Positions 1-41,415 of a stretch of 41,415 nt of DNA are shown piece after piece. The stretch lies in IMG/VR virus record IMGVR_UViG_2579778884_000014; one strand, 5' to 3'. The notes beneath the pieces were generated by a model, which was not told the origin of the DNA, made no database searches, and saw only the letters and a program-made list of their open reading frames with translations. The position numbers were made by a program, and so were the translations under genes. This DNA comes from a virus. Lineage: Duplodnaviria; Heunggongvirae; Uroviricota; Caudoviricetes. The number at the start of each line of letters is the position of its first letter. Positions within the stretch are counted from its first letter, which is position 1.

Positions 1-555
1 TCATTTATCTCCGACCGGAAACCTCTTATACAAAGTCGATATGCCAACATCATAGATGATCGCCACCTTCTGGCGAGGAACTCCTGATGCAATTAATCGT
101 CCGGCCTGTGCCCATTGTTCTGGTGTAAGTTTGGGACGTCGTCCACCAATTCGTCCCTGTGCGCGAGCAGCTTCCAGGCCAGCTTTTGTTCGTTCAACAA
201 TCAGTTCTCGTTCCATTTCAGCCAGGGCACCCATCACATGAAAGAAAAAACGCCCCATCGGTGTGCTGGTATCAATAGCATCCGTCAGGCTGCGAAAATT
301 AACGCCACGTTCGCGCAACTCCTCAACCAGAATGACCAGATGCCGCATACTACGCCCCAGCCGATCCAGCTTCCAGACAACCAGAGTGTCACCTGCCGAT
401 AATGTCCTGAGCAGTTTTTTCAGTCCCGGCCTTTCGGACTTTGTACCGCTTATTTTGTCTTCAAAAATCAGCTCGCATCCTGCACAGTTCAGCGCATTAC
501 GTTGTAGATCTGTGTTCTGGTCATTTGTTGACACACGTACATAGCCAATAAGCAT
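1..555 (-). CDS. pin: Serine DNA invertase (Pin/Gin/Hin/Cin family)
   Basis: Minus-strand ORF ending at the window edge; translation from the internal ATG (MLIGYVRVSTNDQNTDLQRNAL...) matches the canonical N-terminus of Pin/Gin-type invertases. ATG at 555 has a GGGAGA Shine-Dalgarno, the upstream ATG at 591 does not. Lies beside an inverted-repeat-bounded tail-fibre segment. Confidence 0.9.
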   Translation of the reverse strand: MLIGYVRVSTNDQNTDLQRNALNCAGCELIFEDKISGTKSERPGLKKLLRTLSAGDTLVVWKLDRLGRSMRHLVILVEELRERGVNFRSLTDAIDTSTPMGRFFFHVMGALAEMERELIVERTKAGLEAARAQGRIGGRRPKLTPEQWAQAGRLIASGVPRQKVAIIYDVGISTLYKRFPVGDK

Positions 556-610
556 GGTAGATCTCCCTGACAAAAGCAGGAATGATGCCATTTGCTCGTT
601 ATTTCTGCAT

Positions 611-634
611 TTTCATAAACGTTGGTTTGGGAGA
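611..634. repeat. Invertase crossover site, left boundary of invertible segment
   Basis: TTTCATAAACG-TT-GGTTTGGGAGA; the 13 bp TTGGTTTGGGAGA (622..634) is the exact reverse complement of TCTCCCAAACCAA at 2451..2463. Resembles gix/hix/cix-type sites with an AAAC..GTTT core around a central dinucleotide. Confidence 0.7.
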
Positions 635-1079
635 AGGTGCTCCAGCTATTGGCGTTCCGTTCTTCTGGCCGTCCGCCGCAATGCCAAATTCTGTCATCGA
701 CAGCTGGTCCGGTATGGTGTTTTTGAAGTTCAACGGGGCGAAATTTTCTGCCACTGATTACCCTGTGCTGGCGAAAGTGTTTCCTTCGCTGGTATTACCT
801 GAAGCCCGCGGTGATTTCATTCGTATCTGGGATGACGGGCGAGGTGCAGATGGTGGTCGCGAATTATTAAGCTGGCAGGAAGCTACAAACTTTTCTCAGT
901 TTGCCGGGAATATAGGCGGAGGTGCGGGACACGCAATTGACTTTCATGATGGCATCGCCGGAAATCAGCCAGGATTTTCACGATTTAATTTCACCAGTAA
1001 CTCTGTGGGTGATGGTGTGAATTTTGTTGCTGTCAGACCGCGAAATATTGCATTTAACTTTCTGGTGAGGGCTAAATAA
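624..1079 (+). CDS. Alternate tail-fibre C-terminal variable segment, not joined to the fibre N-terminus in this orientation
   Basis: Open frame starting at the left crossover site with no credible own start; encodes ...NVGLGEG... at the site, matching ...ENLGLGEAA... at the right-hand site inside the expressed fibre gene. Stop overlaps the ATG of the downstream assembly gene (TAATG). Confidence 0.6.
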   Translation, partial: GLGEGAPAIGVPFFWPSAAMPNSVIDSWSGMVFLKFNGAKFSATDYPVLAKVFPSLVLPEARGDFIRIWDDGRGADGGRELLSWQEATNFSQFAGNIGGGAGHAIDFHDGIAGNQPGFSRFNFTSNSVGDGVNFVAVRPRNIAFNFLVRAK

Positions 1080-1672
1080 TGAAACCTGTTTTTGATGAAA
1101 ATGGGCTGGCTACAGTGCCGGGCGATATGCGTTGTTTTTATTATGATGCTGAAACAACTGAGTATACGGGCTGGTCTGATGAATATATTAATACTGGCGT
1201 AAGTATGCCCGCCTGTTCCACTGGTATTGACCCGGGCGAAAACATTCCGGGAAAAGTGGCAGTATTTACGGGTAAGGGATGGAGCCATGAAGAAGACCAT
1301 CGCAATGAGACTGTTTACTCAACAGAAAATGGTGCAGCTGTTACAGTGGATTATATCGGTGCCATCAAAGACGGTTATGTCACGCTTTCACCGTTAACGC
1401 CATACGATAAATGGGATGGTGAGAAATGGGTGACGGATACCGAGGCACAGCATAGCGCCGCAGTAGGCGCGGCAGAAGCACAGCGCCAGTCGCTGATTGA
1501 TGCAGCAATGGCTTCCATTAGTCTGATTCAGCTGAAATTACAGGCCGGGCGGAAACTGACGCAGGCAGAAACAACCCGGCTTAACGCTGTGCTGGATTAC
1601 ATTGACGCGGTGACGGCAACAGATACCAGCACCGCGCCGGATGTCATCTGGCCTGAACTGACGGAGGCGTAG
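1079..1672 (+). CDS. Tail-fibre assembly protein, alternate copy
   Basis: 197 aa ORF directly after the alternate fibre segment, GGTGAGGG Shine-Dalgarno; position and size typical of Tfa/Mu U-prime type fibre chaperones. Converges on the minus-strand copy with a 29 bp 3-prime overlap. Confidence 0.7.
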   Translation: MKPVFDENGLATVPGDMRCFYYDAETTEYTGWSDEYINTGVSMPACSTGIDPGENIPGKVAVFTGKGWSHEEDHRNETVYSTENGAAVTVDYIGAIKDGYVTLSPLTPYDKWDGEKWVTDTEAQHSAAVGAAEAQRQSLIDAAMASISLIQLKLQAGRKLTQAETTRLNAVLDYIDAVTATDTSTAPDVIWPELTEA

Positions 1673-2084
1673 GCCATTCAATATCTGGCGCACTGGAAGT
1701 ATCGACCATTTCCAGTGCGTCCAGGTAATCCAGCCACAAATTATATTGCGCCAGTTCCTCACCTTTCAGACGACCAATAGCCGCTTTACCAGGCCATTGT
1801 TTACTGTTCATATAATCGTTGGCCTGATTAATCAATTGCTGCTTTTCCAGTTCGGCTGCAGCAATCTGTTCCTCATGCGTTGGTGGTGGAATTTCAGACC
1901 ATGCAGGAAAACCATTTTCTCCAGCGATACGGATTTTTCCTTCCGGCGGTAATCCGGAAAACTCAATATACACTTGCTCATCAACTTCAACAGCATCATC
2001 TGGCCATGAGTCAGCTTGCGTGTAATCCTCTTTCATCTCCAAGGGATAGAAAGAGTTTGTAGTCGCGGAATATATGTAATTCAT
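1644..2084 (-). CDS. Tail-fibre assembly protein, copy in the expressed orientation
   Basis: 146 aa ORF immediately downstream of the expressed fibre gene; the C-terminal halves of the two assembly proteins are similar (…LDY.DA…TS.APD..WP… in both). Confidence 0.75.
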   Translation of the reverse strand: MNYIYSATTNSFYPLEMKEDYTQADSWPDDAVEVDEQVYIEFSGLPPEGKIRIAGENGFPAWSEIPPPTHEEQIAAAELEKQQLINQANDYMNSKQWPGKAAIGRLKGEELAQYNLWLDYLDALEMVDTSSAPDIEWPTPPSVQAR

Positions 2085-2110
2085 TTTTCACTCCATAAAG
2101 TTAAAAGAAA

Positions 2111-2818
2111 TTAACACCCTAATGCGAAAAATGAAGCACCGATACCGGGTACGCCTGCTCTGGAAATAAATTTCACCGGGTCCTGGTTATAACCGGCACA
2201 AGCTATATAGCCAACATTTGCACTGCCGGGAGTGTAATCCTGAGTCGCAAATACCCGCAGACATCTGTTCGGAAATGCAATCGGAAAATAGGTTACTGTG
2301 TCCTGAGACGTCAGCGGAACATCAATTGGCCCCCATTGAATAATTAAACCGGATGGCAATTTTTGATATCCAGGAACTGAAGCAGAAAGCATAAAACTAC
2401 CCATATCAGGTATCTGATTCGTCCCTGTCCCCACATTCCTTTTTGCCGCCTCTCCCAAACCAAGGTTTTCGAGAGCCGTTTTCACCGTGCCATCCGATTT
2501 GATATCGCCAAACGGATTCTTGCGGCTCAGGTATTCAACAGCAAACCCCGATCCCAGCAATTCAACAAAACCGGGCAGATCACCATTATCAAGCACATCC
2601 CGTTGCGTTTTGTCACTTACAAACTGGGCCAGAGCTGCAGCAATAAAGCTGGCCTGCCGAATAACCTTATTGACTTGCGCACTGGATGCTTTCCCTGCTG
2701 TAAATCCGGATAAAAGCGCAGGCAACGCTTCCCATTCCTCCTGCGACATAACATTGGCATTTTTACCCGTTGCGAATGCTTTAAAGTCATTTTTTGCCAT
2801 CAGAGTAATACTCCCCAT
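2111..2818 (-). CDS. Tail fibre protein (constant N-terminus fused to invertible C-terminus)
   Basis: 235 aa ORF; the right crossover site (2451..2474) lies in-frame at about residues 115-123, so about 118 N-terminal residues are constant and the C-terminus is swapped by inversion. Confidence 0.75.
2451..2474. repeat. Invertase crossover site, right boundary of invertible segment
   Basis: TCTCCCAAACC-AA-GGTTTTCGAGA, a near-palindrome; inverted copy of the site at 611..634. Confidence 0.7.
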
Positions 2819-3480
2819 GCCCCTACATCAAAACCACTGATGAATTCGTTATCCATATCAAAACCAAAAAATTTTGAACCTTCCGATGGGGTTTCCACCG
2901 AAGGTGTTTCAATGCCACCCGCCCACACCCCGGCGGCTTTTACTGTGAGATATCCCTGTTTAATTGCAGCAATTAACTCACGCGATACATCTGAAATATC
3001 AGTATCAGGAAAGACCCAGACCGATATCGTCATGTCCTGGTTATCGACTATCTGCATTCGCAGCCCGGATCCTGCTGTTGCCGCGTCAAGAATTACCGGA
3101 AGCGAATCATTCCGTCCGTCCCAGTTATTAATCGCAATCTTCGCTTTAAGGATGACACGATAAGTTTCATCGCTGAGGTACATGTATCCGGAATCAGGAT
3201 CGTATGGCCCCTGCCATACACCCTGATCATATCCAAGCCCGTCGGTATCCCAGCTGAAATAGACACCTGAGATAGGCTGGCTGACAACACGGCTACGTCC
3301 GATCCACAATCCAAGAATGTCAAGTTGCACACCAACCGCGGAGTCAATATCAAATGCAGTAATCAACCCTCTGGTGGCCGCCGCAACATCAATAAGCGGC
3401 CGGGTCATCAGATCAACATGCGCAAGAAATTTAGGTTTGGTGGCGTGGTAGTTCGTGATTAGTTCGGTGTATTTGCTCAT
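2800..3480 (-). CDS. Baseplate / tail-fibre-associated protein (DUF2612-like)
   Basis: 226 aa ORF between the baseplate J-like gene and the tail fibre, overlapping both neighbours by a few bases; GxQLDxLG-type motif recalled from DUF2612 tail proteins. Confidence 0.55.
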
Positions 3481-4676
3481 GACTCCACCGTTATAACGAT
3501 ATTTTCCGGGGTACAGGACGCAAATTCGTTGTATCTGATATCAATGTTTGATGACGACAAAGCCCCCGGGGATTTCCCAATCGTCAGTTCCTGAATATCG
3601 TAATAGCGTGCATTCCCGCCACTCACCACGCCAAGATTCGCCGGTGAGTAAATGCGACTTAAAAGGACCGAATCACCAATCATCAGACTATTGATATAGT
3701 CGGAAATAGCCTGCTGGATCTGCTGCCCTATCTGTGAGGTATAACCCGTAAAAACTTTTAATTTAATCCGGGCATAAACAGGCACATCACTGGAACGCGA
3801 GAATTTGATTACATGGGGATTGCCGTATTTATCCGGAACCGTAACGGATGTTGTACCGTGAGTGGCTGTCCCCTGGCCTTTATTTCCTCTGATAGCCTGA
3901 GCAATATCCGTCACATCACCGCCATCCACAATTACAGCAACAGAGTGTGGCGGTAACCCGTTACCGTCCTCTGAACCAGTATCGTTTTCATAGAGTTTGT
4001 GGCGGGTTACACCGGTAACATTAGAAACAGCACCATCCAGTGCTTCAAATGGGGTTATTGATGGCAACGCAACACTTTGCGACTGACGGATACGTAACTC
4101 CGCATCAGTTTCTGCCGGAGTGCCTACAGTAGCTGCAGCAGGATTGGTTACCGAAACCCAGCCACGGGTTGGCGTATTAATTTCAGTGATAGTTCCAGCC
4201 AGCGCCGCCACTGCACCACTGACGGAACATGTTGCGGTCGCCATCACTGTACCATCCACGCCGACCACCACTGAAGCAGGCAAACGCCATATCACATTAT
4301 TACCATCTTTCACGCTGCCATTAATGATGGTTGTTCCGGCAGTTCCTGTAAGAAGCAAATCAACCGTAGAGTTCGTCGCGCCTTTACGTGAAATACCATT
4401 TATTTTCACGTTACTGGTCAGTGCAGCCCCATAGCCGGTTGCCGGTGAAAAACAGTTGTAGACAGTTATCGCAGTATTATTGGCATCATGAATCGCCAGC
4501 GCCATCAGAGCCACCATCTGGCCGTCTTTGCTGTCCGGTTCGAGGTAGGCATCACTGCCATAAATCTGCTGAAAATAGCTAATCAGGGTGCTGAGTATCG
4601 TCTGATAATCAGGCGCACTGATCCCCTCCGCGGTTACCTTTGCAGATAAACCGAGAGAATCAAGGTTCAGAGCCAT
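3477..4676 (-). CDS. Baseplate J-like protein
   Basis: 399 aa ORF at the expected position upstream of the fibre genes in Mu/P2-like baseplate modules; translationally coupled to neighbours. Confidence 0.65.
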   Translation of the reverse strand: MALNLDSLGLSAKVTAEGISAPDYQTILSTLISYFQQIYGSDAYLEPDSKDGQMVALMALAIHDANNTAITVYNCFSPATGYGAALTSNVKINGISRKGATNSTVDLLLTGTAGTTIINGSVKDGNNVIWRLPASVVVGVDGTVMATATCSVSGAVAALAGTITEINTPTRGWVSVTNPAAATVGTPAETDAELRIRQSQSVALPSITPFEALDGAVSNVTGVTRHKLYENDTGSEDGNGLPPHSVAVIVDGGDVTDIAQAIRGNKGQGTATHGTTSVTVPDKYGNPHVIKFSRSSDVPVYARIKLKVFTGYTSQIGQQIQQAISDYINSLMIGDSVLLSRIYSPANLGVVSGGNARYYDIQELTIGKSPGALSSSNIDIRYNEFASCTPENIVITVES

Positions 4677-5029
4677 TACGCCTCCGATGTAACAGTCGTT
4701 ATTCCATAAAGAGTGTCGATTTCAGCGGAAAACATGACACGTCGGGTCGTGGTATCCAGCGTCGTATTGAAAGAGAGGATTGATTTAACGCCCTGCGTTT
4801 CGAGGATGCGCTTACGGATCGCCAGGTTGTAGGTTTCCGGCTTCTGCTTACCGAGTACGGACTGGATCCACGGAGTCCCCTCGGTGGTGTCGAGAAACCA
4901 TTGCCCATACCACAATTCGAATCGCGTTTTTACCGCCTGCGCCACGGCCTCCGGTGAGTTAATCAGCCAGGTGTCATCACCGCTGCCAAAGGTGTAATCG
5001 CCATCGGCGTCTTCACGTCTGTATCGCAT
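4676..5029 (-). CDS. Small baseplate assembly protein (gp25/W-like position)
   Basis: 117 aa ORF between spike and J-like genes with start/stop coupling; call is by synteny only. Confidence 0.45.
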   Translation of the reverse strand: MRYRREDADGDYTFGSGDDTWLINSPEAVAQAVKTRFELWYGQWFLDTTEGTPWIQSVLGKQKPETYNLAIRKRILETQGVKSILSFNTTLDTTTRRVMFSAEIDTLYGITTVTSEA

Positions 5030-5781
5030 CAGTTTACCCCGTCGGTACTGCTTTCACCGCGCTGAACACCACCATGAGTGTGCGTATCATCGATTGGCTT
5101 GCCGTTAGCCTTCACGCCCCCCAAAAACTCAACAGCACCAGTGATTTTTGAAGCCACACCAGAAACCACAGACCCCACCATGCCCCCCATCCAGGTTAAC
5201 AGGCCATGAATGGTTACTTTCTCAGAAAAATCAGCCAGGGGGGCAACCACATCAAGACCACCTGGAGCGACAATTTTAATTTTCCTGGTATCAGGATTAA
5301 GCTCAAAATAGGTGCTGCCGTCATCACTACGCAACTGTGTGGCACTGGTATTAATACCGCTAATCTTCCTTGCCTGCGACTGGGGACCGACAATACAAAA
5401 CGCATCCGATAAATCATGCATTCTGTCATCGACCGACTCCTGTATCCCGCCACTCTGCCACCAGAAATCAATACAACGATCGGCAAAAATCACCAAACAT
5501 TCATCACCGGCTTTAACTGGGAACGTTAGCGTACATCCTCCGCCGCGCGGGAATACCACTGGCACATCCACCAGCAATGGGTAATTTTTGGTAATGCGGT
5601 TGCCGTCATTATCCTTTTCAACCGAACGGATAGCAGGCTGCACAACTGCCGTCACCGCATCAGGATCGAATGACTGAATAATGCCAGGCAAGGCGACACG
5701 GATCTGGTTCTTTGTTGTTTCCCGTTCAGATTTGAATGTTTCGGCAAGGTCGCCGCTGCGGGTCTGGTCAGATACTGCCAT
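5029..5781 (-). CDS. Baseplate central spike (gpV/Mu gp45-like)
   Basis: 250 aa ORF; synteny with the P2 V / Mu gp45 position, glycine-rich C-terminal region. Confidence 0.55.
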   Translation of the reverse strand: MAVSDQTRSGDLAETFKSERETTKNQIRVALPGIIQSFDPDAVTAVVQPAIRSVEKDNDGNRITKNYPLLVDVPVVFPRGGGCTLTFPVKAGDECLVIFADRCIDFWWQSGGIQESVDDRMHDLSDAFCIVGPQSQARKISGINTSATQLRSDDGSTYFELNPDTRKIKIVAPGGLDVVAPLADFSEKVTIHGLLTWMGGMVGSVVSGVASKITGAVEFLGGVKANGKPIDDTHTHGGVQRGESSTDGVN

Positions 5782-5803
5782 TTAGTAGGCTCCAGAAAGC
5801 AAA

Positions 5804-5823
5804 AAACCCGCCGAAGCGGGTTT
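5804..5823 (-). terminator. Intrinsic terminator after the cargo cassette
   Basis: Perfect hairpin AAACCCGC-CGAA-GCGGGTTT; on the minus-strand transcript the stem is followed by UUUUUUGC. Lies between the cargo stop (5841) and the spike gene start (5781). Confidence 0.6.
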
Positions 5824-5840
5824 GATAACGTTAATTTTAT

Positions 5841-6236
5841 TCATGAAACTCTAGCAGACTTTAGCTGTTCCCAGCGCTCAAAATAGAGTTCAGCAGCCTC
5901 GATTGCATCCTGTCCCATCTCTTTCGAAACAGTCACATTCGTCAGATCATAGTCAGCTTCATTTCTAGCATCCCGCCACTGGCGAAGTACGAAAGCTAGG
6001 GATTTCAGTGTATTTGTCGGGTATGGCTCTGATTTGCACTCTGAGGGCGTTGACATATAACCCACAGTATTTTTGTGATGCTCATGGGTAAAATGCGGTA
6101 TGGCAGTAAGTGAGCTAATAGACTCATGTAACATACTGTAATACGCCCTTGAGATAGCGCTTCGAAATCCACTCTCAATATTTTCAGACAGACATAATCG
6201 AGCGGTATCGAGAATCTGATTGCTAGTTACCGACAT
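5841..6236 (-). CDS. Hypothetical protein, cargo gene 2; possible HEPN-like fold
   Basis: 131 aa ORF overlapping the upstream cargo gene by 14 bp; contains ...SRAYYSMLH... (R-x6-H) and a second LRQWRDARNEADYD helix. AT-rich relative to flanking tail genes by eye. Confidence 0.7.
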   Translation of the reverse strand: MSVTSNQILDTARLCLSENIESGFRSAISRAYYSMLHESISSLTAIPHFTHEHHKNTVGYMSTPSECKSEPYPTNTLKSLAFVLRQWRDARNEADYDLTNVTVSKEMGQDAIEAAELYFERWEQLKSARVS

Positions 6237-6996
6237 GGTAGCTCACCCCCGTATGCAACTGACGCGGAGAGGTAAATCTAGCTAACAGGGAACAATCATC
6301 CAGTTTAGATTCAGCGCAGACTCTATCAGCCAAGTCGAAGTTCATTTTGGCAATAGTTTTAGGCTCAAGATTTTTAATATCAACAACATAGCAACCGCTT
6401 CCACTAAGCTGAACGAAACCTGTCGTAGCCTTGTATTCACTTAGCAAGCCCCAGATTATGGATGCTAAGGTCTGGAACTGTTCCTTCGAGCACTGTGTGG
6501 CGCTATAGAAATTATCCATTTCTGCAAGGAGTTCTTCTTTGTGCTTCATAGCATTACTCCTGCCTTCTGATTCAGAAAGAAGCTTAATGTGCTCTTCCAT
6601 ATAAAATTTTAACTGTTCACGCTCGCCGCAACGGTACGCCCAACTGTATGCGTTGTGACTAAAGAGTTTTGTCCGATACTTCTTTGCCAGCGGGACATAG
6701 ACATCCTTGAGTTCATTATAGCTAAATGTATTAATTAAAATGTGATGATAGTGCATTGCCAACGTTACATCGTTTACTTCTAGGCTTATCCTGAGATAAC
6801 GTAACGCGCTTTCAATCTTTCCGGTTATTGCATCCAGATAAGATAGTGCAATGTTGGTAGCAGGCGTTGGAGAGACAGAAAGTTCCTCTCGAATTTTCTT
6901 TTCAGTGAAGGGATCTAAACTTTCCCTATCCAATAGAAGCGCATTGAATTGTTCAATATATTTTTGCGCTTTTTCTAATGGGATGCCTGCCGCCAT
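6223..6996 (-). CDS. Hypothetical protein, cargo gene 1
   Basis: 257 aa ORF with no recognisable virion-protein or enzyme motif; AT-rich by eye; preceded by a promoter-like element and a weak AAGAGA Shine-Dalgarno. Confidence 0.7.
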   Translation of the reverse strand: MAAGIPLEKAQKYIEQFNALLLDRESLDPFTEKKIREELSVSPTPATNIALSYLDAITGKIESALRYLRISLEVNDVTLAMHYHHILINTFSYNELKDVYVPLAKKYRTKLFSHNAYSWAYRCGEREQLKFYMEEHIKLLSESEGRSNAMKHKEELLAEMDNFYSATQCSKEQFQTLASIIWGLLSEYKATTGFVQLSGSGCYVVDIKNLEPKTIAKMNFDLADRVCAESKLDDCSLLARFTSPRQLHTGVSYHVGN

Positions 6997-7025
6997 GGAT
7001 TATTTCTCTTACTAAAGGGATTGTG

Positions 7026-7054
7026 ATTGTGAACTTTGAACAATATCTCGTCAA
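7026..7054 (-). promoter_or_regulatory. Putative sigma70 promoter for the cargo cassette
   Basis: On the minus strand TTGACG - 17 nt - CACAAT about 30 nt upstream of the ATG at 6996, in the 95 bp gap after the 110 aa gene. Imperfect -10; not validated. Confidence 0.3.
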
Positions 7055-7091
7055 CCTTAAAGCGCTCATCTCGGAAGATTGACATCAAACT

Positions 7092-7424
7092 TTAGCGTAA
7101 CGCCTTTTTACACGGGAAAGATCCAATGATTTTCGGCGCGTCCATGCTGTTCTGCAGCAGCTGGACGTTCAGGAAAGCTTTTCCGTTACGTTTCACAAAC
7201 TCAAAGCCGTAATTGTTACCATCACGGGAAGGCATCAGGCCCATGTCCATTTTCATGTTTGAATAGTCACCATCTTTTCCCAGAAATTTTATCTTCTGTG
7301 ATGTGACAGTTTCACCGTTAATAACAGTCATTCCGTCACCGGTCATCGTGTAGTTGCCGCACTGAATTGCAGCCATCGCCGGAGCAGTAACCATCATAAC
7401 TAACGCCAAACATAACCGTTTCAT
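7092..7424 (-). CDS. Small secreted protein of unknown function (signal peptide)
   Basis: 110 aa; N-terminus MKRLCLALVMMVTAPAMAA looks like a Sec signal peptide with an AxA cleavage site; start overlaps the stop of the upstream gene (TAATG). Confidence 0.65.
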   Translation of the reverse strand: MKRLCLALVMMVTAPAMAAIQCGNYTMTGDGMTVINGETVTSQKIKFLGKDGDYSNMKMDMGLMPSRDGNNYGFEFVKRNGKAFLNVQLLQNSMDAPKIIGSFPCKKALR

Positions 7425-8488
7425 TAAAGCCCTCTTTCCCTCGCTGATGAGGAAACAAGATCCGCCGCGCCACGCGCTTCACACATCATATCCATGTACC
7501 ACGCCTGGCCCCTTGTGTCGCCAGTGTACATAATCCCGCGCACAATATAAACGCCATCCGTTGCGATGCTGGCAGGCTGCGATGTGGTGCCGCTGAGCGT
7601 GATATTTCCGTCCGTGTTCTGGTCGGTGATCTGACCACCAGCCATCGCAATATCGTTGTTCGACAACGCGGTACGATAGACGGAAGCCTGATCCAGCTGA
7701 ATGAGCCCGTTAACCCGGATGTTCGGATTAATAAGCGCGCGGACGTTTACGCCGTTACCGATAGTCTGCTGCGGCATTCCAATAAGCCCGGTAGCGCTGT
7801 TGAGCACAATCGCTTCGTGAACATATTCGTTATTCGCCACCATCTGGCGCTGACCGTCCACGAATTGCCATGTTGCGCCACATTGTCCGGCTACGTTATC
7901 CATTAGATGCCGCGTCATGCCAAAGAGTACCCGCCCCCGAGGGAATACAGTAGCAGGCATTTCAGGCGTCAGGCCTTCGGTCGCGCCTTTGGCTTCGAAG
8001 TCTTTCATCAGCGCACGGTTCACATCAGCGACCGTGTAACCGGCAGCCAGCGTCTGTGAGGTTATACTGGTAGCAAAAGCCAGATCAGTATCTGCTGCCT
8101 GAATCAGGACGTAGGTATCAACCGGACTGTCTTTTCCTGTGACCGAGTAGCGAATTTCACCGCTGAAAATCAGTCCGTAGTTGCGGCCATCTCTCTGGCC
8201 CACGTCCGCCGCGTCAACTTCCCGCACGGTCCCTACGTCGCTTGCTGACACCTCCGGCGCGATACCGTCGTAACCGGCAATCAGACGCACTTTCGAAAAC
8301 TCCTGCCCGGTAATTCGGTTCACAGTATCTGCCGAGAGGTTATAAATTTTGATAGTCCCTACCCGGGACGCGCTGCTGATGTTGAACCAGTCGATCGTAA
8401 AGGTGACTTTGAAATCACTTAGCTCAATTCCCTGACCGTTCCCGTCCACAAGCTGCAGCTCGAAATGTCTCATCCAGTTCTGTGACAT
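7424..8488 (-). CDS. Baseplate hub-like tail protein
   Basis: 354 aa ORF downstream of the tape measure block; assignment by synteny with P2 gpD / Mu hub position. Confidence 0.5.
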   Translation of the reverse strand: MSQNWMRHFELQLVDGNGQGIELSDFKVTFTIDWFNISSASRVGTIKIYNLSADTVNRITGQEFSKVRLIAGYDGIAPEVSASDVGTVREVDAADVGQRDGRNYGLIFSGEIRYSVTGKDSPVDTYVLIQAADTDLAFATSITSQTLAAGYTVADVNRALMKDFEAKGATEGLTPEMPATVFPRGRVLFGMTRHLMDNVAGQCGATWQFVDGQRQMVANNEYVHEAIVLNSATGLIGMPQQTIGNGVNVRALINPNIRVNGLIQLDQASVYRTALSNNDIAMAGGQITDQNTDGNITLSGTTSQPASIATDGVYIVRGIMYTGDTRGQAWYMDMMCEARGAADLVSSSARERGL

Positions 8489-8490
8489 GC

Positions 8491-8793
8491 TTACTCCGTT
8501 GATACCAGTAAATGGCTGCGACCGCCCAGGTCAGTTTTTGTGGGGTAATCCTGTGTGTTGTCATCACAGACCACCACCAGCTTAAAACCAAGCCCCATAC
8601 AGGCGTACTGCGCCAGCAGCTCAGCACCAGTGACGAGAGGAATACCGGAGATTACCGGCTCCCCTCTGTCGTTCTGCAGGTCCATAATCCAGTACAGATC
8701 GCGCCATATGATGCTAATCCGCCAGGTGACACCACCCAGGACGATGCTGAACTGCTGGTTGTCCGCTGTCAGCGGAATTTCCTGAATTGTCAT
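8491..8793 (-). CDS. Tail protein of unknown role
   Basis: 100 aa ORF tightly packed within the tail operon. Confidence 0.45.
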   Translation of the reverse strand: MTIQEIPLTADNQQFSIVLGGVTWRISIIWRDLYWIMDLQNDRGEPVISGIPLVTGAELLAQYACMGLGFKLVVVCDDNTQDYPTKTDLGGRSHLLVSTE

Positions 8794-9380
8794 TAGCCGC
8801 CCCCCAGTAATGACGCCACGTTACCCGTGATGCTTTTCAGCAGTGAAGTATCTGGAGGCTTTGTGGTTTTGTTGCCGCTGTTCTGTACCGCCGACGTGCT
8901 GGCCCCTTCCTTCATGTTGGTTTTATCCGCGACGGTAATCTGCTGTGTCCGGGAGATAATGACCTCCCTCAGGGTGAGGACAGCGGACAGGACGTTTTCG
9001 GTTGTCTTGTCCGTCGTCACTTCCAGCGCCCGGATCAACATGTTGCTGTACAGCCGTTTACCGGTTACCACATCGAAGGGGATACGGCTTTCCTGCAGAC
9101 CCAGTAGCTCCTGATACGTCTGCTGAGGACTCAGGCCGAGCAGGCTGGTAGCCGTCAGGTTACTGGCAAAATCCAGCAATGCGCCGCCACCGGCGAAACC
9201 AACCTCCATCACCACTTCTGACGGTTTTTTATAGGCATGATCAGCGACAGCGGCCCCGACCTCTACCGGATGCTCTGTTATTTCAAGCATATCTGTATGC
9301 TTCTCTGAAATAACAACACTGGGAACAATCATTCCTATTTTTCTGCTCTGCTGATGAAAAAGTGTAGAGAGAATATCCAC
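8793..9380 (-). CDS. Tail protein of unknown role
   Basis: 195 aa ORF immediately downstream of the tape measure gene with a 1 nt start/stop overlap. Confidence 0.45.
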   Translation of the reverse strand: MDILSTLFHQQSRKIGMIVPSVVISEKHTDMLEITEHPVEVGAAVADHAYKKPSEVVMEVGFAGGGALLDFASNLTATSLLGLSPQQTYQELLGLQESRIPFDVVTGKRLYSNMLIRALEVTTDKTTENVLSAVLTLREVIISRTQQITVADKTNMKEGASTSAVQNSGNKTTKPPDTSLLKSITGNVASLLGGG

Positions 9381-11365
9381 TAACCCACCCTCACCTGATT
9401 ACTTCGCATGACCTGAGCATTTGCAGACTGTTGCCGACGTGCAACCTCATTACCGACAGCGTGCGGATCTCCGCCACCGTAAATGTGGTAGGTATTTTGC
9501 TGGTTAACCTCTGTCACTTTGCCACTAATTCCCGCCACGGCAGCCTTATTAATCAGCTCTCGAGAATAGATATTTCTTCCATTCTCATGCTGGATAATGC
9601 TGCTCATCAATGCTGACATGGTTTGCGGATCACTCATATTCAGGGCAGCCCGGGGATCCACTCCCAGTCGTTGCGATACAGCCCTGATATACGCTGTTGT
9701 GTTGTTATTATCAGACGCAGGTGCCCAGGTAGAGATAATTTTCTCCACACTGTTTATTCCCCGTCCGGCGTACAGCATTAACTGACGAGCAAGAGCCCGT
9801 AATCCATCAAAGGCAGTTTCAAATCTGGCAAATCGCCCGCCCGGGCGTTCAAGAGAAGCCCCTGCCTGACCAGCAAAATTAAGGTTTCCCGGATTGTTAT
9901 TCCGTTCTCCTCGTTTCGTAGCCTGTGCATATTGTTCCGGCTCAGCACCTGGAATATCTGACTGAATATTTGCGCCTTTTACGGTATGAGGATTACGACC
10001 AAAATCGGTATCAATGCCAAGCCAGCGCAATGAATCTCCAATATTTTGTTTCGTGTAATCCCAGGATGACTTCGCACTGGCACCAATATTTTCGCGATCA
10101 GAGTACAAATACGCAGCATAAGCCATCCAGCCTTTTAACCACGGCGGGACCGGCAAACCTGATATTTTCCCGAAAGCCCCCAGAACCCTGGATACCCAGA
10201 CACCCGCGATGAATGTACCAAGGATTTCCAGTGCATTTTGCCAGCCGCCAACACCATCTTTTAGTTCCAGAAGGTGATCACGAAGCCAGGTGATCGCATC
10301 CTTCGCTTTATCTATTGCCGGTTGCCATTTTTCCCAGTCGATAAGACTGTTACCGCCTTCTTTCCATGTTTTGTAGTCTTCCCACAAGAGACCGAGAGCC
10401 ACGATCAGACCGGTAATCAGCCCTATAGGTGACATCCAGAAAGTAGAGTTAAGTATCCGCATGGCGACAACCAGACCGCCGATAACCTCTATCAGGGTTT
10501 TCGTTTCGGCATCCAGTTTCCCCCACCACTCGATGATATCTCCGACACCATCGACTATCCGAAATGCTACCCGCCCGACTATCTCACCCAGCCAGAGGAT
10601 CCCCTTTATGACCTTTGTGATGGTGACTTCAATTTTGGGAAAATTTTCAATTATCTTTTTGCGCAGGTTATCAATCTGCCCCGCCAGTCCGTCCGCAAGA
10701 TTCGATCCGATTTTGTCCCGCGCCATCCTGGCCATTTCACCGAGCGATTTCAGCGAGGTCATAAACCGGTTTGACGATAAGGCAGCCTGATCGGCATTAA
10801 ATCCGATCGCTTTCACCATTTCTGAATACTGAGCGCTGAACTGCCCCACTCCGCGACGCATAGCCATCAGGGTATTTTCGTCAATGCCCAGCATCTGCGC
10901 ATACTGGTTAGCCCGGTAATACGGCATGCTGCTGAGTTTCTGTCCAACGCCCGTAAAGATAGCAGCCATGTCACGCATGTTACCGCTGGCATCACGGGTC
11001 TGTACGCCCAGGCGATTCAGAAAGCCTTCTGCTCCGGGATTGTTACGAATAAACCGGGAGAGGCTTTCCAGAGAAGATCGCGCAGCGTCCACACTGCCGC
11101 CAACCTGCGAAACCGCATAGCCAATAGACTGAATTCCCTGGACCGTCGCGCCGGTGCGCTGTGACGCCCAGTAAAGATTATCCAGGCCGGAGGCGATCTT
11201 AGCCGTGAAGGCCACCACGGACAGCGCAGCCCCTTCAACAGCCAGCCCCATTTTGATGACATTTGCAGTTGTACCGGCGAGGACAGAACCGAACTTTTTC
11301 GCTCCTGCATCATCCACACTGAAGCCAAGCGAGACGAGGAAATCTTTAATAGTTTCAGCGTTCAT
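9380..11365 (-). CDS. Tail tape measure protein
   Basis: Largest gene of the tail module, alanine/glycine-rich with helical and hydrophobic segments. Track start at 11386 is a TTG; the ATG at 11365 has a strong GGAGAGAGG Shine-Dalgarno. Confidence 0.8.
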   Translation of the reverse strand: MNAETIKDFLVSLGFSVDDAGAKKFGSVLAGTTANVIKMGLAVEGAALSVVAFTAKIASGLDNLYWASQRTGATVQGIQSIGYAVSQVGGSVDAARSSLESLSRFIRNNPGAEGFLNRLGVQTRDASGNMRDMAAIFTGVGQKLSSMPYYRANQYAQMLGIDENTLMAMRRGVGQFSAQYSEMVKAIGFNADQAALSSNRFMTSLKSLGEMARMARDKIGSNLADGLAGQIDNLRKKIIENFPKIEVTITKVIKGILWLGEIVGRVAFRIVDGVGDIIEWWGKLDAETKTLIEVIGGLVVAMRILNSTFWMSPIGLITGLIVALGLLWEDYKTWKEGGNSLIDWEKWQPAIDKAKDAITWLRDHLLELKDGVGGWQNALEILGTFIAGVWVSRVLGAFGKISGLPVPPWLKGWMAYAAYLYSDRENIGASAKSSWDYTKQNIGDSLRWLGIDTDFGRNPHTVKGANIQSDIPGAEPEQYAQATKRGERNNNPGNLNFAGQAGASLERPGGRFARFETAFDGLRALARQLMLYAGRGINSVEKIISTWAPASDNNNTTAYIRAVSQRLGVDPRAALNMSDPQTMSALMSSIIQHENGRNIYSRELINKAAVAGISGKVTEVNQQNTYHIYGGGDPHAVGNEVARRQQSANAQVMRSNQVRVG

Positions 11366-11995
11366 TATCCTCTCTCCATTTCTCAATGCGTCGCTGGTTA
11401 TCCGCTTTTACCGCCAGATGGTCATTCAAGAGAGCAATGTCATACAAATCGACAGAGCCATCTTTAAGTGCTGTATAAGGAATTAACCCGGCGTCAACCG
11501 GATTGAGAAGGTAGGACAGCCCGTCCGGCAGGCTGTTAAACGTCAGCCCTGTTGCAGGCTCTGCGTCGTGCTGGTAAGGGGTGTAGGCAAAAAATTTCCC
11601 AGCGAATCGGCGACCACCCGCGCCACCAGCTGCAGCATGACCAGCAAGTCAATATCATCAAACATCAGTTCGCCCTGGGTAAATACCGGCACCCATCCGT
11701 CCATATGACGCCGCGATACCACCGCAAGACAGGGATGAATAATCGCATCGGTGTCATCTTCGGTCAGGGAAGACAGTTCCTCAGCGATACGCGGGAGCAT
11801 GGTTTCAAACACCGGTTTTAACTGTTCGAATTTCACGGTGTCGATTTTGCCGTCAGCAGGCAAACGGGAGCGAATACTCCCGAAATCTGACATCATTCCT
11901 GCCAACACCGGCAGAAGTTTGCGGGTCACTTTCAGTTGGTCAAAAACGCTGAGTTTTGCCACGCGATATTTCACGCCTTTAATTTCGAATTCCAT
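11355..11995 (-). CDS. Tail assembly chaperone, predicted -1 frameshift fusion product (GT-like)
   Basis: Slippery heptamer T_TTT_TTG (plus coordinates 11588..11594) about 15 codons before the chaperone stop; the -1 frame is open from there to a TGA at 11355..11357, just inside the tape measure start. Confidence 0.5.
11543..11995 (-). CDS. Tail assembly chaperone (G-like, unshifted product)
   Basis: 150 aa ORF between the tail tube and tape measure genes, the conserved chaperone position. Confidence 0.65.
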   Translation of the reverse strand: MEFEIKGVKYRVAKLSVFDQLKVTRKLLPVLAGMMSDFGSIRSRLPADGKIDTVKFEQLKPVFETMLPRIAEELSSLTEDDTDAIIHPCLAVVSRRHMDGWVPVFTQGELMFDDIDLLVMLQLVARVVADSLGNFLPTPLTSTTQSLQQG

Positions 11996-11998
11996 GCA

Positions 11999-12439
11999 TT
12001 AAAACTCCCCGAGAACCTGGTCAATCTTGCCGCAGTCAAACACCCACGGCATCGTATTACCGGTTTTAGCGTTGGCGTTATCCGGTTGTTTCTGGAACGC
12101 AACACTGCGTGCCGTGATGATGTCGCCGCTGACCTTGTTGCGGATCACGATAACGTTATTCCCCCATGTGGCAGAAGACTGGCTCTGTGCGTTATACGCC
12201 AGCGACAATTTTTTATTTGTCGGTGATGTCTTCAGAAGGTTAACGGTAATCGTCCCGCTTTTATCTGCATGGAGACTGTGCATCACTTCGCCATCAGCAC
12301 CGATGGTCATGGTGTTTTTAGGACCACCCATCGCAACCACAATCCCCTCTTCAGAACTTGCCGAACCGTACCCGAGGTCAATCGAACCGGTCGGCCCGGT
12401 CAGCGTCGCAGTGACATCCATAAAAGAATAGGTAGACAT
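11999..12439 (-). CDS. Tail tube protein
   Basis: 146 aa ORF directly downstream of the sheath gene; size and position typical of contractile-tail tube proteins. Confidence 0.65.
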   Translation of the reverse strand: MSTYSFMDVTATLTGPTGSIDLGYGSASSEEGIVVAMGGPKNTMTIGADGEVMHSLHADKSGTITVNLLKTSPTNKKLSLAYNAQSQSSATWGNNVIVIRNKVSGDIITARSVAFQKQPDNANAKTGNTMPWVFDCGKIDQVLGEF

Positions 12440-12449
12440 TCACTTCCCC

Positions 12450-13595
12450 TTAGCGAACAACGTTAATCTGTACGTCAGCGTAATGAACCGCGCCTGCAAG
12501 TTTTATTGCAGCCTGAATCACCGGAGCCTTACGGGCTTCACGTTCTGATTGTGCCTGTTCATCCAGCGGCTGGGCGTATACGTAATAACCTTTGGGCAGT
12601 GTGTCACCTGATGACAACTGACCAAGGTCGCCCCCGTTCCATACGCCCGGAGCAATCAGTCCATTCTGAACGGCCTGATCCAGTGATTTTTCAACATTTG
12701 ATAACAGTCGGGTAATACCGGCTTCAGTCTGGGGAACTTTCGTGGTACTGGAATAAAGCAGGTTATAGAGGTTGGTCTGCACATAATTCTGTAACCAGTC
12801 CAGGCCGTGGCGTTCATCAAAGAAATCGCCGTTAGCCATCACTCCCTGCTGGAGGATAGCTGTATCATTCTGGTAGTACACGAACACATTGCAGTTTTTT
12901 GCATCAAGTGCCGATGCCTGGCTGACTGTCAGTGTTTCATACCCGACACCCGGCTCCTGCTTAAACTTGAGCGTAATCGCGGTATTACTGCCATTGAAAT
13001 TAACCGTGAATGCCCGGCCAAATGCAGATAACGCAGCGTATTTATTACCCGATGAATACTGAATAAAACTGCGTGAATATCCGGCGGTTTTCAGTTTTGA
13101 TGCCAAATCATCGCTGGATGCAGTCTGCAGGCATTTCTCATCGCTTGTCGTAATCGCCAGAATACGGCTTACAGAAGAGGATTCGATCGCCGCAGCCACT
13201 TTCAGCCAGTCTGCATCCGGAATATCTTCATCGCCTGCAATCCCCAGCCCATACCATGAAGTATAATCGAGCATGGCATTCACAGCCTGCTCCAGCGTCT
13301 CAGGCGTGGCCTGTTCGCTGTCTCCCTTCGTTTTCACCCAACGACCAACAAAAACCTCCTGAGGTTTCGGTGATTGTGAGAAAAACACCTGCGCAGCTTT
13401 ATATTCTGGTGATTCCACGCCAAAATCTTTTCCAATATCTTCCGCGGCAGAATAACGACGAATGCGCTCACTTACCGGAATGATTGTGGACGGGCCGAGA
13501 ATGAGTAATGCACCAAAATTTCGCCCTGATGCTGCACGCGGCGACATGATCACATCAACATTAACAACGTTTGATACAGGCAAGCCCTGTGCCAT
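12450..13595 (-). CDS. Tail sheath protein
   Basis: 381 aa ORF preceding the tube gene; size and position typical of sheath proteins. Confidence 0.7.
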
Positions 13596-13598
13596 AGC

Positions 13599-14165
13599 TT
13601 AATCTCCGAAAAAGATGACTGGTGCTTCCACCAGCGATTTAATACCGTACTCGCGCACAACCTTCCGGCGCAGACGCACCGTCATATCGTAGCGGCGGAC
13701 CCATTGCTGATTAATAAGTTCAGGGAAGGGAGTCAGACCTGTGTAATCGCCAAGAGACAGCCCCAGCGCATTCAGTGCTGCGTTGTTCTGCGGTACAGAT
13801 ATACCGTCACGAAACCGGGACGCATACACCATCCCCGCCGGACCATAAAACGAAGCCATACACTCAATCGTTTCATGCCGCCAGAGCTGAGAGCCATCAT
13901 CGGTCTGTCTGGTGAATGCCGGACTGTCATCACCTGACCATCCGATAACCCCAAACGCACACCAGTTCGTTTCAGCCGGTAGCAGTGGCGGTTGCTCTTT
14001 CTGCCAGCGCGGACGAACCATCCCGGCAGACAGACCGGAAACGTTACGCATCCACTGGCTTAACAGCCTGTCGAGCGCTTCGTCATAATCCGGATCGCCA
14101 CTGGTTGGTATTAACCATCCGCGCTCTGTACTGGTGTTATTGCTCAACCGGAGTTCCCCCATCAA
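13599..14165 (-). CDS. Neck / tail completion protein
   Basis: 188 aa ORF between head and sheath genes; by synteny only. Confidence 0.45.
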   Translation of the reverse strand: MMGELRLSNNTSTERGWLIPTSGDPDYDEALDRLLSQWMRNVSGLSAGMVRPRWQKEQPPLLPAETNWCAFGVIGWSGDDSPAFTRQTDDGSQLWRHETIECMASFYGPAGMVYASRFRDGISVPQNNAALNALGLSLGDYTGLTPFPELINQQWVRRYDMTVRLRRKVVREYGIKSLVEAPVIFFGD

Positions 14166-14526
14166 ACGGCATCAACTCACAATGCGCCTGAACGAATCCG
14201 GCCCCATAAGCTGTATACGGGTCGACGAAGGTCACACGATAATCACGGCCCTGATACGTCACGATATCGGCATCACGGCCAGTCTGTCCCTGCGTCAGTC
14301 GCTCAGTCGTCACGATCAGAATTGCACCGCTGATTACCTGCCCGGCCTGCATACGGCGGTTTTCCAGAGAGCGATCAACAGTTACGACTCCGGCAAACTG
14401 CTTTTTAACTTCACTGTCGCTGCCGATCCCGTCCTCATCCACCGTTTGCTCTCGGCGTGTTACCCACAAATTGAAGTCGCAAAAATCGGGGTCAAAAAGC
14501 ACATCTGTTACATCAAGAGTCGGCAT
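14137..14526 (-). CDS. Head-tail joining protein
   Basis: 129 aa ORF overlapping neighbours in the head-to-tail junction region. Confidence 0.45.
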   Translation of the reverse strand: MPTLDVTDVLFDPDFCDFNLWVTRREQTVDEDGIGSDSEVKKQFAGVVTVDRSLENRRMQAGQVISGAILIVTTERLTQGQTGRDADIVTYQGRDYRVTFVDPYTAYGAGFVQAHCELMPFDGGTPVEQ

Positions 14527-15067
14527 CTTTATCCCTCACAACATGGGTAATCGCTCTGCGATATTGCCCGGTGTCAATTAATGGTTTCGCCAGATCGGTT
14601 CCCGGAGATTCGCCAGCAGCACGCCGGGCAAGTTCCAGTGTTGCCCCCTTGCGCCCCCGACGAGCCCGGGCTTCAACAGTACTGTCAGCAAGCGGCGTAA
14701 AGCCGGTAATGGTCATGTAACGCCTGACGCCATTAACGGCCAGCGTTCCGGCACGGTTGAGTGCACTTTCTGCTCCCGCAGCATTACCATCAAGTGCAGC
14801 CTGCGCCGCGGTTTTAAGCTGCGGCACCGTCTGCTCTTCTGCCGATTTAACGCCGGGGACCAGGTGAGGTCGTGGCGGGATGTTCTGCTCTGGTGAGCCG
14901 TATTCGTTGAGGTAACCGATGCCCGCATTACCAAACGGAACATCATCCCGCTCGCTGTCTTCCGAAGGGATGCCGACCAGCACATCTTTTTTGGTTAACG
15001 ACCTGAGCGCATCCAGAATGGCCTTAGCGTTATCCACCCTCGTTGTTACACCGCTTTTGAAACTCAT
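14513..15067 (-). CDS. Head-tail joining / head completion protein
   Basis: 184 aa ORF in the connector region. Confidence 0.45.
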
Positions 15068-15471
15068 AGCTGGCGACCACCTGCACCGAACATCATGATC
15101 AACTGATAAAATTCAGCGCCATATCGGGTGTTATTCCAGAAACCTGCATCAGGATTCAGCGTCGCGCTGGTGTCATAACTGACGCTTACCTTATCCACGG
15201 ACTTTGAGGACTGAACACCATTGGTTGAACCGCCCGGACCACCAGCCAGCATCGCCCTGCTGTCTGCCGCCCAGAGCGTCATGTAGTGCGCAACGAACAA
15301 CCCGGCAAAGTACGGAAACAACTTTTTGCCGGTGACGTTTTCGCTCAGTAGTTCATCTGCCAGATTCAGACGAAACTGGATTTGCGCTTCGGGATATTTG
15401 GCAGGGTCAGCAAACTGCGGGAAGTCGCGGCGAAAATCACTTACCGCTGGCAGACTTTGATTCTTTGGCAT
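15064..15471 (-). CDS. Head-tail connector protein
   Basis: 135 aa ORF with 4 nt overlap to the downstream gene. Confidence 0.45.
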
Positions 15472-15658
15472 TTTTTACCTCGTTACGCGCGTCTGTGGCT
15501 TTGCCAACGGATACTTCCGCGTGCGCACGAGTGAACCAGTGCGTGGCAACGTCTTCCTCCACAGCATGACGGCCTTTAACAAACTCGCGCCGTGAACCGT
15601 CGGGAAGCGTGAGCACAAACGGGGTATGTACGTGTATTACTGCATTATTTTTTGCCAT
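15437..15658 (-). CDS. Hypothetical small head-region protein
   Basis: 73 aa ORF with AAGGATGA Shine-Dalgarno, directly after the post-capsid hairpin. Confidence 0.4.
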
Positions 15659-15699
15659 CGGGTCATCCTTAATGGCCCCGCCAGGGGGCCATGTGGCTG

Positions 15700-16641
15700 T
15701 TAAATGCCATCAACGTACGAAATGGTTTCTTTGTACACTGGCTCAACCGCACCCAGCTTGCCGTAGTAAGTGACGATCTGATACAGACCGCGATACTGCA
15801 CCGGCACGCTCTGAAGCGGAACCAGCGGGTAGCGGACGTATTTTTTATCGTTGGTGTACGCAACCATGCGATCCTTTTTCCCCACACCACGGCCTTTCAG
15901 CCATTTAACCGCGCGGATATTCAGCGGAACACCGTTCTGGTGATAGCTGATGGTGTTGGTCCGAAGGTACGTCAACAGGGACTGGTTACCCGCAGATGAA
16001 ACGATGATGCTGGACAACAGAGCAAACTGCTCAGGCGGGATCAGCAAATCACGCGGAACCACAGAGTAACCGGAAGCGGCCCACGCATCAGACAGCACCT
16101 GGTTAATGCTTGCGCGGATTTCGTCCGGTGTTGAGGTTGCCCACGTTTTGGCAGAGTTGTTGACAGGCACGCCGTCCAGGGTAACAAGGCCTTTCAGGTT
16201 TAATGCGGAATCGCCAACATATACCTGTTCATCGTTATCCATCTGCCATTTCAGTTGCATACCGTCATACTTCTGCGTATCAATCGGGCGGCCGACCTGC
16301 TGAGCAGCCTGCAATTCTATGATCGTCCAGCCAAGTTCCATCCCCCACAGGTTCAGCGGGTTACCGGATTTGCCGATATCCACGTTCACGCCAGCAATAG
16401 CGGTTGAGTCTTTGCCTACCCAGTTTTTGCCATTCGGATTTGCACCAGTACCCGCAGCGGCGAAGCTGGTATTCGTCCAGCTGGAAATGTCATCTGCGAT
16501 AGAGACATCTTCACGCAACTGAATATCGCGGGTCCAGGTGTACCCCACCAGCGGCAGGTTCAGCGTCTGGTCGAGTCGCTCCAGCTCCCCGATGAGAAAG
16601 GCACCAGAGCTGTCAACGGTTGCCTGATCAAAAGTAATCAT
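15700..16641 (-). CDS. Major capsid protein
   Basis: 313 aa ORF following scaffold and decoration-like genes and followed by a strong stem-loop. Confidence 0.6.
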   Translation of the reverse strand: MITFDQATVDSSGAFLIGELERLDQTLNLPLVGYTWTRDIQLREDVSIADDISSWTNTSFAAAGTGANPNGKNWVGKDSTAIAGVNVDIGKSGNPLNLWGMELGWTIIELQAAQQVGRPIDTQKYDGMQLKWQMDNDEQVYVGDSALNLKGLVTLDGVPVNNSAKTWATSTPDEIRASINQVLSDAWAASGYSVVPRDLLIPPEQFALLSSIIVSSAGNQSLLTYLRTNTISYHQNGVPLNIRAVKWLKGRGVGKKDRMVAYTNDKKYVRYPLVPLQSVPVQYRGLYQIVTYYGKLGAVEPVYKETISYVDGI

Positions 16642-16652
16642 TCGTCTGTTCC

Positions 16653-17159
16653 TTAAATTTTCCAGGAAATTTCTGCATTGCCGTCAGCATCACCGGCACC
16701 TGTGAATTCAGCGTTGGTCAGCACCACATTTTTGCCACTGACTGACGTGGACATGAATCCACCCAGCGGCACTTTGATGGATTCATCAGTGGAGACGACA
16801 ACGTATACCGGGTCGCCTTTTTTGATGGTGCTGGCATCAAAATCAGAACCGAGATTAACGGTCACGTAGCCACGCTTCATGGCGTCGCCCGGGAAGTTCT
16901 TGCCACTCCCCACCTGGCGAACCATGTCCGGCTGCGAAGTGGTCGGATAAGGGCGCACGTAGATCCCCTTCACCTTGTCTGCGGTATCACCATCTGCCAG
17001 CGGCACGAAAAAACCGTCATCATCGTATTTACCAGCCAGCCCATAGGCAGCGAAGGCGTTATCGGATTTAAGGACCACCGGTTCGACGGTTAAGTCCTGC
17101 GGGCGAGAGACAGCCCCGGCAATGCCAACAGGCATCCGGTACAGAAATACATTATTCAT
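16653..17159 (-). CDS. Head structural / decoration-like protein
   Basis: 168 aa ORF between the scaffold-like and capsid genes. Confidence 0.45.
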   Translation of the reverse strand: MNNVFLYRMPVGIAGAVSRPQDLTVEPVVLKSDNAFAAYGLAGKYDDDGFFVPLADGDTADKVKGIYVRPYPTTSQPDMVRQVGSGKNFPGDAMKRGYVTVNLGSDFDASTIKKGDPVYVVVSTDESIKVPLGGFMSTSVSGKNVVLTNAEFTGAGDADGNAEISWKI

Positions 17160-17162
17160 TTT

Positions 17163-18383
17163 TTACCCTTTACGGTTTGCCCAGAATTCAGCGTTTTGTT
17201 TGTTCAGGGAAGCGATACTGGTCATGCCCATGTTTAGGCGCTGTGCATCGCCGGTGGTGGCGCGGGTGTTTCGCCCTTTGGCAATCTCAGACACGGCATT
17301 AAACGCCATGTCGACCGATTGTTTCGGCAATTTGCGGATATCCGCATCACCGACGATCTGGCGAACCAGCGTTTTATCTGCGGAAGCCAGAACCTCGCGT
17401 TTGAACTCGGTCGGTTTCATCTTACGGCTCAGATCGATACCCGGAACGATAACTTCGGCACGCCAGGCTGAGTCACCAGTAATCGTGGTTTCCTCTTCAT
17501 CGTCCTCGCCGTCACCGGTCGGATTATCGTCAGGCTTATTATCGTTATCGCCCGTGGCATTTCCTTCCAGCTTAGCCAGCAGGGCTTTCAGTAATGTTTT
17601 GAGGTCATCATCACTGTCGCCGGTTGGACCTCCCCCCATCTCTGGTGCTTTGTCCGGTAGTGGTTGCTGCGGGGACAGGTTGATGTTGAGATTAACGCCC
17701 TGCGGCAAATCCCCCTCATCTCCTGTAACCGATGCGGGAGCCGACTCCACCAGTTCGTTCATGGTGTCGGCATCTCCTGTCTTGATGGCTGCACGCATGC
17801 GGTTCCACCAGTTTTTCTTTTGATTTGCCATTGTGTCTCTGTCTCCAATTGCACAACGATTTCCGGCTCTGCCTTTGGGGACAAGAGCCACATGGTTTCC
17901 GGTAATATCGACCTGCTCGGCTTTACCTGGCTCGGTCTGCTCGTACTCCGCGTCATAGCCGCACGACACTTCACGCAGGCCATCTTCGATAAGCTGAATG
18001 GCGCTTTCGTCTTTGACGATAAGGTCAGCCAGCATCAAATCAGACTGCTCACCCGTCCCGCGCCGGACATTCTGGAGGTGCCCGACAGCAAGCTCTTTCC
18101 AGTTCTCGGGATTTACCAGCCGCACATCCCCGTTTTCATCCTCGGGATGCAACACCGTGATACTCATTCCTTCGAATGAGGCAAGCGTGGCGGGATGGAA
18201 TACCTGCTCAGGAGATCGCGTGACGACTATTTCACCGAACTTATCGGGTTTCAGTTTTGGCAGGTCATCAGCACCATAGAGCTGCTTACCTGTTCGTCCT
18301 ATCGGCACGTCTTTGCACAGCAACGAGCCGTCAGCCAGCTGATAGCGGGTTTCCCCCAGCCGGGTATTGAAAAAATATTTCAT
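17163..18383 (-). CDS. Head scaffolding / prohead protease-like protein
   Basis: 406 aa ORF with a long acidic low-complexity linker (…TGDSDDDL…GDGEDDEEE…) typical of scaffold proteins. Confidence 0.5.
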   Translation of the reverse strand: MKYFFNTRLGETRYQLADGSLLCKDVPIGRTGKQLYGADDLPKLKPDKFGEIVVTRSPEQVFHPATLASFEGMSITVLHPEDENGDVRLVNPENWKELAVGHLQNVRRGTGEQSDLMLADLIVKDESAIQLIEDGLREVSCGYDAEYEQTEPGKAEQVDITGNHVALVPKGRAGNRCAIGDRDTMANQKKNWWNRMRAAIKTGDADTMNELVESAPASVTGDEGDLPQGVNLNINLSPQQPLPDKAPEMGGGPTGDSDDDLKTLLKALLAKLEGNATGDNDNKPDDNPTGDGEDDEEETTITGDSAWRAEVIVPGIDLSRKMKPTEFKREVLASADKTLVRQIVGDADIRKLPKQSVDMAFNAVSEIAKGRNTRATTGDAQRLNMGMTSIASLNKQNAEFWANRKG

Positions 18384-18397
18384 GTGTTACCTGCGAT

Positions 18398-19171
18398 TCA
18401 GGCGGGATAAGAATGGGAGGAGGGAAAAACGATTTCTTTATAACAGCGACAATTCGGGAGCTCGCCAGCGTGACCGGTCATGCCATCAAGCGTTGGAGGT
18501 TTGCCCCATTCGACAAATTTACCTTCCATTTCCCGATGAGAATGCCTGACGTCACCATCTTCGGCTGTACGCCAGATATAACCATTCGAACCAATTGACA
18601 GCGCACGCGCCTGATCCAGCGCGCCGGTTGCACGTCCAAGTTCAGTACGGGCAATCAGGTCAGCTCTGGACTTTGCTATATCACCCGATGCGGCTATTTC
18701 TTTAGCAAAATGTTCCGCTCTCCCACCGGTAACAACAGCTTCTATCGCCCGATTCTGGATGTCGTACACCCTGTCAGCCGCCTCGAGGGGGAGCGATTTG
18801 ATGTACTTAACCTGTTCAGCAACGATGGATTTCATCACCTGCCCTGGAGGGGCACTGTTTACCAGATTGCGTAGCTCACGGCTGATGGTTTTGCTGTGTT
18901 TACGCCACTGCTCATCATTCTTGCGCACAATGTCGGCGGTAAAGTTTTCCGCGACCTTTGTCGCCCAGGGGGTTATGATTTCACTGTAGCGTTCCAGCGC
19001 CTCAATAATTTCCGTGATACTGTCATTTGAACCATCGTAGCGACCATTTACGATGTCTCCGACCGCCCGCGCTATCCTGCGTAGGCTGGTTCGATAGCGG
19101 ATTTCCGCCTGACGGTTCCTGCGGTTCGTCATCAGGTTCGCCGATGCCGGGCGGCGCTTCGTCTTCGGCAT
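18398..19171 (-). CDS. Minor head protein (Mu F / SPP1 gp7 family)
   Basis: Contains ...ARTELGRATGALDQARALSIGSNGYIWRTAEDGDVRHSHREMEGKF...LPNCRC..., which I recall as the Mu F-like head morphogenesis domain. True start may be an internal Met, since the track ORF overlaps the portal 3-prime end by about 150 nt. Confidence 0.7.
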   Translation of the reverse strand: MPKTKRRPASANLMTNRRNRQAEIRYRTSLRRIARAVGDIVNGRYDGSNDSITEIIEALERYSEIITPWATKVAENFTADIVRKNDEQWRKHSKTISRELRNLVNSAPPGQVMKSIVAEQVKYIKSLPLEAADRVYDIQNRAIEAVVTGGRAEHFAKEIAASGDIAKSRADLIARTELGRATGALDQARALSIGSNGYIWRTAEDGDVRHSHREMEGKFVEWGKPPTLDGMTGHAGELPNCRCYKEIVFPSSHSYPA

Positions 19172-20489
19172 TCTCGATGTCCTCGTCGGTAATGGATGCC
19201 CCGATGCCGGTTACGTCAGAATTTTCGCGCAAATCGGTCATAGCGGCTTTCAGTGTCATCAGACCATCACCCAGCGCTGTACTGATTGCGTTGGTGGTGT
19301 TTAACGCCACCGTTGAGCGATCGACATCAGACATTTGCCAGAGCGGGTTAAACTCAAACGTGAAATCGTCCGGCAGCGGCTTGCCAAGTTCCGAACGATG
19401 CATGATGTCCAGTATCCGCCGCACCGGAAGACGTAAACGTCTCTCCTGCAACGAGCTTACCCGATCGTAATAGTTGGCAAGGTCTGCATCGCCGGTAGAA
19501 AATCCTTTCGGGGACTGTCCGAACAACCGCACCAGTGGGATACCAACAGCGCCACTAATCTGTTCTGCAAACTGTGAAAGGATGTCATCCAGACCACTGA
19601 AGCTGTACTGATGGGTTTCAAACTTATCCCGCGAGTCCATGAGCGTCATGCCTTCATTACTCTGGAACTGTCGAATCAGGTCGATATTCTTCAGCAACGC
19701 TTCATACGCAGGACCACCAAGTGCGATAAGCTCGCGTAGCTTCTCCACGCTGTAGGTACGCAAATGCGCTTTGTAGACCAGCTGCGCCGCGCCGACAGTA
19801 GCGCTGTCGAACGCGGTAAGACGATCCCAGATACGCTCTACAACCGACATTCCCCATTCGTTCTCGGTCATCTTCTGCTGAAATGGCAGCGTGACGCCAT
19901 CAAAGCGAATCAGTCGACTGTGATGAATGCGCCAGGCAGGAATTCCCGTTGCTGTGGTCACCACATCGTAAAACTCAGGTTTACCCAGGTCCGGCCCCAT
20001 ATCTTTAATGCGGCGGGTCAGTACCGGGTCAATCATCCAGCGGTCGAGCGGGAGAATCCCCTTAAACTTGCCCTTACCGATGGTTTCGGGTCGCAGCGGG
20101 GTCATTGGTGCCTGCCCCTCAATCATGATGAAACCCACCGCGCCGCCGTAGAGGCGCGACCATTTCAGCACGTCATTCAGCGCATCCCAGATTTGCAACT
20201 CATCCAGTTGTGATTCGAGAATGCCGCGATCTTTTGCATCAATTTCCGAAGTGATGCGAATGCCTTTGCGGGTCATATCATCCGGGATAGCATCGACCGC
20301 TTCGCCGATGATCCAGGACGAACGATAGGACCATTCCACCAGCATGCGGTTACGACTGGTGAAATTAGCCCGGTAGGTGGATGCTGAGTGCTGGTTAGGT
20401 GTCTGCATCCCTACGCGGGCAATAAAATTCTCATAACCATCAGCTGTGGCCTGCGCAGTTCGCCGCAGGGCTTGTTTGTTTCGTGCCAT
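19023..20489 (-). CDS. Portal protein
   Basis: 488 aa ORF immediately downstream of the large terminase (ATGA overlap), acidic C-terminus. Confidence 0.65.
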   Translation of the reverse strand: MARNKQALRRTAQATADGYENFIARVGMQTPNQHSASTYRANFTSRNRMLVEWSYRSSWIIGEAVDAIPDDMTRKGIRITSEIDAKDRGILESQLDELQIWDALNDVLKWSRLYGGAVGFIMIEGQAPMTPLRPETIGKGKFKGILPLDRWMIDPVLTRRIKDMGPDLGKPEFYDVVTTATGIPAWRIHHSRLIRFDGVTLPFQQKMTENEWGMSVVERIWDRLTAFDSATVGAAQLVYKAHLRTYSVEKLRELIALGGPAYEALLKNIDLIRQFQSNEGMTLMDSRDKFETHQYSFSGLDDILSQFAEQISGAVGIPLVRLFGQSPKGFSTGDADLANYYDRVSSLQERRLRLPVRRILDIMHRSELGKPLPDDFTFEFNPLWQMSDVDRSTVALNTTNAISTALGDGLMTLKAAMTDLRENSDVTGIGASITDEDIENAEDEAPPGIGEPDDEPQEPSGGNPLSNQPTQDSAGGRRHRKWSLRWFK

Positions 20490-22111
20490 CAGGCCTGTCT
20501 CCCTAGCAGCTCCCAGATGTTCAGGGCTGAATTCATTGGGGCATAGTTGATCATCACCGAGTCGGCAAGGTTTGGCGATCGGGTTCCATCAGGCTGTTTA
20601 TCAATAACTATTTTTCCCACACCATTAATGGAATAGGTCGGCTGCGAAAGCTCGATGATGAGTTTATCTTTGAGTGCCATGCTACTGCTGATTGAGATGA
20701 TTTCGTCCGGGTTGTAAGCCATACCTTCAACCACGGCGCGCCAGGTATTCTGAAAAAGTTTACGTAACCGCCACCAGCTCTGGGCTTTGGCGTTAGCGAA
20801 GAAGTCCTTGTTCAGACGTGCGGCTTGCCCGTTGTCCCCGCGAACAGCTTCATCATCCGGATCAAATACCGCGCCACTACCTCGAAACGGTGTGGCAAGT
20901 ATTGACGGTCGACGCGCAGCGTTACGCAGTTCGTTGATAGCGCGTGCATCGCCGCGAACGCCAGCGCCCAGCCCGTCCTCGTCAAAGCGAAACTCTTCGA
21001 GGTTGTCCTGTTCGCAAAAGCCGAAAACATTCTCGACGGACTGATAAATGTCGCTGCCCACACCGGACCATTCCCGCACATTTTCCAGGAGGAAGCCATG
21101 ACGGGTGGAAAAGGCATTTTTGTCCCTGCCTTCGTCGGCGACATCCATCGCGCCAAGTCGTTTGCCTGTTGGCTGGATACCCAGTTTGATATGCGCATCA
21201 ACGGCAGCCTGTACCCATTCGGATGGAATCAGGACGCCTTCCGCTGATGCGCTGTAGTTCAGATCAAGTTCCTGTGCCACCACCACCGGATTATCGATTT
21301 TCTCGCATTCCCTGCGATACCACTCTTCATCCTTGCGAGGATCATCCCGCCAGTGGAATGTGAATACCGGTATCTTCCCGCCATGACGCTTCTGAGCGAA
21401 CGGGTTAGCCATGCCGTTAACTGAACTCAGGTCGATACGGCAACGCGTCGTTTGTGACAACGCCGCATCAATCAGCAGAGGACGCTGAAGGAATGCAGCC
21501 TCATCAACCAGATAAAGCGTGGTACGGTCACCACGACCAATATTATCGCCAGCCTCGCCTTTGATAACGGCACCAGTTTCAGGAAACTCAACACGCATAT
21601 ATGGCGCGTGCTTCTTCTCGCTCCACGAACCGCGAAACTCTACAGGCAGTGTTTCCACGAACTTGCGCGCCTTCCAGAACAATGCTTTCGGGTCACCGGT
21701 GCTGTCGACGTATTCCTCTTTACGGGAGCCGAAACCGATAACCATTTCTTTGTTGAAGAGACAAAGCGAGCAGGCCAGTCCGATCGCGGTCCAACTGAGC
21801 CCCATTTCACGGGATTTTTCGGTAATACCATTCTCCCGATTGCCCCAGCGTTCCATAATCCAGTAGATCCACTCCTCCTGCTTAGGGAAGAGTAAAAACG
21901 GAATGGTCACCGGCAGGCCATAATCAATATTACGCGGGTCCGTTGTCATGCCCCAGTCGATGATGAACTGAGCCGGATTGGTTCGGTAAAACTGTTTTAG
22001 TGCAGGCAATATTTCAGGATTCTGGCGAATGCGCTGTAGGCGTTCCATCCGCCATTCAAAAACCATCTGGTAATCAGGATGTTTAAAATCGAAGGGGAAT
22101 GGTAACGGCAT
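20489..22111 (-). CDS. Terminase large subunit
   Basis: 540 aa; ATPase Walker B-like ...[11 protein letters not shown]... and a C-terminal nuclease-sized domain; follows the small subunit with a 3 nt gap. Confidence 0.85.
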
Positions 22112-22113
22112 AC

Positions 22114-22686
22114 TTAGCCCATCATTTTTCTATACGCCTCTGCAGCCTGCTCCGGCGTTAAGTTGGTAATTTCTGTTCTGACTGGTCCTCCATCAGCGCC
22201 AGTCACTTCATTTTTGACGTTGTCTTTAAACGCCTGAACAGAAACATGACGCCCAAGCAACTCAAGGTTTTTAACCTTATCAGGCCACTTAATCTTTTTA
22301 AGGATCCCGACCATTTCTCTGTCATCTCCTCGCCCCTCAAACATTTCAGCGAGGTTAAATCCACTCAGGTACCGACGCCACGATTCCGGCCACGCAGACA
22401 GAGGCTTAATACTTAAATCGTCCTCCAGGATGTCAGCCACATCGAGCCTGTCGATCTCAACCAGTCGCATCAGCACATAATTCGCATCAATGCCCAGTTG
22501 ATCAATACGCTCCTGCTTTAGCTCGTTGATGCGGGCGCGTATCTCAGGTTTACCGTATAGTTCAGCCCCCGTAACATGTGCTCGCCTGGAGGCGTAGCCT
22601 GCGCGAATAGCTGCTTGTGTAGCATTCAGATCGACAAGAAACTCGCGACAAAACACCTCGTGTTTTGCTTTCAGCTTCTTAGTCAT
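22114..22686 (-). CDS. Terminase small subunit (P27-like family)
   Basis: 190 aa; N-terminal ...[25 protein letters not shown]... matches the P27-type small terminase signature as I recall it. Confidence 0.7.
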
Positions 22687-22747
22687 TTTATTTTCCAGTT
22701 ATCAGGTCATTATCGAAGCCCCTCCTGGAAGAGCTTCTGTAATGCTA

Positions 22748-23272
22748 TTACCGGGACTGTTCTATTTGTCGGACACCAGCCAACTGGTTATTCGCCTTCT
22801 CGATGGCTGCCAACAGTGGGTTAATCCACAGAACAGCCTGGCAATATGTCAACGTTCTGGGGGTAGTGGCACGATCACCGGCTGAGTCAATGTCCCCGGA
22901 ATCGGCGTGCAATGCGCTGGCGCGTAAACGGTTCGCGTAGTTGAGCAACCCGACAGCAATATCAACAGGAACAGGGAAATCACAGTTCTTTTCACGGAGC
23001 AGAACCTCACGGTATTTGATGACTGTCTTCTCGTGACCGATGTCGACCAGAGAATTTAATCGGCTTGCGTTTTCTGCTATCTGGTTAAAACGATTGAAGT
23101 TTAATGCCTGATTAGCTATCACTTTCCCTTGATATTCAGCTTCACCTTCCGCTTTATCAGCCCGCAACTTTTCTGCCTGATACTTGCTGTGGTAATGGTT
23201 TGCAGACCAGACGAGCGCCCCAAAGGCAGAGAAGAAAAATGCCGCGATGACAATCTTATAAGTCAGCTTCAT
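22748..23272 (-). CDS. Rz-like inner-membrane spanin
   Basis: 174 aa with N-terminal membrane anchor; ...LVWSANHYHSKYQAEKLRAD... resembles the lambda Rz N-terminus (...WAVNHYRD...); overlaps the endolysin 3-prime end. Confidence 0.6.
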   Translation of the reverse strand: MKLTYKIVIAAFFFSAFGALVWSANHYHSKYQAEKLRADKAEGEAEYQGKVIANQALNFNRFNQIAENASRLNSLVDIGHEKTVIKYREVLLREKNCDFPVPVDIAVGLLNYANRLRASALHADSGDIDSAGDRATTPRTLTYCQAVLWINPLLAAIEKANNQLAGVRQIEQSR

Positions 23273-23732
23273 TTACCACCCCACCAGCATCTTTAAACCT
23301 GGAAATCAGGTCACCGATTTTATGTTCATACTGACCGTAACCTGCACCAGGTAACGACGCCCAGATATTGCTGCAACGGTCGATTGCCTGACGAATATCG
23401 CCACGGTCAATCATCGGTAAAGCGCCACGCTCTTTAATCTGCTGCAGCGCCACAGCGTCCTGACTTTCTGGCGAAAAATCTTTCAGGCCAAGCTGCTTAC
23501 GGTAGGCATCCCACCAGCGTGAAAGAAGCTGATACCGGCCTGCGGCTGTTGATTTAAGCTTCGGGTTTAGCGTGACAAGTTTGCGAGGGTGATCGGAGTA
23601 ATCAGTGAACAACTCACCTCCGACAATAACGTCATAACCGTGATTACGTGTCGGTTGTCGCCCGTTATCCGTTCCTTCTGACCATGCCACCATATCCAGG
23701 AAAGCTTTACGTTGGGAATTTAGTGTCTGCAT
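23256..23732 (-). CDS. R: Endolysin, lambda R-type lytic transglycosylase
   Basis: 158 aa; ...NSQRKAFLDMVAWSEGTDNGRQPTRNHGYDVIVGGELFTDYSDHPRKLVTLNPKLKSTAAGRYQLLSRWWDAYRKQLGLKDF... is near-identical over long stretches to lambda R as I recall it. Confidence 0.9.
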   Translation of the reverse strand: MQTLNSQRKAFLDMVAWSEGTDNGRQPTRNHGYDVIVGGELFTDYSDHPRKLVTLNPKLKSTAAGRYQLLSRWWDAYRKQLGLKDFSPESQDAVALQQIKERGALPMIDRGDIRQAIDRCSNIWASLPGAGYGQYEHKIGDLISRFKDAGGVVNEADL

Positions 23733-23735
23733 GAA

Positions 23736-24077
23736 TTACTCCTTAGAGCCACCAAACTTGTTACCGATTACTCGCATTGCAGCCCCACGAATAGCATCGA
23801 CACCGATCAGCCCAACACCACCACCAATGGCAACAGAAAGCGATTTAGGCCATCCAACATACTCAAGAGCGGATGCAAAGGTCAGCGTCAGAGCACCACA
23901 GAGCAAAATCTCAAGCGTTTTTCGTTTCCAGCCGCCGCCACCGCCAAAATAGGCAATGCGCAAACCAGCCATAACAATTGACATAACCACTGCGCCCAAC
24001 GGCGTATCTCCACGCCACCAACTTTGTAAGAGTTCCAGTAAGTCAGGCCAGGAATGAGGAGCATTGTGCATTTTCAT
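23736..24077 (-). CDS. Holin (class I-like, dual-start MKM motif)
   Basis: Starts ATG-AAA-ATG behind a GGAGGTG Shine-Dalgarno, like lambda S107/S105; three predicted transmembrane segments and a charged C-terminus. The track ORF extends further upstream without a ribosome-binding site. Confidence 0.7.
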   Translation of the reverse strand: MKMHNAPHSWPDLLELLQSWWRGDTPLGAVVMSIVMAGLRIAYFGGGGGWKRKTLEILLCGALTLTFASALEYVGWPKSLSVAIGGGVGLIGVDAIRGAAMRVIGNKFGGSKE

Positions 24078-24380
24078 ACTTCCCACCTCCGCCATTACGG
24101 GGTGTTGTTGAAAGGCGGGCCCTGAATACAAAAAAAAGTTCGCCATAGCGAACCTTGTTAAATTTGTTAAAAAAGGAGGTTATTTAACATAATGTATGTT
24201 ATAGGAACCACACGATCCCCGCTCGCAATAGATTTGCGATGAAAGGCCTATTTAATCAACTTAAGTGGTCCAGAATGACGAAATTCGAGTGAATAAAAGG
24301 TGCATAAAAAAGGGCAAAAACTGCATAGCGTTTTTTCGCAGCGAAAGCCCTGTTTTATTAACTTTTCCCCAGAATGGGGC

Positions 24381-24407
24381 AATAAAAAAGGCCCCCTTGC
24401 GGAAGCC
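24381..24407 (-). terminator. Intrinsic terminator (tR-prime-like) between the Q-proximal ORF and the lysis genes
   Basis: Minus-strand RNA folds GGCUUCC-GCAA-GGGGGCC (two G-U wobbles, GNRA loop) followed by UUUUUUAUU. Confidence 0.5.
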
Positions 24408-24474
24408 TCTTCGTGATGAACTGTTTTCAACGGATATCAGGCTAATCGGCTTTTTGGAATTCCACAACTATTTT

Positions 24475-24816
24475 TTATCTTACCTTGATGCCTGATGCCG
24501 TCAGATGTTTACGACAGTCCTGAATACCTTCGTTATAACCCGCATCGTAGAAGCTATCCGGCTTTGCCTTCAGCGCAGGAAGCGTAACGCTGGTAGCTCT
24601 TCGTTCGGCCAGAACACCTGCCTGAAAGAGTGTCCACATCAACTGAACTGCTGAATCACAGTAAGTAACATCTTCACTGTACAATTCTCGTTCAATCCTG
24701 ATGCCAAGTTGAGCCTTCATTGATGCGCTAATATTACCTTTGACCTGCAACGACAGGTCTGGGTACCTCTGTTCCATGAAGCTTTCAAATCTGTTGCGAA
24801 CGCTGATCAGAGCCAT
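24475..24816 (-). CDS. Hypothetical protein in the Q-to-lysis slot
   Basis: 113 aa ORF 31 nt downstream of Q with an AAGGGA Shine-Dalgarno; no recognisable motif. Confidence 0.55.
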   Translation of the reverse strand: MALISVRNRFESFMEQRYPDLSLQVKGNISASMKAQLGIRIERELYSEDVTYCDSAVQLMWTLFQAGVLAERRATSVTLPALKAKPDSFYDAGYNEGIQDCRKHLTASGIKVR

Positions 24817-24847
24817 CTGGTTCCCTTACGTGATTGATTGCTGGATA

Positions 24848-25270
24848 TTATGCCGCCGAGCAGCTCCTACGCAAAGTCCTGATAGCCTGAGGCTTTGACT
24901 GAACCGACTGATCCATTTCGAGCACCACATCCAGCATGGCTAAGCAACCGTCAATAAATCCCTCTGCCGCCTGAAGCCTCTTCAGAACGTGGGTGTGAGA
25001 TACGCCGAGCTTCTCACCCATCGCCCGCACGGGCATGGCCTGGACGTAATGCCACTCAAGGAGCGTGCACAGATACGGATCTTTTTTCTTCAGGCAGCTC
25101 ATAGCGGAGTTGATGATAAGACCGTCATTGTCACTGCATTTCAGCCTTCCAGACTGCGTCGCGGGTAGCAGATTCTTAAACCCGGCTGCAACAGGAGGAA
25201 AGTAGACACTACCACCTTCACTCGCTGCCCAGCCACCCCAGCGCTCTAAAACCTGTTGAATATTACGCAT
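24848..25270 (-). CDS. Late-gene antiterminator Q (phage 82/21-type)
   Basis: 140 aa; N-terminus MRNIQQVLERWGGWAA... matches the Q-family signature (MR.IQ.VLERWG.WAA) as recalled; lies upstream of the lysis cassette. Confidence 0.8.
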   Translation of the reverse strand: MRNIQQVLERWGGWAASEGGSVYFPPVAAGFKNLLPATQSGRLKCSDNDGLIINSAMSCLKKKDPYLCTLLEWHYVQAMPVRAMGEKLGVSHTHVLKRLQAAEGFIDGCLAMLDVVLEMDQSVQSKPQAIRTLRRSCSAA

Positions 25271-25323
25271 AGCTCTGACCTCTACGTTTTGCTACGAAAA
25301 AATTTTCTGAGAACCACGTTTGT

Positions 25324-25344
25324 TTATCCGTGGGTGTGGATAAC
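25324..25344. promoter_or_regulatory. DnaA-box-like palindrome
   Basis: TGTGGATAA at 25335..25343 is a perfect DnaA box on the opposite strand; with TTATCC at 25324..25329 it forms GTTATCC-n8-GGATAAC. Confidence 0.35.
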
Positions 25345-25400
25345 GCAGTTCCGATTCGCTTATTACACGCTGTTATGTGCAAAAAATTCCTTGTTCGGCC

Positions 25401-25580
25401 TGTACCAACCTGTACCCACCTGTACCAGCTCTTTTCAAACCTTTTCCCCAAGCGACTTATATATATATATGGGGTTCTTAGTAATTAGGTTGGTACAGAT
25501 GGTACAGTTGGTACTGGCCTTTAAATTCAATTAGTTAAAATGTACCAACCTCTATTTTGAGGTTGGTACAGGTTGGGACA
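25401..25580. repeat. Iteron array with AT-rich spacer (putative replication origin)
   Basis: Three direct TGTACC(A/C)ACC-type copies (25401..25430), a (TA)n tract (25459..25470), three inverted copies (25488..25518), a perfect palindrome TGTACCAACCTC-TATTTT-GAGGTTGGTACA (25541..25570) overlapping the primase stop codon, and a degenerate GGTTGGGACA copy. Confidence 0.6.
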
Positions 25581-27744
25581 CCGCCTCAAAAATTCGAGTC
25601 ATTTTCCCCCCAATTCGCCTTTGGGCACGCTTATACCCGCAATTTTGCAAAACATTACTAATTCGCATTTCTTCGCGTTTTCCGATGCGGTCAGGATTTA
25701 GCCCAATCGCATCACGCAAAACATCACTTGCGCGTAAAAATTCGCAATTTCGCGGAAGTTCATTAGTCATCAGGTCTGGCGTGTCGAGCCATTTCTCTAC
25801 CGTTTCAAGCCAAGCATCCTTGATGGTGTACTGTTCATGGACACTCGCTGCCAGTTGTTCAGCCTCACGGAACTGGATACCCCCCAGACGCTGAAACACC
25901 TCACGAGCCTCAGCCCAAAGTAAAAGGAGATCTCTTTTTATCGCTTTCACGTCGACTTTCGACACTTCCACGGGGAGCCAGCGACGGTTACCAGTCTTGT
26001 CCGCAAGGAATTCGTCCTCATTGGTGGTACCAACGAACACCAGGCGACGAGGAAACTGGGTGGCGAACTCCCGGTATTTCGGGATCCAGTTTTCGTGAGT
26101 ACGCGTCACAAACGCTTTGATTGACTCCAGCTCTTTGGTATTAAGTCCGCGCAGTTCACCAATCTCTGCCACCAGCCGACCACGCATTTTTCGAGCGAGA
26201 TCATCGTCTTTTTCGGCAAAAGAGATTTCAGTAAAAAACGCAGGATCAGGGCTCAGTGCCTCCACTCCGGAAGACTTACCGCAGCCCTGCGGACCAACGA
26301 GGATCGGCACCATATCCGCTTTGATGCCTGGCTCCAGTACTCGCCCCGCCAACGCGGTCCACATGTACATAGACACCGCACGGGTATAAGGCGTGTCGGC
26401 GGTACCGAAGTGCGTATGGTAGAAACATTCGATGCGCGGCACGCCATCCCACTCCAGTCCGTTCAGCCAAGTGATCGCTGAATCGAATGGTTGTTCATCG
26501 GCTGCAAGTAACACCACATCGCGAATAAGTTCACGACCAACAGGTTTAAATCCCCGCTTTTCCATCGTGATGCGCAGGCGCGCATAATCCGCATCGGTGA
26601 ATGCCCGCCATTGTCCGGATCCTGCAGGGGCAAACATGATTTCGTCGCGGAACTGGTCAAAGCGAATATCGATGTCCACAAAATCAGGGCGTACTACTGC
26701 TTTGGCTGCGTTGCTGATTGTTGCCTCGATACGCCCCCATTTATCACGCTCGAAAGCAGGCAGCGGTAAAGGTTCCGCCACTTCGGTGCTGGTCAGATCT
26801 TCGAAATCGTCGTTGCGGATCCCGATGGCATTAAGGAAATCTCCGTCATCACGATGCGCACAACTGGCATGCAGGCATTTAAAATGCCCCTGCTCAAAGC
26901 CCGCGGTTCCCGCAGGAAAATAAACTGTGCTTGTTGGATCGCCCCCGCTACTGTGGCCGTCTTCAAACGGACAGCGGATATATCGTTCACCATTTGCGCC
27001 ATCCAGCAGCGTCCAGCCATTGGCATCAAGATATTCAGCTGTATCATCCGTCGCGCCGGGCGTGAATGCTGATCGGTCGCGCATCTTCGTGTTGCCCGCT
27101 TCGGTGGTTACCGACACAGGGAGTTGTTCAGCCAGGCGCTGCCACAGCGTTTCAAGCTGCTCACCAGTAATAGCCGGAGGTTCATCCGGCAAACCGCCGT
27201 CCCATTCAATACGCGCGCCGCTGCTGTGCGTACCGCAGGCAACGAACTGCTGCCCGTTCGCCAGCAACTCGATAATGCCCATATCCCCCGCCAGGCGATG
27301 GATACGCTTACGGAAATCACCATCAACGGCCAGCAGATACAGACACTTATTACTGTTTGCTCGCCAGCGTCGCGGCGGCAACTCACCCAGAAGTTGCACA
27401 AGCGTTTTGCGAATATCTGCCTGAATGTCTTCATCTTCGCTATCACAGTCCAGCGCCAGCCAGCCATGGCCTGTACGCACGCAGATGCCATAATCCGGTT
27501 CATTCGACCAGCGGGCAAAATCATGCTCAGTAACAACATGCCCGGTCCATTGAGCAATACCGGTGACCTGGCGGTCCCGGTTATAGCGACTCGGCGTCTT
27601 ACCCAACGCTTTCAGTTTACTATCAGGGGATATGGTCGCACTGGGGTTACATACAACTGGGAGAAGATGATCAGTTCTCCCCAATACCAGGTCGAAATGA
27701 AACCACTCATCAGGCGTAGCTCCCCATGGTTTGCTATCGGACAT
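25552..27744 (-). CDS. DNA primase-helicase (Prim-Pol-like N-terminus, VirE/D5-like P-loop C-terminus)
   Basis: 730 aa; Walker A ...VGPQGCGKSS..., Walker B-like ...RLVFVGTTNE..., cysteine/histidine cluster (CPFEDGH...CLHASCAH) typical of primase zinc-binding regions. Confidence 0.8.
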   Translation of the reverse strand: MSDSKPWGATPDEWFHFDLVLGRTDHLLPVVCNPSATISPDSKLKALGKTPSRYNRDRQVTGIAQWTGHVVTEHDFARWSNEPDYGICVRTGHGWLALDCDSEDEDIQADIRKTLVQLLGELPPRRWRANSNKCLYLLAVDGDFRKRIHRLAGDMGIIELLANGQQFVACGTHSSGARIEWDGGLPDEPPAITGEQLETLWQRLAEQLPVSVTTEAGNTKMRDRSAFTPGATDDTAEYLDANGWTLLDGANGERYIRCPFEDGHSSGGDPTSTVYFPAGTAGFEQGHFKCLHASCAHRDDGDFLNAIGIRNDDFEDLTSTEVAEPLPLPAFERDKWGRIEATISNAAKAVVRPDFVDIDIRFDQFRDEIMFAPAGSGQWRAFTDADYARLRITMEKRGFKPVGRELIRDVVLLAADEQPFDSAITWLNGLEWDGVPRIECFYHTHFGTADTPYTRAVSMYMWTALAGRVLEPGIKADMVPILVGPQGCGKSSGVEALSPDPAFFTEISFAEKDDDLARKMRGRLVAEIGELRGLNTKELESIKAFVTRTHENWIPKYREFATQFPRRLVFVGTTNEDEFLADKTGNRRWLPVEVSKVDVKAIKRDLLLLWAEAREVFQRLGGIQFREAEQLAASVHEQYTIKDAWLETVEKWLDTPDLMTNELPRNCEFLRASDVLRDAIGLNPDRIGKREEMRISNVLQNCGYKRAQRRIGGKMTRIFEAVSQPVPTSK

Positions 27745-27747
27745 GGG

Positions 27748-27960
27748 TTAAGCCTTTTTATCGTTTTGTGAGCCATACAACAGCCAATTAGGGTCGCAAT
27801 CCAATGCTATAGACATTTCAAGAAGATAACGTGGCCGAGCAATAACACCACTTTCAATTCTGTTTATTGCCTGCTGGCTCACTCCTGTGAGCTCAGCCAA
27901 CGTAACTTGCGTCATTTTGAGTTCTTTACGTCGTTCTTTTACTCGGGTCGCTAAGGTCAT
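27748..27960 (-). CDS. Cro-like HTH regulator
   Basis: 70 aa from the ATG at 27960 (GAGGTG Shine-Dalgarno; track start at 27978 is a TTG). HTH ...MTQVTLAELTGVSQQAINRIESG...; divergent from the CI-like gene and heading the leftward operon. Confidence 0.7.
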   Translation of the reverse strand: MTLATRVKERRKELKMTQVTLAELTGVSQQAINRIESGVIARPRYLLEMSIALDCDPNWLLYGSQNDKKA

Positions 27961-28080
27961 TGCTTTCACCTCATACAATTTTAGTGGTATTTAGCAACAA
28001 CAAACGAGGTTTGTCAAATACAACAAAAATTGTTTTTAATGTGGGGATACACATTAATACAACCCAGAAGGACTAATCCC
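27961..28080. promoter_or_regulatory. Immunity switch region: divergent promoters and dyad operators
   Basis: Dyads ACAAAC-GAG-GTTTGT (28000..28014) and AACAA-AAA-TTGTT (28022..28034); back-to-back -35 hexamers (TTGACA on minus / TTGTCA on plus at 28011..28017); plus-strand -10-like TTTAAT at 28035..28040. Confidence 0.5.
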
Positions 28081-28704
28081 ATGTCTCTCGCAGCCCGTTT
28101 TAAAGCACGTCGTTTGGAATTAGGAATGACTCAAGTGGAAGTAGCGAATTCTGCAGGGGTTAGCCAACAATCCATAGAATCCATCGAAAGTGGACGAACC
28201 AGAAAGCCACGCAATCTTCTGGATCTGGCTAAGGCCTTGAAATGTAGCCCAGACTGGCTACTGAACGGTAAAAATATTATGCCTCTCGCGGAGATAAGTA
28301 CCAGACGCATACCTATATTAAGTTACGTTCAGGCAGGAGAGCTTACAGAAGCAAGAGACATAACAGATCTGACAGGGGAATTTGAATATATTTTGGCAGA
28401 CTCTGACATTCCAGAAACATGCTTCGCATTACGTATCGATGGCGACAGCATGCAACCAGAGTTTAAAGAAGGAGACATTGTTATCATCGATCCTGATCTA
28501 TGTCCTGCACCAGGGGAGTTTGTTGTCGCCAAAAACGACGGTCACGAAGCTACATTTAAAAAATACCGTCCATTAGGAATCGGCATCGACGACTTTGAAT
28601 TAATCCCCCTAAATCCTGATTACCCTATTTTTCGTAGTGCAGATATGAACTTACAGATCATAGGTGTAATGATCGAACACCGTATTTACCGCCGTAAACG
28701 TTAG
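28081..28704 (+). CDS. CI-like repressor (HTH plus S24 LexA-type autopeptidase)
   Basis: N-terminal HTH ...MTQVEVANSAGVSQQSIESIESG...; C-terminal ...IDGDSMQPEFKEGDIVIID... carries the Ser/Lys dyad context of S24 peptidases. Start at the ATG at 28081 (AAGGA Shine-Dalgarno); the track's upstream start is a TTG. Confidence 0.85.
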   Translation: MSLAARFKARRLELGMTQVEVANSAGVSQQSIESIESGRTRKPRNLLDLAKALKCSPDWLLNGKNIMPLAEISTRRIPILSYVQAGELTEARDITDLTGEFEYILADSDIPETCFALRIDGDSMQPEFKEGDIVIIDPDLCPAPGEFVVAKNDGHEATFKKYRPLGIGIDDFELIPLNPDYPIFRSADMNLQIIGVMIEHRIYRRKR

Positions 28705-28723
28705 TATTCCCACCGTAAATATC

Positions 28724-28743
28724 GGGAGGCGTAACAGCCTCCC
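28724..28743 (+). terminator. Hairpin downstream of the repressor gene (weak terminator candidate)
   Basis: GGGAGGC-GTAACA-GCCTCCC perfect 7 bp stem 20 nt after the repressor stop; poor U-tract. A second AU-rich hairpin CCACAAA-n8-TTTGTGG plus TTTAC follows at 28809..28833. Confidence 0.3.
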
Positions 28744-29026
28744 TTACCCCATTTGTAAAGTCTTACAAATTAAATTCACTTAAATATCAATAAAGTAGTA
28801 TTCACACCCCACAAAATACCACATTTGTGGTTTACATAATACAACTCAAATTGTATCTTTAGCCACAAGTCGAACGGCGCGACTCTAAACCATGCGTCGG
28901 GACCGTGGCGGGACAGGATGTCGGCAATACGGGTCAGTAAGTTCCCTTTGGGGTGCGGCGAAGCACTGTCTACTGATACAAGTCGAAGCCGCCGAACCAC
29001 CAAAGTGAACTGAATGAGGAAACGGC

Positions 29027-29221
29027 GTGAAAACGTATAAACCGCTCAAAGGTGAATGCCCTGCTTGCCAAACACAGCTTCTGACACCAAAGCCAAAACG
29101 ATACCAAATCAACGAATGTTATGAGCACTGCCCTGGATGTGGTGCTTTCCTGCATACCATTGCAACGCACTGGCGTGTCCGCTTCAACCTTGTGGTACCA
29201 CGTACGCACAATACCAACTGA
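29027..29221 (+). CDS. Small zinc-ribbon protein (two CxxC pairs)
   Basis: 64 aa from a GTG start with GAGGAA Shine-Dalgarno; CPAC...CPGC spacing suggests a zinc ribbon; followed by its own terminator. Confidence 0.5.
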   Translation: MKTYKPLKGECPACQTQLLTPKPKRYQINECYEHCPGCGAFLHTIATHWRVRFNLVVPRTHNTN

Positions 29222-29250
29222 ATCATCCATGTAATTGCTGTGTGTAGTCT

Positions 29251-29280
29251 TTGCCCGCCTCACGTGACGGGCTTTTTTAT
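29251..29280 (+). terminator. Intrinsic terminator
   Basis: GCCCG...CGGGC stem with an internal CACGTG palindrome, followed by TTTTTTAT. Confidence 0.65.
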
Positions 29281-29337
29281 GTCTGAAAGCGCACTCGCAA
29301 CAGCGTGCTCCCCGATATGAAAAAAGGAATACAACCG

Positions 29338-29487
29338 ATGAAACCTGAACACATCCATCGACTGACGGGGCGCGATGTTCTCCGTTATCGCCGTAAAAAC
29401 TTCGATTTGATGACCGGTCTGGCCGTTGCCACTGCGCTCGGTCTGATCATCACTTTCATTCTCCTTGTAGCGAGGACCACAGTATGA
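29338..29487 (+). CDS. Small single-pass membrane protein
   Basis: 49 aa from the ATG with an AAGGAA Shine-Dalgarno (track ORF starts earlier at a GTG); hydrophobic C-terminal segment LAVATALGLIITFILLV; first gene of the plus-strand operon. Confidence 0.4.
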   Translation: MKPEHIHRLTGRDVLRYRRKNFDLMTGLAVATALGLIITFILLVARTTV

Positions 29488-30386
29488 GTTTAGAAACCAG
29501 TCTAGAACTTAATAATCAACTTCTGGCACAACATAATGCGCTGCTTGAACGTCTTATCCGCACAATGGCATCAGGCATTGTTATGCATCCTGACACGATT
29601 TCACGAGTGCAGGAATGTCGGGATACAGCAACTGAAACTGAAAATATGTCAGCGGCAATGACACTGGATGATCTGGAGTTCAGCGACGTTATCGCACTGG
29701 CTGGTTTCTACCCGGTAGCCACCCCTATCACAGAAGACATGCTGCAACGTGCTGTTGCCTACCGTGATGCTGAAGGCGATAAACGAGTTGTTCAGATTGA
29801 TGCTCTCGACAGCGCATTGCAGGGCGTCAAACGAGCCAGGGCGCTGCTTAAACCTGCTCTCCTGGACCTGTCCCGTAACATCCTTAAGTTCTGGGACGAC
29901 CTGCCAACCATCGGCGAGCGACGTGCTTTTGCCGAGCAGCTACTTGATGCACCTGCAGATGGGCGTGATGAAGTTAAGCCGAAAAAGGCCAGTAACAAAG
30001 ATGGAGAACGCACGGGGCCGTTTTACGTCAAAAATGTATCCGGCACAGCAGCCAGTGAACTCCATACCTTACGCAAGTTGAACGAGATGCTTAAAAAAGG
30101 CCATATCGAGATCAACCGTGTTGAGTACCTTCAGCTGCAGGAAGAATTTGCACGCAGAGACGCAGCAAATTCCAGCCAGAATAATGACGCCAAAGATGAC
30201 CATACAATTGATTTCGCGGCACTACGCAAACAAGCTGAAGGGTTGATCCTCCAGTTAGCAAAAGGGGGTTACCGGGCAGAAGCTATTGCAATTCTGGAAA
30301 AACAGGGAGCCAGGAAACTTGGTGAAGTAACGGATGAAAATCTCGCTGAAGTAATCACCCTGGCTGAAAAAGCACTGGAGGGTTAA
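29484..30386 (+). CDS. Hypothetical protein
   Basis: 300 aa ORF translationally coupled (ATGA overlap) to the preceding small gene; no motif recognised. Confidence 0.6.
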
Positions 30387-30388
30387 TC

Positions 30389-31690
30389 ATGCCAGACGTT
30401 CATGCACAACTTTCTCCATCATCAGCGCATCGATGGATGCGCTGCCCAGGAAGTCTGGCGCTGGAGGCCACACAACCGGATAAAGAAACAACTTTTGCAA
30501 TCGAGGGCACTGCAGCGCATGCACTTGCCGAAAAGGTGCTGCGCAACCGCCAGAGCCACCCGGAGCACTATGCAGGTTGCAACGTCGCGATGTTCCTTGG
30601 ATCCTATCCTCTTGCTGAGCACCCGGATGATACTTCCGGCCCGCAGGTAGATGAGGAAATGGTCGAAGCCGTTGGTCGTTACGTCGACACTGTTTGGGCG
30701 CTGGCGCAGGGCAATGAGCTGCTGGTCGAGCAGCGTGTCGACTTCTCCCATATAACGGGTGTGGAAGAATCTTTCGGAACTGCCGACAGCATAATCATTG
30801 CTGGTAGCGAATTACAAATCCACGACCTGAAATATGGCAAAGGCGTCCGCATTGATGCAGAACAAAATGAGCAACTACAACTGTATGCTCTGGGTGCGCT
30901 CGAACAATTCAGCATGCTGTATGACTTTGAGACTGTAAGATTATTTATTCACCAGCCGCGGCTTAACCACGTTTCAGAGTGGGCTCTGACGGTGGAAGAG
31001 CTCCAGGCGTTCGGTGAACGGGCACAGGAGGCCGCAACCAGTGCGATCCTTGTTCTCAATATTGCTGAATGCGAAGGCATTGAGACACTACCGCTGGAAA
31101 ACTTCATACCTGGAGAAAAACAGTGCCGCTTCTGTAAAGCAAAAGCTATTTGCACTGCCCAGAAAATGCAGCATTTACAAACAGCGGCCAGCGACTTTGA
31201 AGATCTGACAAAGCCTGTCAGCGAAATAATCACCAATGCCAGCGCACGTGTACCTCTGTTAACCATTGAGCAGCTTGCGGAGATCTATAGCCAGACCGAC
31301 TTTATTGAGTCCTGGCTAAAGGCAGTACGGGACCGGGTTCACAATGAACTCAATGCCGGACATCCGGTACCGGGGTTTAAACTGGTAACAGGAAAACAAG
31401 GTAACCGGGCCTGGAGTGATGAAGAGGCAGCTCGCGCACTTCTGAAGGACCAGTTCAGGTACAAAACTGAAGAAGTATTCGACTTTAAACTTATTAGTCC
31501 CACAAAAGCCGAAAAACTTATCAAAAAGGCCAGTCCGCGCCGTTGGTCAAAAGTCGAGGCACTGATAACACGAGCTGATGGTAAACCCACCGTCGTTCCC
31601 GAGTCAGACCCACGCCCCGCACTCAATATCAACCCTGTAAATGATTTCGACGACGTATCCGACGATACGCTAACCGCAGACCTCATCTGA
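30389..31690 (+). CDS. PD-(D/E)XK nuclease, Cas4/RecB-like (DUF2800-type)
   Basis: 433 aa; N-terminal ...[14 protein letters not shown]... and C-terminal cysteine cluster ...[10 protein letters not shown]... as in Cas4-like Fe-S nucleases; precedes an SSB-like gene and a family A polymerase. Confidence 0.7.
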
Positions 31691-31705
31691 TTTAAGGAAA
31701 TCCCC

Positions 31706-32254
31706 ATGAAACTGAAGCTGAACAATGTTCGTCTGGCCTTCCCGTCTCTGTTTGAAGCTAAAACTGTAAACGGCGAAGGCGATCCGCGTTTCTCCGCAGT
31801 ATTTTTAATGTCTCCCAAACACCCACAACTGGAAGAAATCCGTAAAGCTATGAAGCAGGTAGCGAAGGAAAAATGGGGGGAGAAGTGGGAGTCCATTTAT
31901 AACCAGCTGGAGAAAAAACTCAATCTGTGCCTGCATGATGGTGATGAAAAAGCAGAGTATGAAGGCTTTCCCGGCAATTTCTTCCTGAACGCTGCTAACA
32001 AAGCGCGCCCAGCTGTTCTTGATCGCGATCGTTCGCCACTAATTCAGGCTGATGGACGTCCCTATGCAGGGTGCTATGTAAACGCCGTTATCGATATCTG
32101 GGCACAGGACAATAATTTCGGTAAACGCATTAATGCCTCACTCGGCGGAGTCCAGTTCCTGCGAGACGGCGATGCATTCGCTGGCGGCGGAGTGGCAAGC
32201 GCTGACGATTTCGACGATATCAGCGAAGGTGCTGATGCTGAAGCACTAATTTAA
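31706..32254 (+). CDS. ssDNA-binding protein-like (DUF2815-type)
   Basis: 182 aa with an acidic C-terminal tail ...DDFDDISEGADAEALI typical of SSB partner-interaction tails. Confidence 0.6.
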   Translation: MKLKLNNVRLAFPSLFEAKTVNGEGDPRFSAVFLMSPKHPQLEEIRKAMKQVAKEKWGEKWESIYNQLEKKLNLCLHDGDEKAEYEGFPGNFFLNAANKARPAVLDRDRSPLIQADGRPYAGCYVNAVIDIWAQDNNFGKRINASLGGVQFLRDGDAFAGGGVASADDFDDISEGADAEALI

Positions 32255-32290
32255 AAATATTCATCCCCCAGCTGCGTGCTGGGGGATCTC

Positions 32291-32944
32291 ATGAGGGAAA
32301 GAATAATGTCACAGCCCGTATTAACTAATTACCTTAAAACTCAAATCATCAATAACGCACTTGAGAAAGCGGGTATCCCCAAACGTAAATCAGCACTACG
32401 AGCTGCTCGTGTTGAATGGGCCGAACGTGTTCGGCTTGCAGCTATCGGGGGCGTAGAGAAAGAAGCTGAAATATTAAAAAATATAAAAAAAATAGAAACA
32501 CTGGTATCAAAATTCCCCGAAGCATTAAAAACCGCCAATAACATTATCAGGGAAGAGTGTTACATGTGTCTGAATCTGGCAGGTTCTCGGGTTACCGTCT
32601 ATTTCAACGGTAACTACCGAGGATATGAATCAGGGTCACCAGACCATATTCACAAAATCGCGCCGGGGGAATTTACCCTTCTGGCAAATGACCCTCTAGT
32701 TACAGAGTTTTACGGGTTTGATACACTTTATGAGCAGATACAGAGCGATGAGTCAGACATTCGACAGAATGTCAGCGCTGCACTCAGTAAAGTGCGCACA
32801 GTTAAGCGCCTGCTGGAAGAGTGGCCTGAAGCTAAAGAACTTCTGCCAGCCGATGCACCATCTGCTCCGCTTCCGCCAGCTATACGACGCGAAACTCTCA
32901 ACGAAATGATCGGCCTCCCTTCTGACGAAGGGGTAGATGCTTAA
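32291..32944 (+). CDS. Hypothetical protein
   Basis: Track ORF starts at a GTG at 32276 inside a GC-rich hairpin; the ATG at 32291 (GGGGGA Shine-Dalgarno) or 32306 is more plausible. Confidence 0.5.
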   Translation: MRERIMSQPVLTNYLKTQIINNALEKAGIPKRKSALRAARVEWAERVRLAAIGGVEKEAEILKNIKKIETLVSKFPEALKTANNIIREECYMCLNLAGSRVTVYFNGNYRGYESGSPDHIHKIAPGEFTLLANDPLVTEFYGFDTLYEQIQSDESDIRQNVSAALSKVRTVKRLLEEWPEAKELLPADAPSAPLPPAIRRETLNEMIGLPSDEGVDA

Positions 32945-33011
32945 TATTTCTTATAACAAAGGCTGGCTTAAGAAAATAGTTATCCAAACCAGCCTACCGC
33001 AATACTAAAAA

Positions 33012-33281
33012 TTAAAATTCATTGAATTTAAAAAGACATTTCCCTATTGGATTGCCATAGTCTCTACATACCGAAATGCTGTCCCATACAGGCTGAGCCA
33101 AACACCCAAGAAAGAACCCAATAAGCGCAAAAATTATAATTTTGGGAAGAACACGATCCTTAGGACCTTCTTCACGTTCGAGCCATGCGCCACCAGCCCG
33201 AACTATTCTCCCTAAAATATAAAGAATGGGGAAAGCAATAATACCTATCAATGAAAGTATTCCGATACCAAAGCTAAACAC
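33012..33281 (-). CDS. Small two-helix membrane protein, antisense insertion
   Basis: 89 aa from a GTG start with a strong AAGGAGA Shine-Dalgarno; two hydrophobic helices; AT-rich island on the strand opposite the surrounding operon. Confidence 0.65.
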   Translation of the reverse strand: MFSFGIGILSLIGIIAFPILYILGRIVRAGGAWLEREEGPKDRVLPKIIIFALIGFFLGCLAQPVWDSISVCRDYGNPIGKCLFKFNEF

Positions 33282-33337
33282 CGCCGTCTCCTTGTTTATT
33301 TACACCTACATAACCATATATCACACAAGGTTATTTT

Positions 33338-35401
33338 ATGTCCAATATACTATGGGGTGACCTAGAAACCTATTGCGAAATCCCTATTACGAACGGTACC
33401 CATGCGTATGCCGAAGGCGTTGAAGTGATGCTGTTCGCATGGGCTATCAACGACGAGCCCGTAAACGTGTGGGATATCACTGCCGGTGGTGGTATTCCAC
33501 ACGGCTTATACGAAGCAATCGCAGCCCCTGAAACCCTGCTTTATTTTCATAACTCTCACTTCGACCGCACCGTCCTGCGTTATGCAATGCCGCGCCTGGC
33601 ACCGCCAGTCGAACGTTGGCGCGACACAATGGTGCAGGCGCTGGCGCACGGTCTCCCGGGGTCTCTGGGGGAACTCTGCGAAGTACTAGGCGTCCCGCAA
33701 GACAAAGCGAAGGACAAAGAAGGTAAAGCGCTGATCCAGCTGTTCTGTAAGCCACGCCCGAAAAACAGCAAACTGCGCCGGGCCACCAGCAAAACCCACC
33801 CGGAAGAATGGCGGCGCTTTGTTGCTTACGCCGGACTGGATATCGAGGCAATGCGCGAAGTCTATAAACGTCTGCCGAAGTGGAATTATCAGGGGACAGA
33901 ACTGGCGCTCTGGCATCGTGATCAGCAGATCAACGACCGGGGCGTCTGCATGGACATTCAACTCGCGCGCGCTGCGATCGAAGCGGTAGACCAGGAGCAA
34001 AAGCGCCTGGCAAAGCGTACACAGGAAATGACTGATGGCGAAGTGCAGGCAGCAACACAACGGGACGCGTTGATTAAGCACATCGTTGAATCCTACGGTG
34101 TGGAGCTACCAGACATGCAACGCAGTACTCTGGAACGTCGTATAGCCGACCCCGATTTACCATCTGCCGTGAAAGAACTGCTGGCTATCCGCCTGCAGGC
34201 CAGTACTACCAGCACCAGTAAATACAAGGCACTGATGAAAGGCGTAAGCCACGACGGGCGCTTACGCGGTACGCTACAGTTCTGCGGGGCGTCACGTACC
34301 GGTCGTTGGGCCGGACGGCTATTCCAGCCCCAGAACCTTCCCCGCCCTTCACTAAAACAGGAACAAATAGACGAAGGCATCGAAGCACTGAAAGCCGGAT
34401 GTGCAGACCTGCTGTTTGACAATATCATGGAACTAACCAGTTCAGCGTTACGTGGCTGCATTATCGCGCCAACAGGCAAAAAACTGGTGGTAAGTGACTT
34501 GTCGAACATTGAAGGCCGTATGCTGGCATGGCTGGCGGGAGAAGAATGGAAACTGAATGCATTCAGAGAGTACGACGCCGGAACGGGTCCGGACTTATAT
34601 AAACTGGCGTATGCAAAAGCTTTCGATATTGCACCAGATGATGTTGATAAACACATGCGTCAGATCGGTAAAGTCATGGAACTCGGTCTGGGTTATGGAG
34701 GTGGTGTATCGGCTTTCATCACTTTTGCTCTGGTTTACGGTCTCGATCTCGACGAGCTGGCGAACGCCGCACTGCCAAACATTCCCCGCGATGTTATCCG
34801 CGAGGCGAAAAGCTGGTACAACGAATCGGTTAAACGTAAGTCGACCTTTGGCCTGTCCGAGCGTGTATTCATCGCATGTGACTCGCTCAAGCGCCTGTGG
34901 CGCAGGGCGCACCCGGCGACCTGCGATTTCTGGTACGAACTGGAGCGCACCGTCCGCACTGCAATCGCCACACCGCAAAAAACATTGTATTGCGGTTATC
35001 TTAAAATCCGCCGCGATGGCGCGTGGCTGCGCATACAGCTACCATCCGGACGCGCTGTATGCTACCCCTCTCCGGTTATCGAAAAAGGGAATATCACCTA
35101 TATGGGTGTTAACTCTTATTCGCGTAAATGGCAACGACTCAAAACCTACGGCGGAAAGCTGGTAGAGAACGTCACCCAGGCGGCCGCCCGCGACGTTCTG
35201 GCCGGAAACATGCCGCTTATCGAAGATGCCGGTTACAGCATTGTGCTGACGGTACACGACGAGGTGATCACCGAAGCACCTGACACAGAAGATTTCAACG
35301 ATAAAGCGCTTTCCGCGCTTCTCTCCACTAACCCCGAATGGGCGCCCGATATCCCACTGAACGCTGGCGGTTTTGAGGCGTACCACTACCGTAAGGATTA
35401 A
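33338..35401 (+). CDS. DNA polymerase, family A, with 3-prime-5-prime exonuclease domain
   Basis: 687 aa; exo motif ...GDLETY..., polymerase motif A-like ...[18 protein letters not shown]..., motif B-like ...[16 protein letters not shown]..., motif C ...[12 protein letters not shown]... Confidence 0.85.
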
Positions 35402-35406
35402 TCGCT

Positions 35407-35610
35407 ATGACTGTAATCAAAACGCATACCGGAACGGTTATTACCCGCACCGGTGAAAAGCAGGTGCAATTGCATCAAAACGCGACAACGTGGGTGGCTG
35501 GCCCAAAAGAGTATTACTACAAAGACACTGGCCGCCGCGGTGGTGCTGTCGGTGTCCGCACTCGTCTGGTGCTGAGCAGCATCCGCCCAATCGAAGCAAA
35601 GCAGGAGTAA
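35407..35610 (+). CDS. Hypothetical small protein
   Basis: 67 aa ORF directly after the polymerase gene. Confidence 0.4.
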   Translation: MTVIKTHTGTVITRTGEKQVQLHQNATTWVAGPKEYYYKDTGRRGGAVGVRTRLVLSSIRPIEAKQE

Positions 35611-35615
35611 CCCCT

Positions 35616-35837
35616 ATGTCATTTAAATATCGGGACAGTCCGCTTTATTACCGGGCTGCGAGGGAGGCCTTGCGCCTTGAGCAGTCCGGCGAATATGACC
35701 GGGCAGCGAAGGTCTGGGCCAAGGCTAACCGCCAGTCACGTAACGAACTGAATCAGGACTGGAGCGAACGCCGGTCTGATTTTTGTCTGATGCAGAACAT
35801 GCGCGAAAAGCGTAAGGCGGTGAGCGATGACTTGTGA
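35616..35837 (+). CDS. Hypothetical small protein
   Basis: 73 aa from the ATG at 35616 with an AGGAG Shine-Dalgarno 8 nt upstream; the track ORF extends upstream without support. Confidence 0.45.
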   Translation: MSFKYRDSPLYYRAAREALRLEQSGEYDRAAKVWAKANRQSRNELNQDWSERRSDFCLMQNMREKRKAVSDDL

Positions 35838-36309
35838 GCAGACCATTCTTGACATGTGCTGCGGCTCTCGTATGTTTTGGTTCGACAAGGAGGACAAGCG
35901 CGCCGTGTTCAGTGATATCCGCGCCGAGCAGCATGAGCTTTGCGACGGTCGCCAGTTGGTTATAAGTCCGGACCTTATAGCTGATTTCCGCGCCCTTCCC
36001 TTTGCCGATAACACTTTCCCTGTCGTCGTTTTCGATCCGCCGCACCTCGAGCGCGTCGGCGATAACGCATGGATGAGGAAAAAGTACGGGCGGCTCAACA
36101 AAGAAACATGGCGCGATGATCTTCGCGACGGCTTCGCCGAAGCATTCAGGGTATTGCGGCCCCACGGTGTACTCATATTCAAATGGAACGAAACGCAGAT
36201 CCCGGTAAGCAATATCTTGGCGCTGACCGACGAGAAGCCGGCCATATGGCAACGAACCGGAAAAGCCGACAAAACCCACTGGGTTATTTTCGTCAAAGGT
36301 GTGGAATGA
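35827..36309 (+). CDS. Small DNA methyltransferase (phage Dam-like, DPPH motif)
   Basis: 160 aa; SAM-binding motif I-like ...ILDMCCGSRMFW... and catalytic motif IV ...VVVFDPPH... Confidence 0.65.
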   Translation: MTCEQTILDMCCGSRMFWFDKEDKRAVFSDIRAEQHELCDGRQLVISPDLIADFRALPFADNTFPVVVFDPPHLERVGDNAWMRKKYGRLNKETWRDDLRDGFAEAFRVLRPHGVLIFKWNETQIPVSNILALTDEKPAIWQRTGKADKTHWVIFVKGVE

Positions 36310-36602
36310 TGGCCTACGAACGTGAAAGCCTTATCGAAAAGCACCTCGTCGCCGAAGTGAAAAAGGCTGGCGGGGTCGCCTTTAAGTTCGTGTCACCCGG
36401 TCGCCGCTCGGTACCGGATCGCATTGTCCTGCTACCCGGCGGTCGCATCGTCTTTGTCGAATGCAAAGCGCCAAGCAAACCACCACGGCCTGACCAGTTA
36501 CGCGAGCACGAACGGCTGCGCGCGTTGGGCTTTACCGTGGTGGTATTAGATAGCAAAAATCTGGAGGGGATATTGTGCGGGGAGCCTATTACAACGAAAT
36601 AG
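36306..36602 (+). CDS. VRR-NUC domain nuclease
   Basis: 98 aa from an ATGATG start overlapping the upstream stop; ...VSPGRRSVPDRIVLLPGGRIVFVECKAPSKPPRPDQLREHERL... fits the VRR-NUC core. Confidence 0.7.
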   Translation: MMAYERESLIEKHLVAEVKKAGGVAFKFVSPGRRSVPDRIVLLPGGRIVFVECKAPSKPPRPDQLREHERLRALGFTVVVLDSKNLEGILCGEPITTK

Positions 36603-37603
36603 ACCCTAACGCAGCACAATGGCTGCGTAACCTTATTGCTGCAGGTCATATCGCCCCGGGTGAAGTTGATGAAAGGAGTATCGAAGATGTCGCACCAGAC
36701 GACTTGCGCGGATTCACACAGTGCCATTTCTTCGCCGGGATCGGCGTCTGGTCTTATGCTCTGCGTCTGGCCGGATGGCCGGATAACAAACCGGTCTGGA
36801 CAGGAAGTTGCCCGTGCCAGCCTTTCAGCTCGGCTGGTAAAGGCGCTGGGTTTGATGACGAGCGGCACCTATGGCCAGCACTATTCCACCTCATCAGCGA
36901 GCGACGCCCTAAGCTGGTATTTGGCGAACAGGTTGCGGGAGTCAATGCCTGGTTCGATCTTGTACAAACTGACGTGGAAGCAGTGGACTACGCCTTTGGG
37001 CTTGTCCCGTTTCCGGCTGCGGGCGTCGGTGCCCCGCATATCCGAGATAGAGCGTATTGGGTGGCCGACGCCAGCGGCGAGCGATCACAGCGGTGGCGAA
37101 AGCGCCTCAATAGCATTGAGGAAGATGTCTGGAGATCGTCGACCGTCCGGCAACACGCTACACAGCTCCCTGCGGAATTTTGCTCACCTAGCGGGGTGGT
37201 ACACCCCAACCTGCAACACAAACCCACAGCCGGAGACAAAACGCGGTCTAGAAACCTTAGCGGGACTATCCAGATTAGCGGGATGGCCGACAGTGACGAC
37301 GATCGACAACAACCAAGTTCGTGCCGAGGGCGCAGCGGCCAATCATACCGAACGGGGAACGACCCTCGGCGGCGCTGCGAGAATCTGCGGCCCAATACGA
37401 TTAACGGCTGCTGGGATGGTGCTGACTGGCTCCTCTGCCGGGATGGTCGCTGGCGGCCAGTTGAATCCGGCACATGCCCGTTGGCTAATGGGATTACCTC
37501 CAGAGTGGGACGACTGCGCGCCTACGGCAACGCGATAGTCGCACCAGCTGCCGCAACATTCATCCGCTCGTTTATGGAATGCGCAGGATACGACCTTATT
37601 TAA
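36575..37603 (+). CDS. DNA (cytosine-5)-methyltransferase, reading frame uncertain in the middle
   Basis: GTG start with GGAGGGG Shine-Dalgarno; motif I ...FFAGIG..., motif IV ...PCQPFS..., motif VI-like ...GEQV..., motif VIII-like ...HIRDRAYWV..., motif X ...YGNAIVAP.... The overlapping ORF 36636..37538 also looks coding. Confidence 0.7.
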
Positions 37604-37920
37604 TGCCACTCACATCTGGCATGATACCGTCCAGAAGGTAATTGCTTATATACAACGGAGCCGCCCATGGCATAAGTATAAGCATGAAGTTTTGTCCAGA
37701 AGTCCCCATAAACTAGTATTGGGGCTAAAAATTTTGGATCGCTAACCATAGATGTAGCAGGAAGCTCGAAACCTTTAGAAAGAATGTTTACCAGTGAAGG
37801 GTAATTTTCAAAATCAGTGCTATTCCCGCCCACCTCTAAAGCATCCAGTTCAAAGTCGAGCACTCCACCATTTTTGTAATACTCCGGAACAGTTAACCCT
37901 GATGTTAACAAAGTAGCCAT
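37600..37920 (-). CDS. Hypothetical protein, antisense insertion
   Basis: 106 aa with a perfect AGGAGG Shine-Dalgarno 8 nt upstream of the ATG; AT-rich island; convergent with the C5-methyltransferase, 4 nt 3-prime overlap. Confidence 0.6.
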   Translation of the reverse strand: MATLLTSGLTVPEYYKNGGVLDFELDALEVGGNSTDFENYPSLVNILSKGFELPATSMVSDPKFLAPILVYGDFWTKLHAYTYAMGGSVVYKQLPSGRYHARCEWH

Positions 37921-37954
37921 TAAACAATCCTCCTGAATTTTAAAGGGTTACATT

Positions 37955-39349
37955 ATGCCCAAAGTTTTCACGCCTCGCCCCTACCAAGATCTAATTATCA
38001 ACCACGAAATCGACATTCACCGCTGCAACATCTGGGCAGGGATGGGGATGGGTAAAACCGTAGCGACACTCACCACGCTGGAAGATCTTTTCATGGCGGG
38101 CTCAGAGACACAGCCCGCGCTGGTCCTCGCGCCCCTACGCGTTGCAGCAAGCACATGGCCGGATGAAGCGCTGAAATGGGGGCATCTGCGCAATATCGAG
38201 GTGCAGCCGATTGTTGGTAACGCCAAAGCACGCTCTGCAGCGCTGGCGAACAGCAACGCGAGCGTGTTCACCATCAACTACGATAACCTTGTCTGGCTGG
38301 TTGAGGAATTGGGAGAACGATGGCCGTTCGGTACTGTCATTCCAGATGAAAGCACCCGGCTAAAATCCTTCCGGCTGCGAGGTGGTGGTAAGCGCGCGGC
38401 GGCGCTGGGCAAAGTGGCGCATAAGTATGTCCAGCGCTGGATAAATCTCACCGGTACGCCAGCACCGAACGGCCTGGTAGATTTGTGGGGACAATTGTGG
38501 TTTGTGGACCAGGGGCAACGTCTCGGGCGCACTTACGGCGCGTTTACCTCACGCTGGTTCAACTCGATACAGTTTCCGGGGCAGAGCTGGACCAAACTGG
38601 AGCCGTTTGCTCACTCACATGCTGAAATACAGCGAGCGTTAGCCGATGTGACCCTCTCGCTGGATGCGGCCGACTGGTTCGATATCAAAGACCCCATCCA
38701 TAACGTAATCCGCGTGGATATGCCGCCGAAGGCCCGTCAGCAGTATCGTGAAATGGAAAAGGAAATGTTCCTCGAGCTGAACGGCGAAGGCATCGAAGCA
38801 CCAAACGCCGCGGCAAAGACACTGAAGTGTCTGCAAATCGCCAGTGGCGCAGTATACACAGACGACACCGGAAGTTGGTCAGAACTGCATGACACCAAAC
38901 TACAAGCGCTGGACAGCATACTGACCGAAGCAGCTGGCGCACCTGTGCTGGTTGCTTATCACTGGAAACACGATCTTGAACGCTTGCTTAAAGCATTCCC
39001 TCGCGGTCGTCACCTCGACCAAGATCCACAGACACTGCGCGACTGGAATTCCGGAAAGATTCCTGTTCTCTTTGCACACCCAGCCAGCGCGGGCCACGGT
39101 CTGAACATGCAGGACGGCGGAAACATACTGGTATTTTTCTCACACTGGTGGGACCTGGAGCAGTATCAGCAAATTATTGAACGTATCGGCCCCACCAGGC
39201 AGATACAGGCCGGACACAATCGTCCGGTATTTATTCACCACATTATTGCGGCCGACACTATGGACGAAATGGTGATGGAGCGGCGCAACTCAAAACGAAC
39301 AGTGCAGGACATCCTGCTCGATGCCATGAAAAAGAGAGGTATAGCATGA
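37955..39349 (+). CDS. SNF2-family helicase
   Basis: 464 aa; Walker A ...GMGMGKT..., DExx-type ...VIPDESTR..., motif III ...LTGTP..., C-terminal helicase motifs ...HGLNMQDGG... and ...ERIGP... Confidence 0.85.
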   Translation: MPKVFTPRPYQDLIINHEIDIHRCNIWAGMGMGKTVATLTTLEDLFMAGSETQPALVLAPLRVAASTWPDEALKWGHLRNIEVQPIVGNAKARSAALANSNASVFTINYDNLVWLVEELGERWPFGTVIPDESTRLKSFRLRGGGKRAAALGKVAHKYVQRWINLTGTPAPNGLVDLWGQLWFVDQGQRLGRTYGAFTSRWFNSIQFPGQSWTKLEPFAHSHAEIQRALADVTLSLDAADWFDIKDPIHNVIRVDMPPKARQQYREMEKEMFLELNGEGIEAPNAAAKTLKCLQIASGAVYTDDTGSWSELHDTKLQALDSILTEAAGAPVLVAYHWKHDLERLLKAFPRGRHLDQDPQTLRDWNSGKIPVLFAHPASAGHGLNMQDGGNILVFFSHWWDLEQYQQIIERIGPTRQIQAGHNRPVFIHHIIAADTMDEMVMERRNSKRTVQDILLDAMKKRGIA

Positions 39350-39546
39350 GCGAGAAACCCGACGATTTACTCACCCCAGATGAAGTATGCCAAAAGTTAG
39401 GTATTACACAGAAAACGCTATGTGAGTGGAATATTAAGCATCGTCATCGGGCTATCCTGGCACCAATTCGTTTCAGTGCAAAAGTAGTTCGTTATGAGCG
39501 CCGAAATGTCGACGCTTTTATTCAAAAGTGTCGCAGCCAGTATTAA
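39346..39546 (+). CDS. Excisionase / AlpA-like HTH protein
   Basis: 66 aa; ...LLTPDEVCQKLGITQKTLCEW... fits AlpA/Xis-type HTH; next to and convergent with the integrase. Confidence 0.55.
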   Translation: MSEKPDDLLTPDEVCQKLGITQKTLCEWNIKHRHRAILAPIRFSAKVVRYERRNVDAFIQKCRSQY

Positions 39547-40940
39547 CCTCGCCGCCGTAGCAATGCAACCTGCGCAAGTATGCTCCGCTCGTGAGCCTCG
39601 AAAGCTTCGCGCTTTAACGCAATCTCTTCCTGTAAAATCTCATCAGAAAAGTCGTAATGTTCTGCCATCGGGTCATCTGACTTGCTGGAGTGGTGAAGGC
39701 AAAGGAGGCTGATTTCCCTTCGGTCTGATCGGGAATAGCCTCTTTCCTTCATCAAGGCAATAACATTGCTCTTAAGGAATTTACGGCACATCGTATTAAA
39801 TGCACCGTCTTTCCCTTTAACAGTCCCATCATGTTTTATTCCTTTTACAGCCCCGTCCGGGCTGTATGTTTTCACCAGCTTATCCAGTGATCGTTTTGAA
39901 AATGGCTGCATTGGATCACGTGGCTGCAAAAATACATAATCCCTGTTGCACTCAGGAACTGAATCACGCCAGGCTTTCTGCTCGTCGATAATCCGCCGGA
40001 TCTCAGGCGTTATCGGCAGGCGGAAAGCCTTTTGTGTTTTCATAGCCCCTCGCATGCCGATAACCCCTTCCGGATAAACAATTTCACCAGCCTCCTCGTG
40101 AACGTAGTCCCAGCGCAGGTTATGGACATTAATCGGACGAACGCCAGTGATGATCATGAAGCGAACAGCATTCTTCTGGTGTACAGAGGTGCAGGCAGCA
40201 ACATTGAGCCAGAGTCGGGCGATTGATTCAATATCGGTAAAAAGCCGTGTGGGGGTAGGTTTCTGTATGCGGGAGGAAACATAATCATCTGGCAGACTGG
40301 CGGCAACATTGCGGCCGTTGCAAAGAGTAGGTGCGCAGAACTTCCAGAACCGACGGAGCTCGGCAAACAACTCCAGGGCGTTATTGTTCGAGCGAGTGGC
40401 GATCCACTCGTCCAGCACTTCCACCAGCCGATTGTATGTTACGTCGCTGAACACCTCACGCTCGCCGAACGTTGCTTTAATCCGGTCGATACGCACCCCG
40501 TAGGTTGTGAAACTGTCCGGGCTCAGCTTCTGCCGGGCGACTTTGGCTTTGAGGTCATCCCGGTACATTTCCAGCGCTGCATGTACTGACTCTGCCCGCA
40601 AGCCACAGTCAGCCATACCTAGCGCTTTTTCGCGCGCCAGCTGGATAGCGAGCTCCGGCCACTCGCCGAGCTTTTTACCCTTGAGGCCCATCTTTTTTGG
40701 AAACTCGGCGTAAAATGTAACCTTACCGGCTTTGCTGAAATCGATACGGAGATAGTTCTCTTTTTCGTATTTGGAACGGCGAGCCACGCCGGAAGCAGCG
40801 AGGATGATTTTGGCAGCAGCAACACAGATTTTCATGTGTGCGCTGGTATAGGGGGGTTTACAGGCGTCCCATTTTTCAGATGCGGCTAAAACATCGTCAT
40901 TATTGGGGCTATCCGGATTATGTGTTACAGTGCGCGGCAT
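39543..40940 (-). CDS. int: Tyrosine integrase
   Basis: About 465 aa; C-terminal catalytic region includes ...TGVRPINV..., ...LLCLHHS... and ...EHYDFSD.... Start at the ATG at 40940 (AAGGA Shine-Dalgarno; track start at 40946 is a TTG). Terminal position beside a host gene. Confidence 0.85.
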   Translation of the reverse strand: MPRTVTHNPDSPNNDDVLAASEKWDACKPPYTSAHMKICVAAAKIILAASGVARRSKYEKENYLRIDFSKAGKVTFYAEFPKKMGLKGKKLGEWPELAIQLAREKALGMADCGLRAESVHAALEMYRDDLKAKVARQKLSPDSFTTYGVRIDRIKATFGEREVFSDVTYNRLVEVLDEWIATRSNNNALELFAELRRFWKFCAPTLCNGRNVAASLPDDYVSSRIQKPTPTRLFTDIESIARLWLNVAACTSVHQKNAVRFMIITGVRPINVHNLRWDYVHEEAGEIVYPEGVIGMRGAMKTQKAFRLPITPEIRRIIDEQKAWRDSVPECNRDYVFLQPRDPMQPFSKRSLDKLVKTYSPDGAVKGIKHDGTVKGKDGAFNTMCRKFLKSNVIALMKERGYSRSDRREISLLCLHHSSKSDDPMAEHYDFSDEILQEEIALKREAFEAHERSILAQVALLRRRG

Positions 40941-41145
40941 TCTCAATCCTTATCTGCGTAGGCGCAGAAAACAAGCTCACACATACAAGTCTTTTCTACG
41001 GGACAAAATGCAATGTGTTGCGGTTTTGTGTTGCTGGACTGAGTTTATCAAGGTTAAATGCACTGGATCAACATACAGTAAGTTAATGACAGTAAAACAT
41101 ACAAACTCGATACAACTTACTGATTTTAAAATGATTTAACGGTAA

Positions 41146-41415
<270 letters not shown>

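Follow-up and report, generated by a model that had tools for sequence, protein, structure and literature searches.

A probable Pin-type serine-invertase switch on the tail fibre gene of a Brunovirus-like Escherichia coli prophage

Gene content of the locus

The window, by which we mean the whole 41.4-kb stretch of DNA analysed here, begins with pin, a gene for a small serine DNA invertase, which is followed by an invertible segment and then by the constant N-terminal part of a tail fibre gene (Table 1). Within the segment two alternative fibre C-termini face each other, the expressed Sv and the silent Sv′, each followed downstream by its own Caudo_TAP chaperone gene. This arrangement of two convergent fibre ends, two assembly genes and an adjacent serine invertase had been laid out in a preliminary description of the sequence, and we find the gene content as it was given there. 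The expressed fibre most likely starts at 2800, with 2818 as the alternative. It had been called unusually short, which we do not uphold: a length of 229–270 aa is normal for this type of cassette, the StfP fibre of e14 having 209 aa and the fibre of SEN34, which sits on the same baseplate, 381 aa.

Table 1. Features at the left end of the window (positions in window numbering)
Feature	Position	Strand	Size or details	Evidence or remarks
pin, small serine DNA invertase	1–555	minus	184 aa	Pfam Resolvase 1e-51 and HTH_7 7e-12
Putative recombinational enhancer	470–537	minus	in the 5′ end of pin	homology to the P7 cin enhancer
ATG-initiated leader before Sv′	582–621	plus		outside the segment
Sv′, silent fibre C-terminus, collar-type tip	582–1079	plus	in-segment part 624–1079	C-terminus from ~636
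Left (pin-proximal) crossover site	610–635		26 bp; core TT at 622–623	TTTTCATAAACG-TT-GGTTTGGGAGAA
Invertible segment	622–2463		1,842 bp including both core dinucleotides	in-silico flip matches natural genomes
tfa′, assembly chaperone cognate to Sv′	1079–1672	plus	197 aa	Caudo_TAP 1e-26; phrog_105 1e-83
tfa, assembly chaperone cognate to Sv	1644–2084	minus	146 aa	Caudo_TAP 2e-38; phrog_188 5e-66
Sv, expressed variable fibre C-terminus, gp53-like tip	2111–2461	minus		Pfam Gp53-like_C 5e-18
Expressed fibre, whole ORF	2111–2800/2818	minus	229–235 aa
Right crossover site, inside the fibre gene	2450–2475		26 bp; core AA at 2462–2463	CTCTCCCAAACC-AA-GGTTTTCGAGAG
Sc, constant fibre N-terminal part	2464–2800	minus		linker and baseplate anchor
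Sc, e14-type linker	2464–2527	minus		DNA match to e14 ends at 2527
Sc, Brunovirus-type baseplate anchor	2528–2800	minus		fibre residues 1–90 70% identical to the SEN34 fibre N-terminus
DUF2612 baseplate-wedge gene	2800–3480	minus	directly upstream of the fibre, same late operon	Pfam DUF2612 1e-46

Both tips resemble known receptor-binding ends, of different families. Sv resembles the gp53-like fibre of AP22 (4mtm) and the fibre feet of R-type pyocins (6ct8 and 6cl6, E 1e-4 to 7e-4), whereas Sv′ matches tail fibre and tail collar fibre families (phrog_3100, 8e-80; phrog_523, 1e-42), shows weak similarity to the T4 gp37 tip (2xgf, E 0.013), and at the DNA level is 91.5% identical to the tail fibre ends of the lambdoid phages mEp213 and mEp043. 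The chaperone genes and C-terminal segments are intact in both halves of the segment, so the decay of the silent half that had been raised as a possible objection to a switch is not what is found. When 622–2463 is flipped in silico, the 235-aa fibre becomes a 270-aa fibre, in frame and with both versions open to a stop, in line with the earlier proposal that inversion would swap the C-terminal part of the fibre. The inverted product is also annotated in naturally inverted genomes, as WP_029404455.1, with 264 aa counted from the second ATG.

By homology, the backbone that carries this cassette is that of a Brunovirus (SEN34)-like temperate myovirus prophage of E. coli and not that of e14. The prophage is inserted between yfhH and yfhL, and the DUF2612 gene is followed by Baseplate_J and others in the same order as in SEN34. 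What the window has in common with e14 is confined to pin, the crossover sites, a short linker and the C-terminal halves of the chaperones; from residue 92 onward the fibre aligns to K-12 StfP. SEN34 is an isolated phage and as such is better evidence for a viable backbone than records of the vB_EcoM-606R2 type. We rejected vB_EcoM-606R2 and similar records as proof of packaging, since they contain host genes and a truncated invertase.

Crossover sites

The segment is bounded by a 13-bp inverted repeat without a mismatch, TTGGTTTGGGAGA at 622–634 against TCTCCCAAACCAA at 2451–2463, as had been described. The repeat extends to 18 nt at 94% identity, and no longer inverted repeat lies in the first 5 kb of the window. 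By a rough estimate ~0.2 inverted repeats of 13 bp are expected by chance in 5 kb, such that the repeat is not significant alone; its significance comes from the fact that both copies sit in 26-bp pseudo-palindromes. The crossover sites are accordingly 26 bp in length and not 24 bp as first given, and while the bracketed segment is present, it measures 1,842 bp from core to core instead of ~1.86 kb. The two sites are in inverted orientation, with the core reading AA from inside to outward, and the reading frames through them are those previously noted: the right site lies in the fibre frame (...ENLGLGE...) and the left site opens the silent segment (...NVGLGEG...).

The sites align with those of known invertases, namely gix of Mu, cix of P7 and the sites of e14, an alignment that had been suggested as a check. 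Searching with the gix/cix-type consensus TTNTCNNAAACCNNGGTTTNNGANAA, which was derived from gix and cix, and allowing at most 3 mismatches, we found two matches in the 41.4 kb of the window, where shuffles led us to expect 0.03, the left site with 1 mismatch and the right site with 2. For e14, reference sites were taken directly from the K-12 genome and from PMC12529663. In the P segment of e14 in K-12 MG1655, the pin-proximal site agrees with the left site of the window at 26/26 positions, and the stfP-side site with the right one at 25/26. The window sites also match TTGGTTTGGGAGAAGG, the repeats reported for the P segment, for which inversion has been measured (PMC12529663).

A multi-inversion system with extra crossover sites was considered and rejected, as the strict consensus search of the window returned those two sites alone. 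A looser search gave a few 3-mismatch matches at chance level, one of which is a pseudo-palindrome at 19964–19989.

The invertase and its putative enhancer

The invertase most likely starts at the ATG at 555 (MLIGYVRV..., in agreement with the RefSeq annotation) and not at 591; RefSeq names the identical gene pinE, with 555 nt. Pin is 95.7% identical to K-12 PinE, 81% to P7 Cin and 78% to Mu Gin, and its size and domain layout, with an N-terminal resolvase catalytic domain bearing the nucleophilic serine and a C-terminal HTH, are those of the Hin/Gin/Cin/Pin subclass. By homology, then, the invertase of the locus is a Pin/Gin/Cin orthologue. Among solved structures its best match is Gin 3uj3 (E 2e-93), in which the S9A position aligns with Ser9 in the Pin motif GYVRVSTNDQ. 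The window Pin keeps the wild-type residue both at this catalytic serine and at Met114, where the Gin sequence of 3uj3 has Val, a change that we take to make Gin independent of Fis. The wild-type Met114 of Pin is at least consistent with Fis dependence.

A putative enhancer lies in the 5′ part of pin, where window positions 470–537 are homologous to nt 19–86 of P7 cin, annotated ‘enhancer’ (AF503408), with 52/68 positions identical. Fis-like 15-mers occur at 519–533 and 471–485, in a region that is also under coding constraint. Their starts, at gene positions 23 and 71, are separated by 48 bp, and this is equally so in the window pin, K-12 pinE and P7 cin; the centre of the proximal 15-mer lies ~96 bp from the left core. 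This evidence is confounded because the N-terminus of Pin is conserved as coding sequence.

Both orientations occur in nature

Both orientations of the segment are found in complete E. coli genomes, six of which match the window orientation at 100% and five the in-silico inverted orientation at 100% over 3.5 kb. A single orientation had been named as the observation that would speak against a switch; these genomes show two, and near-isogenic pairs are among them. The strains RIVM_C036204 and RIVM_C029670 differ before re-inversion from position 635 to position 2450, and once the segment of RIVM_C029670 is re-inverted, they show 0 mismatches over 23.5 kb. Two 3.5-kb BLAST matches likewise place BH100 and BH100N in opposite orientations, BH100N being a 1987 laboratory derivative of BH100, itself a 1974 isolate (PMC7874104). 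More widely, the two expression-site junctions were found in 17 and 156 genomes, and both orientations are seen as well among relatives whose pin is truncated at the C-terminus. It is conceivable that assemblies differ in orientation according to the subpopulation that the assembler picked, which would itself mean a mixed culture.

These observations bear on whether the locus still switches and by what means. The orientations in the databases might be old, inherited states of a fossil locus that no longer switches, in keeping with the truncated invertase of many related prophages and with the prophage tape-measure gene, which is annotated as disrupted in the RIVM strains. We regard this as extremely improbable, however, as pin in the window is complete and keeps its catalytic residues, both sites are intact, and orientation differs between strains identical over their 23.5-kb flanks as well as between two sub-strains of one 1974 isolate. 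The orientation differences within the RIVM and BH100/BH100N pairs therefore require recent flips.

The flips might also be catalysed by a Pin-like invertase encoded elsewhere, or arise from homologous recombination at the repeats, in place of the adjacent pin. Members of the Pin-like invertase family are classically interchangeable. For homologous recombination, 13 bp of identical sequence make a very improbable substrate, given the lengths on which RecA acts. For the e14 P segment, inversion in trans by PinQ, encoded in prophage Qin, has been reported (PMC12529663), and a source in trans would fit the lineages in which pin is truncated and both orientations still occur. The pin adjacent to the window segment, however, is intact and 95.7% identical to PinE, whose deletion locks the e14 segment (PMC12529663), and the breakpoints lie precisely inside the recombinase site. 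An origin of the flips other than the adjacent pin is therefore, in our judgement, very unlikely.

Proposed mechanism

From the anatomy and homologies of the locus, its two in-frame products and the two orientations in near-isogenic strains, we consider it highly probable that the locus is a Pin-type, Fis/enhancer-dependent serine-invertase switch on the fibre gene of a Brunovirus (SEN34)-like prophage. By analogy with the rest of its family, the window Pin would catalyse the inversion in dependence on Fis; invertases of this subclass also depend on HU and on negative supercoiling, and they carry out inversion only, through a single rotation of subunits. Dimers of Pin would bind the two inverted 26-bp sites, and Fis on the putative enhancer near the start of pin would join with site-bound Pin to form an invertasome. 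Cleavage at the central AA/TT dinucleotides, a position within the 13-bp identity that is adopted from related invertases, followed by one rotation and religation, would then flip 622–2463.

The late operon is predicted to run from right to left through the constant part of the fibre gene (2800 to 2464) and on into the variable end that happens to adjoin it. As the segment stands in the window, this would yield the 229–235-aa fibre with a gp53-like tip and the 146-aa chaperone, and after inversion the 270-aa fibre with a collar-type tip and the 197-aa chaperone. A population of lysogens would in this way release virions with two receptor specificities, and the orientations would be expected to differ in host range, as they do elsewhere in this family.

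The open reading frame at 582

The pin-proximal copy of the fibre end might have a use of its own. An ATG-ATG leader at 582 could be translated through the left site to give a free receptor-binding domain, of 165 aa in the window orientation and 130 aa in the other, as a second output of the locus or as its chief role in the lysogen, where it could mask receptors or block superinfection in another way, as has been suggested for the e14 chimera StfE2. In either orientation the ATG-initiated ORF does begin outside the segment and continue across the left site, and its 130-aa form is annotated as a protein in RefSeq. For e14, adsorption of T2 is reported to be blocked by the StfE2 chimera (Kirigo et al. 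2025, PMC12529663). The leader, MMP..Y.CIF.NVGLGE with adjacent GGAG/AGGA, is also present in K-12 e14 (stfE), in the P2-like pro483 and in the Klebsiella phage KP12, but the Shine-Dalgarno-like motif is poorly spaced, at 0–3 nt from the leader ATGs, and the leader peptide is poorly conserved in amino acids. Retention of the leader would be explained by the overlap of its DNA with the probable pin promoter and operator.

For transcription of the ORF we found no convincing promoter, the sole plus-strand match being 9/12, ~180 bp upstream and inside pin; a promoter and terminator scan of 1–3600 gave no more matches than shuffles and is uninformative on both the pin promoter and expression of the ORF. 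PADLOC, applied to Pin, the 582 ORF and a two-gene insert at 5841–6996, returned no matches, which weighs against a second output. A function in the virion is the simpler reading because the prophage looks largely intact, and we hold a free domain made from 582 to be unlikely. The combined claim, that one flip sets the host range of the virion and, through the domain expressed from 582, also a receptor-masking defence that varies in the lysogen, seems to us a shade less likely again. If true, a domain made from 582 would extend the claim made for e14 StfE2 to intact prophages.

We return to the fibre switch as the preferred reading of the locus. It is very probably a working copy of the long-known Pin/P-segment type, real but ordinary: mechanism, sites and enzyme were already known in the 1980s, and the name pinE is in RefSeq, which leaves little discovery value. 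Its use is in accounting for the pseudogene call (‘missing N-terminus’) that automatic annotation gives to one fibre end, and for the 1.8-kb inversion that sets apart genomes identical in all other respects. It is also a clean example of the pin cassette moving as a module made up of pin, both sites, a 65-nt linker and the C-terminal halves of the chaperones. This module travels among unrelated backbones, from the lambdoid e14 and the P2-like pro483 to the Brunovirus-like window, with its receptor-binding cargo exchanged.

Comparison with known systems

The closest known system is the P segment of e14, a cryptic, defective lambdoid prophage of K-12; this segment was first described by Plasterk and van de Putte in 1985. 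Its genes, pinE, stfP, tfaP, tfaE and stfE, follow the same order as in the window (pin, site, Sv′, tfa′, tfa, Sv, site, Sc), in both cases transcription of pin leads away from the segment, and the fibre linker and silent-side leader ORF are the same. The segment sizes are comparable, with 1,842 bp in the window and 1,797 bp reported for e14 (PMC12529663), and inversion of e14 by PinE has been demonstrated by sequencing and PCR (PMC4272514; PMC12529663). In contrast, both receptor-binding ends and the N-terminal halves of the chaperones are unrelated between the two at the DNA level, the fibre anchor and phage backbone are those of a Brunovirus/SEN34-like myovirus in the window and of a defective lambdoid prophage in e14, and the window prophage lies between yfhH and yfhL, with no mcrA adjoining its pin, whereas e14 lies at icd. 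Because the variable ends have no DNA similarity, the backbone is SEN34-like and the insertion is at yfhH/yfhL, the locus is to be classed as a relative of the e14 P segment and not as the e14 P segment itself.

The same comparisons place the Pin switch of the window with the Gin/G segment of Mu, the Cin/C segment of P1 and P7 and the Pin/P segment of e14. The G segment of Mu follows the same logic, with Sc and the alternative Sv/U and Sv′/U′; its Gin is 78% identical to the window Pin, the 26-bp sites have a common half-site pattern, and gin, like the window pin, has its start ~55 bp from the proximal site and reads away from the segment. The Mu core dinucleotide, however, is GA where the window has AA, and the G segment is larger, at ~3 kb, with much longer fibres (S = 504 aa) whose sequences are unrelated to the window fibre. 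In P1 and P7, Cin is 81% identical to the window Pin, the core is AA/TT as in the window, and the stretch annotated as an enhancer in the 5′ end of cin has its Fis-like sites at the same positions as the window pin stretch with which it shares 52/68 nucleotides. Unlike the window pin, cin is transcribed toward its segment, with cixL overlapping the 3′ end of the gene, and the C segment, at ~4 kb, encodes a very long fibre. Hin, of the H segment of Salmonella, belongs to the same class of enhancer-dependent serine invertases with 26-bp sites, and its 65-bp enhancer, with two Fis sites, lies ~100 bp from one site (PMC3798978), a geometry comparable to the ~96 bp of the proximal Fis-like 15-mer in the window. 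Hin, however, is encoded inside its segment and flips a promoter that controls flagellin, whereas the window switch would act on a phage fibre.

Both orientations of the segment occur in complete genomes

The orientation seen in the window is matched at 100% over 3,500 bp in six complete E. coli genomes (F11, RIVM_C036204, RIVM_C040753, two BH100 sub-strains and Ecol_542), and the sequence inverted in silico is matched at 100% over 3,500 bp in five others (RIVM_C029670, RIVM_C040348, HG994850, HG994851 and BH100N), so that a single fixed orientation, which the preliminary description had named as evidence against a switch, is not what these genomes hold. In RIVM_C036204 and RIVM_C029670 the prophage lies at the same chromosomal position, the differences across 23.5 kb are confined to 635-2450 (window numbering), and once 622-2463 is re-inverted the 23.5 kb align with 0 mismatches. 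The assemblies of the 1974 isolate BH100 and of BH100N, its plasmid-cured derivative from 1987 (PMC7874104), likewise carry opposite orientations. Isogenic pairs of opposite orientation contradict the idea of a fossil locus that no longer switches. The constant N-terminal part of the fibre is joined to the gp53-like end, the tip of the window orientation, in 17 genomes and to the alternative, collar-type end in 156. For the K-12 e14 P segment, experiments have shown that single cultures hold both orientations and that inversion depends on pinE (PMC4272514, PMC12529663).

The crossover sites belong to the gix/cix type

The perfect 13-bp inverted repeat reported earlier can be read from the sequence at 622-634 and 2451-2463, and with a repeat finder it reaches 18 nt at 94%, more than any other inverted repeat in the first 5 kb. 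An identity of just 13 bp makes RecA-type recombination between the repeats an implausible source of the inversions. A lone 13-mer inverted repeat of this kind is unremarkable, and it is the embedding in 26-bp pseudo-palindromes that sets both copies apart; the crossover sites of the preliminary description therefore stand, while their length of 24 bp does not. The consensus TTNTCNNAAACCNNGGTTTNNGANAA, derivable solely from the gix sites of Mu and the cix sites of P7, found exactly two matches in the 41.4-kb window, namely the two sites, with one and two mismatches and 0.03 matches expected, which aligns both with known crossover sequences. The left site agrees with its pin-proximal counterpart in the e14 P segment at 26/26 positions and the right site with the stfP-side one at 25/26, and the 16-bp repeat TTGGTTTGGGAGAAGG of the experimentally inverted e14 segment (Kirigo et al., PMC12529663) is found unaltered at 622-637. 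Every crossover inside the 13 bp of identity would give one and the same product, so the sequence does not fix the point of cleavage; going by the invertase family, it would be at the central dinucleotide. Another 26-mer pseudo-palindrome, CATCGTAAAACT-CA-GGTTTACCCAGG at 19964-19989 in a head gene, resembles an invertase site under a loose half-site pattern, with three mismatches, but the stricter search with the 26-bp consensus did not pick it up and the resemblance is probably due to chance.

Features of the invertible cassette and stretches shared with e14 (window numbering)
Feature	Position	Strand	Description
pin invertase	1-555	-	184 aa, resolvase family, C-terminal HTH
Second fibre end	582-1079	+	matches PHROG tail-fibre and tail-collar families
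Left site	610-635	+	TTTTCATAAACG-TT-GGTTTGGGAGAA, 26-bp pseudo-palindrome
Two convergent chaperone genes within the segment	1079-1672 / 1644-2084	+ / -	Caudo_TAP
Fibre	2111-2800/2818	-	Gp53-like_C end
Right site	2450-2475	+	CTCTCCCAAACC-AA-GGTTTTCGAGAG, 26-bp pseudo-palindrome
Contractile-tail late operon upstream of fibre		-	DUF2612 gene, Baseplate_J, others
pin and left site common to e14	3-637		93%
Short stretch common to e14	1038-1072		
C-terminal halves of the two chaperone genes common to e14	1391-1821		89%
Right site and 65 nt linker common to e14	2441-2527		94%

The adjacent invertase and a putative enhancer

The serine invertase lies immediately beside the segment, as first described, with its start ~55 bp from the proximal site. 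A 196-aa ORF from 591 probably has the wrong start for pin, because RefSeq and all relatives start at MLIGYVRV. The enzyme is 95.7% identical to PinE of K-12 e14, 81% to Cin of P7 and 78% to Gin of Mu, and compared with Gin structure 3uj3 it has Ser9 and Met114 against Ala and Val in the crystallised sequence. Mu has the same spacing and its gene is likewise directed away from the segment, whereas cin of P7 is directed toward it.

In the P7 record, nt 19-86 of cin carry an enhancer annotation, and the corresponding stretch of pin (470-537) is identical at 52 of 68 positions. In the window pin, K-12 pinE and cin alike, this stretch holds two 15-mers that fit a degenerate Fis consensus and start 48 bp apart. 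The pair spans 63 bp, and in the window the nearer one is centred ~96 bp from the left core, a geometry that agrees with that of Hin, whose enhancer of 65 bp, bounded by two Fis sites, lies ~100 bp from hixL (PMC3798978). These features are supportive of a putative recombinational enhancer within the pin 5' end but not conclusive, since the enzyme's conserved N-terminus is encoded by the same stretch.

Less probably, inversion is driven by a trans-acting invertase rather than by the adjacent pin. A widespread sister lineage has a truncated pin (595-861 in NZ_CP195459.1, locus L011; 2947-3261 in ON470579.1, locus L010), and NZ_CP195459.1 lacks the C-terminal part of pin but retains the invertible segment. 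Among the matches to the window and to the in-silico inverted sequences, this lineage has genomes in both orientations, which suggests either trans inversion by other Pin-like enzymes or flips older than the truncation. PinQ does act on e14 in trans (PMC12529663); against a trans-acting source, the pin adjacent to the segment is intact here.

In-silico inversion exchanges the fibre tip

Flipping 622-2463 in silico leaves both junctions as 26-bp sites and converts the 235-aa fibre with the gp53-like end into an in-frame 270-aa fibre with the collar-type end, both open to the stop codon and each followed by its own chaperone gene. The two alternative fibre C-termini, the two assembly genes and the swap by inversion proposed in the preliminary description are all borne out, but an unusually short fibre is not supported, since 229-270 aa is normal in such company and e14 StfP has 209 aa. 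The gp53-like end is similar to the AP22 gp53-like fibre 4mtm and to R-type pyocin fibre feet, while the collar-type end has weak similarity to the T4 gp37 tip and is 91.5% DNA-identical to fibre ends of the lambdoid phages mEp213 and mEp043. The two ends are therefore receptor-binding modules of different kinds. In one orientation RefSeq calls the silent end (610-1079; 10618-11079 in the RIVM-strain locus L002) a pseudogene, 'incomplete; missing N-terminus', and in the other automatic annotation calls the alternative full fibre a 'hypothetical protein'; both labels are an annotation artefact of invertible cassettes.

The short leader ORF MMPFARYFCIFINVGLGEG at 582-621(+) has its start outside the segment, 26 nt away from the start codon of pin, which is on the opposite strand, and reads through the left site. 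Its ATG-ATG arrangement is conserved despite amino-acid changes in K-12 e14 (L001 about 6617-6656), pro483 (L014 2957-2996) and KP12 (L013 710-749), which would favour translation of the pin-proximal copy from this leader, in parallel with the StfE2 defence claim for e14 (PMC12529663). However, the leader shares its DNA with what is probably the control region of pin, and we consider such translation improbable; neither the sequence nor a promoter scan gave a good promoter or ribosome-binding geometry for the 582 ORF.

The carrier prophage and comparison with known systems

The prophage is flanked by yfhH and yfhL, and its far end codes for a tyrosine integrase. An insert at 5841-6996(-), which separates the tail spike gene (5029-5781) from the other baseplate genes, consists of two overlapping ORFs, one of 131 aa with a RAYYSMLH (Rx4-6H-like) motif and one of 257 aa; Pfam and PADLOC searches gave no match for either, and RefSeq has the larger ORF only, as hypothetical. 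Phage SEN34 has just a 45-aa ORF at this position, and the insert may be a moron or accessory cassette. The early region at 29484-39349(+) encodes a DUF2800 PD-(D/E)XK nuclease, DUF2815, an Nmad5 nucleotide-modification domain protein, a family-A DNA polymerase, a SAM methyltransferase, a Dcm-type cytosine methyltransferase and a SNF2 helicase; together with the VapE primase-helicase at 25552-27744(-) it is a replication and possible DNA-modification module, unusually self-sufficient for a temperate E. coli prophage. In the window (9380-11386) and in BH100 the tape-measure/lytic transglycosylase gene has an intact ORF of 668 aa, but in the RIVM strains (L002 19380-21365) it is annotated as two pseudogene fragments, so that some carriers may hold a defective prophage.

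At the DNA level the window and e14 have only the four tabulated stretches in common, and their receptor-binding ends are unrelated. Salmonella phage SEN34, a temperate Brunovirus known as an isolated phage, shares the baseplate gene order but has no invertase; the N-terminus of its 381-aa fibre is 70% identical to residues 1-90 of the window fibre. The whole window is a prophage of the SEN34 (Brunovirus) type. Its pin cassette is thus a portable module, joined at ~nt 2527 to a fibre anchor of foreign origin, and it occurs likewise on the P2-like pro483 and on Klebsiella phage KP12. The locus is real and was rightly interpreted from the start: a textbook inversion system in a new carrier.

What the first reader, a model, noticed from the sequence alone, without database searches (positions are those of the whole stretch)
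5798..7060. Compositionally foreign two-gene cassette with its own promoter and terminator, inserted between baseplate hub and spike genes
Two overlapping minus-strand ORFs (257 aa at 6223..6996, then 131 aa at 5841..6236, 14 bp overlap) interrupt an otherwise syntenic Mu/P2-like baseplate block. The segment is visibly more AT-rich than the flanking tail genes (by eye, not computed). It is preceded by a sigma70-like element (TTGACG-17-CACAAT, 7026..7054) and followed by a strong intrinsic terminator (5804..5823) that would stop lysogenic transcription before the spike gene, while Q-modified late transcription could read through. This is the classic moron architecture. Neither protein resembles a virion component or a family I recognise; the pair is a candidate previously undescribed defence/abortive-infection or toxin-antitoxin module carried as lysogenic-conversion cargo.
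Basis: partly seen in the sequence, partly recalled or inferred. Interest (0 to 1): 0.85.

Follow-up and report, generated by a model that had tools for sequence, protein, structure and literature searches.

The report
Prophage TPR–HEPN two-gene moron cassette
A self-contained two-gene unit with its own promoter and terminator sits in a variable slot of an E. coli prophage's tail-gene block; it encodes a repeat-domain (TPR) protein and a small HEPN nuclease-like protein, a pairing found only in phages, and it is a credible but untested candidate for a new toxin–antitoxin-like anti-phage module.

Summary
Two overlapping minus-strand genes (257 aa at 6223-6996; 131 aa at 5841-6236) form the lowest-G+C 1.3 kb of the window. 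A sigma70-like promoter precedes them and a strong terminator follows. Promoter and terminator are kept at fixed positions in 29/33 and 32/33 distinct relatives, against 5% and 0.9% of controls.

The proteins are not unclassifiable. The small one is an AF0298/UPF0332-type HEPN domain (R-x3-D-Y, with an alternative His). The large one is a TPR array plus a small alpha/beta C-terminal domain.

The pair always travels together, is under purifying selection, and sits in six different phage genome settings. In relatives of Salmonella phage SEN34 the site is a cargo hotspot that also holds very divergent alleles of the same pair. No match was found in PADLOC, Pfam or NCBIfam, and the literature searches found no description of it.

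Best reading: a lysogen-expressed moron encoding a HEPN effector held in check by a TPR sensor/neutraliser, acting as a toxin–antitoxin or abortive-infection module. Function is inferred, not shown. It would be a new variant of a known kind. Interest is moderate.

The parts
7026..7054 (-). Cassette promoter: -35 TTGACG (7054-7049), 17-nt spacer, -10 CACAAT (7031-7026). The -35 starts 58 nt upstream of the A-gene ATG.
   Evidence: Consensus scan. The position and both hexamers are conserved in 29/33 distinct relatives, including pairs only ~40% identical and pairs in unrelated phage backbones. The control rate is 5%.
6223..6996 (-). Gene A, 257 aa. Eight helices form about four TPR-like repeats (res 7-139), followed by two long helices (146-187), a small beta-beta-alpha-beta C-terminal domain (192-242) and a conserved, low-confidence tail (244-253). 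The first 10 residues (MAAGIPLEKA) are also highly conserved.
6242..6250 (-). Shine-Dalgarno-like GGGGGTGAG inside the 3' end of gene A, 5 nt (6241-6237) before the gene B ATG (6236). With the 14-bp overlap it suggests translational coupling.
   Evidence: Read directly from the sequence.
5841..6236 (-). Gene B, 131 aa: HEPN domain of the AF0298/UPF0332 (HEPN-T, PF05168-like) clade. Invariant residues are R25, S29-R30-A-Y32-Y33, H37, H53-H54, R88, and R91-N-E-A-D95-Y96. This gene is not annotated in the RefSeq record of the near-identical genome.
   Evidence: PDB HEPN chains 9xbd/9xbc (E=0.002 with the single sequence, 9e-7 with the profile) and 2hsb AF0298 (9e-5). PF05168 hit in 9/25 family members. 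Alignment. phrog_5176. dN/dS 0.05. PGAP gap.
5798..5823 (-). Intrinsic terminator: 8-bp G+C-rich stem, UUCG loop, U-tract. It begins 17 nt after the gene B stop codon and ends 17 nt before the spike gene ATG.
   Evidence: Conserved in 32/33 relatives. Also present before the spike gene in relatives with unrelated cargo.
7092..7424 (-). Upstream flank: 110-aa protein with an N-terminal signal peptide (phrog_3443, function unknown). G+C 0.45. It is part of the variable zone and is replaced by a 241-aa lipoprotein gene in one relative.
5029..5781 (-). Downstream flank: tail spike gene (PF18352 plus the GpV apex motif). Late expression of this gene has to pass the cassette terminator.
24848..25270 (-). 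Context: Q-family antiterminator gene of the same prophage. It lies upstream of the lysis and structural genes on the same strand.
   Evidence: PF06530, E=5e-42. RefSeq annotation.

Best explanation
The segment is an autonomous moron, organised as promoter, gene A, gene B, terminator. It is carried in a cargo hotspot of the tail operon of a SEN34/Brunovirus-like temperate myovirus.

Proposed mechanism (each step inferred unless marked shown):
1. In the lysogen the cassette's own sigma70 promoter makes a short transcript that stops at the terminator before the spike gene.
2. In lytic growth, Q-modified late transcription reads through the terminator.
3. Gene B encodes an AF0298-type HEPN protein (shown). 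It is the likely effector, an RNase that uses the non-canonical R91/D95/Y96 plus H53/H54 site.
4. Gene A is a TPR protein whose conserved C-terminal half, N-terminus and tail bind and silence B. Its more variable TPR array senses a trigger, most likely a protein of an infecting phage.
5. The trigger releases B, which shuts down RNA function and aborts the infection. This is toxin-antitoxin-like superinfection defence.

A may descend from the MNT antitoxin that normally partners this HEPN clade, with its enzyme function lost and a TPR sensor added. That step is speculative.
For: Autonomous unit:
- Lowest G+C in the window.
- Promoter at a fixed distance in 29/33 relatives and terminator in 32/33, far above the control rates.

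Obligate pair:
- Every family-A locus with enough flanking sequence has a HEPN-B homologue immediately downstream, usually overlapping. This holds even at 14-20% A identity.
- A and B identities co-vary (Pearson 0.97). They track the flanking hub and spike genes less well (Spearman about 0.6).

Both genes functional: dN/dS is 0.07 for A and 0.05 for B. The TPR region evolves about twice as fast as the rest of A (0.10 against 0.056).

Mobile accessory cargo, not a virion part:
- It occurs in six different phage settings. These are the hub|spike site of E217-like myoviruses, the tape-measure|DNA-circulation site of a Mu-like Aeromonas prophage and a site before the tape-measure gene of a Klebsiella siphovirus. 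The others are the same region of a Pa193-like phage, the gpL|gpK site of lambda-like phages and the integrase end of a P2-like prophage.
- It is present in only 27 of 353 E. coli genomes that carry the related tail region, and in 1-2 of 50,697 phage records.
- The same slot holds other conflict-type cargo, such as a YafO-family toxin pair, and highly diverged A-B alleles.

B is HEPN of the clade reported to keep the R, lose the motif His and use an alternative His between helices 2 and 3 (PMC3710099).

Precedents: prophage HEPN RNases that defend lysogens and need a cognate inhibitor (Tha/Ith, PMC11087260), and the HEPN abortive-infection protein AbiV (bioRxiv 10.1101/2024.05.05.592566).
Against: - There are no functional data of any kind. 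Toxicity, neutralisation, RNase activity and phage protection are all inferred.
- B lacks the canonical Rx4-6H histidine, so it could be non-catalytic.
- A has no DNA-binding domain, unlike typical type II antitoxins.
- In two assemblies a 1-nt deletion frameshifts A at about codon 39 while B stays intact. That is unexpected if full-length A were an essential antitoxin.
- No model in PADLOC matches.
- The strong preference for tail modules is not explained by a defence role.
Confidence: 0.5

Rival explanations
1. A purely selfish addiction (toxin-antitoxin) module. B is a toxin and A its labile antidote. The pair persists because loss of the prophage or of the cassette kills or arrests the cell, and it plays no role against other phages.
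For: The anatomy is the same as in the best explanation: overlapping partner-then-HEPN genes, obligate pairing, co-variation and an own promoter. It is horizontally mobile among phage backbones.
Against: An addiction role does not explain the large TPR array or its faster evolution. Nor does it explain the extreme allelic diversification at one hotspot, or two different alleles co-resident in one genome. A is frameshifted with B intact in two assemblies.
Confidence: 0.18
2. A non-toxic accessory pair that serves the phage's own late functions. Examples are a TPR chaperone plus an RNA-binding (non-catalytic) HEPN protein that modulates tail or baseplate assembly or late gene expression, made mainly by late read-through transcription.
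For: Five of the six genomic settings are inside tail morphogenesis modules, in the same orientation as the late genes. TPR proteins are frequent chaperones, and chaperone-type TPR hits appear. B lacks the canonical catalytic His. A-disrupted, B-intact variants exist.
Against: The pair has its own conserved sigma70-type promoter and terminator. Its composition is foreign. It is absent from most close relatives that share nearly identical hub and spike genes, and from nearly all sequenced phages. It also occurs at the integrase end of a P2-like prophage, outside any tail module. B keeps an invariant polar constellation (R, D, Y, H) typical of active-site conservation.
Confidence: 0.12
3. A counter-defence (anti-immunity) module. 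The pair neutralises a host defence system, for example by sequestering or degrading a signalling nucleotide or RNA, to the benefit of the phage during infection.
For: It is phage-restricted, shows patchy arms-race-like diversification and sits in variable slots.
Against: Counter-defence genes are usually expressed early, not insulated inside late operons. The promoter-plus-terminator design fits expression in the lysogen. HEPN domains are known as effectors and toxins rather than as inhibitors (PMC3710099).
Confidence: 0.07

Closest known systems
MNT-HEPN toxin-antitoxin systems (classical HEPN-T/PF05168 with a minimal nucleotidyltransferase; type VII HepT/MntA)
   Different: A has no hG[GS]...DxD nucleotidyltransferase motif and no conserved acidic residues across the wider family. 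It has no sequence similarity to MNT. It carries about 140 residues of TPR repeats. B lacks the R-phi-xxx-H histidine of HepT. Any neutralisation would therefore have to be by binding, not by AMPylation.
AF0298 (PDB 2hsb, UPF0332) and the HEPN proteins of PDB 9xbd/9xbc
   Same: These are the best sequence relatives with solved structures. They share the SRAYY..H motif, the alternative His and the R..(D/S)DY motif.
   Different: They are stand-alone or MNT-linked cellular proteins and are not known as phage cargo. No functional description of 9xbd/9xbc was found.
Tha/Ith of Staphylococcus aureus prophages (PMC11087260)
   Same: A prophage-encoded HEPN RNase expressed in the lysogen. It is activated by proteins of incoming phages and is held in check by a cognate phage-encoded inhibitor to avoid autoimmunity.
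   Different: Tha is a single protein of about 300 aa with a canonical R265/H270 HEPN domain, located in the lysogeny module. Ith is a small antisense-encoded protein. There is no TPR, no sequence relation was detected, and the genomic location differs.
AbiV (Lactococcus) HEPN abortive-infection system
   Same: Anantharaman et al. 2013 group AbiV with AF0298-like HEPN-T because both have an alternative conserved His (PMC3710099). AbiV is an anti-phage HEPN RNase.
   Different: [quoted passage not shown] Here the partner is a 257-aa protein. No Rfam family or repeat RNA is present. No member hit a Pfam HEPN_AbiV model, only PF05168.
HEPN operons with TPR or Sel1 repeat proteins predicted by Anantharaman et al. 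2013 (LA2681 family; AbiU2 with Sel1)
   Same: A HEPN domain genetically coupled to a helical-repeat (TPR or Sel1) protein in a predicted conflict system.
   Different: Those HEPN families keep the canonical Rx4-6H motif and are not described as phage tail-module morons. No sequence link to A or B was found here.
Classical phage morons and prophage defence hotspots (for example the P2/P4 hotspots, PMC9122126)
   Same: A promoter-gene-terminator unit of deviant composition inside a late operon. The slot carries interchangeable cargo among otherwise syntenic phages. One distant allele sits at the P2-like integrase end.
   Different: This hotspot, between the hub-adjacent gene and the spike gene of SEN34-like phages, and this cargo family are not among the systems listed in PADLOC. 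They also did not turn up in the papers searched.

Membership tests
HEPN superfamily, HEPN-T clade (PF05168 / UPF0332, AF0298-like) | Full-length sequence similarity to known HEPN-T domains | tested here: met
   The profile of the B family hits 9xbd (8.8e-7), 9xbc and 2hsb/AF0298 (9.2e-5) over about 100 of 131 residues. PF05168 is hit by 9/25 members (best 3.8e-5), although not by the window protein itself.
HEPN superfamily, HEPN-T clade (PF05168 / UPF0332, AF0298-like) | Canonical Rx4-6H catalytic motif | tested here: not met
   The motif is R91-N-E-A-D95-Y96, with no His at the motif position in any of 25 members. This is the known deviation of the AF0298/AbiV-like clade (PMC3710099).
HEPN superfamily, HEPN-T clade (PF05168 / UPF0332, AF0298-like) | Alternative conserved His N-terminal to the motif, between helices 2 and 3, with the motif Arg retained | tested here: met
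   H53, H54, R88 and R91 are invariant in the close family. One His and the R-x3-D-Y motif are kept in pairs only 27-36% identical. The helix assignment is inferred from the alignment to 2hsb, not from a model.
[quoted passage not shown] | Partner is an active minimal nucleotidyltransferase (hG[GS] and DxD motifs) | tested here: not met
[quoted passage not shown] | Operon order partner then HEPN, closely coupled | tested here: met
   14-bp overlap in the window. The genes overlap or abut in nearly all relatives.
[quoted passage not shown] | HEPN toxic to the cell and neutralised by oligoAMPylation of a Tyr | not testable with these tools
   Y96 is invariant, but no modification or toxicity can be assessed in silico.
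Type II toxin-antitoxin module (generic) | Antitoxin with a DNA-binding domain that autoregulates the operon | tested here: not met
   No HTH, RHH or AbrB domain in A by Pfam or by fold.
Type II toxin-antitoxin module (generic) | Antitoxin never lost while the toxin is intact | tested here: inconclusive
   Two assemblies (L051, L052) have a 1-nt deletion that frameshifts A at about codon 39, with B intact. A restart could still produce the C-terminal half of A.
Moron (autonomous accessory transcription unit in a late operon) | Own promoter upstream and terminator downstream | tested here: met
   Positionally conserved in 29/33 and 32/33 relatives, against 5% and 0.9% of controls. Actual transcription was not tested.
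Moron (autonomous accessory transcription unit in a late operon) | Base composition distinct from the flanking phage genes | tested here: met
   G+C 0.422 against 0.508 +/- 0.032, in the lowest 0.4% of windows. GC3 is 0.40-0.43 against 0.49-0.64.
Moron (autonomous accessory transcription unit in a late operon) | Present or absent among otherwise syntenic relatives | tested here: met
   27 of 353 E. coli genomes with the related region carry it. Relatives with 97-100% identical hub and spike genes carry other cargo.
Known anti-phage defence systems (PADLOC-DB 2.0) | Significant match of either protein to a system model | tested here: not met
   No hit for A or B at E<=1. Only weak generic HEPN hits (E 0.002-0.05) for distant B homologues and stray hits for A relatives. 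The pair is not DS-28 of DefensePredictor.
TPR repeat proteins | Tandem helix-turn-helix repeats with TPR sequence or fold signature | tested here: met

The most novel reading that the evidence does not exclude
The A-B pair would be a previously unrecognised, phage-borne immune module. In it, a diversifying TPR sensor fused to a catalytically dead descendant of the MNT antitoxin gates a non-canonical (His-less motif) HEPN RNase. Placement behind a terminator inside the Q-dependent late operon would tie its dosage to the prophage's own life cycle, perhaps to avoid autoimmunity in the way Tha/Ith does. That would make it a new mechanistic class of HEPN regulation: binding and sensing instead of AMPylation.
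Probability: 0.3. Interest if true: 0.7.

Novelty: new variant of a known kind. Interest (0 to 1): 0.55.

Why it matters
If the pair is a working defence or toxin-antitoxin module, several things follow.

- It adds a new partner type, a TPR sensor plus a degenerate alpha/beta domain, to the large HEPN effector family.
- It shows how the classical MNT-HEPN pairing can be rewired.
- It identifies a new cargo hotspot, between the hub-adjacent gene and the spike gene, in a widespread group of enterobacterial temperate myoviruses. That slot also holds other candidate conflict genes.
- It would give a function to the poorly understood AF0298/UPF0332 HEPN clade, whose catalytic status is unsettled.

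There is also a practical point. The HEPN gene is missing from the RefSeq annotation of most genomes that carry it, so annotation-based defence finders would not see the pair.

Tried and rejected
- Pfam, NCBIfam and PADLOC scans of both window proteins gave no hits. PHROGs gave only families of unknown function.
- The PDB sequence search for A found nothing meaningful.
- A Foldseek search against afdb50 could not be run because the library was unavailable.
- The search for related loci with the wide alignment failed for lack of a conserved stretch. With the close alignment, only 4 of 185,579 species-representative genomes matched.
- A literature search for the PDB codes 9xbc/9xbd, for WP_000718774 and for the PHROG ids found nothing relevant.
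- The DefensePredictor system DS-28 (a HEPN protein plus a 252-aa protein in E. coli) was checked and rejected. Its HEPN has a canonical RNSVAH motif, comes first in the operon, and its partner is unrelated.
- NetFlax (PMC10440598) does not cover this pair.
- Rfam found no RNA family in or around the cassette. The sub-threshold hits are driven by the terminator, so an AbiV-like RNA antitoxin is not supported.
- The 170-aa cargo protein of strain KTa008 carries an RNNLFH motif but is not related to B by hhalign.
- A virion or assembly role was considered and ranked low, for the reasons given under the rival explanations.
Full report
WHAT IS THERE

The window is a complete temperate myovirus prophage of E. 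coli. It runs from a Pin invertase and tail-fibre genes at the left end to an integrase next to yfhL at the right end. Over the finding it is identical to strain BH100N.

Its tail and baseplate genes are of the E217/Pam3 type: Dit-like protein, Pam3 gp18 plug, E217 gp41-like hub, spike, sheath initiator, baseplate J and wedge. The closest named phage is Salmonella phage SEN34, genus Brunovirus.

On the minus strand, between a 110-aa signal-peptide protein gene (7092-7424, just downstream of the hub gene) and the spike gene (5029-5781), lie two ORFs. Gene A is 6223-6996 (257 aa) and gene B is 5841-6236 (131 aa). They overlap by 14 bp, and a GGGGGTGAG ribosome-binding sequence precedes the second ATG.

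CHECK OF THE OBSERVATION

- Composition. The segment 5782-7091 has G+C 0.422, against 0.508 +/- 0.032 for equal-sized windows. It is the lowest-G+C stretch of the 41 kb (0.4% tail). GC3 is 0.40-0.43, against 0.49-0.64 for the neighbouring hub, plug, Dit-like and spike genes.
- Promoter. TTGACG-17-CACAAT (7054-7026) is only a 9/12 consensus match. Taken alone it is not above chance, since 5 sites were found in 4.5 kb against 5.7 expected.
- Terminator. The site at 5823-5804 is strong: an 8-bp G+C-rich stem, a UUCG loop and a U6 tail, with dG -13.1 kcal/mol.

The decisive test was comparative. I collected 33 distinct upstream regions of homologous pairs. They include pairs only about 40% identical in protein and pairs sitting in unrelated phage backbones.

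- 29 of 33 have a sigma70-like promoter whose -35 hexamer (TTGAC[G/T]) starts 57-62 nt before the ATG, with 17-18 nt spacing. Only 5% of random 150-nt segments of the same loci have any such site.
- 32 of 33 have a hairpin plus T-run 15-34 nt after the stop codon of the second gene, against 0.9% of controls.

So promoter, two genes and terminator form one conserved transcription unit.

WHAT THE PROTEINS ARE

Protein B is a HEPN domain.

- It matches the PDB HEPN chains 9xbd/9xbc (E=0.002 with the single sequence, 9e-7 with the family profile) and AF0298/UPF0332 (2hsb, 9e-5).
- Nine of 25 family members hit Pfam PF05168.
- Invariant residues are S29-R30-A-Y32-Y33, H37, H53-H54, R88 and R91-N-E-A-D95-Y96.
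- The canonical Rx4-6H histidine is absent. Anantharaman et al. 2013 describe exactly this for the AF0298/AbiV-like HEPN-T proteins. The motif Arg is kept, the His is typically absent (in the wider HEPN-T family an Asp often takes its place), and an alternative conserved His from the insert between helices 2 and 3 may rebuild an active site (PMC3710099).
- R-x3-D-Y and one His persist in partners only 27-36% identical.

Protein A has no Pfam, NCBIfam or PADLOC match and belongs to a PHROG of unknown function.

- A high-confidence AlphaFold model (pLDDT 91.5) shows eight paired helices (about four TPR-like repeats, residues 7-139), two long helices, a small beta-beta-alpha-beta domain (192-242) and a low-confidence tail.
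- There is no sequence support for that link, and no acidic residue is conserved across the wider family. If the domain descends from MNT, it is no longer an enzyme.
- Within the close family, the most conserved parts are the first 10 residues and the tail 244-253 (about 0.9 column identity). The TPR region 11-106 is the most variable (0.57-0.58).

DISTRIBUTION AND CONTEXT

Family A comprises about 120 clusters at 50% identity among 1.8 billion proteins, nearly all 250-260 aa long.

Every locus I could inspect with enough flanking sequence has a B homologue immediately downstream. Across loci, A and B identities to the window proteins correlate tightly (Pearson 0.97). They correlate less with the flanking hub and spike genes (Spearman about 0.6).

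Both genes are under strong purifying selection. dN/dS is 0.07 for A and 0.05 for B, with the TPR part of A at 0.10 against 0.056 for the rest. The 131-aa ORF is therefore a real gene, although RefSeq leaves it unannotated in BH100N and in most of the 27 genomes that carry it.

The pair is phage cargo in six different settings:

- the slot between the hub-adjacent gene and the spike gene of SEN34-like myoviruses from E. coli, Rahnella, Yersinia, Phytobacter and others (37 loci);
- between the tape measure and DNA-circulation genes of a Mu-like Aeromonas prophage;
- upstream of the tape-measure gene, after the tail tube and PF27119 (YdaY-like) genes, in a Klebsiella siphovirus;
- before the large gene that precedes the Dit-like gene (presumed tape measure) in a Pa193/E217-like phage;
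- between gpL and gpK of lambda-like prophages;
- at the integrase end of a P2/186-like prophage.

It is rare. It appears in 27 of 5,426 complete E. coli genomes (98.4-100% identical), in 4 of 185,579 species-representative genomes, and in one or two of 50,697 phage records.

THE SLOT IS A HOTSPOT

The related hub-to-spike region is present in 353 E. coli genomes, but only 27 carry this cassette. All eleven relatives inspected had some cargo at the site. The cargo varies among relatives whose hub and spike genes are 97-100% identical:

- a 170-aa protein;
- a 241-aa lipoprotein that also replaces the 110-aa gene;
- a DUF4282 protein;
- a DUF2335 protein;
- a 190-aa protein plus a YafO-family toxin;
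- in phages SEN34, YP3 and Mulock, other small ORFs.

Several cargoes are deeply diverged alleles of the same A-B pair.

- The TL20 type has A 32% and B 37% identical to the window proteins. It is found in 3 genomes.
- The LR-46/OkiPb type has A about 14% identical, but with hhalign probability 99.4%. Its B has probability 96-97%. It is found in 33 genomes.
- Strain TL20 carries two different alleles in two prophages.

Backbone identity and cargo identity are decoupled. L049 has a hub 96% identical but A only 42%. L031 has a spike 55% identical but A 89%.

The terminator in front of the spike gene is present whatever the cargo. The prophage encodes a Q antiterminator upstream on the same strand (PF06530, E=5e-42).

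HOW IT MOST LIKELY WORKS

Shown:

- an autonomous, mobile, compositionally foreign promoter-A-B-terminator unit;
- an obligate A-B pairing under purifying selection;
- B is an AF0298-type HEPN domain and A is a TPR protein with a small C-terminal domain;
- the location is a variable cargo slot.

Inferred:

- B is an RNase-type effector that uses R91, D95 and Y96 together with H53/H54.
- A binds and silences B through its conserved C-terminal half and termini, and senses a trigger through the faster-evolving TPR array.
- Infection by another phage releases B and aborts the infection.

Precedents are the MNT-HEPN toxin-antitoxin systems, which use the same HEPN clade and the same gene order, the prophage HEPN system Tha with its inhibitor Ith (PMC11087260), and AbiV.

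I put this at about 0.5. Rivals are a purely selfish addiction module (0.18), a non-toxic accessory role in the phage's own late functions (0.12) and counter-defence (0.07).

Points against the favoured model:

- there are no functional data at all;
- the canonical catalytic His is missing;
- A has no DNA-binding domain;
- the MNT link rests on weak structural evidence only;
- two assemblies carry a 1-nt deletion that frameshifts A at about codon 39 while B stays intact;
- the marked preference for tail modules is unexplained.

COMPARISON WITH WHAT IS KNOWN, AND NOVELTY

B is a member of the HEPN superfamily (HEPN-T, AF0298-like). The pair is not a member of MNT-HEPN/HepT-MntA, because there are no nucleotidyltransferase motifs and no R-phi-xxx-H motif. 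It also matches none of the following:

- Tha/Ith;
- AbiV, since no RNA partner was found;
- any PADLOC model;
- DefensePredictor DS-28.

HEPN-with-TPR/Sel1 operons were predicted in 2013 for other HEPN families. No paper found here describes this family or this hotspot.

I rate it a new variant of a known kind, namely HEPN-based toxin-antitoxin or abortive-infection modules, and of moderate interest (0.55). It is a well-supported and easily testable candidate, but not a categorically new thing, and its function is unproven.

Noticed in passing
window 7092-7424 (-): The 110-aa protein just downstream of the hub gene has a clear N-terminal signal peptide (MKRLCLALVMMVTAPAMAA...), low G+C (0.45) and belongs to a PHROG of unknown function. 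It is kept next to the hub in most SEN34-like phages at only 34-70% identity. In strain ECE170 it is replaced by a 241-aa lipoprotein. It may itself be accessory cargo, for example a superinfection-exclusion protein.
   Followed up: partly
window 5841-6236 (-); NZ_CP025703.1 2809841-2810236: RefSeq/PGAP does not annotate the 131-aa HEPN gene in BH100N; locus tag RS14270 is skipped. Most of the 27 E. coli genomes carrying the cassette list only one 'hypothetical protein' under the match. The gene is intact, conserved and under purifying selection, so annotation-based defence or toxin-antitoxin finders will miss the pair.
   Followed up: yes
L002 (E. coli KTa008) 1843-2355: The alternative cargo at the same slot is a 170-aa protein with an R-N-N-L-F-H (Rx4H-like) motif near its C-terminus. 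It is possibly a different, canonical HEPN-type protein. It has no Pfam or PADLOC hit and no hhalign relation to B.
   Followed up: partly
L067 (E. coli 98207) 1028-2018: The same slot carries a 190-aa hypothetical protein followed by a YafO-family type II toxin. This is another two-gene cargo with a toxin-antitoxin look, which suggests the hotspot collects conflict modules.
   Followed up: no
E. coli TL20, NZ_CP191567.1 about 882.4 kb and about 3170.4 kb: One genome carries two very different A-B alleles (LR-46 type and TL20 type) in two prophages. This would be expected if the alleles are functionally insulated from each other.
   Followed up: partly
L051 4458-4518 and L052 5986-6046: A 1-nt deletion (CTTGAAAA to CTTAAAA, not a homopolymer slip) frameshifts gene A at about codon 39 in two assemblies, while gene B stays intact.
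   Followed up: yes
L002, L004, L003 and window 5798-5823: The terminator hairpin directly before the spike gene keeps the same stem (ACCCGC/GCGGGT) but has different loops whatever cargo sits upstream. It may mark the recombination boundary of the hotspot as well as insulate the cargo.
   Followed up: partly
window about 24.0-24.5 kb onward, compared with NZ_CP025703.1: ORF coordinates in the window are 48 bp lower than in the BH100N record from about 24.5 kb onward (for example 24848-25270 against 24896-25318). The window therefore comes from a close relative with a 48-bp indel between the holin gene and the next gene, not from BH100N itself.
   Followed up: no
window 1-1441: A pinE-type invertase gene lies next to oppositely oriented tail-fibre C-terminal and tail-fibre-assembly gene copies. 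This is the layout of an invertible host-range switch.
   Followed up: no
window about 27.5-29.0 kb and about 32.2-33.5 kb: Two further low-G+C stretches (0.43-0.44) were seen. The first covers the HTH/LexA-family repressor region and an unannotated gap. The second covers an Nmad5-family 'nucleotide modification' gene. That gene sits in a replication module with DUF2800, DUF2815, a DNA polymerase, VRR-NUC, an SNF2 protein and two methyltransferases.
   Followed up: no
L065 1438-3912: A lambda-like prophage that carries a distant A-B allele between gpL and gpK also has a HigB/HigA-like pair and a porin gene inserted among its tail genes. This is another tail module loaded with morons.
   Followed up: no

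Follow-up and report, generated by a model that had tools for sequence, protein, structure and literature searches.

The window (the whole stretch of 41,415 nucleotides analyzed here, to which all positions refer) comes from an E. coli prophage of the Brunovirus/SEN34-like type, in which a two-gene cassette of low GC content separates the hub gene of the baseplate from the spike gene. The upstream gene codes for a 257 aa protein, referred to below as the partner, and the downstream gene codes for a 131 aa protein that almost certainly has a HEPN fold (Table 1). An initial annotation had placed the 131 aa open reading frame (ORF) at the same position with the same translation, and had described the product as an all-helical-looking protein with a HEPN-like R-x6-H signature in the peptide ISRAYYSMLHES and with a second basic helix, LRQWRDARNEADYD. 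Both peptides are present in the protein, and its AF2 model upholds the all-helical look, with helices at residues 5–17, 21–42, 53–67, 74–95, and 105–130.

Table 1. Positions of the cassette, its signals and motifs, and the flanking genes in the window.
Feature	Position	Strand	Description
Low-GC cargo cassette	5782..7091	.	GC 0.40–0.45 vs. 0.48–0.56 in the flanking tail genes
HEPN-fold protein gene, 131 aa	5841..6236	minus	phrog_5176; UPF0332/PF05168-like clade
Partner gene, 257 aa (phrog_17809)	6223..6996	minus	TPR-like repeats (residues 7–139), two long helices, small alpha-beta-beta-alpha-beta C-terminal domain
Overlap of partner stop and HEPN start, 14 nt	6223..6236	minus	Translational coupling; Shine-Dalgarno-like GGGGGTGAG run just before the HEPN ATG
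R30-A-Y-Y-S-M-L-H37 (R-x6-H of the initial annotation)	6126..6149	minus	Helix 2 (21–42); clade motif S-R-x-Y-Y-x3-H
H54	6075..6077	minus	Opens helix 3; candidate for an alternative catalytic His; 99% conserved; aligns with a His of 9xbd
R91-N-E-A-D-Y-D97 (canonical HEPN Rx4-6H slot)	5946..5966	minus	Degenerate; Asp97 replaces His
Intrinsic terminator-like hairpin	5804..5823	minus	AAACCCGC-UUCG-GCGGGUUU, then UUU; MFE -15 kcal/mol, z = -2.2
Intergenic region upstream of the partner gene, 95 nt	6997..7091	minus	Two sigma70-like sites, 7054–7026 and 7027–6999
Flank: membrane-puncturing spike gene	5029..5781	minus	PF18352 (E = 4e-44) and Apex motif; RefSeq annotation
Flank: signal-peptide protein, 110 aa	7092..7424	minus	phrog_3443; Sec-type signal peptide MKRLCLALVMMVTAPAMA
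Flank: baseplate hub-like protein, 354 aa	7424..8488	minus	Adjoins the 110 aa gene

The drop in GC content to 0.40–0.45 spans positions 5850–7350. The terminator-like hairpin lies 18 nt past the HEPN stop codon and 23 nt ahead of the spike gene start. Because it is located inside the late tail operon and on the same strand as the essential spike gene, late transcription must either antiterminate or restart. The region upstream of the partner gene is compatible with the cassette having its own promoter; promoter-like sites in this region are no more numerous than expected from shuffled sequences (3 vs. 3.1).

The 110 aa protein is named a "STY1065/STY2022 family phage-derived protein" by NCBI. 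In these prophages, its gene is kept beside the hub gene with or without the cassette, an unusual arrangement within a cluster of baseplate genes.

The two genes as one unit

The exact 131 aa protein and the exact 257 aa partner each occur on at least 1000 public contigs, and positions 5700–7500 match the E. coli strains BH100, F11, and Ecol_542 with 100% identity. Homologues of the HEPN protein keep a constant length of about 126–132 aa while their identity falls from 100% to about 27%. The partner gene is directly upstream of the HEPN gene in all 70 IMG/VR contigs that could be assessed (those with upstream DNA present) and in seven of seven Enterobacterales genomes, as well as in loci of Paraburkholderia, Methylophilus, and Franconibacter, whose HEPN proteins are 26–33% identical. 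A stop/start overlap of 1–20 nt is kept in 12 of the 12 homologous pairs examined, and the two proteins co-diverge, with the partner usually changing somewhat faster. This obligatory pairing of two small, overlapping, and co-evolving genes corresponds to the generic layout of type II-like toxin–antitoxin modules.

NCBI PGAP gives no annotation to the 131 aa ORF in E. coli BH100N or in RIVM strains (NZ_CP025703.1, 2809781–2810223, and NZ_CP134718.1; locus_tag gap RS14265/RS14275), and RefSeq-based surveys would thus present the 257 aa gene as an orphan. The same protein has been annotated by GenBank submitters and by IMG.

In one Salmonella assembly (L016 4235–5020; GCA_020136955.1), the partner gene is broken into two ORFs, of 127 aa and 128 aa, ahead of an intact HEPN gene. 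If this split is real and not a sequencing error, the HEPN protein is tolerated there without a full-length partner, which speaks against a lethal toxin that this antitoxin alone would restrain.

The partner family is small, with 122 cluster representatives at 50% identity among 1.8 billion proteins, almost all of about 255 aa, and single-sequence scans of the 257 aa protein gave no match in Pfam, PADLOC, or NCBIfam. P0188, the partner variant common in E. coli and Salmonella, shares only some 20% identity with the 257 aa protein, yet the profile recovered it at 4e-16. Both partner variants belong to phrog_17809 and both HEPN proteins to phrog_5176, two families to which PHROGs assigns no function. 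Among 85 divergent representatives of the partner, no polar residue except N219 is conserved, which suggests a binding rather than a catalytic role. Beyond the close subfamily, neither the motif HIKLLSExEGR...KHK nor the tail HTGVSY is conserved; the conservation of the tail may lie partly at the nucleotide level, since it overlaps the ribosome-binding site and start codon of the HEPN gene.

Two other views of the partner were rejected. It is not a hidden minimal nucleotidyltransferase (MNT), because it combines a TPR-like fold with a small alpha/beta domain and the motif GSx10DxD is absent; a "GS...D.D"-like string occurs only in the divergent L025 variant and in the wrong context. Neither does it divide into a TPR "sensor" half that varies and a C-terminal half that is conserved, as conservation among the 85 representatives is equally low in both.

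Other partners of the same HEPN subfamily were surveyed at 80 genomic loci with HEPN proteins of the "RSAISRAYY ... ARNEADY" type by classing the overlapping upstream gene. In 11 Pseudanabaena loci, this gene codes for an MNT of the classical type with GSx10DxD (both representatives scanned match PF01909); elsewhere it codes for a family of approximately 106 aa in 33 loci (Planctomycetota, Cyanobacteria, Chloroflexota, and archaea), and for a family of approximately 205 aa in 10 loci (Roseateles and relatives), the latter two having no Pfam match; the TPR-like partner is the fourth upstream family. The C-terminal 95 residues of the partner (residues 163–257) matched the approximately 205 aa family in hhalign with a probability of 83% (E = 8.7e-6). 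One C-terminal "HEPN-binding" domain in all non-MNT partners was unsupported, as the approximately 106 aa family gave E = 0.044 and a probability of 1%, and the similar alpha-beta-beta-alpha-beta topology among the non-MNT families is only a reading of their sequences. The layout of the cassette is that of HEPN/MNT toxin–antitoxin modules with the neutralizing gene exchanged.

Fold and clade of the 131 aa protein

The 131 aa sequence alone had no match in Pfam (E ≤ 1), NCBIfam, or PADLOC, and only family profiles gave matches. A profile of 23 homologues matched three PDB entries over nearly the full length: 9xbd (E = 1e-7), titled "HEPN domain-containing protein"; 9xbc (7e-7), a variant of 9xbd; and AF0298/UPF0332 (2hsb, 7.5e-5), to which the 131 aa protein is only 19% identical; Foldseek confirmed the top match. 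Eight of the 23 close homologues match PF05168 singly, the best at 3e-5. A profile search of 5.8 billion proteins yielded 507 relatives; the distant ones carry the precomputed assignment PF05168 and the name UPF0332, and the family profile reaches them at 1e-10 to 1e-14. The modeled protein is a compact all-alpha up-down bundle superposable on solved HEPN domains. With profile and structure searches agreeing, we regard the HEPN fold as nearly certain, and the sequence relationships place the protein, at clade level and below the single-sequence threshold of PF05168, in the "classical" HEPN-T/PF05168/UPF0332 clade typified by AF0298. The HEPN assignment of the initial annotation is therefore correct as to fold and clade, whereas the argument from R-x6-H that had led to it is wrong, as described in the next section.

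HEPNs of PF05168 are termed "class II", lack RX4HXY, and had not been studied biochemically as of 2020 (Yao et al., 2020). Our literature search found no paper on PDB 9xbd, on "UPF0332" together with HEPN, or on class II HEPN biochemistry. The closest solved relatives, the recent entries 9xbd and 9xbc, are distinguished by a Tyr-to-Phe exchange at the position corresponding to Y96, which suggests that the functional role of this Tyr is being probed in that relative.

Conserved residues and the Rx4-6H motif

At least one Rx4-6H occurred in 60% of 20,000 composition-preserving shuffles of the 131 aa protein (mean 0.89 per shuffle), and 17 of the 44 likely genes in the window contain the motif, among them the partner gene with two. 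R30-x6-H37 alone is thus no evidence for HEPN; the initial annotation had itself cautioned that the motif might be coincidental. In addition, the motif is located in helix 2, and the canonical Arg aligns to R91: the profile alignment sets L-x-x-x-R-D-A-R91-N-E-A-D-Y-D97 opposite DLRNRSDYD of 9xbd and DLREESDYG of 2hsb. Catalytic HEPN RNases carry Rx4-6H ahead of the final helix, at roughly two-thirds of the domain length; in the 131 aa protein, the residues R+5 to R+7 after R91 are Y96, D97, and L98, with no His among them. The HepT-type RX4HXY is likewise absent, the segment being R91-NEAD-Y96-D97.

Judged from the alignment of 109 homologues, down to about 27% identity, it is conservation and not motif occurrence that exceeds chance in this family. 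E21, R25, S29, R30, Y32, and Y33 are invariant, H37 and H54 are conserved at 95% and 99%, R91, D95, and Y96 at 99% each, R88 at 92%, and N92 at 90%. Position 97 is Asp in 54, His in 30, Arg in 10, and Glu in 6 homologues, and Asn or Tyr in the remainder; about a quarter of the family (30/109, 28%) keep the canonical R-x5-H at the proper site, from which the 131 aa protein has lost it. With respect to the solved relatives, the H37 position is Tyr in 9xbd, and 2hsb has Thr at the R30 position and His at the H37 position. The counterpart of H54 in 9xbd is the His within "SSHSAV".

The retained R91, the Asp in place of the canonical His, and the conserved N-terminal H54 and H37 make up the pattern of AF0298-type proteins. 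In AF0298-type HEPN-T, the Arg of Rx4-6H is kept and the His is typically absent, with Asp instead "in several cases"; a second conserved N-terminal His might form an alternative active site, and HEPNs without the motif are predicted to be non-catalytic (Anantharaman et al., 2013). The sequence by itself therefore does not reveal whether the protein is a nuclease. A catalytic site, if there is one, would have to combine the invariant R91, D95, and Y96 with H54 and/or H37, R30, R25, and E21 in place of a canonical Rx4-6H. We consider actual RNase activity somewhat less likely than not.

Distribution and insertion sites

The cassette was found in the hub–spike slot of SEN34-like myoviruses at 45 viral loci and in the tail modules of lambda-like siphoviruses, between or beside the tape measure gene and gpM/gpL, at 10, i.e., inside the tail modules of two unrelated tail types at 55 of 72 viral loci. 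Elsewhere it lies in the lambdoid early region beside a VapBC pair, next to the gene for lambda replication protein P, between the lysozyme and small terminase genes, and in a non-phage locus of Paraburkholderia. A diverged cassette is also present between the portal gene gpQ and gpA of a P2-like element (L166 4160–5351; IMGVR_UViG_2728369581_000001), where the flanks match phrog_68 (portal, 2e-118) and PF05840 (replication gene A, 2e-116) and an Ogr-like zinc-finger ORF adjoins. The cos-proximal gpQ–gpA locus of P2 holds the exclusion genes old and tin and was demonstrated to be a hotspot of antiviral systems by Rousset et al. (2022); the hotspot argument for the cassette comes from this one P2-like locus and from general positions of phage morons.

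In vB_EcoM-606R2 and Salmonella phage SEN34 (Brunovirus), the flanks are common and other small ORFs fill the slot. Among complete E. coli genomes, 294 of 5426 match a 1.8 kb query of the cassette with its flanks; no more than 27 of these cover 80% or more of the query and so have this variant of the cassette. The cassette is thus located between conserved genes, is absent from close relatives, deviates in GC content, and has a terminator; it is a horizontally mobile accessory unit (moron) of temperate phages, with at least six types of location.

The hub–spike slot itself looks like a variable cargo site. It holds a 170 aa ORF (phrog_19013) in vB_EcoM-606R2 (L008 3143–3655) and ORFs of 138 aa and 77 aa in SEN34 (L009 3124–3795), and at a further locus (L006 4246–5130) a 294 aa ORF replaces the 110 aa one; these ORFs have no Pfam or PADLOC annotation. 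The portion of the literature covered by our search contained no description of the hub–spike slot of SEN34-like myoviruses as a cargo site or defense hotspot.

A second tail-module insertion site lies between the tape-measure gene and gpM of lambda-like siphoviruses (L021 5238–6396 and L139–L141). Phage lambda is not known to have a gene at this position.

Discussion

We regard the chances as even that the cassette is a toxin/antitoxin-like or abortive-infection (anti-phage) module of temperate phages. In such a module, the HEPN protein, probably as a dimer, would be the effector and act on RNA. The TPR-like partner would bind the HEPN protein and keep it silent as a stoichiometric neutralizer and possibly as a sensor, and would release it upon a trigger, for example, a protein of an infecting phage. 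Neutralization by AMPylation would not be available to the cassette because the partner has neither the fold nor the motif of a nucleotidyltransferase. Several observations speak against the module. No class II (PF05168) HEPN has a published RNase activity or toxicity (Yao et al., 2020). The canonical His is replaced by D97 at a position that varies freely in the family among Asp, His, Arg, Glu, Asn, and Tyr. Neither protein matches the PADLOC 2023 defense models (PADLOC-DB v2, including AbiV, HEPN-TM, and ApeA) at E ≤ 1, and the common E. coli variant of the cassette has no PADLOC match at E ≤ 0.1.

The same observations favor a non-catalytic HEPN whose ligand would be a nucleotide, RNA, or a protein, in the manner of the sacsin HEPN and the substrate-binding domains of nucleotidyltransferases, and so do the non-catalytic roles predicted for motif-less HEPNs (Anantharaman et al., 2013) and the apparent disruption of the partner in Salmonella with the HEPN gene intact. 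The pair might then be, for instance, an anti-defense factor that sequesters a signal or inhibits host immunity, or a regulator of lysogeny or superinfection. We consider this reading rather unlikely, though a serious rival of the module. The near invariance of E21, R25, S29, R30, Y32, Y33, H37, H54, R88, R91, D95, and Y96 exceeds what a simple scaffold needs, and the operon layout copies that of HEPN/MNT toxin–antitoxin pairs. The presence of the cassette in the P2 antiviral hotspot and beside VapBC also points toward the module, although ligand binding is still compatible with these positions.

Improbable, in our view, is a canonical HEPN RNase with R30-x6-H37 as its catalytic dyad and the 257 aa protein as its antitoxin or sensor, as the initial annotation had proposed. 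R30 is invariant and H37 strongly conserved, and a conserved N-terminal His has been suggested as an alternative active site of AF0298-type HEPNs (Anantharaman et al., 2013), but such a site would pair a His with R91 and not with R30. The two residues lie in helix 2, off the canonical position; each of the two solved relatives lacks one of them, and a motif of this form arises by chance in most shuffles.

An accessory role in tail assembly or the baseplate, such as a TPR chaperone for hub or spike proteins, is suggested by the prevalence of the cassette in two unrelated types of tail module and by the common use of TPR domains as chaperone modules. Close relatives with the same hub and spike genes nevertheless lack the cassette or carry unrelated ORFs in its place, and few of the matching E. 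coli genomes hold most of the query. Moreover, the pair also occurs at early, replication, lysis–packaging, P2 gpQ–gpA, and non-phage Paraburkholderia loci, is low in GC, and carries a terminator of its own. As sister phages lack it and many of its locations lie outside tail modules, we judge a tail-assembly role to be highly improbable. Lastly, that the 131 aa ORF is a chance ORF overlapping the 3' end of the 257 aa gene, as its omission by PGAP might suggest, is already refuted by the conservation data (the exact protein on so many contigs, homologues of constant length with a sharply conserved residue pattern, a confident fold prediction, PDB relatives, and an existing PHROG family), and its probability is practically nil.

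Returning to the anti-phage module, we put forward with reserve, as a somewhat unlikely proposal, that phrog_17809 and phrog_5176 constitute a new and widespread two-gene anti-phage system of temperate enterobacterial phages. In this system, a TPR-like receptor would keep a non-canonical HEPN inactive, its active site rebuilt from R91, D95, and Y96 with H54/H37 after Asp took the place of the catalytic His, and would free it upon encountering a protein of a superinfecting phage. If the anti-phage reading is true, the occurrence of the same HEPN subfamily downstream of at least four unrelated partner families would point to an interchangeable "partner + class II HEPN" architecture. Both families have already been catalogued (in PHROGs, in UniRef as "HEPN domain-containing", and in IMG as "UPF0332") and are uncharacterized. 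The literature searched contained no description of a pairing of a TPR-like protein with a class II HEPN, and the portion of the DefensePredictor supplements covered did not include the partner's RefSeq accessions.

HEPN effectors recur in bacterial immunity, as in Cas13, Csm6, RnlA/LsoA, HepT, and Tha. PF05168/UPF0332 is the oldest-named HEPN branch and was without a demonstrated activity as of Yao et al. (2020); if the proposal is true, it would provide the first activity for this clade. The cassette is a tractable E. coli member of the class II branch, being small, common, phage-borne, and equipped with a partner that is not a nucleotidyltransferase. Its function would reveal whether HEPNs without the His remain nucleases and how a TPR-like protein controls one, and also whether the hub–spike slot and the tape-measure-proximal slots of lambdoid phages are further reservoirs of defense genes. 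Should the cassette be inert or merely regulatory, it would set a limit on inferring an "RNase toxin" from a short Rx4-6H match.

Comparison with known systems

Members of the AF0298 (2hsb)/COG2250 clade reside on chromosomes of thermophiles or archaea with an MNT as partner, whereas the HEPN protein of the cassette is phage-borne in Enterobacterales and has a TPR-like partner instead. The class II HEPN/MNT modules (PF05168 + PF01909), predicted by Makarova and Koonin and discussed by Yao et al. (2020), likewise consist of overlapping genes with the HEPN gene downstream, their HEPN likewise lacks RX4HXY, and the Pseudanabaena relatives of the present subfamily have an MNT upstream. In contrast, no adjacent MNT with GSx10DxD, the mark of both HepT/MntA and class II HEPN/MNT, is found in the cassette, whose partner has no nucleotidyltransferase fold or motif. 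HepT (DUF86/PF01934) is a proven RNase with an intact RX4HXY, the Tyr of which is oligo-AMPylated by MntA (Yao et al., 2020). Compared with such type VII HepT/MntA pairs (Shewanella SO_3166/SO_3165, 5yep; Aphanizomenon, 7ae2), the cassette lacks both the MNT and a His in the slot.

AbiV, a larger protein that acts singly, is not known to have a TPR partner. The cassette HEPN has no sequence match to the PADLOC AbiV models. Like AF0298, AbiV of Lactococcus has a HEPN that keeps the Arg without the motif His, yet it functions in phage defense (Anantharaman et al., 2013).

The cassette is not among the systems named for the P2 hotspot in the portion of Rousset et al. (2022) covered here. It resembles phage morons and the P2 old–tin locus in being compact, deviating in GC content, having its own terminator, and being absent from sister phages.

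A precedent for a HEPN effector in prophages is Tha of S. aureus, which protects lysogens, is triggered by the tail protein of an incoming phage, and needs a phage-encoded inhibitor against self-killing (Rostol et al., 2024). Tha is one protein of 301 aa with a canonical R-x4-H in its C-terminal HEPN, in contrast to the two genes and the degenerate motif of the cassette, and its inhibitor Ith is small, Xis-like, and encoded antisense; Tha has no TPR partner and no sequence relation to the cassette. By analogy, Tha may nevertheless serve as a functional model of how a HEPN cassette of a prophage would work.

Follow-up and report, generated by a model that had tools for sequence, protein, structure and literature searches.

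In the tail module of a temperate myovirus prophage, the gene directly behind the baseplate hub gene very probably encodes a protein that is both exported and accessory, i.e., dispensable for the tail. We here call this protein X; its coding sequence (7092..7424, minus strand) belongs to the phrog_3443 family, and "the window" refers to the whole 41,415-nt stretch of DNA that was analyzed. We proposed, tentatively and as a statement that we hold to be somewhat short of probable, that X is an exported accessory barrel acting in the envelope against related phages. The initial annotation had suggested a periplasmic accessory factor rather than a structural protein, and both parts of this suggestion received indirect support: predicted export from a conserved signal, two invariant cysteines, and lipoprotein-fused variants, and accessory status from phages that lack X, the GC content, mosaic alleles, and copies of the gene outside phages.

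The X Gene and Its Coupling to the Baseplate Hub Gene

The open reading frame that had been reported at 7092-7424, with the strand left unsaid, runs on the minus strand from 7424 down to 7092, and its 110-aa translation begins MKRLCLALVMMVTAPAMAAIQCGNY. We concluded that it is a real gene and not a chance ORF, because homologues were recovered in 410 protein clusters (E <= 1e-3; 5.8-billion-protein collection) and X matches phrog_3443 at E = 2.3e-52, with residues 3-107 aligned to profile positions 6-112 of 115. The stop codon of the hub gene (TAA) and the start codon of X (ATG) have one base in common (TAATG, 7426-7422), an overlap that had already been pointed out initially, and a Shine-Dalgarno sequence, GAGGG (7434-7430), is located 5 nt 5' of the X ATG; these coupling signals together span 7422..7434 on the minus strand. 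It is strongly indicated that X is translated in tandem with the baseplate hub, and from this translational coupling we infer that X is probably co-expressed with the tail genes.

Consensus scans detected no promoter-like site directly upstream of X and two such sites in the 95-nt spacer between X and the neighboring cargo genes, and no terminator was found after X. A promoter-like TTGACG-17-CACAAT element (7026..7054, minus strand), a consensus match only, could drive the cargo and not X, and a terminator-like hairpin with a T-run (5804..5823, minus strand) follows the cargo and precedes the spike gene. Folding of the spacer between X and the cargo revealed no significant structure (z = 0.59), and an Rfam search of the whole window returned no matches. 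From this arrangement, X looks like part of the late tail transcript and the cargo like a self-contained moron. Expression of X in the lysogen, which classical exclusion would need, is not indicated because X has neither a promoter nor a terminator of its own, and X may be produced only late in the lytic cycle. This placement in the late transcript weakens, without excluding, a role for X in the lysogen.

Predicted Export and Distribution of the X Family

The N-terminus of X shows the classic Sec/SPase-I pattern, consisting of MKRLCLALVMMVTAPAMA followed by AIQC. The signal-peptide coding part, assigned heuristically with the predicted SPase I site AMA/AIQC, occupies 7371..7424 on the minus strand. 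K2 and R3 form the n-region, the 13-residue hydrophobic core gives the h-region LCLALVMMVTAPA, and A-M-A stands at -3/-1 before A19; inspection of the N-terminus of the window's X found no lipobox (L-x-x-C). All the sequence features of a Sec/SPase-I substrate (charged n-region, h-region, small residues at -3/-1, no lipobox) were therefore present in X. Judged from the sequence, cleavage is likely after A18; the Sec-type signal peptide claimed in the initial annotation fits this pattern, but the string quoted there was one residue too long. The predicted cleaved form comprises 92 aa, with a computed mass of 10.2 kDa and a pI of 9.2.

To score the signal across the family we used a heuristic that combined a positive n-region, a 9-mer with a Kyte-Doolittle value of at least 1.8, and an AxA-like site at most 8 residues from the conserved cysteine. 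This pattern was found in 130 of the 139 full-length X homologues, and most of the nine exceptions were due to the wrong cysteine being picked by the pattern or to truncated starts. In an alignment of 26 sequences, the signal sequences were barely alignable and the signal architecture was kept in each of them, and two cysteines, Cys22 and Cys105, were invariant. Because the architecture is kept across a divergent family together with the invariant cysteines, the simplest reading is that export with a disulfide pair is under selection.

All 410 homologue clusters came from Enterobacterales, with a range from Escherichia to Photorhabdus and Yersinia, and were labeled "hypothetical" or "secreted protein." A deep HMM search of 1.84 billion representatives recovered only 66 X clusters at E <= 1e-3, none of them annotated. 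X-like DNA occurs in 318 of 5426 complete E. coli genomes (~6%), and the gene is also found in many genomes of Klebsiella, Salmonella, Enterobacter, Yersinia, and Photorhabdus. Proteins 96-99% identical to X, among them that of locus L005 (96%), carry the RefSeq name "STY1065/STY2022 family phage-derived protein" and are encoded at the same position after the hub gene. Despite this RefSeq family name, the NCBIfam release 20 HMM library gave no match to X, and neither did Pfam (E <= 0.01) or PADLOC; ten distant family members likewise matched nothing in Pfam or NCBIfam, and a homologue search with the chromosomal member P0144 returned a single Mixta relative only. PDB sequences yielded nothing against the family profile at E <= 10. 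A full-text literature search on STY1065 and STY2022 returned nothing relevant, a general search on periplasmic exclusion proteins returned nothing on the X family, and a search on Klebsiella phage Mulock returned a genome announcement only; the Salmonella phage SEN34 paper holds no proteomics or exclusion data, and a search of the literature for virion proteomics of any X-carrying phage found none. The homology search, which had been suggested as a check on the initial annotation, thus placed X in a family that is catalogued in phrog_3443 but uncharacterized, being without a Pfam entry, a structure, or a literature.

Conserved Residues and Predicted Fold

Beyond the two cysteines, the 26-sequence alignment showed invariant residues at N36, T41-S42-Q43-K44, M64-P65, D68-G69, Y72-G73-F74, N86-V87, D95, P97, and G101. 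Distant members keep a signal peptide and the pattern QCGPF..ING..P.TQK..GKA.LNV..YDC, which includes both cysteines. Two longer variants, P0136 and P0156 (292 and 265 aa), are lipoproteins with the lipobox LSGC, in which the X domain is C-terminal, and they too are encoded directly after the hub. Among 57 nonredundant members, conservation was highest in the segment 34-47 and in the loops 64-70 and 91-97, and the most variable parts were the loops 29-33 and 48-56 and the signal peptide. The nearly invariant loops read INGExVTSQK, MPxRDGNxYGF, and QNSMDAP.

An AlphaFold2 model built with the family alignment (pLDDT 80, pTM 0.68) consists of an N-terminal helix, corresponding to the signal peptide, and seven predicted strands, which we interpret as a small barrel of the up-and-down kind. 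Structures placed alongside this model were those of avidins, Cap15, Tp0751, designed barrels, PliC (two entries), Brucella PhiA, a T6SS immunity protein, and GerS, and a Foldseek comparison of X with the PDB and with viral structures (BFVD) gave nothing at E <= 0.001. The predicted fold class, a small beta-barrel, is clear, but the structure search proposed initially identified no specific relative. From the strand order of the model, and not from its coordinates, we infer that the conserved and the variable loops would lie at opposite ends of the barrel.

The Tail Module and the Variable Slot behind X

The window represents a temperate myovirus prophage, in which positions 5700-8600 are 100% identical to the chromosome of E. 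coli BH100N, and the X lineage consists of temperate myoviruses of Enterobacterales related to Salmonella phage SEN34 and Klebsiella phage Mulock. On the minus strand, the tail genes are ordered sheath, tube, tail assembly chaperone, tape measure (9380-11386), Dit-like protein (8793-9380), Pam3_gp18-type plug (8491-8793), baseplate hub (7424..8488), X, two cargo genes, and spike (5029..5781), followed in the same direction by sheath initiator, baseplate J, a DUF2612 protein, and the fibre; the sheath and tube were assigned from their place in this order and from Pfam labels in related loci. The hub matches phrog_196 ("baseplate hub," E = 4.6e-89) and, below the Pfam cut-off, PF22759 (E217_GP41, E = 3.4e-5). 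The spike, with a gpV-like N domain and an Apex motif, is the right-hand boundary of a variable slot. The fibre module of this phage is accompanied by an invertase, which may point to LPS-type receptors. Elsewhere in the window, the lysis cassette looks complete without X, with a holin recognized by Pfam and the adjacent ORFs taken as endolysin and Rz by inspection only.

The slot holds a cargo cassette (5841..6996, minus strand) that encodes a 257-aa phrog_17809 protein and an overlapping 131-aa, weakly HEPN-like phrog_5176 protein. A foreign cassette immediately past X had been recognized before our analysis; it extends from 6996 to 5841, downstream of X in transcription, and in close relatives it is swapped for other genes. 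The stretch between X and the spike in relatives ranges from 0 to ~4 kb and contains unrelated genes (DUF4282, a YafO toxin pair, an HMG-box protein, DUF2335, and DUF4236), so that X marks the left edge of a cargo hotspot with toxin-antitoxin and defence-like genes. The cargo junction falls within the last codons of X, and the X C-terminus reads KKALR, KKVSSK, or KKIVD depending on the cargo.

The position of X is far more constant than that of the neighboring cargo. In one-genome-per-species scans, X directly adjoins a detected hub gene in 32 of 36 loci; the remaining four comprise two loci without a hub match (L026 and L044), one cut by a contig end (L027), and one with ~570 nt between hub and X (L038). 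X directly follows the hub in all phage and E. coli records that we opened with the hub region in view, and in two loci (L036 and L046) it is present after the hub without any cargo before the spike. Another branch (L053, L054, and L055) has the order plug, X, hub, spike. The sparsely annotated 106-kb record PQ569648, in which the hub match lies 40 kb away, was uninformative as to the context of X. X is the edge marker of the cargo slot and not a member of the cargo.

Probable Accessory Status of X

X is missing from several phages that share its tail module, a comparison that had been proposed as a check on the initial annotation. Hafnia phage yong1 has a hub 77% identical to that of the window and lacks X; Bordetella IFTN9, Acinetobacter Ab105-1phi, and Ralstonia PY059YO380 have the same tail gene order, with the hub gene overlapping the spike gene, and lack it as well. 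X is thus not present wherever the baseplate module is present, as a structural protein would be. The GC content of X (45.3%) is closer to that of the cargo (42-44%) than to that of the tail genes (50-54%; hub 54.4%, plug 53.5%, spike 50.5%). A few distant X homologues are stand-alone chromosomal genes outside phages: one lies between clsA/yciY and yciI in a Mixta-like genome, one beside the gene for a LysR-type regulator near tsx, and one in an island with a lipoprotein gene and an Hcp gene.

These comparisons bear on the alternative that X is a tail assembly factor or minor virion protein that works with the hub, in which case the N-terminus would be an anchor or interaction helix, or X would join the particles after lysis. 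The strict adjacency of X to the hub gene, which it may follow or precede, the translational coupling, and a hub C-terminal tail that co-varies with the X type (see below) are in keeping with such a role. We nevertheless consider it very unlikely, since phages with the same baseplate set do without X, including the one whose hub is 77% identical; the signal features and the AxA site are kept though the sequence diverges; both cysteines are invariant, and lipoprotein fusions occur among the variants; and X has copies outside phages and a GC content unlike that of tail genes.

The slot between hub and spike is also occupied in the lineage of phage E217. The paper on the solved E217 virion structure names gp41 (hub) and gp43 (tip) and never names gp42, the product of the ORF between hub and spike. 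Because gp42 goes unmentioned, this slot can hold a gene absent from the reported virion structure in that lineage too. As a candidate counterpart of X, gp42 was rejected: it has 177 aa and no signal peptide, and is unrelated to X.

Mosaic Variation of X Alleles

X alleles vary in a setting that is otherwise well conserved. In eight loci (L006, L009, L011, L020, L022, L025, L035, and L037), the hub is 95-97% identical to that of the window where X is only 54-65% identical. Sliding DNA identity located the boundaries of this variation: close relatives agree at 93-100% over the final ~100 nt of the hub gene, identity falls sharply ~30 nt before the X start and amounts to 23-77% over the 5' two-thirds of X, and past the X stop it is at chance level. 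Within the 3' part of X lies a conserved DNA island (7131..7161, minus strand; X nt ~265-295) that encodes LLQNSMDAPK; its identity amounts to 87-100% in most loci of the comparison and to 70-80% in three. Judged from these identity profiles, the island is likely a crossover point for the exchange of alleles and cargo. The full window-type allele (at least 80% covered) was found in only 67 of the 318 E. coli genomes with X DNA, the others matching the 3' part only. Several discrete N-terminal types of X were distinguished, and they are scattered across genera.

The flanking islands, i.e., the end of the hub gene and X nt ~265-295, and the cargo junction in the last X codons would also be expected if X had little present function and persisted as a homology anchor, provided by its 3' end and the hub end, for cargo exchange. 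This explanation is, in our judgment, the least credible of those that we considered. Many residues of X are under strong purifying selection at the protein level across homologues of 35-99% identity, about 130 of 139 members are intact ORFs with a functional-looking signal peptide, and X is kept in the two loci without cargo.

The last ~12 residues of the hub change in step with the X type, and this holds even when hubs with overall identities of 63% and 97% are compared. This link may be simple linkage of touching segments or a functional match. No co-variation of the X type with the spike or the fibre was seen. No phage-encoded partner is singled out, because the X type tracks neither the lytic domain of the tape measure (see below) nor the spike nor the fibre.

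A host partner is at the center of another alternative, in which X is a late lytic helper acting on the host envelope, where it might bind an outer-membrane or periplasmic component against the loss of progeny on debris, tune lysis, or shield virions from periplasmic proteases; such a helper would leave the lysogen unprotected. The coupling to a late tail gene without a promoter or terminator of its own agrees with this explanation, as do the basic character of mature X (pI 9.2) and its conserved face, which would fit a host target conserved across Enterobacterales. A conserved host target, however, leaves the frequent swapping of the other end of X unexplained, and the lysis cassette appears to need no such addition; we regard a late helper as unlikely. 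Conflict interfaces typically show frequent exchange of alleles against a conserved background, and because X alleles are exchanged in this way, interference with related phages is favored.

Comparison with Inhibitors of Peptidoglycan Hydrolases

The C-terminus of the tape measure matches the endolysin of PDB 7q47 (E = 9e-14) and also gp29 of 9vvp, and relatives carry an SLT domain in place of the Pae87-like lytic domain of the window's tape measure. The presence of this tail lysin, together with the predicted structure of X, a small beta-barrel held by a disulfide and bearing its conserved loops at one end, is consistent with X being a periplasmic inhibitor of peptidoglycan hydrolases, similar to PliC/MliC or Spackle, whose loops would block the catalytic site of a muramidase or transglycosylase. 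Candidate targets would be the lytic domain at the C-terminus of a tape measure that enters from outside, the endolysin, and lytic transglycosylases of the host. Two lines of evidence led us to rate this explanation as improbable: X lacks the hallmarks of the known barrel inhibitors, and a single X allele type can be paired with either lytic domain, just as one lytic type is found with several X types.

MliC and PliC are eight-stranded periplasmic beta-barrel lysozyme inhibitors. X has no Pfam match to this family (PF09864), its alignment lacks the MliC/PliC signature motifs, and the likeness of PliC/MliC to X is no better than that of avidins or designed barrels. Spackle (Sp) of phage T4 inhibits the tail lysozyme gp5 in the periplasm and thereby confers superinfection exclusion. 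Like X, it is small, phage-encoded, and provided with a cleavable signal peptide (predicted in the case of X), and both phages have a tail-borne peptidoglycan hydrolase; however, Spackle is helical whereas X is predicted to be all-beta, and the two share no sequence similarity.

With regard to the lytic domains, X type A occurs both with the Pae87-like domain (the window, L003, L005, and L013) and with SLT (L012, L014, and L015), and X type D likewise occurs with both kinds (L006 and L009). This argues against a Spackle-like inhibitor specific to the phage's own tail lysin, as the X type fails to follow the lysin type. Because allele types and lytic types mix in this way, the nearly invariant face of X cannot be specific for the lysin of its own phage.

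Proposed Role of X in the Envelope

We favor an exclusion function of X over a hydrolase inhibitor, a late helper, a virion protein, or a recombination anchor, and the remaining probability lies with something outside these readings. In the proposed mechanism, X would be translated in tandem with the hub, exported via Sec, and cut by signal peptidase I after A18, and it would fold in the periplasm into an up-and-down beta-barrel of ~10 kDa with a Cys22-Cys105 disulfide. One end of this barrel would be nearly invariant, and the other end would, together with the signal peptide, be hypervariable and swapped between otherwise near-identical phages. The invariant loop face may bind a conserved partner in the envelope, and X would thereby disturb infection by related phages at its periplasmic stage, with superinfection exclusion, or else a protected host cell or protected progeny, as the outcome. 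This interference with a periplasmic infection stage is, taken as a mechanism, a possibility that we put forward with considerable doubt. For the two functions named initially, superinfection exclusion and inhibition of a host envelope enzyme, neither the homology searches nor the fold comparisons pointed to a target.

The concept of envelope proteins encoded among tail genes is known, and the X family has no detectable relation to the named examples. Cor (phi80/N15) and Llp (T5) are exclusion lipoproteins and, together with Lom and Bor of lambda, are envelope proteins encoded within or beside tail genes. X resembles these four as a predicted envelope-targeted product of an accessory gene in the tail region that is probably dispensable for virion structure, and some X variants are lipoproteins; the X of the window has no lipobox, no homology to these proteins, and no promoter or terminator of its own. 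HK97 gp15 is reportedly a moron in the tail operon whose product blocks DNA entry, an inner-membrane protein expressed from the prophage. Like X, it is a small accessory gene within a tail operon, with DNA entry as the proposed point of action in either case; in contrast to the inner-membrane, prophage-expressed gp15, X is predicted to be a soluble protein of the periplasm, and its gene is coupled to a late one. A classical moron has its own promoter and terminator and a deviant GC content; the GC content of X deviates, yet promoter and terminator are missing.

If X blocks entry, it would represent a new protein family among the few known periplasmic exclusion mechanisms, and it would help to predict cross-resistance among temperate myoviruses of clinical Enterobacterales. 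If X instead serves as a helper in lysis or in the protection of progeny, it would be a modest addition to phage biology. X is common in clinical Enterobacterales, and nothing mechanistically surprising has been seen so far.

A more specific form of exclusion was also considered, in which X is a type-specific "tube-tip cap": periplasmic X would bind the hub of an incoming tail tube of the same lineage and block the release of the tape measure and DNA. The invariant loops would dock on the conserved hub, the hypervariable end of X would match the variable C-terminal tail of the hub, and the signal peptide would prevent X from meeting the hub while the phage's own tails are being assembled. We consider this specific form quite unlikely.

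Predicted exported proteins encoded beside the hub were observed in two more distantly related phages. In EKP1, the hub-adjacent slot contains an unannotated Thr-rich ORF and a gene for a 107-aa protein after the hub, both products being signal-peptide proteins unrelated to X, and in Providencia phage PSTCR3 an unrelated 157-aa signal-peptide protein is encoded between plug and hub. An hhalign comparison of the X family with the exported proteins of EKP1 and PSTCR3 revealed no homology beyond the signal peptide. The two cases are suggestive of an exported protein encoded beside the hub as a recurrent solution, and if X does cap the tube tip, such proteins would point to a general hub-directed exclusion strategy.

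Cargo hotspot between X and the spike gene

The interval between the gene for X, the very probably exported 110-aa protein encoded directly after the baseplate hub gene, and the spike gene proved to be a cargo hotspot, ranging in length from 0 to approximately 4 kb across the window and related loci L001-L047. In the window, this X-to-spike interval (5782-7091, minus strand) carries two overlapping genes, with a promoter-like site on one side (7054-7026) and a terminator-like hairpin on the other (5823-5804). The first encodes a 257-aa protein, for which phrog_17809 was the sole match found; the second encodes a 131-aa protein with a weak match to HEPN (PDB 9xbd, E=0.002). PADLOC found no known defence system. 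In relatives, the same slot was occupied by DUF4282, a YafO toxin pair, HMG-box, DUF2335, or DUF4236, or was empty.

Covariation of the hub C-terminus with X

The hub C-terminal tail, comprising the last ~12 codons (7427-7465, minus strand), was variable, and it changed together with the X allele type (the discrete X sequence variants exchanged between near-identical phages), even between hubs that were very different overall. This co-change may reflect either linkage or a functional match. Directly upstream of the tail codons, ~100 nt of the hub gene encode YTGDTRGQAWYMDMMCEARGA; identity over these nucleotides was 93-100% in most close relatives, with a minimum of 83% in one 30-nt bin, and was lower in the Salmonella phage relative SEN34.

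Signal-peptide proteins and X homologues in other contexts

Signal-peptide proteins unrelated to X also adjoin the hub gene in two more distant relatives, the Elizabethkingia phage EKP1 (L059, 3527-4122), where one such protein, Thr-rich and ~80 aa long, is missing from the annotation, and the Providencia phage PSTCR3 (L060, 1963-2436). In addition, two X homologues, P0136 and P0156 (292 and 265 aa), are lipoprotein variants, fusions of the X domain to an unknown N-terminal domain; the P0136 gene, located in L048-L050 (L048, 8001-8879), lies directly 3' of the hub gene. Distant X homologues without a surrounding prophage tail module were found in L057 (6001-6357), L056 (6001-6339), and L052 (6001-6342). 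One of these non-tail homologues lies in a Mixta-like chromosome between clsA/yciY and yciI, one adjoins a LysR regulator gene with tsx nearby, and one resides in a tRNA-linked island with an orphan Hcp gene and a lipoprotein gene.

Flavobacteriia hosts are assigned to two Enterobacterales-type prophage or phage sequences, L015 (contig labelled Chryseobacterium sp. 18061) and EKP1. In L015, the hub shares 93% identity, and X 88%, with its counterpart in the E. coli window, and the attribution may reflect contamination or a mislabelled host.

Tail lysin, lysis, and fibre genes

Over its C-terminal ~190 aa (9380-9970, minus strand), the tape measure protein matched an endolysin (PDB 7q47, E=9e-14), with gp29 of 9vvp as a second homologue; Pfam found nothing in this region. 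Because close relatives carry an SLT transglycosylase domain at the equivalent position rather than the endolysin-like domain of the window, we concluded that the tail lysin domain is exchanged among otherwise similar phages. Between the holin (PF05106) and Rz-like ORFs, the ORF at 23256-23732 (minus strand) had no Pfam match at E<=0.001, and on our inspection it looks like a lambda R-type endolysin. A serine-recombinase-like ORF (1-591, minus strand) adjoins short ORFs of fibre-tip and chaperone-like type that run in opposite directions (582-1672 on the plus strand, 1644-2084 on the minus strand); judged by translations alone, 1-2084 resembles a Mu Gin/G-type invertible segment for host range.

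Follow-up and report, generated by a model that had tools for sequence, protein, structure and literature searches.

The locus raises the question of whether the tail assembly chaperone gene of an Escherichia coli prophage, placed just ahead of the tape measure gene, is read into one protein or into two. The window (the whole stretch of DNA that was analysed, 41,415 nucleotides) carries the genes concerned in the order sheath, tube, chaperone, extension and tape measure, all on the minus strand:

12450..13595, minus strand: tail sheath gene (Pfam DUF3383, E = 2e-100; PHROG 205 'tail sheath', E = 3e-135)
11999..12439, minus strand: tail tube gene, directly upstream of the chaperone gene (Pfam KPP10_Orf10/DUF3277, E = 9e-61)
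11543..11995, minus strand: tail assembly chaperone gene, 0-frame product of 150 aa ('G-like' short form; Pfam Phage_TAC_15)
11543..11587, minus strand: dual-coding overlap zone, with the 0-frame tail PTPLTSTTQSLQQG plus stop and the -1 linker AYTPYQHDAEPATG
11355..11588, minus strand: -1 extension, 77 codons plus the TGA stop (11357..11355), the 'T-like' part of a predicted 213-aa fusion (translation; PHROG 4364, E = 1.4e-22)
11364..11480, minus strand: DUF6889 domain, small and helical, fusion residues 173-211 (Pfam PF21829, E = 8.9e-20)
9380..11365, minus strand: tape measure protein gene (PHROG 2276 'tail length tape measure protein', E = 1e-265; RefSeq CDS of the same span)

The sheath gene identifies a contractile-tail phage, and two overlapping open reading frames lie between the tube and tape measure genes, the position expected of a G/GT-type chaperone. 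We consider it very likely, judging from the sequences, that the chaperone gene of this SEN34-like temperate contractile-tail E. coli prophage uses a programmed -1 ribosomal frameshift of the lambda G/GT type. Directly visible in the sequence are the slip site, the open frame, the identities of the domains, conservation at nucleotide and frame level and the natural fusions in relatives; that the ribosome itself shifts is our inference.

The earlier note on this DNA had placed a T_TTT_TTG heptamer at 11594..11588, about 15 codons before the stop of a 150-aa chaperone, followed by a -1 frame free of stops until a TGA inside the tape measure start. The minus-strand frame 11995..11543 does encode 150 aa, and the heptamer is found there in X_XXY_YYZ phase (third base of Asn134, then Phe135 and Leu136), with 14 sense codons and then the stop behind it. 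From 11648 onward no stop interrupts the -1 frame until the TGA at 11357..11355, 8 nt into the tape measure gene; the ATG of that gene (11365..11363) overlaps the end of the extension (AATGAACGCTGA), and this overlap motif is also kept in relatives. The predicted fusion of about 214 aa thus has its frame, but its length is 213 aa, for an expected mass of roughly 23.5 kDa. The choice of a single heptamer as the slip site also needs amendment: T_TTT_TTG is present, but it is really the third of three heptamers in one 13-nt run:

11588..11600, minus strand: compound slippery run G_GGA_AAT_TTT_TTG, 13 nt, three overlapping in-phase heptamers (from sequence and phase)
11600..11594, minus strand: heptamer G_GGA_AAT, in phase
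11597..11591, minus strand: heptamer A_AAT_TTT, in phase
11594..11588, minus strand: heptamer T_TTT_TTG, the last of the three

Within the stretch where both frames are open (11648..11546), the three at 11600..11588 are the sole in-phase heptamers. There are 23 other in-phase heptamers in genes between 3477 and 24077 of the window, counted with the gene coordinates of the same prophage in E. coli BH100N (>99.8% identical, though with the tail-fibre segment inverted and 48 bp of length difference near 24.1 kb), which apply to 2451..24124 only. More than 21 open -1 codons follow just one of these 23, and there the -1 frame is the frame of the next gene.

Conservation was analyzed across 80 loci from different species with 44-86% protein identity; the pattern scan for relatives was based on a 7-sequence alignment, a 19-sequence alignment being too divergent. 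The in-phase T6 run and the AAT codon are present in all 80 loci and GGA in 78, and the run sits in X_XXY_YYZ phase in every one of them. Its last base is G in 71 loci, T in 7, A in 1 and C in 1. The conserved residues flanking the slip site are encoded by 2 to 6 different synonymous codons each, and synonymous sites are frozen at the slip site alone. The two loci lacking A_AAT_TTT have GGT AAT, which puts TAA in the -1 frame, and both carry seven Ts, that is, T_TTT_TTT. The complete 13-nt run is identical in phages with just 66-85% DNA identity to the region.

The -1 frame is under constraint as well. Mean pairwise identity in the overlap zone is 0.57 in the -1 frame vs 0.35 in the 0 frame, and the constraint begins at the first codon after the slip site. 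The earlier note had named stops in this frame in close relatives, along with a missing fusion product, as the finding that would speak against a shift; the objection from stops fails because the frame runs open to the tape measure start, with a homologue of the extension in the -1 frame, in 79 of the 80 diverse loci, and is open in all ten phage and E. coli relatives examined. Slip site and -1 frame are therefore kept together despite sequence divergence, as in G/GT-type genes. The conserved G/GT arrangement that had been proposed holds up, its position, in-phase frozen slip site, startless -1 frame corresponding to DUF6889, constraint and natural fusions all being in agreement.

The same fusion, with the junction LGNFF-AYT, would also arise by transcriptional slippage, in which RNA polymerase adds one U on the T6 run and the ribosome does not shift. 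The full invariance of the homopolymer, which is T7 in seven loci, suits this reading, and a read-archive assembly contig (P0001/L011) with seven Ts instead of six encodes a 213-aa in-frame fusion, so that a one-base insertion yields the right product; since either a genuine mutation or a sequencing error in the homopolymer could explain the contig, we did not count it as evidence. Runs of U7 and A7 are avoided in genes, partly owing to slippage (Sharma et al., 2014; PMC4066793). However, conservation extends beyond the T run, as far upstream as the GGA codon, which matters for a ribosomal shift on A_AAT_TTT and not for the polymerase, and the precise phase of the run in every locus likewise argues against slippage. 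A run of six is, as a matter of general knowledge, far under the length that E. coli RNA polymerase needs, efficient slippage requiring runs of 8-9 or more. Polymerase slippage is very unlikely to be the source of the fusion.

For the ribosomal shift, the three heptamers predict different junctions. The junction LGNFF-AYT of the earlier note fits a slip on A_AAT_TTT or G_GGA_AAT, but not the tandem slip on T_TTT_TTG with which it had been paired, which would give LGNFL-AYT. At the protein level, ...SLGNFFAYTPYQ would point to A_AAU_UUU, G_GGA_AAU or polymerase slippage, and ...SLGNFLAYTPYQ to a tandem slip on U_UUU_UUG. The H_HH.U_UU.Y motifs, A_AAU_UUU included, are among the efficient motifs in E. 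coli, and U_UUU_UUG and G_GGA_AAU stand outside that group (Sharma et al., 2014; PMC4066793). In enterobacteria most of the shifting probably takes place on A_AAU_UUU, with tRNA-Asn in the P site and tRNA-Phe in the A site and the junction ...LGNFF-AYTPYQ, and U_UUU_UUG would serve as a secondary site with the junction ...LGNFL-AYT. The efficiency of the shift is probably a few percent. That U_UUU_UUG, the heptamer first singled out in this gene, is not of the efficient E. coli class counts against the frameshift reading.

Upstream of the run there is one candidate for a stimulatory element:

11612..11620, minus strand: Shine-Dalgarno-like element CGGGTGGTC, about 15 nt upstream of A_AAT_TTT, candidate frameshift stimulator (anti-SD complementarity)

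Across the 80 loci this is the strongest anti-SD complementarity between -120 and +60 (mean -6.8 kcal/mol; 82% of loci at or below -5), and at the element 49 of 68 Arg residues are encoded by CGG and 73 of 80 Val residues by GTG. The upstream SD-like CGGGUGGUC may act as a stimulator of the shift. A spacing of about 15 nt is at or beyond what works in dnaX. The element overlaps conserved Arg-Val-Val codons, which counts against a stimulator role.

A search for a downstream stimulatory RNA structure had been proposed as a check, and no conserved structure emerged from it. The single-sequence fold of 131 nt was no better than shuffles (z = -0.85), and RNAalifold on 21 diverse relatives gave zero pairs. 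A conserved downstream stimulatory structure was rejected on these two results, which concern folds other than pseudoknots. With no downstream structure, efficiency would therefore rest on the heptamers and perhaps on the upstream element.

Profile searches of the conceptual fusion against Pfam identified Phage_TAC_15 (PF21822) at residues 6-136 (107 bits vs a gathering cutoff of 22) and, in the -1 frame, DUF6889 (PF21829; 70.6 bits vs a cutoff of 23.9); PHROG 1688 and PHROG 4364 also match. At E <= 0.1 these two are the only Pfam domains found in the fusion, with no match to the families of lambda gpG/gpT or P2 gpE/E', and a sequence search against PDB chains gave no match at E <= 1. In the AlphaFold model of the fusion, residues 142-150 form a low-confidence linker, and helices are predicted at 160-168, 174-179 and 184-211 (pLDDT 87-92).

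The DUF6889 domain might alternatively be an independent small gene with its own internal start, at a CTG at 11519 or elsewhere, in which case the slippery run would be incidental. RefSeq indeed has a 54-aa 'DUF6889 family protein' at 11519..11355, and several phage records show a frame of 50-58 aa, often named 'NTP pyrophosphohydrolase'. However, the extension frame of the window has no initiation signal of its own, since neither ATG nor GTG occurs in it and RefSeq has to start at CTG; the 80-locus comparison shows no conserved Met column ahead of the domain; and gene callers disagree on the length of the frame (43-78 aa). The -1 constraint begins before any start that has been proposed, the synonymous positions of the slip site are frozen, and the domain is covalently fused to the chaperone domain in distant relatives. 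The independent-gene reading was rejected, with hardly any probability left to it, on the lack of ATG, GTG or a conserved Met, the natural fusions and the early -1 constraint.

These natural fusions were identified in 7 distant representatives, which share 28-33% identity with the fusion in the alignment and in which chaperone and DUF6889 lie in one open reading frame. The extension aligns with their C-terminal halves across the junction (AYTP vs SYTP, AYEP and TYAP). A separate short TAC_15 gene precedes the fusion gene in all three loci checked (L012, L013 and L016), and no slippery sequence was detected in the four junctions examined. The metagenomic two-gene pairs (L012, L013/L014 and L016) are similar to the present locus in that a short TAC_15 and a long TAC_15-DUF6889 stand side by side in the tail module, but they are diverged paralogous genes without a frameshift, with non-slippery junction codons (e.g. 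TTC TTC, TTC CTG) in DNA of 60-67% GC.

Chance alone, that is, a T-rich Asn-Phe-Leu motif before an accidentally open frame with no second product, could draw on the frequency of in-phase heptamers (about 1 per 300 codons in the window) and on a 77-codon open frame being expected a few percent of the time, but is effectively refuted by the invariance of the slip-site nucleotides in all 80 loci, the synonymous freezing, the conserved -1 frame with its Pfam domain and the natural fusions.

The proposed ribosomal frameshift agrees in several respects with known systems. Like lambda gpG/gpGT, the locus has two overlapping frames flanked by the major tail gene and the tape measure gene, with an in-phase heptamer near the end of the first and a second frame at -1 without its own start, and an abundant short and a rare long chaperone would be the expected outcome. 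The lambda frameshift is not known to need a downstream RNA structure, and none was detected here. The lambda slip site is G_GGA_AAG, whereas the present run is G_GGA_AAT_TTT_TTG; the contractile tail, the possible upstream SD-like element and the lack of detectable similarity to gpG/gpT are further differences. The lambda gpG/gpGT programmed -1 frameshift was reportedly described by Levin, Hendrix and Casjens in 1993 and by Xu, Hendrix and Duda in 2004, 2013 and 2014, the 2004 study being said to have dealt with the G/GT-type tail assembly chaperone frameshift as a class.

Phage P2 (gpE/gpE+E'), likewise temperate, contractile-tailed and enterobacterial, shifts by -1 at the T-rich heptamer TTTTTTG directly ahead of its tape measure gene; this shift was reportedly described by Christie et al. 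in 2002. The protein families are unlike, with no Pfam P2 GpE match at E <= 0.1, and the sheath/tube module here is of the DUF3383/DUF3277 (E217/KPP10/Pam3-like) type. The resemblance to lambda gpG/gpT and P2 gpE/E' is one of arrangement and inferred role, without detectable sequence homology. E. coli dnaX also combines an upstream anti-SD-complementary element with a slippery heptamer, but its spacing is 10 nt compared with about 15 nt here, it has a downstream hairpin that is lacking here, and its shift truncates the product instead of lengthening it.

A true homologue is present in Klebsiella phage Mulock (CPT_Mulock_014/015, GenBank MN098327), with the chaperone 60% and the extension 64% identical, the 13-nt run GGGAAATTTTTTG identical and the same overlap with the tape measure start. 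Its GenBank record annotates the homologous frameshift, as annotation only, as a joined CDS ('tape measure chaperone', 'frameshift product'). Neither the chaperone nor a frameshift is mentioned in the Mulock genome announcement or the SEN34 paper, the recoding review (PMC5009743) does not report this fusion, and literature searches on DUF6889, PF21822 and Phage_TAC_15 gave no papers.

Under the proposed frameshift, most ribosomes would stay in the 0 frame and make the 150-aa chaperone, and a minority would move back by one base on G_GGA_AAU_UUU_UUG, where the last helix of the chaperone domain ends, read 77 more codons and stop just inside the tape measure gene. The long product would consist of the chaperone domain, a flexible linker and the small helical DUF6889 domain. 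For lambda, the mechanism, a 30:1 product ratio and wide conservation have been reviewed (Atkins et al., 2016; PMC5009743). If the lambda model applies here, the tape measure protein would be coated by the chaperone domains of the short and the long product alike, the additional domain of the rare long form would bring in the tube subunit to start tail polymerisation, and neither product would be retained in the virion. The tube protein is assigned as the partner by analogy only, because the extension has no detectable similarity to lambda gpT or P2 E'.

A more detailed version of the frameshift is tentative, and we think it rather less probable than not. The signal would be a compound one, made of three phased heptamers and an upstream SD-like element conserved at the codon level, with no downstream structure; lineages retaining GGA would shift on A_AAU_UUU and those without it on U_UUU_UUU. 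In contractile-tail phages DUF6889 would correspond to the lambda T domain, and the high-GC two-gene relatives a natural experiment on a hard-wired product ratio. If so, these relatives with two paralogous genes would probe why recoding usually hard-wires the two-product ratio.

The feature is ordinary and well known for long-tailed phages, of low novelty, and was missed by genome annotation here; it leaves current understanding unchanged. The rule that long-tailed phages produce two chaperones, one short and one long, gains a further case from a contractile-tail lineage (SEN34/Mulock/E217-type tail module), and the two-gene relatives offer a comparison for the frameshift strategy. DUF6889 acquires a context once it is seen as the C-terminal domain that the frameshift adds to Phage_TAC_15 chaperones. 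In the records examined, the frameshift product is split into a chaperone and an orphan 'DUF6889' or 'NTP pyrophosphohydrolase' frame with an implausible start. A close relative of the region is present in about 370 complete E. coli genomes, and relatives also occur in many Salmonella, Klebsiella, Enterobacter and Pantoea prophages.

The genes around the predicted frameshift site all lie on the minus strand and form part of a phage tail module of the contractile type. The 150-aa protein encoded there scores 107 bits against Pfam Phage_TAC_15 (cutoff 22) and also matches PHROG 1688, 'tail assembly chaperone'. Upstream of it are the tail tube (KPP10_Orf10/DUF3277) and sheath (DUF3383) genes, and downstream the tape measure protein gene (PHROG 2276, E 1e-265), followed by genes for Dit-like, Pam3 gp18-like plug and E217 gp41-like hub baseplate proteins. 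The window itself is a prophage of roughly 41 kb that shares >99.8% identity with one carried by E. coli BH100N; pinE marks one boundary and an integrase adjoining yfhL the other. Its tail module has relatives in Salmonella phage SEN34, which electron microscopy shows to be a myovirus (PMC5261728), and in Yersinia phage YP3 and Klebsiella phage Mulock. The elements of the site are:

11995..11543, minus strand, tail assembly chaperone ORF (150 aa)
11600..11588, minus strand, 13-nt slippery run G_GGA_AAT_TTT_TTG, three overlapping in-phase heptamers
11365..11363, minus strand, ATG start of the next gene (tape measure), preceded by a GGAGAGAGG ribosome-binding site

In the chaperone frame, Gly133-Asn134-Phe135-Leu136 are encoded by GGA AAT TTT TTG, so that T_TTT_TTG (11594..11588) stands exactly where the earlier note had placed a -1 frameshift, in the X_XXY_YYZ phase needed for such a slip; it is not alone, however, being the last of the three heptamers. 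The -1 frame is open as claimed there: starting at 11648 it passes the slip site and meets its first stop at a TGA (11357..11355) 8 nt inside the next gene. The predicted slip product has 213 aa. The junction proposed for it, LGNFF-AYT, fits a slip on either upstream heptamer, whereas tandem slippage on T_TTT_TTG would give LGNFL-AYT. Within the conceptual fusion of chaperone and extension, the part in the -1 frame scores 70.6 bits against Pfam DUF6889 (cutoff 23.9) and also matches PHROG 4364.

The 13-nt run is identical in 10/10 phage and E. coli relatives (66-100% DNA identity to the region), and in all ten the -1 frame runs on without a stop until it meets the tape measure start in the same AATGAACGCTGA-type overlap. 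Among 80 loci from different bacterial species (chaperones 44-86% identical to that of the window), the in-phase T6 run and the Asn codon AAT are invariant (80/80 each), the Gly codon is GGA in 78, and the codon after TTT is TTG in 71, TTT in 7, TTA in 1 and TTC in 1. Conserved residues only a few codons upstream are each encoded by 2 to 6 synonymous codons, so selection precisely at the slip site acts on nucleotides as well as on amino acids. In the two loci with GGT in place of GGA, A_AAT_TTT is lost and a TAA arises in the -1 frame; both carry seven Ts (T_TTT_TTT), which looks like compensation between alternative heptamers. Slippage of transcription on the T run would yield the same protein as ribosomal slippage, but six Ts are a short run, and both the strict phase and the conservation of GGA favour the ribosome. 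In one relative (L011 1898-1910, a read-archive contig) seven Ts instead of six place chaperone and extension in one 213-aa ORF, whose product (P0001) is 98% identical to the conceptual fusion; either it is a natural mutant making the long form alone, or the assembly has a homopolymer error.

In records of relatives the extension widely appears as a separate ORF of 43-78 aa, under the name 'NTP pyrophosphohydrolase' in GenBank or as 'DUF6889 family protein' (e.g. 2015-2167 in loci L005 and L006; GenBank/RefSeq proteins P0271-P0295), and RefSeq treats it as an independent gene with a CTG start. Against this, the ORF is without a start codon, no conserved methionine precedes the DUF6889 domain in the 80 loci, the called lengths are inconsistent, and the -1 frame is constrained already upstream of every proposed start. 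In the dual-read zone (11-16 codons), mean pairwise identity is 0.57 in the -1 frame vs 0.35 in the 0 frame. None of the family searches supported the name 'NTP pyrophosphohydrolase'. In 79/80 loci the -1 ORF reaches the tape measure start without a stop and shows homology to the window's extension; in the exception (L046, about 1926-2113) the extension is broken and homology resumes in another frame, likely the result of misassembly or of an indel in a prophage that is decaying.

Natural fusions with the chaperone also argue against an independent gene. Among 1.8 billion representative proteins searched, seven distant relatives of 191-210 aa aligned with the conceptual fusion on both sides of the junction (28-33% identical to the fusion when aligned with it), and just past the junction AYTP of the window is matched by SYTP, AYEP or TYAP. 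The chaperone and DUF6889 parts thus appear to belong to one polypeptide. Contigs were fetched for four of the seven single-ORF relatives, and slippery junction codons were found in 0/4 (e.g. TTC TTC; DNA 60-67% GC). In L012 (108-1238), L013 (1989-3130) and L016 (231-1285), a short Phage_TAC_15 gene is followed by a long TAC_15-DUF6889 gene; the same adjacent paralogues are also listed for L014. These two-gene phages would make short and long chaperones from separate genes, frameshift-free, and the enterobacterial phages could obtain the same pair through frameshift only. Chance coincidence of heptamer and open frame is excluded by the comparative data.

The earlier note had suggested a search for a downstream stimulatory RNA structure; no conserved one was found after the slip site, and therefore the slip must rest mainly on the heptamers, as in lambda. 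In systematic E. coli measurements, H_HH.U_UU.Y motifs, including A_AAU_UUU, are among the efficient ones, and U_UUU_UUG and G_GGA_AAU fall outside that group (PMC4066793). Given this motif class and the conserved GGA codon, A_AAU_UUU would be the likeliest main slip site, with U_UUU_UUG secondary. Within the 120 nt upstream, anti-Shine-Dalgarno complementarity is strongest at a conserved CGGGTGGTC, which lies about 15 nt ahead of A_AAU_UUU and whose Arg codon is CGG, a rare codon in E. coli, in 49/68 loci. This Shine-Dalgarno-like element may stimulate the shift; given the long spacing and its overlap with conserved Arg-Val-Val codons, that is no more than a hint. By analogy, the short and long chaperones would share the roles of lambda gpG and gpGT, which are needed at about 30:1 and are both absent from the virion; gpG, and gpGT through its G part, bind the tape measure protein, and the major tail protein is the partner of the T domain (PMC5009743). 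The likeness to lambda is in arrangement only, and no sequence similarity of the extension to lambda gpT or P2 E' was detectable.

The comparisons thus point to a predicted chaperone frameshift, well supported and of the ordinary textbook kind. In the GenBank entry for Klebsiella phage Mulock, a joined CDS is already annotated at the homologous site; the frameshift is absent from the text of that phage's genome announcement, and no publication was found on frameshifting in this phage group or on its link to DUF6889. The practical value is annotation, and the triple heptamer, possible upstream stimulator and two-gene relatives are modestly interesting details.

Elsewhere in the tail module, an in-phase G_GGG_GGC (about 8799-8805, minus strand) lies four codons before the stop of the Dit-like baseplate gene (8793..9380). 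Its -1 frame is that of the plug gene (8491..8793, ATGA overlap), so a slip would join the two baseplate proteins; the heptamer is probably a coincidence. Residues about 414-656 of the tape measure protein (9380-11365) have PHROG matches labelled endolysin and tail injection transglycosylase, and annotations of its relatives name a lytic transglycosylase domain, so the C-terminal third of the protein probably holds a cell-wall-degrading domain. An invertible tail-fibre segment lies within 1-2468, where 18-nt inverted repeats (617-634 and 2451-2468; AAACGTTGGTTTGGGAGA / TCTCCCAAACCAAGGTTT) enclose alternative tail-fibre and fibre-assembly genes beside the Pin-type recombinase gene pinE (1-555). 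This 1.85-kb segment has the opposite orientation in the BH100N prophage, which is otherwise >99.8% identical to the window; inversion aside, the sole indel between the two prophages is a 48-bp length difference at about 24114-24124, downstream of the holin gene.

Follow-up and report, generated by a model that had tools for sequence, protein, structure and literature searches.

A phiTE_015-family gene between antiterminator Q and the inferred late promoter of an Escherichia coli prophage

When a small reading frame and a hairpin stand between an antiterminator Q gene and the lysis genes of a prophage, are they cargo inserted beside the late operon, as toxin genes are in Stx phages, or do they belong to the arrangement by which late transcription is set up? 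The first-pass annotation of the DNA described here favored the former, assigning a 113-aa open reading frame (ORF) and a terminator to the Q-to-lysis cargo slot and expecting the late promoter, pR', to lie downstream of that terminator. Our analysis points to a different order, in which the ORF would end the Q unit, pR' would come next, and the hairpin would be the first terminator of the late leader.

The window, by which we mean the whole 41,415-nt stretch analysed, is an E. coli prophage. The region treated here is matched in 143 of 5426 complete E. coli genomes, and in 63 of the 5426 at least 80% of that region is covered (the full module). In one O121 strain, an IS1A element lies inside the Q, phiTE_015 and leader stretch (hit H15, NZ_CP119441.1 3589886-3591826). 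The genes relevant to this study all lie on the minus strand, in the order primase/helicase, an iteron-containing gap, Q, the 113-aa ORF, a gene-free interval of 397 nt, and the holin, after which come endolysin, Rz, and the small and large terminase subunits. The main features of this part of the window are as follows.

25552-27744, minus strand: gene for a VapE-type primase/helicase
24848-25270, minus strand: antiterminator Q gene (140 aa) of the Q21/Q933W family (PF06530, E=5e-42; phrog_79, E=1.5e-38)
24822-24828, minus strand: Shine-Dalgarno sequence UAAGGGA, 6 nt before the ATG of the 113-aa gene, from direct sequence reading
24475-24816, minus strand: 113-aa accessory gene of the PF26207 (Phage_phiTE_015) / phrog_343 family, from the phrog_343 match, homologs and dN/dS
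23736-24077, minus strand: gene for a lambda-family holin with an MKM dual start, the first late gene (PF05106, E=1.8e-27)

The gap between the primase/helicase gene and Q contains a field of iterons (25397-25581), TGTACCAACCT and its complement AGGTTGGTACAG, present in at least eight copies and in both orientations around a (TA)6 run. This field is probably a replication origin recognised by the VapE-type primase.

A conserved gene behind Q

The 113-aa ORF is a genuine gene under purifying selection, as its dN/dS values, its homologs with conserved motifs and its good Shine-Dalgarno sequence indicate. The description given of it at first reading is correct: the TAA stop of Q (24850-24848) and the ATG of the ORF (24816-24814) are separated by exactly 31 nt, UAAGGGA stands 6 nt before the ATG, and the frame runs to a TAA at 24477-24475. 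The remark that it is not AT-rich also holds, as its G+C content is 47.1% against 50.7% for the whole window. Within the family, dN/dS (Nei-Gojobori) is 0.068 between the window and a relative, L015, and 0.052 between the Rahnella (L002) and Yersinia ruckeri (L004) loci, with synonymous sites near saturation. A word-indexed search with the protein returned 14 homologs (98-45% identity) from Escherichia, Rahnella and Yersinia, a profile search returned 55, and a scan of 1.84 billion cluster representatives gave 16 matches at E <= 0.001, two of which (P0023 and P0027) were dropped as low-complexity repeat proteins. The conserved blocks are an N-terminal R-x-x-F-E, a central VQLMW, a V-x-L-P, and a C-terminal P-D-x-F-Y-D-A-G-Y-N-E-G-I-x-D-x-R-K; the VQLMW and YDAGYNEGI motifs are kept down to 45% identity.

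The protein had been described as having no recognisable motif, a statement that can now be replaced, since it already belongs to a named family, PF26207 / phrog_343, of unknown function. It matches phrog_343 over residues 5-112 (E=2.8e-18), and so do all 43 of the 43 family members scanned; in addition, precomputed PF26207 assignments are found on its homologs, including those 98% identical to the window protein, and RefSeq names this locus a "phiTE_015 family protein". In the alignment of 43 sequences, F10, E11, Y52, W61, L79 and P80 are invariant or nearly so, and all are present in the window protein. Proteins of the family are, like that of the window, about 85-115 aa long, with an N-terminal F-E, a central W, a V-x-L-P strand, and a shared C-terminal YDxGYNE(G/A)(I/L)xxC...G(I/V)K(V/T) helix. 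The window subfamily differs from the others in an extra low-confidence insert (residues 29-46) and in its fixed place right after Q. The local Pfam copy returned no family for it, NCBIfam and PADLOC defence-system models gave no match, and a literature search for PF26207 or phiTE_015 found no paper in the collection searched. A "head closure" label carried by phrog_15831 was set aside, as it concerns the C-terminal 53 residues only and was judged an annotation artefact of a small PHROG.

The homology and structure search called for in the first-pass annotation thus gave a family and no significant fold match. A PDB sequence search with the 43-sequence profile returned nothing significant (best E=0.33), and fold searches of the PDB and of viral structures with models of the protein were likewise without a significant match. 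The two AlphaFold2 models, with mean pLDDT of 72.5 and 78.3, agree on a protein of three long helices and two short strands in which residues 29-46 form a disordered insert. With a predicted pI of 8.6, the protein has no hydrophobic or membrane segment and no signal peptide. Our best guess, offered with low confidence, is a small soluble alpha/beta protein with a protein partner at about the time of the early-to-late switch; enzymatic activity or DNA binding seems unlikely, a judgement in which our confidence is also low.

The gene is linked to Q, and it is also absent from many relatives. Rahnella (L002), Yersinia ruckeri (L004) and an unassigned contig (L003) share the order of a PF06530 Q followed by the ORF, with gaps of 0-16 nt compared with 31 nt in the window, and their homologs are 45-49% identical to the window protein. 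A 281-nt deletion (24532-24812) recurs in four GenBank prophage records and in several E. coli chromosomes, and what is left is the Shine-Dalgarno sequence, the start codon and, out of frame, the final 19 codons. In many relatives that share this Q and promoter the ORF is missing entirely and Q abuts the promoter. Judged by such comparisons, the gene is probably dispensable. The GenBank records with the deletion are prophages predicted in clinical-isolate genome assemblies, and for that reason we dropped these "phages" as proof of dispensability. The deletion junction reads ATG^GTATTC, with 1-2 nt of microhomology (L001 4479-4483).

The predicted late promoter module and its leader

A conserved promoter-like module that accompanies this Q subfamily lies between the ORF stop and the hairpin, and in relatives it is found with or without the ORF, contrary to the expectation that pR' would follow the hairpin. 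In the window, this places the predicted pR' at 24467-24439, with the following elements.

24453-24468, minus strand: invariant 16-mer GTTGTGGAATTCCAAA, which includes the -35 and is a candidate Q-binding region (exact copies in about 48 Q-linked loci)
24467-24462, minus strand: -35 hexamer TTGTGG of the predicted pR', within the 16-mer
24439-24444, minus strand: -10 hexamer TAGCCT of the predicted pR', separated from the -35 by 17 nt and aligned across 25 variants

An exact-match scan of viral contigs for the 16-mer yielded 85 DNA stretches, about 43 of which adjoin a Q homolog; the others, which lack a neighboring Q, are apparently chance or unrelated matches. With the window and the other loci analysed added, the Q-adjoining stretches make up the roughly 48 Q-linked loci, which comprise 25 sequence variants. 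These loci are of two classes: either the 16-mer abuts or overlaps Q, or Q is followed by an ORF homolog and then by the 16-mer. In every ORF-carrying relative (among them Rahnella, the unassigned contig and Y. ruckeri), as in the window, GTTGTGGAATTCCAAA begins 1-6 nt past the ORF stop, and in relatives without the ORF the Q reading frame (Q of 128-149 aa) ends between -17 and +27 nt relative to the start of the 16-mer. All 25 variants have an A-rich run, TTGTGG, a 17-nt spacer and then a -10, which reads TAGCCT, TAGTCT, TAATCT, TATTCT, TAACCT, TACTCT or, in two of them, TAATGT. Nearly all have, in addition, a strong hairpin and U tract 40-55 nt past the -10.

The window hexamers are themselves weak, with three of six consensus matches each, and were not called by the promoter scan. 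The predicted promoter of the window does not directly follow or overlap Q; it follows the 113-aa ORF, 379 nt past the Q stop, and its -35 begins 7 nt past the ORF stop, so that the Q-dependent cassette is present but interrupted. In Stx phages the stx genes are located downstream of pR' and tR'. The ORF of the window lies upstream of the predicted pR', which would therefore place it, as the last gene, in the Q (delayed-early) transcription unit and outside the Stx-type slot. The earlier idea of a Q-coupled accessory gene thus survives in that the gene is real and linked to Q by its 31-nt gap and by the same order in relatives; what is not supported is its role as occupant of a cargo slot.

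The predicted transcription start, at about 24433-24431, was placed by alignment, through the -35, spacer and -10 that the window shares with its relatives. Most of these relatives have after the -10 a leader of the form G(T/C)TAAGAGTGGT(C/T)AC, which matches the sequence ...TATCATGATAAGAGTGGTTAC behind the 933W late promoter, itself mapped by dRNA-seq (PMC7547250); the window does not have it, and its own initial transcribed sequence, GATATCCGTTGAAAACAG..., differs from the 933W-like leader. For the Stx phages of strain Sakai, dRNA-seq and Term-seq put the pR' start 258 nt upstream of the 3' end of tR' (PMC7547250). Where its record annotates pR', 933W reads TATCAT-GATAAGAGTGGTTAC, and 258 nt back from its second annotated terminator is a point 7 nt past that -10. 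The start in 933W-like leaders is accordingly the A of TAAGAGTGG, 7 nt after the -10. In the window, AACAGT at about +8 to +13 is a candidate pause element, and the invariant 16-mer is the candidate Q-binding element.

Three hairpins with U runs follow the predicted start.

24384-24412, minus strand: T1, hairpin GGCUUCC-GCAA-GGGGGCC followed by U6, the first predicted terminator of the pR' leader, from fold energy and conserved pairing
24306-24350, minus strand: T1b, GGGC...GCCC followed by U6 (fold of 24300-24385, -25.7 kcal/mol, z -2.4)
24127-24156, minus strand: T2, AAGGUUCGC-UAUG-GCGAACUUU followed by a U run, some 50 nt upstream of the holin start, from terminator scan and fold

T1 was described at first reading as a wobble-paired terminator with a GNRA loop and a U6 tract, and so it appears. 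Its core stem of 7 bp, with five G-C and two G-U pairs, is formed by GGCUUCC (24407-24401) and GGGGGCC (24396-24390) around the loop GCAA (24400-24397), and the U6 tract follows at 24389-24384. With the A:U-extended stem T1 spans approximately +21 to +49, and the core hairpin lies at about +26. RNAfold gives -17.1 kcal/mol for 24375-24415 (z = -2.8), and only 1 of 200 shuffles was as stable. The pairing is kept in relatives despite base changes (GGCUCCC/GGGGGCC in L062 and GGCUCUC/GAGGGCC in L015; the stem of L095, of 8 bp, is a different one), and nearly all relatives have a U-tract hairpin at this distance. Stem, loop, U tract and conservation together make T1 a credible predicted intrinsic terminator. 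It is not listed by the consensus terminator scan, likely as a result of greedy stem extension, between the A tract and the U tract, that consumed the U run. A terminator does, then, stand just after the ORF as had been proposed, but the hairpin would belong to the late cassette.

T2 has a fold energy of -10.4 kcal/mol (z -4.2, with 0 of 200 shuffles as stable) and lies about 277-305 nt from the inferred start, which resembles the 258 nt from pR' to tR' in 933W/Sp5. In these phages, polymerase transcribes past an initial hairpin (+27 to +49), and the accumulating RNA ends at the second terminator, at 258 nt (PMC7547250). T1 may similarly be leaky, because the RNA of 933W/Sp5 passes a comparable first hairpin, and T2 may be the main tR'. 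The 258-nt pR' RNA of Stx phages is processed into an Hfq-binding small RNA, StxS (PMC7547250), and by analogy the leader between T1 and the holin (24380-24127) could yield a comparable RNA. An Rfam scan of 23600-25700 returned sub-threshold hairpin look-alikes only (ctRNA_p42d at 26 bits, where the gathering score is 50) and nothing resembling StxS.

Some further features of the leader deserve mention. On the plus strand, a promoter-like site, TTGTTA-18-CATAAT (24164-24193), points antisense into the late leader, and T1b (24306-24350) is also a hairpin with a T run on that strand; an antisense RNA of about 150 nt, from this site to T1b, is conceivable. In relatives (L001 4881-4928; L095 3241-3288), T2 and the holin start are separated by 48 additional nt, bounded by the direct repeat CAGGGCCC; this segment is missing from the window (at about 24127-24120). 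The Met-Lys-Met dual start of the holin (24072-24077) resembles lambda S107/S105, and the annotated holins of relatives are 342 nt long and start MKMHNAP. The longest holin ORF, from 24146, was rejected as the real start, as it would cross T2.

We consider it probable that the ORF is a real and likely dispensable phiTE_015 gene ending the Q unit, that pR' comes next, and that T1 is the first of three leader terminators. During lytic growth, the 113-aa protein would be made together with Q, from a transcript that presumably starts at the early rightward promoter. Without Q, RNA from pR' would end at T1, T1b and T2, with a T1 product of about 48 nt, and unmodified polymerase that has transcribed Q and the ORF would likewise be halted at T1. 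When Q is present, and acts at this promoter as we expect, polymerase would read through into the lysis and structural genes.

Alternative readings of the locus

Could the protein itself be a functional partner of the late switch, acting in antitermination, on RNA polymerase or NusA, or in lysis timing? The position of its relatives is suggestive. Of the 11 contexts examined for the subfamily at least 30% identical to it, 9 have the gene no more than about 1.6 kb downstream of a Q gene, where it immediately precedes pR' or is the first gene beyond tR'. The Q genes concerned are of unrelated families (PF06530, PF03589, PF06323 and DUF1133-like). Indeed, distant members (30-40% identical) are also found between Q and the lysis genes, beside other Q families and across the promoter from the position seen in the window, where they fill the Stx-type slot. 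For example, in phage Pm34 (L096) a PF03589 Q precedes TTGTAT-17-TAGAGT, after which come a terminator and the homolog; in Xenorhabdus (L097) a DUF1133-type Q precedes TTGACT-16-TAATAT, and the homolog then stands between two terminators; in Providencia (L098) a terminator-flanked homolog lies downstream of a PF03589 Q; and another family member follows a PF06323 Q and a HicAB pair. It is tempting to speculate that the YDAGYNEGI subfamily is a hitherto unrecognised component of the lambdoid early-to-late switch, tuning antitermination or lysis timing through a shared host partner such as RNA polymerase, NusA or sigma-70, although we regard this as rather unlikely. The adjoining Q proteins are unrelated in fold, which makes direct binding to Q unlikely; remoter members lie in a nin-type region (with NinB, NinE and NinF) or near an integrase; and many phages that share this Q and promoter lack the gene, while others have it deleted. 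Moreover, accessory genes are known to cluster in the interval from Q to lysis, and the recurring Q neighborhood could equally reflect the tendency of this junction to collect them. A role for the window protein as a partner of the switch is, on balance, unlikely.

A second alternative would make the ORF a moron that has its own promoter, is active in the lysogen and confers a host trait in the manner of lysogenic conversion. The distant members in Providencia, Xenorhabdus and phage Pm34, being self-contained, terminator-flanked cassettes, are what one would expect of such a gene, but the window offers little that resembles them. There, no promoter-like site was found on this strand in or after Q, and a scan of the 31-nt gap, including the 3' end of Q, found no minus-strand site resembling a promoter or a terminator; the gap holds the Shine-Dalgarno sequence only. 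Thus no promoter was found that would serve the ORF alone, and its sole terminator is shared with the pR' leader. In addition, its G+C content is near that of the phage, and the protein has no signal peptide, membrane segment or defence-system match. This alternative appears rather improbable.

A third alternative keeps the arrangement proposed in the first-pass annotation, with the ORF and its own terminator T1 as Q-to-lysis cargo and with the late promoter and Q site between T1 and T2. There is room for this, since 225 nt separate T1 from T2, and T2 stands just before the holin like a classical tR'; the -10-like hexamers TATAAC, CATTAT and TAAATA also occur at 24195-24170. Against it, a minus-strand promoter scan between T1 and the holin (24157-24380) found no promoter-like site, and the conserved promoter-like module, which can be linked to the pR' leader of 933W, adjoins either Q or the ORF in all relatives. 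The most telling comparison is with a prophage of E. coli OkiPb01683 (L095), whose Q is only 44% identical to that of the window. Downstream of Q, its sequence is unrelated to that of the window down to its own 8-bp hairpin at the T1 position, the hairpin included, and from the U tract to the holin the two are near-identical. The stretch between T1 and the holin is unlikely to hold a Q-specific site, because it is near-identical despite so divergent a Q; by the same comparison, the segment that changes with the Q allele ends at T1 and should hold such a site. We therefore judge a promoter downstream of T1 to be very unlikely. Finally, a chance or decaying frame in a mere untranslated leader is hardly credible. 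Spurious ORFs of at least 90 aa are indeed common in the window (98 are listed), and the ORF is deleted in some relatives, but dN/dS of 0.05-0.07 with near-saturated synonymous sites contradicts this reading, as do 55 homologs with conserved motifs and the good Shine-Dalgarno sequence.

The L095 prophage has features of its own at this junction. The end of its Q gene (2908-2945) carries two copies of a 10-bp direct repeat, TGCGCTACGC, at a period of 16 nt and directly followed by TAGTAT. The TGCGCTACGC repeat and TAGTAT are candidates for the Q-binding element and the -10 of that allele, and this candidate promoter overlaps the 3' end of the Q gene, as in 933W.

Comparison with known late cassettes

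The main value of these results lies in annotation: in these E. coli prophages, the late promoter is predicted to follow an extra gene, and the first hairpin to be part of the late leader. Attempts to predict late-gene or cargo expression from a Q allele should, therefore, place pR' after the ORF. The recurrence of phiTE_015 genes beside unrelated Q genes offers a lead, if a modest one, to what this widespread phage family does. In addition, the short RNAs expected from a constitutive late promoter resemble the origin of StxS, and perhaps the conserved leader is a reasonable place to look for another such RNA.

Among known systems, the lambda nin genes and the morons found between Q and lysis genes (stx, nmpC) are like the ORF of the window in being small, dispensable (in the window, probably dispensable) accessory genes at a mosaic lambdoid regulatory junction. 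The window ORF differs from them in its place, after rather than before Q and before pR' rather than after tR', and in that no promoter of its own was found.

Q of phage 21 (Q21) belongs to the same Pfam family as the window Q, although direct similarity is marginal, with a PDB sequence search giving a weak match to solved Q21 chains (6P18, E=0.13). Q21 loads on a promoter-proximal paused polymerase at a binding element within -40 to -1 and blocks hairpin formation (bioRxiv 10.1101/651190), and a similar mechanism is expected, by analogy, for the window Q. A search of the window promoter for paired 8-bp direct repeats like those of Q21 turned up none that was convincing.

The closest comparison is with the Q-pR'-StxS-tR' cassette of 933W/Sp5, from which the window differs in several respects. 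Its 113-aa gene lies between Q and pR', whereas pR' of 933W overlaps the Q gene at its 3' end; the two are unlike in -35 and spacer sequence; the 933W leader TAAGAGTGGTTAC is common to most relatives of the window's module but not to the window; and past the terminators there is no toxin or tRNA cargo. Similarity to StxS and Rfam matches are also lacking. The overall plan is nevertheless the same. In both, a Q of the same Pfam family (PF06530) is accompanied by a constitutive late promoter (predicted, in the window) at the end of the preceding ORF, by a U-tract hairpin about 25-50 nt after the start, and by a further terminator about 260-300 nt downstream, before the late genes. On this reading, the regulatory layout of the window is a Q21/Q933W-type late cassette with one minor change, the accessory gene placed between Q and pR'.

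Follow-up and report, generated by a model that had tools for sequence, protein, structure and literature searches.

The window analysed here is a stretch of DNA of 41,415 nucleotides from a prophage in E. coli; it is 100% identical to strain BH100N, where the prophage is integrated beside yfhL/shoB. Our subject is an intergenic region of 281 bp (25271-25551), bounded on one side by the gene for a 730-aa protein with a VapE domain (25552..27744, minus strand) and on the other by a Q antiterminator gene (24848-25270, minus strand; Pfam Phage_antitermQ, E 5e-42), which is a neighbour and not a conserved partner of the repeat array described below. Along the minus strand, a cro-like HTH gene (27748-27978, minus strand) lies upstream of the VapE-domain gene and is followed by that gene, the intergenic region, Q, and then the lysis and terminase genes. 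The early right operon contains only the cro-like HTH gene, the VapE primase-helicase gene and Q. A second replication module occupies 29484-39349 on the plus strand, divergent from the cro-primase operon, and includes genes for DUF2800 and DUF2815 proteins, a putative nucleotide-modification protein of the Nmad5 family, PolA, two methyltransferases, a VRR-NUC protein and an SNF2 helicase. The cI/LexA-like repressor gene is divergent too and is transcribed together with this second module. Since there are two divergent replication modules, the replication genes are split over both early operons. Just downstream of the cI-like gene, the segment 28750-28849 has a G+C content of 0.27, the minimum of the region examined. 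Apart from a GC minimum of 0.33 at 25450-25549, profiles of GC skew and composition showed no inflection that was informative. No sigma-70 promoter was found in 24700-25800, and a scan of 25000-25900 for known RNA families returned only a meaningless match to c4-a1b1 (E 0.25, 16 bits against a threshold of 46.7 bits). Three short open reading frames run through the intergenic region (25256-25534, plus strand; 25263-25451, minus strand; 25330-25488, plus strand), and because RefSeq annotates none of them they are treated as spurious.

The region and the adjoining end of the VapE-domain gene carry an array of short repeats. Allowing up to two mismatches, TGTACCAACC has 28 matches in the 41.4-kb window, nine of them within 25401-25580, and the four exact copies in the window all belong to this nine-copy array. 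The copies lie at 25401, 25411, 25421 and 25541 on the plus strand and at 25488, 25497, 25506, 25561 and 25571 on the minus strand. From the rate outside the array, 0.083 sites per 180 bp would be expected where nine are observed (Poisson P ~4e-16), and the maximum per 180-bp span in 200 first-order Markov simulations was only 2-4 sites. No other repeat array of comparable multiplicity was found in the window. In gene sense, the layout consists of two direct copies and one inverted copy, a spacer of 25 bp, three direct copies, a core of 57 bp and three inverted copies. Iterons 1 and 2 (25561..25580, minus strand; TGTCCCAACC and TGTACCAACC) are direct repeats with 10-bp phasing inside the 3' end of the gene. 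The inverted iteron 3 (25541..25550, plus strand) pairs with iteron 2 to give a palindrome (25541-25570) over the stop codon of the primase gene. The first AT-rich spacer (25516..25540, 25 bp, 76% A+T) has an equivalent in relatives and leads to the direct iterons 4-6 (25488..25515, minus strand), whose 9-bp phasing makes neighbours overlap by one base and is also kept in relatives. Facing them are the inverted iterons 7-9 (25401..25430, plus strand), phased at 10 bp. The conserved core between the two facing sets (25431..25487, 57 bp) is 68% A+T, against 49% for the window, and reads AACCCCAT-(TA)6-AAGTCG...GGGGAAAAGGTT on the minus strand. Past the last iteron set lies a further motif, AATTTTTTGCA (25378..25388, minus strand; TGCAAAAAATT on the plus strand). 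An earlier note, made from the letters of the window, had described at least eight copies of a 10-bp motif, a perfect 12-6-12 palindrome at the primase stop codon and a (TA)n/AT-rich stretch at 25457..25472. The array is real, although its copies number nine and not eight; the palindrome is confirmed (arms 25541-25552 and 25559-25570, stop codon 25552-25554 inside), as is the AT-rich stretch, with (TA)6 at 25458-25469 or, equivalently, TTATATATATATAT at 25457-25470.

The 730-aa protein encoded beside the array combines domains with recognisable relatives and a C-terminal part that is visible only in a structural model. Pfam assigns VapE to residues 427-639 (E 2.3e-60), and the N-terminus is a Prim-Pol domain (PF09250, E 1.8e-10 when residues 1-321 were scanned alone). 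The sole match of a phmmer search against the PDB was the DNA-bound Rep of SaPI1 (7pds_A, E 8e-34), and Foldseek gave 7pds as its top match as well (E 4.7e-15), with ~460 aligned columns that take in nearly the whole length of 7PDS; it also matched the prim-pol domains of pRN1 (1rni, E 8e-5) and NrS-1. By the Pfam, phmmer and Foldseek matches, the protein is an SF3 (VapE/D5-like) helicase. The full-length AF2 model is of mediocre confidence (pLDDT 65.6), and its C-terminus, at pLDDT 80-90, consists of helices 641-653, 672-680 and 689-701 followed by strands 704-711 and 714-721. This topology of three helices and a beta-hairpin is predicted to be a winged-helix domain (residues 640-721), for which no sequence match was found in Pfam (E <= 10) or, with a profile of 18 C-terminal domains, in the PDB. 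In the model, the second strand of the predicted wing corresponds to the variable residues 715-721. Within the protein, differences between iteron types are confined to codons 715-730 (MTRIFEAVSQPVPTSK; 25555..25602, minus strand), which encode this strand and the tail, and the last nine of these codons coincide with iterons 1-2. The predicted recognition helix, REEMRISNVLQNCGY, is constant in Enterobacterales. Some relatives match over part of the length: L015-L019, L023, L028 and the APSE phages match only residues ~312-730 (helicase and winged helix) and have a different N-terminus, and L024, L025 and L027 match only residues 1-321 (Prim-Pol). These partial matches point to domain shuffling at about residues 312-325.

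Scans of genome and viral collections yielded 105 further loci, and the comparison set comprises ~95 loci with 79 distinct origin sequences. Six to eleven copies of a lineage-specific 9-10-mer, arranged as in the window, lie at or after the stop codon in 96 of 96 loci with an intact 3' end; among genome-derived entries, 22 of 23 carry such a set. The hosts include Trabulsiella, Pluralibacter, Pectobacterium, Xenorhabdus, Photorhabdus, Symbiopectobacterium, Gilliamella/Orbaceae and Burkholderiales MAGs, and the array is also present in the isolated phages APSE-1, Yersinia YeP4 and Caulobacter Jess A. Internal spacing is constant within ~2 bp, with relative starts of 0, 10, 31, 65, 74, 83, 151, 161 and 171 in the window and of 0, 10, 30, 66, 75, 84, 150, 159 and 169 in Sx181. 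The gene downstream of the array is not constant and differs in the Trabulsiella, Pluralibacter, Pectobacterium and Burkholderiales loci and in the Caulobacter phage. Whatever the iteron type, a tract of at least four TA units occupies the core position in 73 of the 79 distinct origin regions, and GGAAAGGTT is found in the core of 61 of them. A TTTGCA-type motif is present in 48 of the 79. A conserved motif, GTAATTT(T/A)TTGCA, occurs at 25378-25388 of the window and at the equivalent position in L002, L006-L008, L014, L102 and L104. Its range extends from E. coli as far as a Burkholderiales MAG, it shows no covariation with iteron type, and it is usually followed by an inverted repeat resembling TTGCA..N8-16..TGCAA (in O103, TTGCATG-TTGATA-CATGCAA). 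This motif belongs to the module, in which it could serve priming, bind a host factor or form part of a promoter.

Individual relatives depart from the common layout in several ways. The locus of E. coli OkiPb01688 (L004) has a 137-bp tandem duplication (alignment A1, columns ~221-357) that takes in the middle and last iteron sets and the (TA)n core, resulting in 12 iterons and two putative melting sites, and the arrays of L106, L107 and L028 are enlarged to 10-11 iterons, an extra upstream triplet included. The latter three loci indicate that the numbers of copies and of sets can vary, with the facing sets and the core retained. In E. coli STEC383 (L005, 3259-3280), the primase stop codon has changed from TAG to CAG, and the reading frame continues for seven more codons (…SKQRLVHFN) through the loop of the palindrome; the position of the stop relative to the array is shifted in other lineages too. 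In APSE-1 (L111, NC_000935, 3445-3666), the annotated hypothetical protein P4 falls entirely on the iteron/(TA)n array that comes after the P3 helicase, and it is probably not a gene. The location of the origin flags ORFs that are likely mis-annotated, P4 being an example.

Comparison of closely related prophages separates the constant parts of the region from a part that changes as a unit. E. coli genomes fall into two populations here, at least 95% and ~78% identical. The iterons are TGTACCAACC in the window and STEC383, TGGAACCACC in O103:H2 12009 and OkiPb01688, and TGTTACCACC in Sx181; in an alignment of the five genomes, all copies are altered alike within each lineage, and the spacers and the Q leader are conserved. 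The window and O103 are ~100% identical on the flanks and only 62-78% identical within 25348-25598, and their helicases are 98% identical and differ only past residue 714, where MTRIFEAVSQPVPTSK in the window corresponds to KCKVWEPLEPRGTT in O103 (alignment A2). Flanks of ~100% identity around divergence limited to 25348-25598 mean that a cassette of ~250 bp has been exchanged, the sole coding content of which is the helicase tail. Over ~95 loci, the iteron type tracks the five residues following a conserved G-K turn and not the overall identity of the helicase, an association to which co-inheritance alone would contribute to some extent, with tail codons and iterons ~50-250 bp apart and partly overlapping. 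Tails of the form [MV][TV]R[IV]FE (e.g. MTRIFE) occur with TGTACCAAC, and this holds for Xenorhabdus proteins that are 73-76% identical overall. The K[CS]K[VLI]WE tails (e.g. KCKVWE) occur with TGGAACCAC, LMKVW with TGTTACCAC, VLKVW with TGTATCCAC and MTKAW with TG(T/A)AGCCAC. Three minimal pairs sharpen the correspondence: KMRIF with TGTCCCAAC against KQRIW with TGTCCCCAC, QQRIF with CTAGACAAC against QIRVW with CTAGACCAC, and SQRVY with TGTAACAAC against VQRVW with TGTAACCAC. In all three, F or Y goes with A at iteron base 7 and W goes with C. By tail class, base 7 is A in four of four F/Y classes and C in seven of seven W classes, counts that are not fully independent given that the loci overlap in ancestry. 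Iteron bases C6, A8 and C9 are constant in Enterobacterales.

The boundaries of the exchanged cassette, the parallel switches between F and W and between A and C, and the analogy with SaPI Rep together argue that the helicase is the protein that binds the iterons. How far the correspondence amounts to a code is a matter on which we are evenly balanced: on the sequence comparison, the last wing strand may be a compact, swappable specificity cassette in which five residues (MTRIF, KCKVW, LMKVW) set three to four iteron bases, with a rule of F/Y for A and W for C at base 7, and in which tail and site move as one unit of ~250 bp, giving at least ten orthogonal replicon types in Enterobacterales. 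The overlap of iterons with tail codons means that protein and site would move together between otherwise identical phages. If this proposal is true, orthogonal replicon types could prevent prophages that share a host, or satellites, from starting replication at one another's origins.

A different reading starts from the palindrome over the stop codon, which would be an intrinsic terminator, the array then being mainly a gate on read-through from the early operon into Q and not a replication element. The hairpin at 25541-25570 (minus strand), followed by TTTTAACTAA, is the sole terminator-like site in 24700-25800; as RNA (then UUUUAACU) it folds at -27.2 kcal/mol with a z of -5.4, and it is placed between the early genes and Q. 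However, the T-run is lost even in close relatives with an identical Q gene (O103, ...GGTGGTTCCACCTTGCAGACC), and its equivalents in Xenorhabdus (CTTAAAGC) and Pectobacterium (CGTAAACG) confirm that it is not conserved. A terminator also leaves seven further copies, their fixed geometry and the conserved (TA)n core unexplained, and the array trails the helicase gene also where the next gene is not Q. We regard a gate on Q as very unlikely, with a secondary attenuating effect of the stop-codon hairpin possible in this phage. It is very unlikely that the repeats bind some protein other than the helicase, such as the small terminase (at a pac site), a partition or copy-control protein, CI/Cro or a host factor. 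Linkage could explain part of the correlation between tail and iteron, and Caulobacter phage Jess A has its array ~650 bp upstream of the gene for the small terminase, but in the window ~2.7 kb, with Q and the lysis genes, separate the array from that gene (22114-22686). A host factor would not require a lineage-specific, concerted change among prophages of E. coli, and the cassette swapped between near-identical phages holds no coding sequence beyond the helicase tail. Operators of CI and Cro are expected between cI and cro. The array was rejected as a set of such operators on the independent assortment of Cro clusters and iteron types: Cro cluster 0 is found with 10 tail types, the KCKVW type with five Cro clusters, and O103 and OkiPb have common iterons and different cro genes. 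The earlier note had kept a packaging site and sites for a regulator of Q as alternatives, both of which are unlikely for an array that follows the helicase gene whatever lies downstream.

The region could also be a DnaA-dependent origin, in which a box at 25335-25343 recruits host DnaA to cooperate with the iterons as in iteron plasmids. A single, perfect DnaA box, TGTGGATAA (TTATCCACA; 25335..25343, minus strand), is indeed present in the Q leader, 58 bp from the last iteron, and it is retained in 17 of the 79 distinct origin regions. All 17 are of one E. coli Q-leader type, though, and the box is absent from all other genera, is missing in 14 of 29 loci with an adjacent Q and has one mismatch in Sx181. 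Its presence in the window is at chance frequency, with one match to TTATNCACA against 1.06 expected. A conserved cluster of DnaA boxes beside the unwinding element was looked for, and only the single box was found. In addition, the homologous SaPI Reps are self-loading and act without an accessory loader (PMC9371898), and the phage has its own polymerase module. Dependence on DnaA is thus unlikely. The box itself was dismissed as a part of the origin on its chance expectation and missing conservation, and it probably lies outside the origin module.

We conclude that the segment of about 25378-25580 is very probably the lytic replication origin of the prophage, recognised by its own primase-helicase through the predicted C-terminal winged-helix domain. 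This reading is strongly supported by comparative evidence at the level of sequence: every informative relative has an array of the same geometry after its homologous gene, the iterons change in concert and track the C-terminal tail of the initiator, the (TA)n core is conserved, and the closest solved homologue, SaPI1 Rep, is a self-loading helicase with this origin design. The earlier note had seen iterons and an AT-rich element beside an initiator gene as an origin bound by the primase-helicase. That central idea is strongly supported by the comparison, but two of its elements are not: the DnaA box, and the assignment of repeat binding to the N-terminal domain, which is the Prim-Pol, the covarying, winged-helix-like part being the C-terminus (residues 640-721).

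A mechanism can be proposed on this basis. The initiator would bind the iterons via its C-terminal winged helix, with the conserved recognition helix reading the invariant iteron positions C6, A8 and C9 and the wing strand reading the variable positions 3-5 and 7. Protomers on the two facing triplets might then assemble into a pair of hexamers, opposite in orientation, around the (TA)6 core. This core at 25458-25469 is the proposed melting site, and it would melt without DnaA, DnaB or DnaC, as has been proposed for SaPI Reps. The fused Prim-Pol domain would prime, and the phage PolA together with the DUF2815 and DUF2800 proteins would extend. Rightward early transcription, from cro through the primase gene to Q, would cross the origin, as in lambda.

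These results place the likely lytic origin of a widespread and largely unstudied family of temperate phages, which takes in prophages of E. coli O103, O111 and UPEC, Yersinia YeP4-6, the Hamiltonella APSE phages of aphid symbionts and Caulobacter Rauchvirus-like phages. More than ten matched types of tail and iteron on a near-constant helicase scaffold form a data set for how the wing of a winged helix reads DNA, and the same matched series is usable for building orthogonal self-loading replicons. A search of the literature on VapE and iterons, on the APSE origin and on iterons of prophage primase-helicases returned only the analogues in SaPIs, PICIs, pRN1 and P4, and no description of the present origin.

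The design is already known from these analogues, each of which shares part of it. ORF904 of pRN1 contains a Prim-Pol domain, an SF3 helicase and a winged helix, and an essential cis region lies directly downstream of its gene (PMC2777425; PMC4234260); no iteron array or cognate binding site has been defined for ORF904 (PMC2777425). The domain order is that of the protein studied here, and the prim-pol domains match in fold (1rni, E 8e-5); the host of pRN1, however, is archaeal. The P4 alpha protein, as summarised in PMC2777425, unites in one polypeptide a primase, an SF3 helicase and, at the C-terminus, a winged-helix domain that binds the origin by reading short repeats. Our protein has the same three parts in one chain, the winged helix being predicted, and is likewise associated with short repeats, whereas the P4 primase is of the DnaG/toprim type and the present one is a Prim-Pol. 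P4 replication depends on ori and crr, two cis elements that lie apart. The window differs in having a single repeat cluster: no second, crr-like one was found, and the matches beyond 25401-25580 are all scattered single ones with one or two mismatches. The rightward early operon of lambda contains iterons and an AT-rich region, both of them transcribed from the early promoter, and among lambdoid phages the specificity types of iteron and initiator differ and the binding sites overlap the coding sequence of the initiator. The present phage resembles lambda in the placement of iterons and AT-rich region in the rightward early operon and in the overlap of sites with initiator codons. Unlike lambda, it has no O or P homologues here, the initiator itself being helicase and primase; its gene has the array at the 3' end and not in the middle, and the predicted DNA-binding module is C-terminal.

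The closest parallel is with the satellites. SaPI Reps are self-loading SF3 helicases that use a C-terminal winged helix to bind 6-12 iterons, placed directly downstream of rep (Qiao et al., PMC9371898), and SaPI origins have an AT-rich centre with at least two iterons per side in opposite orientation (PMC9371898). The PICIs of E. coli have the same origin design, which for the pri-rep-ori of EcCICFT073 was tested by plasmid maintenance (Fillol-Salom et al., PMC6092414), and their origin organisation was stated to be common to no other known bacterial replicon (PMC6092414). In SaPI5, the primase is fused to Rep (PMC9371898; PMC6092414). At the level of sequence, the window has every feature of this design. 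Its helicase is SF3 and VapE-like, with SaPI1 Rep as the only structure found by sequence and the best match in fold. The origin comes directly 3' of the initiator gene (array 25401-25580, stop codon 25552-25554), likewise in ~95 loci. Nine iterons are present, with sets 4-6 (minus strand) and 7-9 (plus strand) facing each other over an AT-rich core, and the specificity types vary between elements. The differences are equally clear: in place of a satellite island, this is a complete myovirus-like prophage of a temperate phage that carries a PolA module of its own; its iterons are 9-10 bp long, against 5-6 bp in SaPIs and PICIs; the array begins inside the coding sequence, so that iterons partly encode the tail of the protein; an extra inverted pair spans the stop codon; and there is a long conserved core outside the iterons, CCCCAT(TA)nAAG...GGAAAGGTT. 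What is new is therefore modest in kind, namely a full family of temperate phages with a PICI-type origin organisation and, also modestly, a specificity cassette that appears unusually compact and readable. An AT-rich centre between two sets of iterons, placed 3' of rep, would then be a design not confined to satellites.
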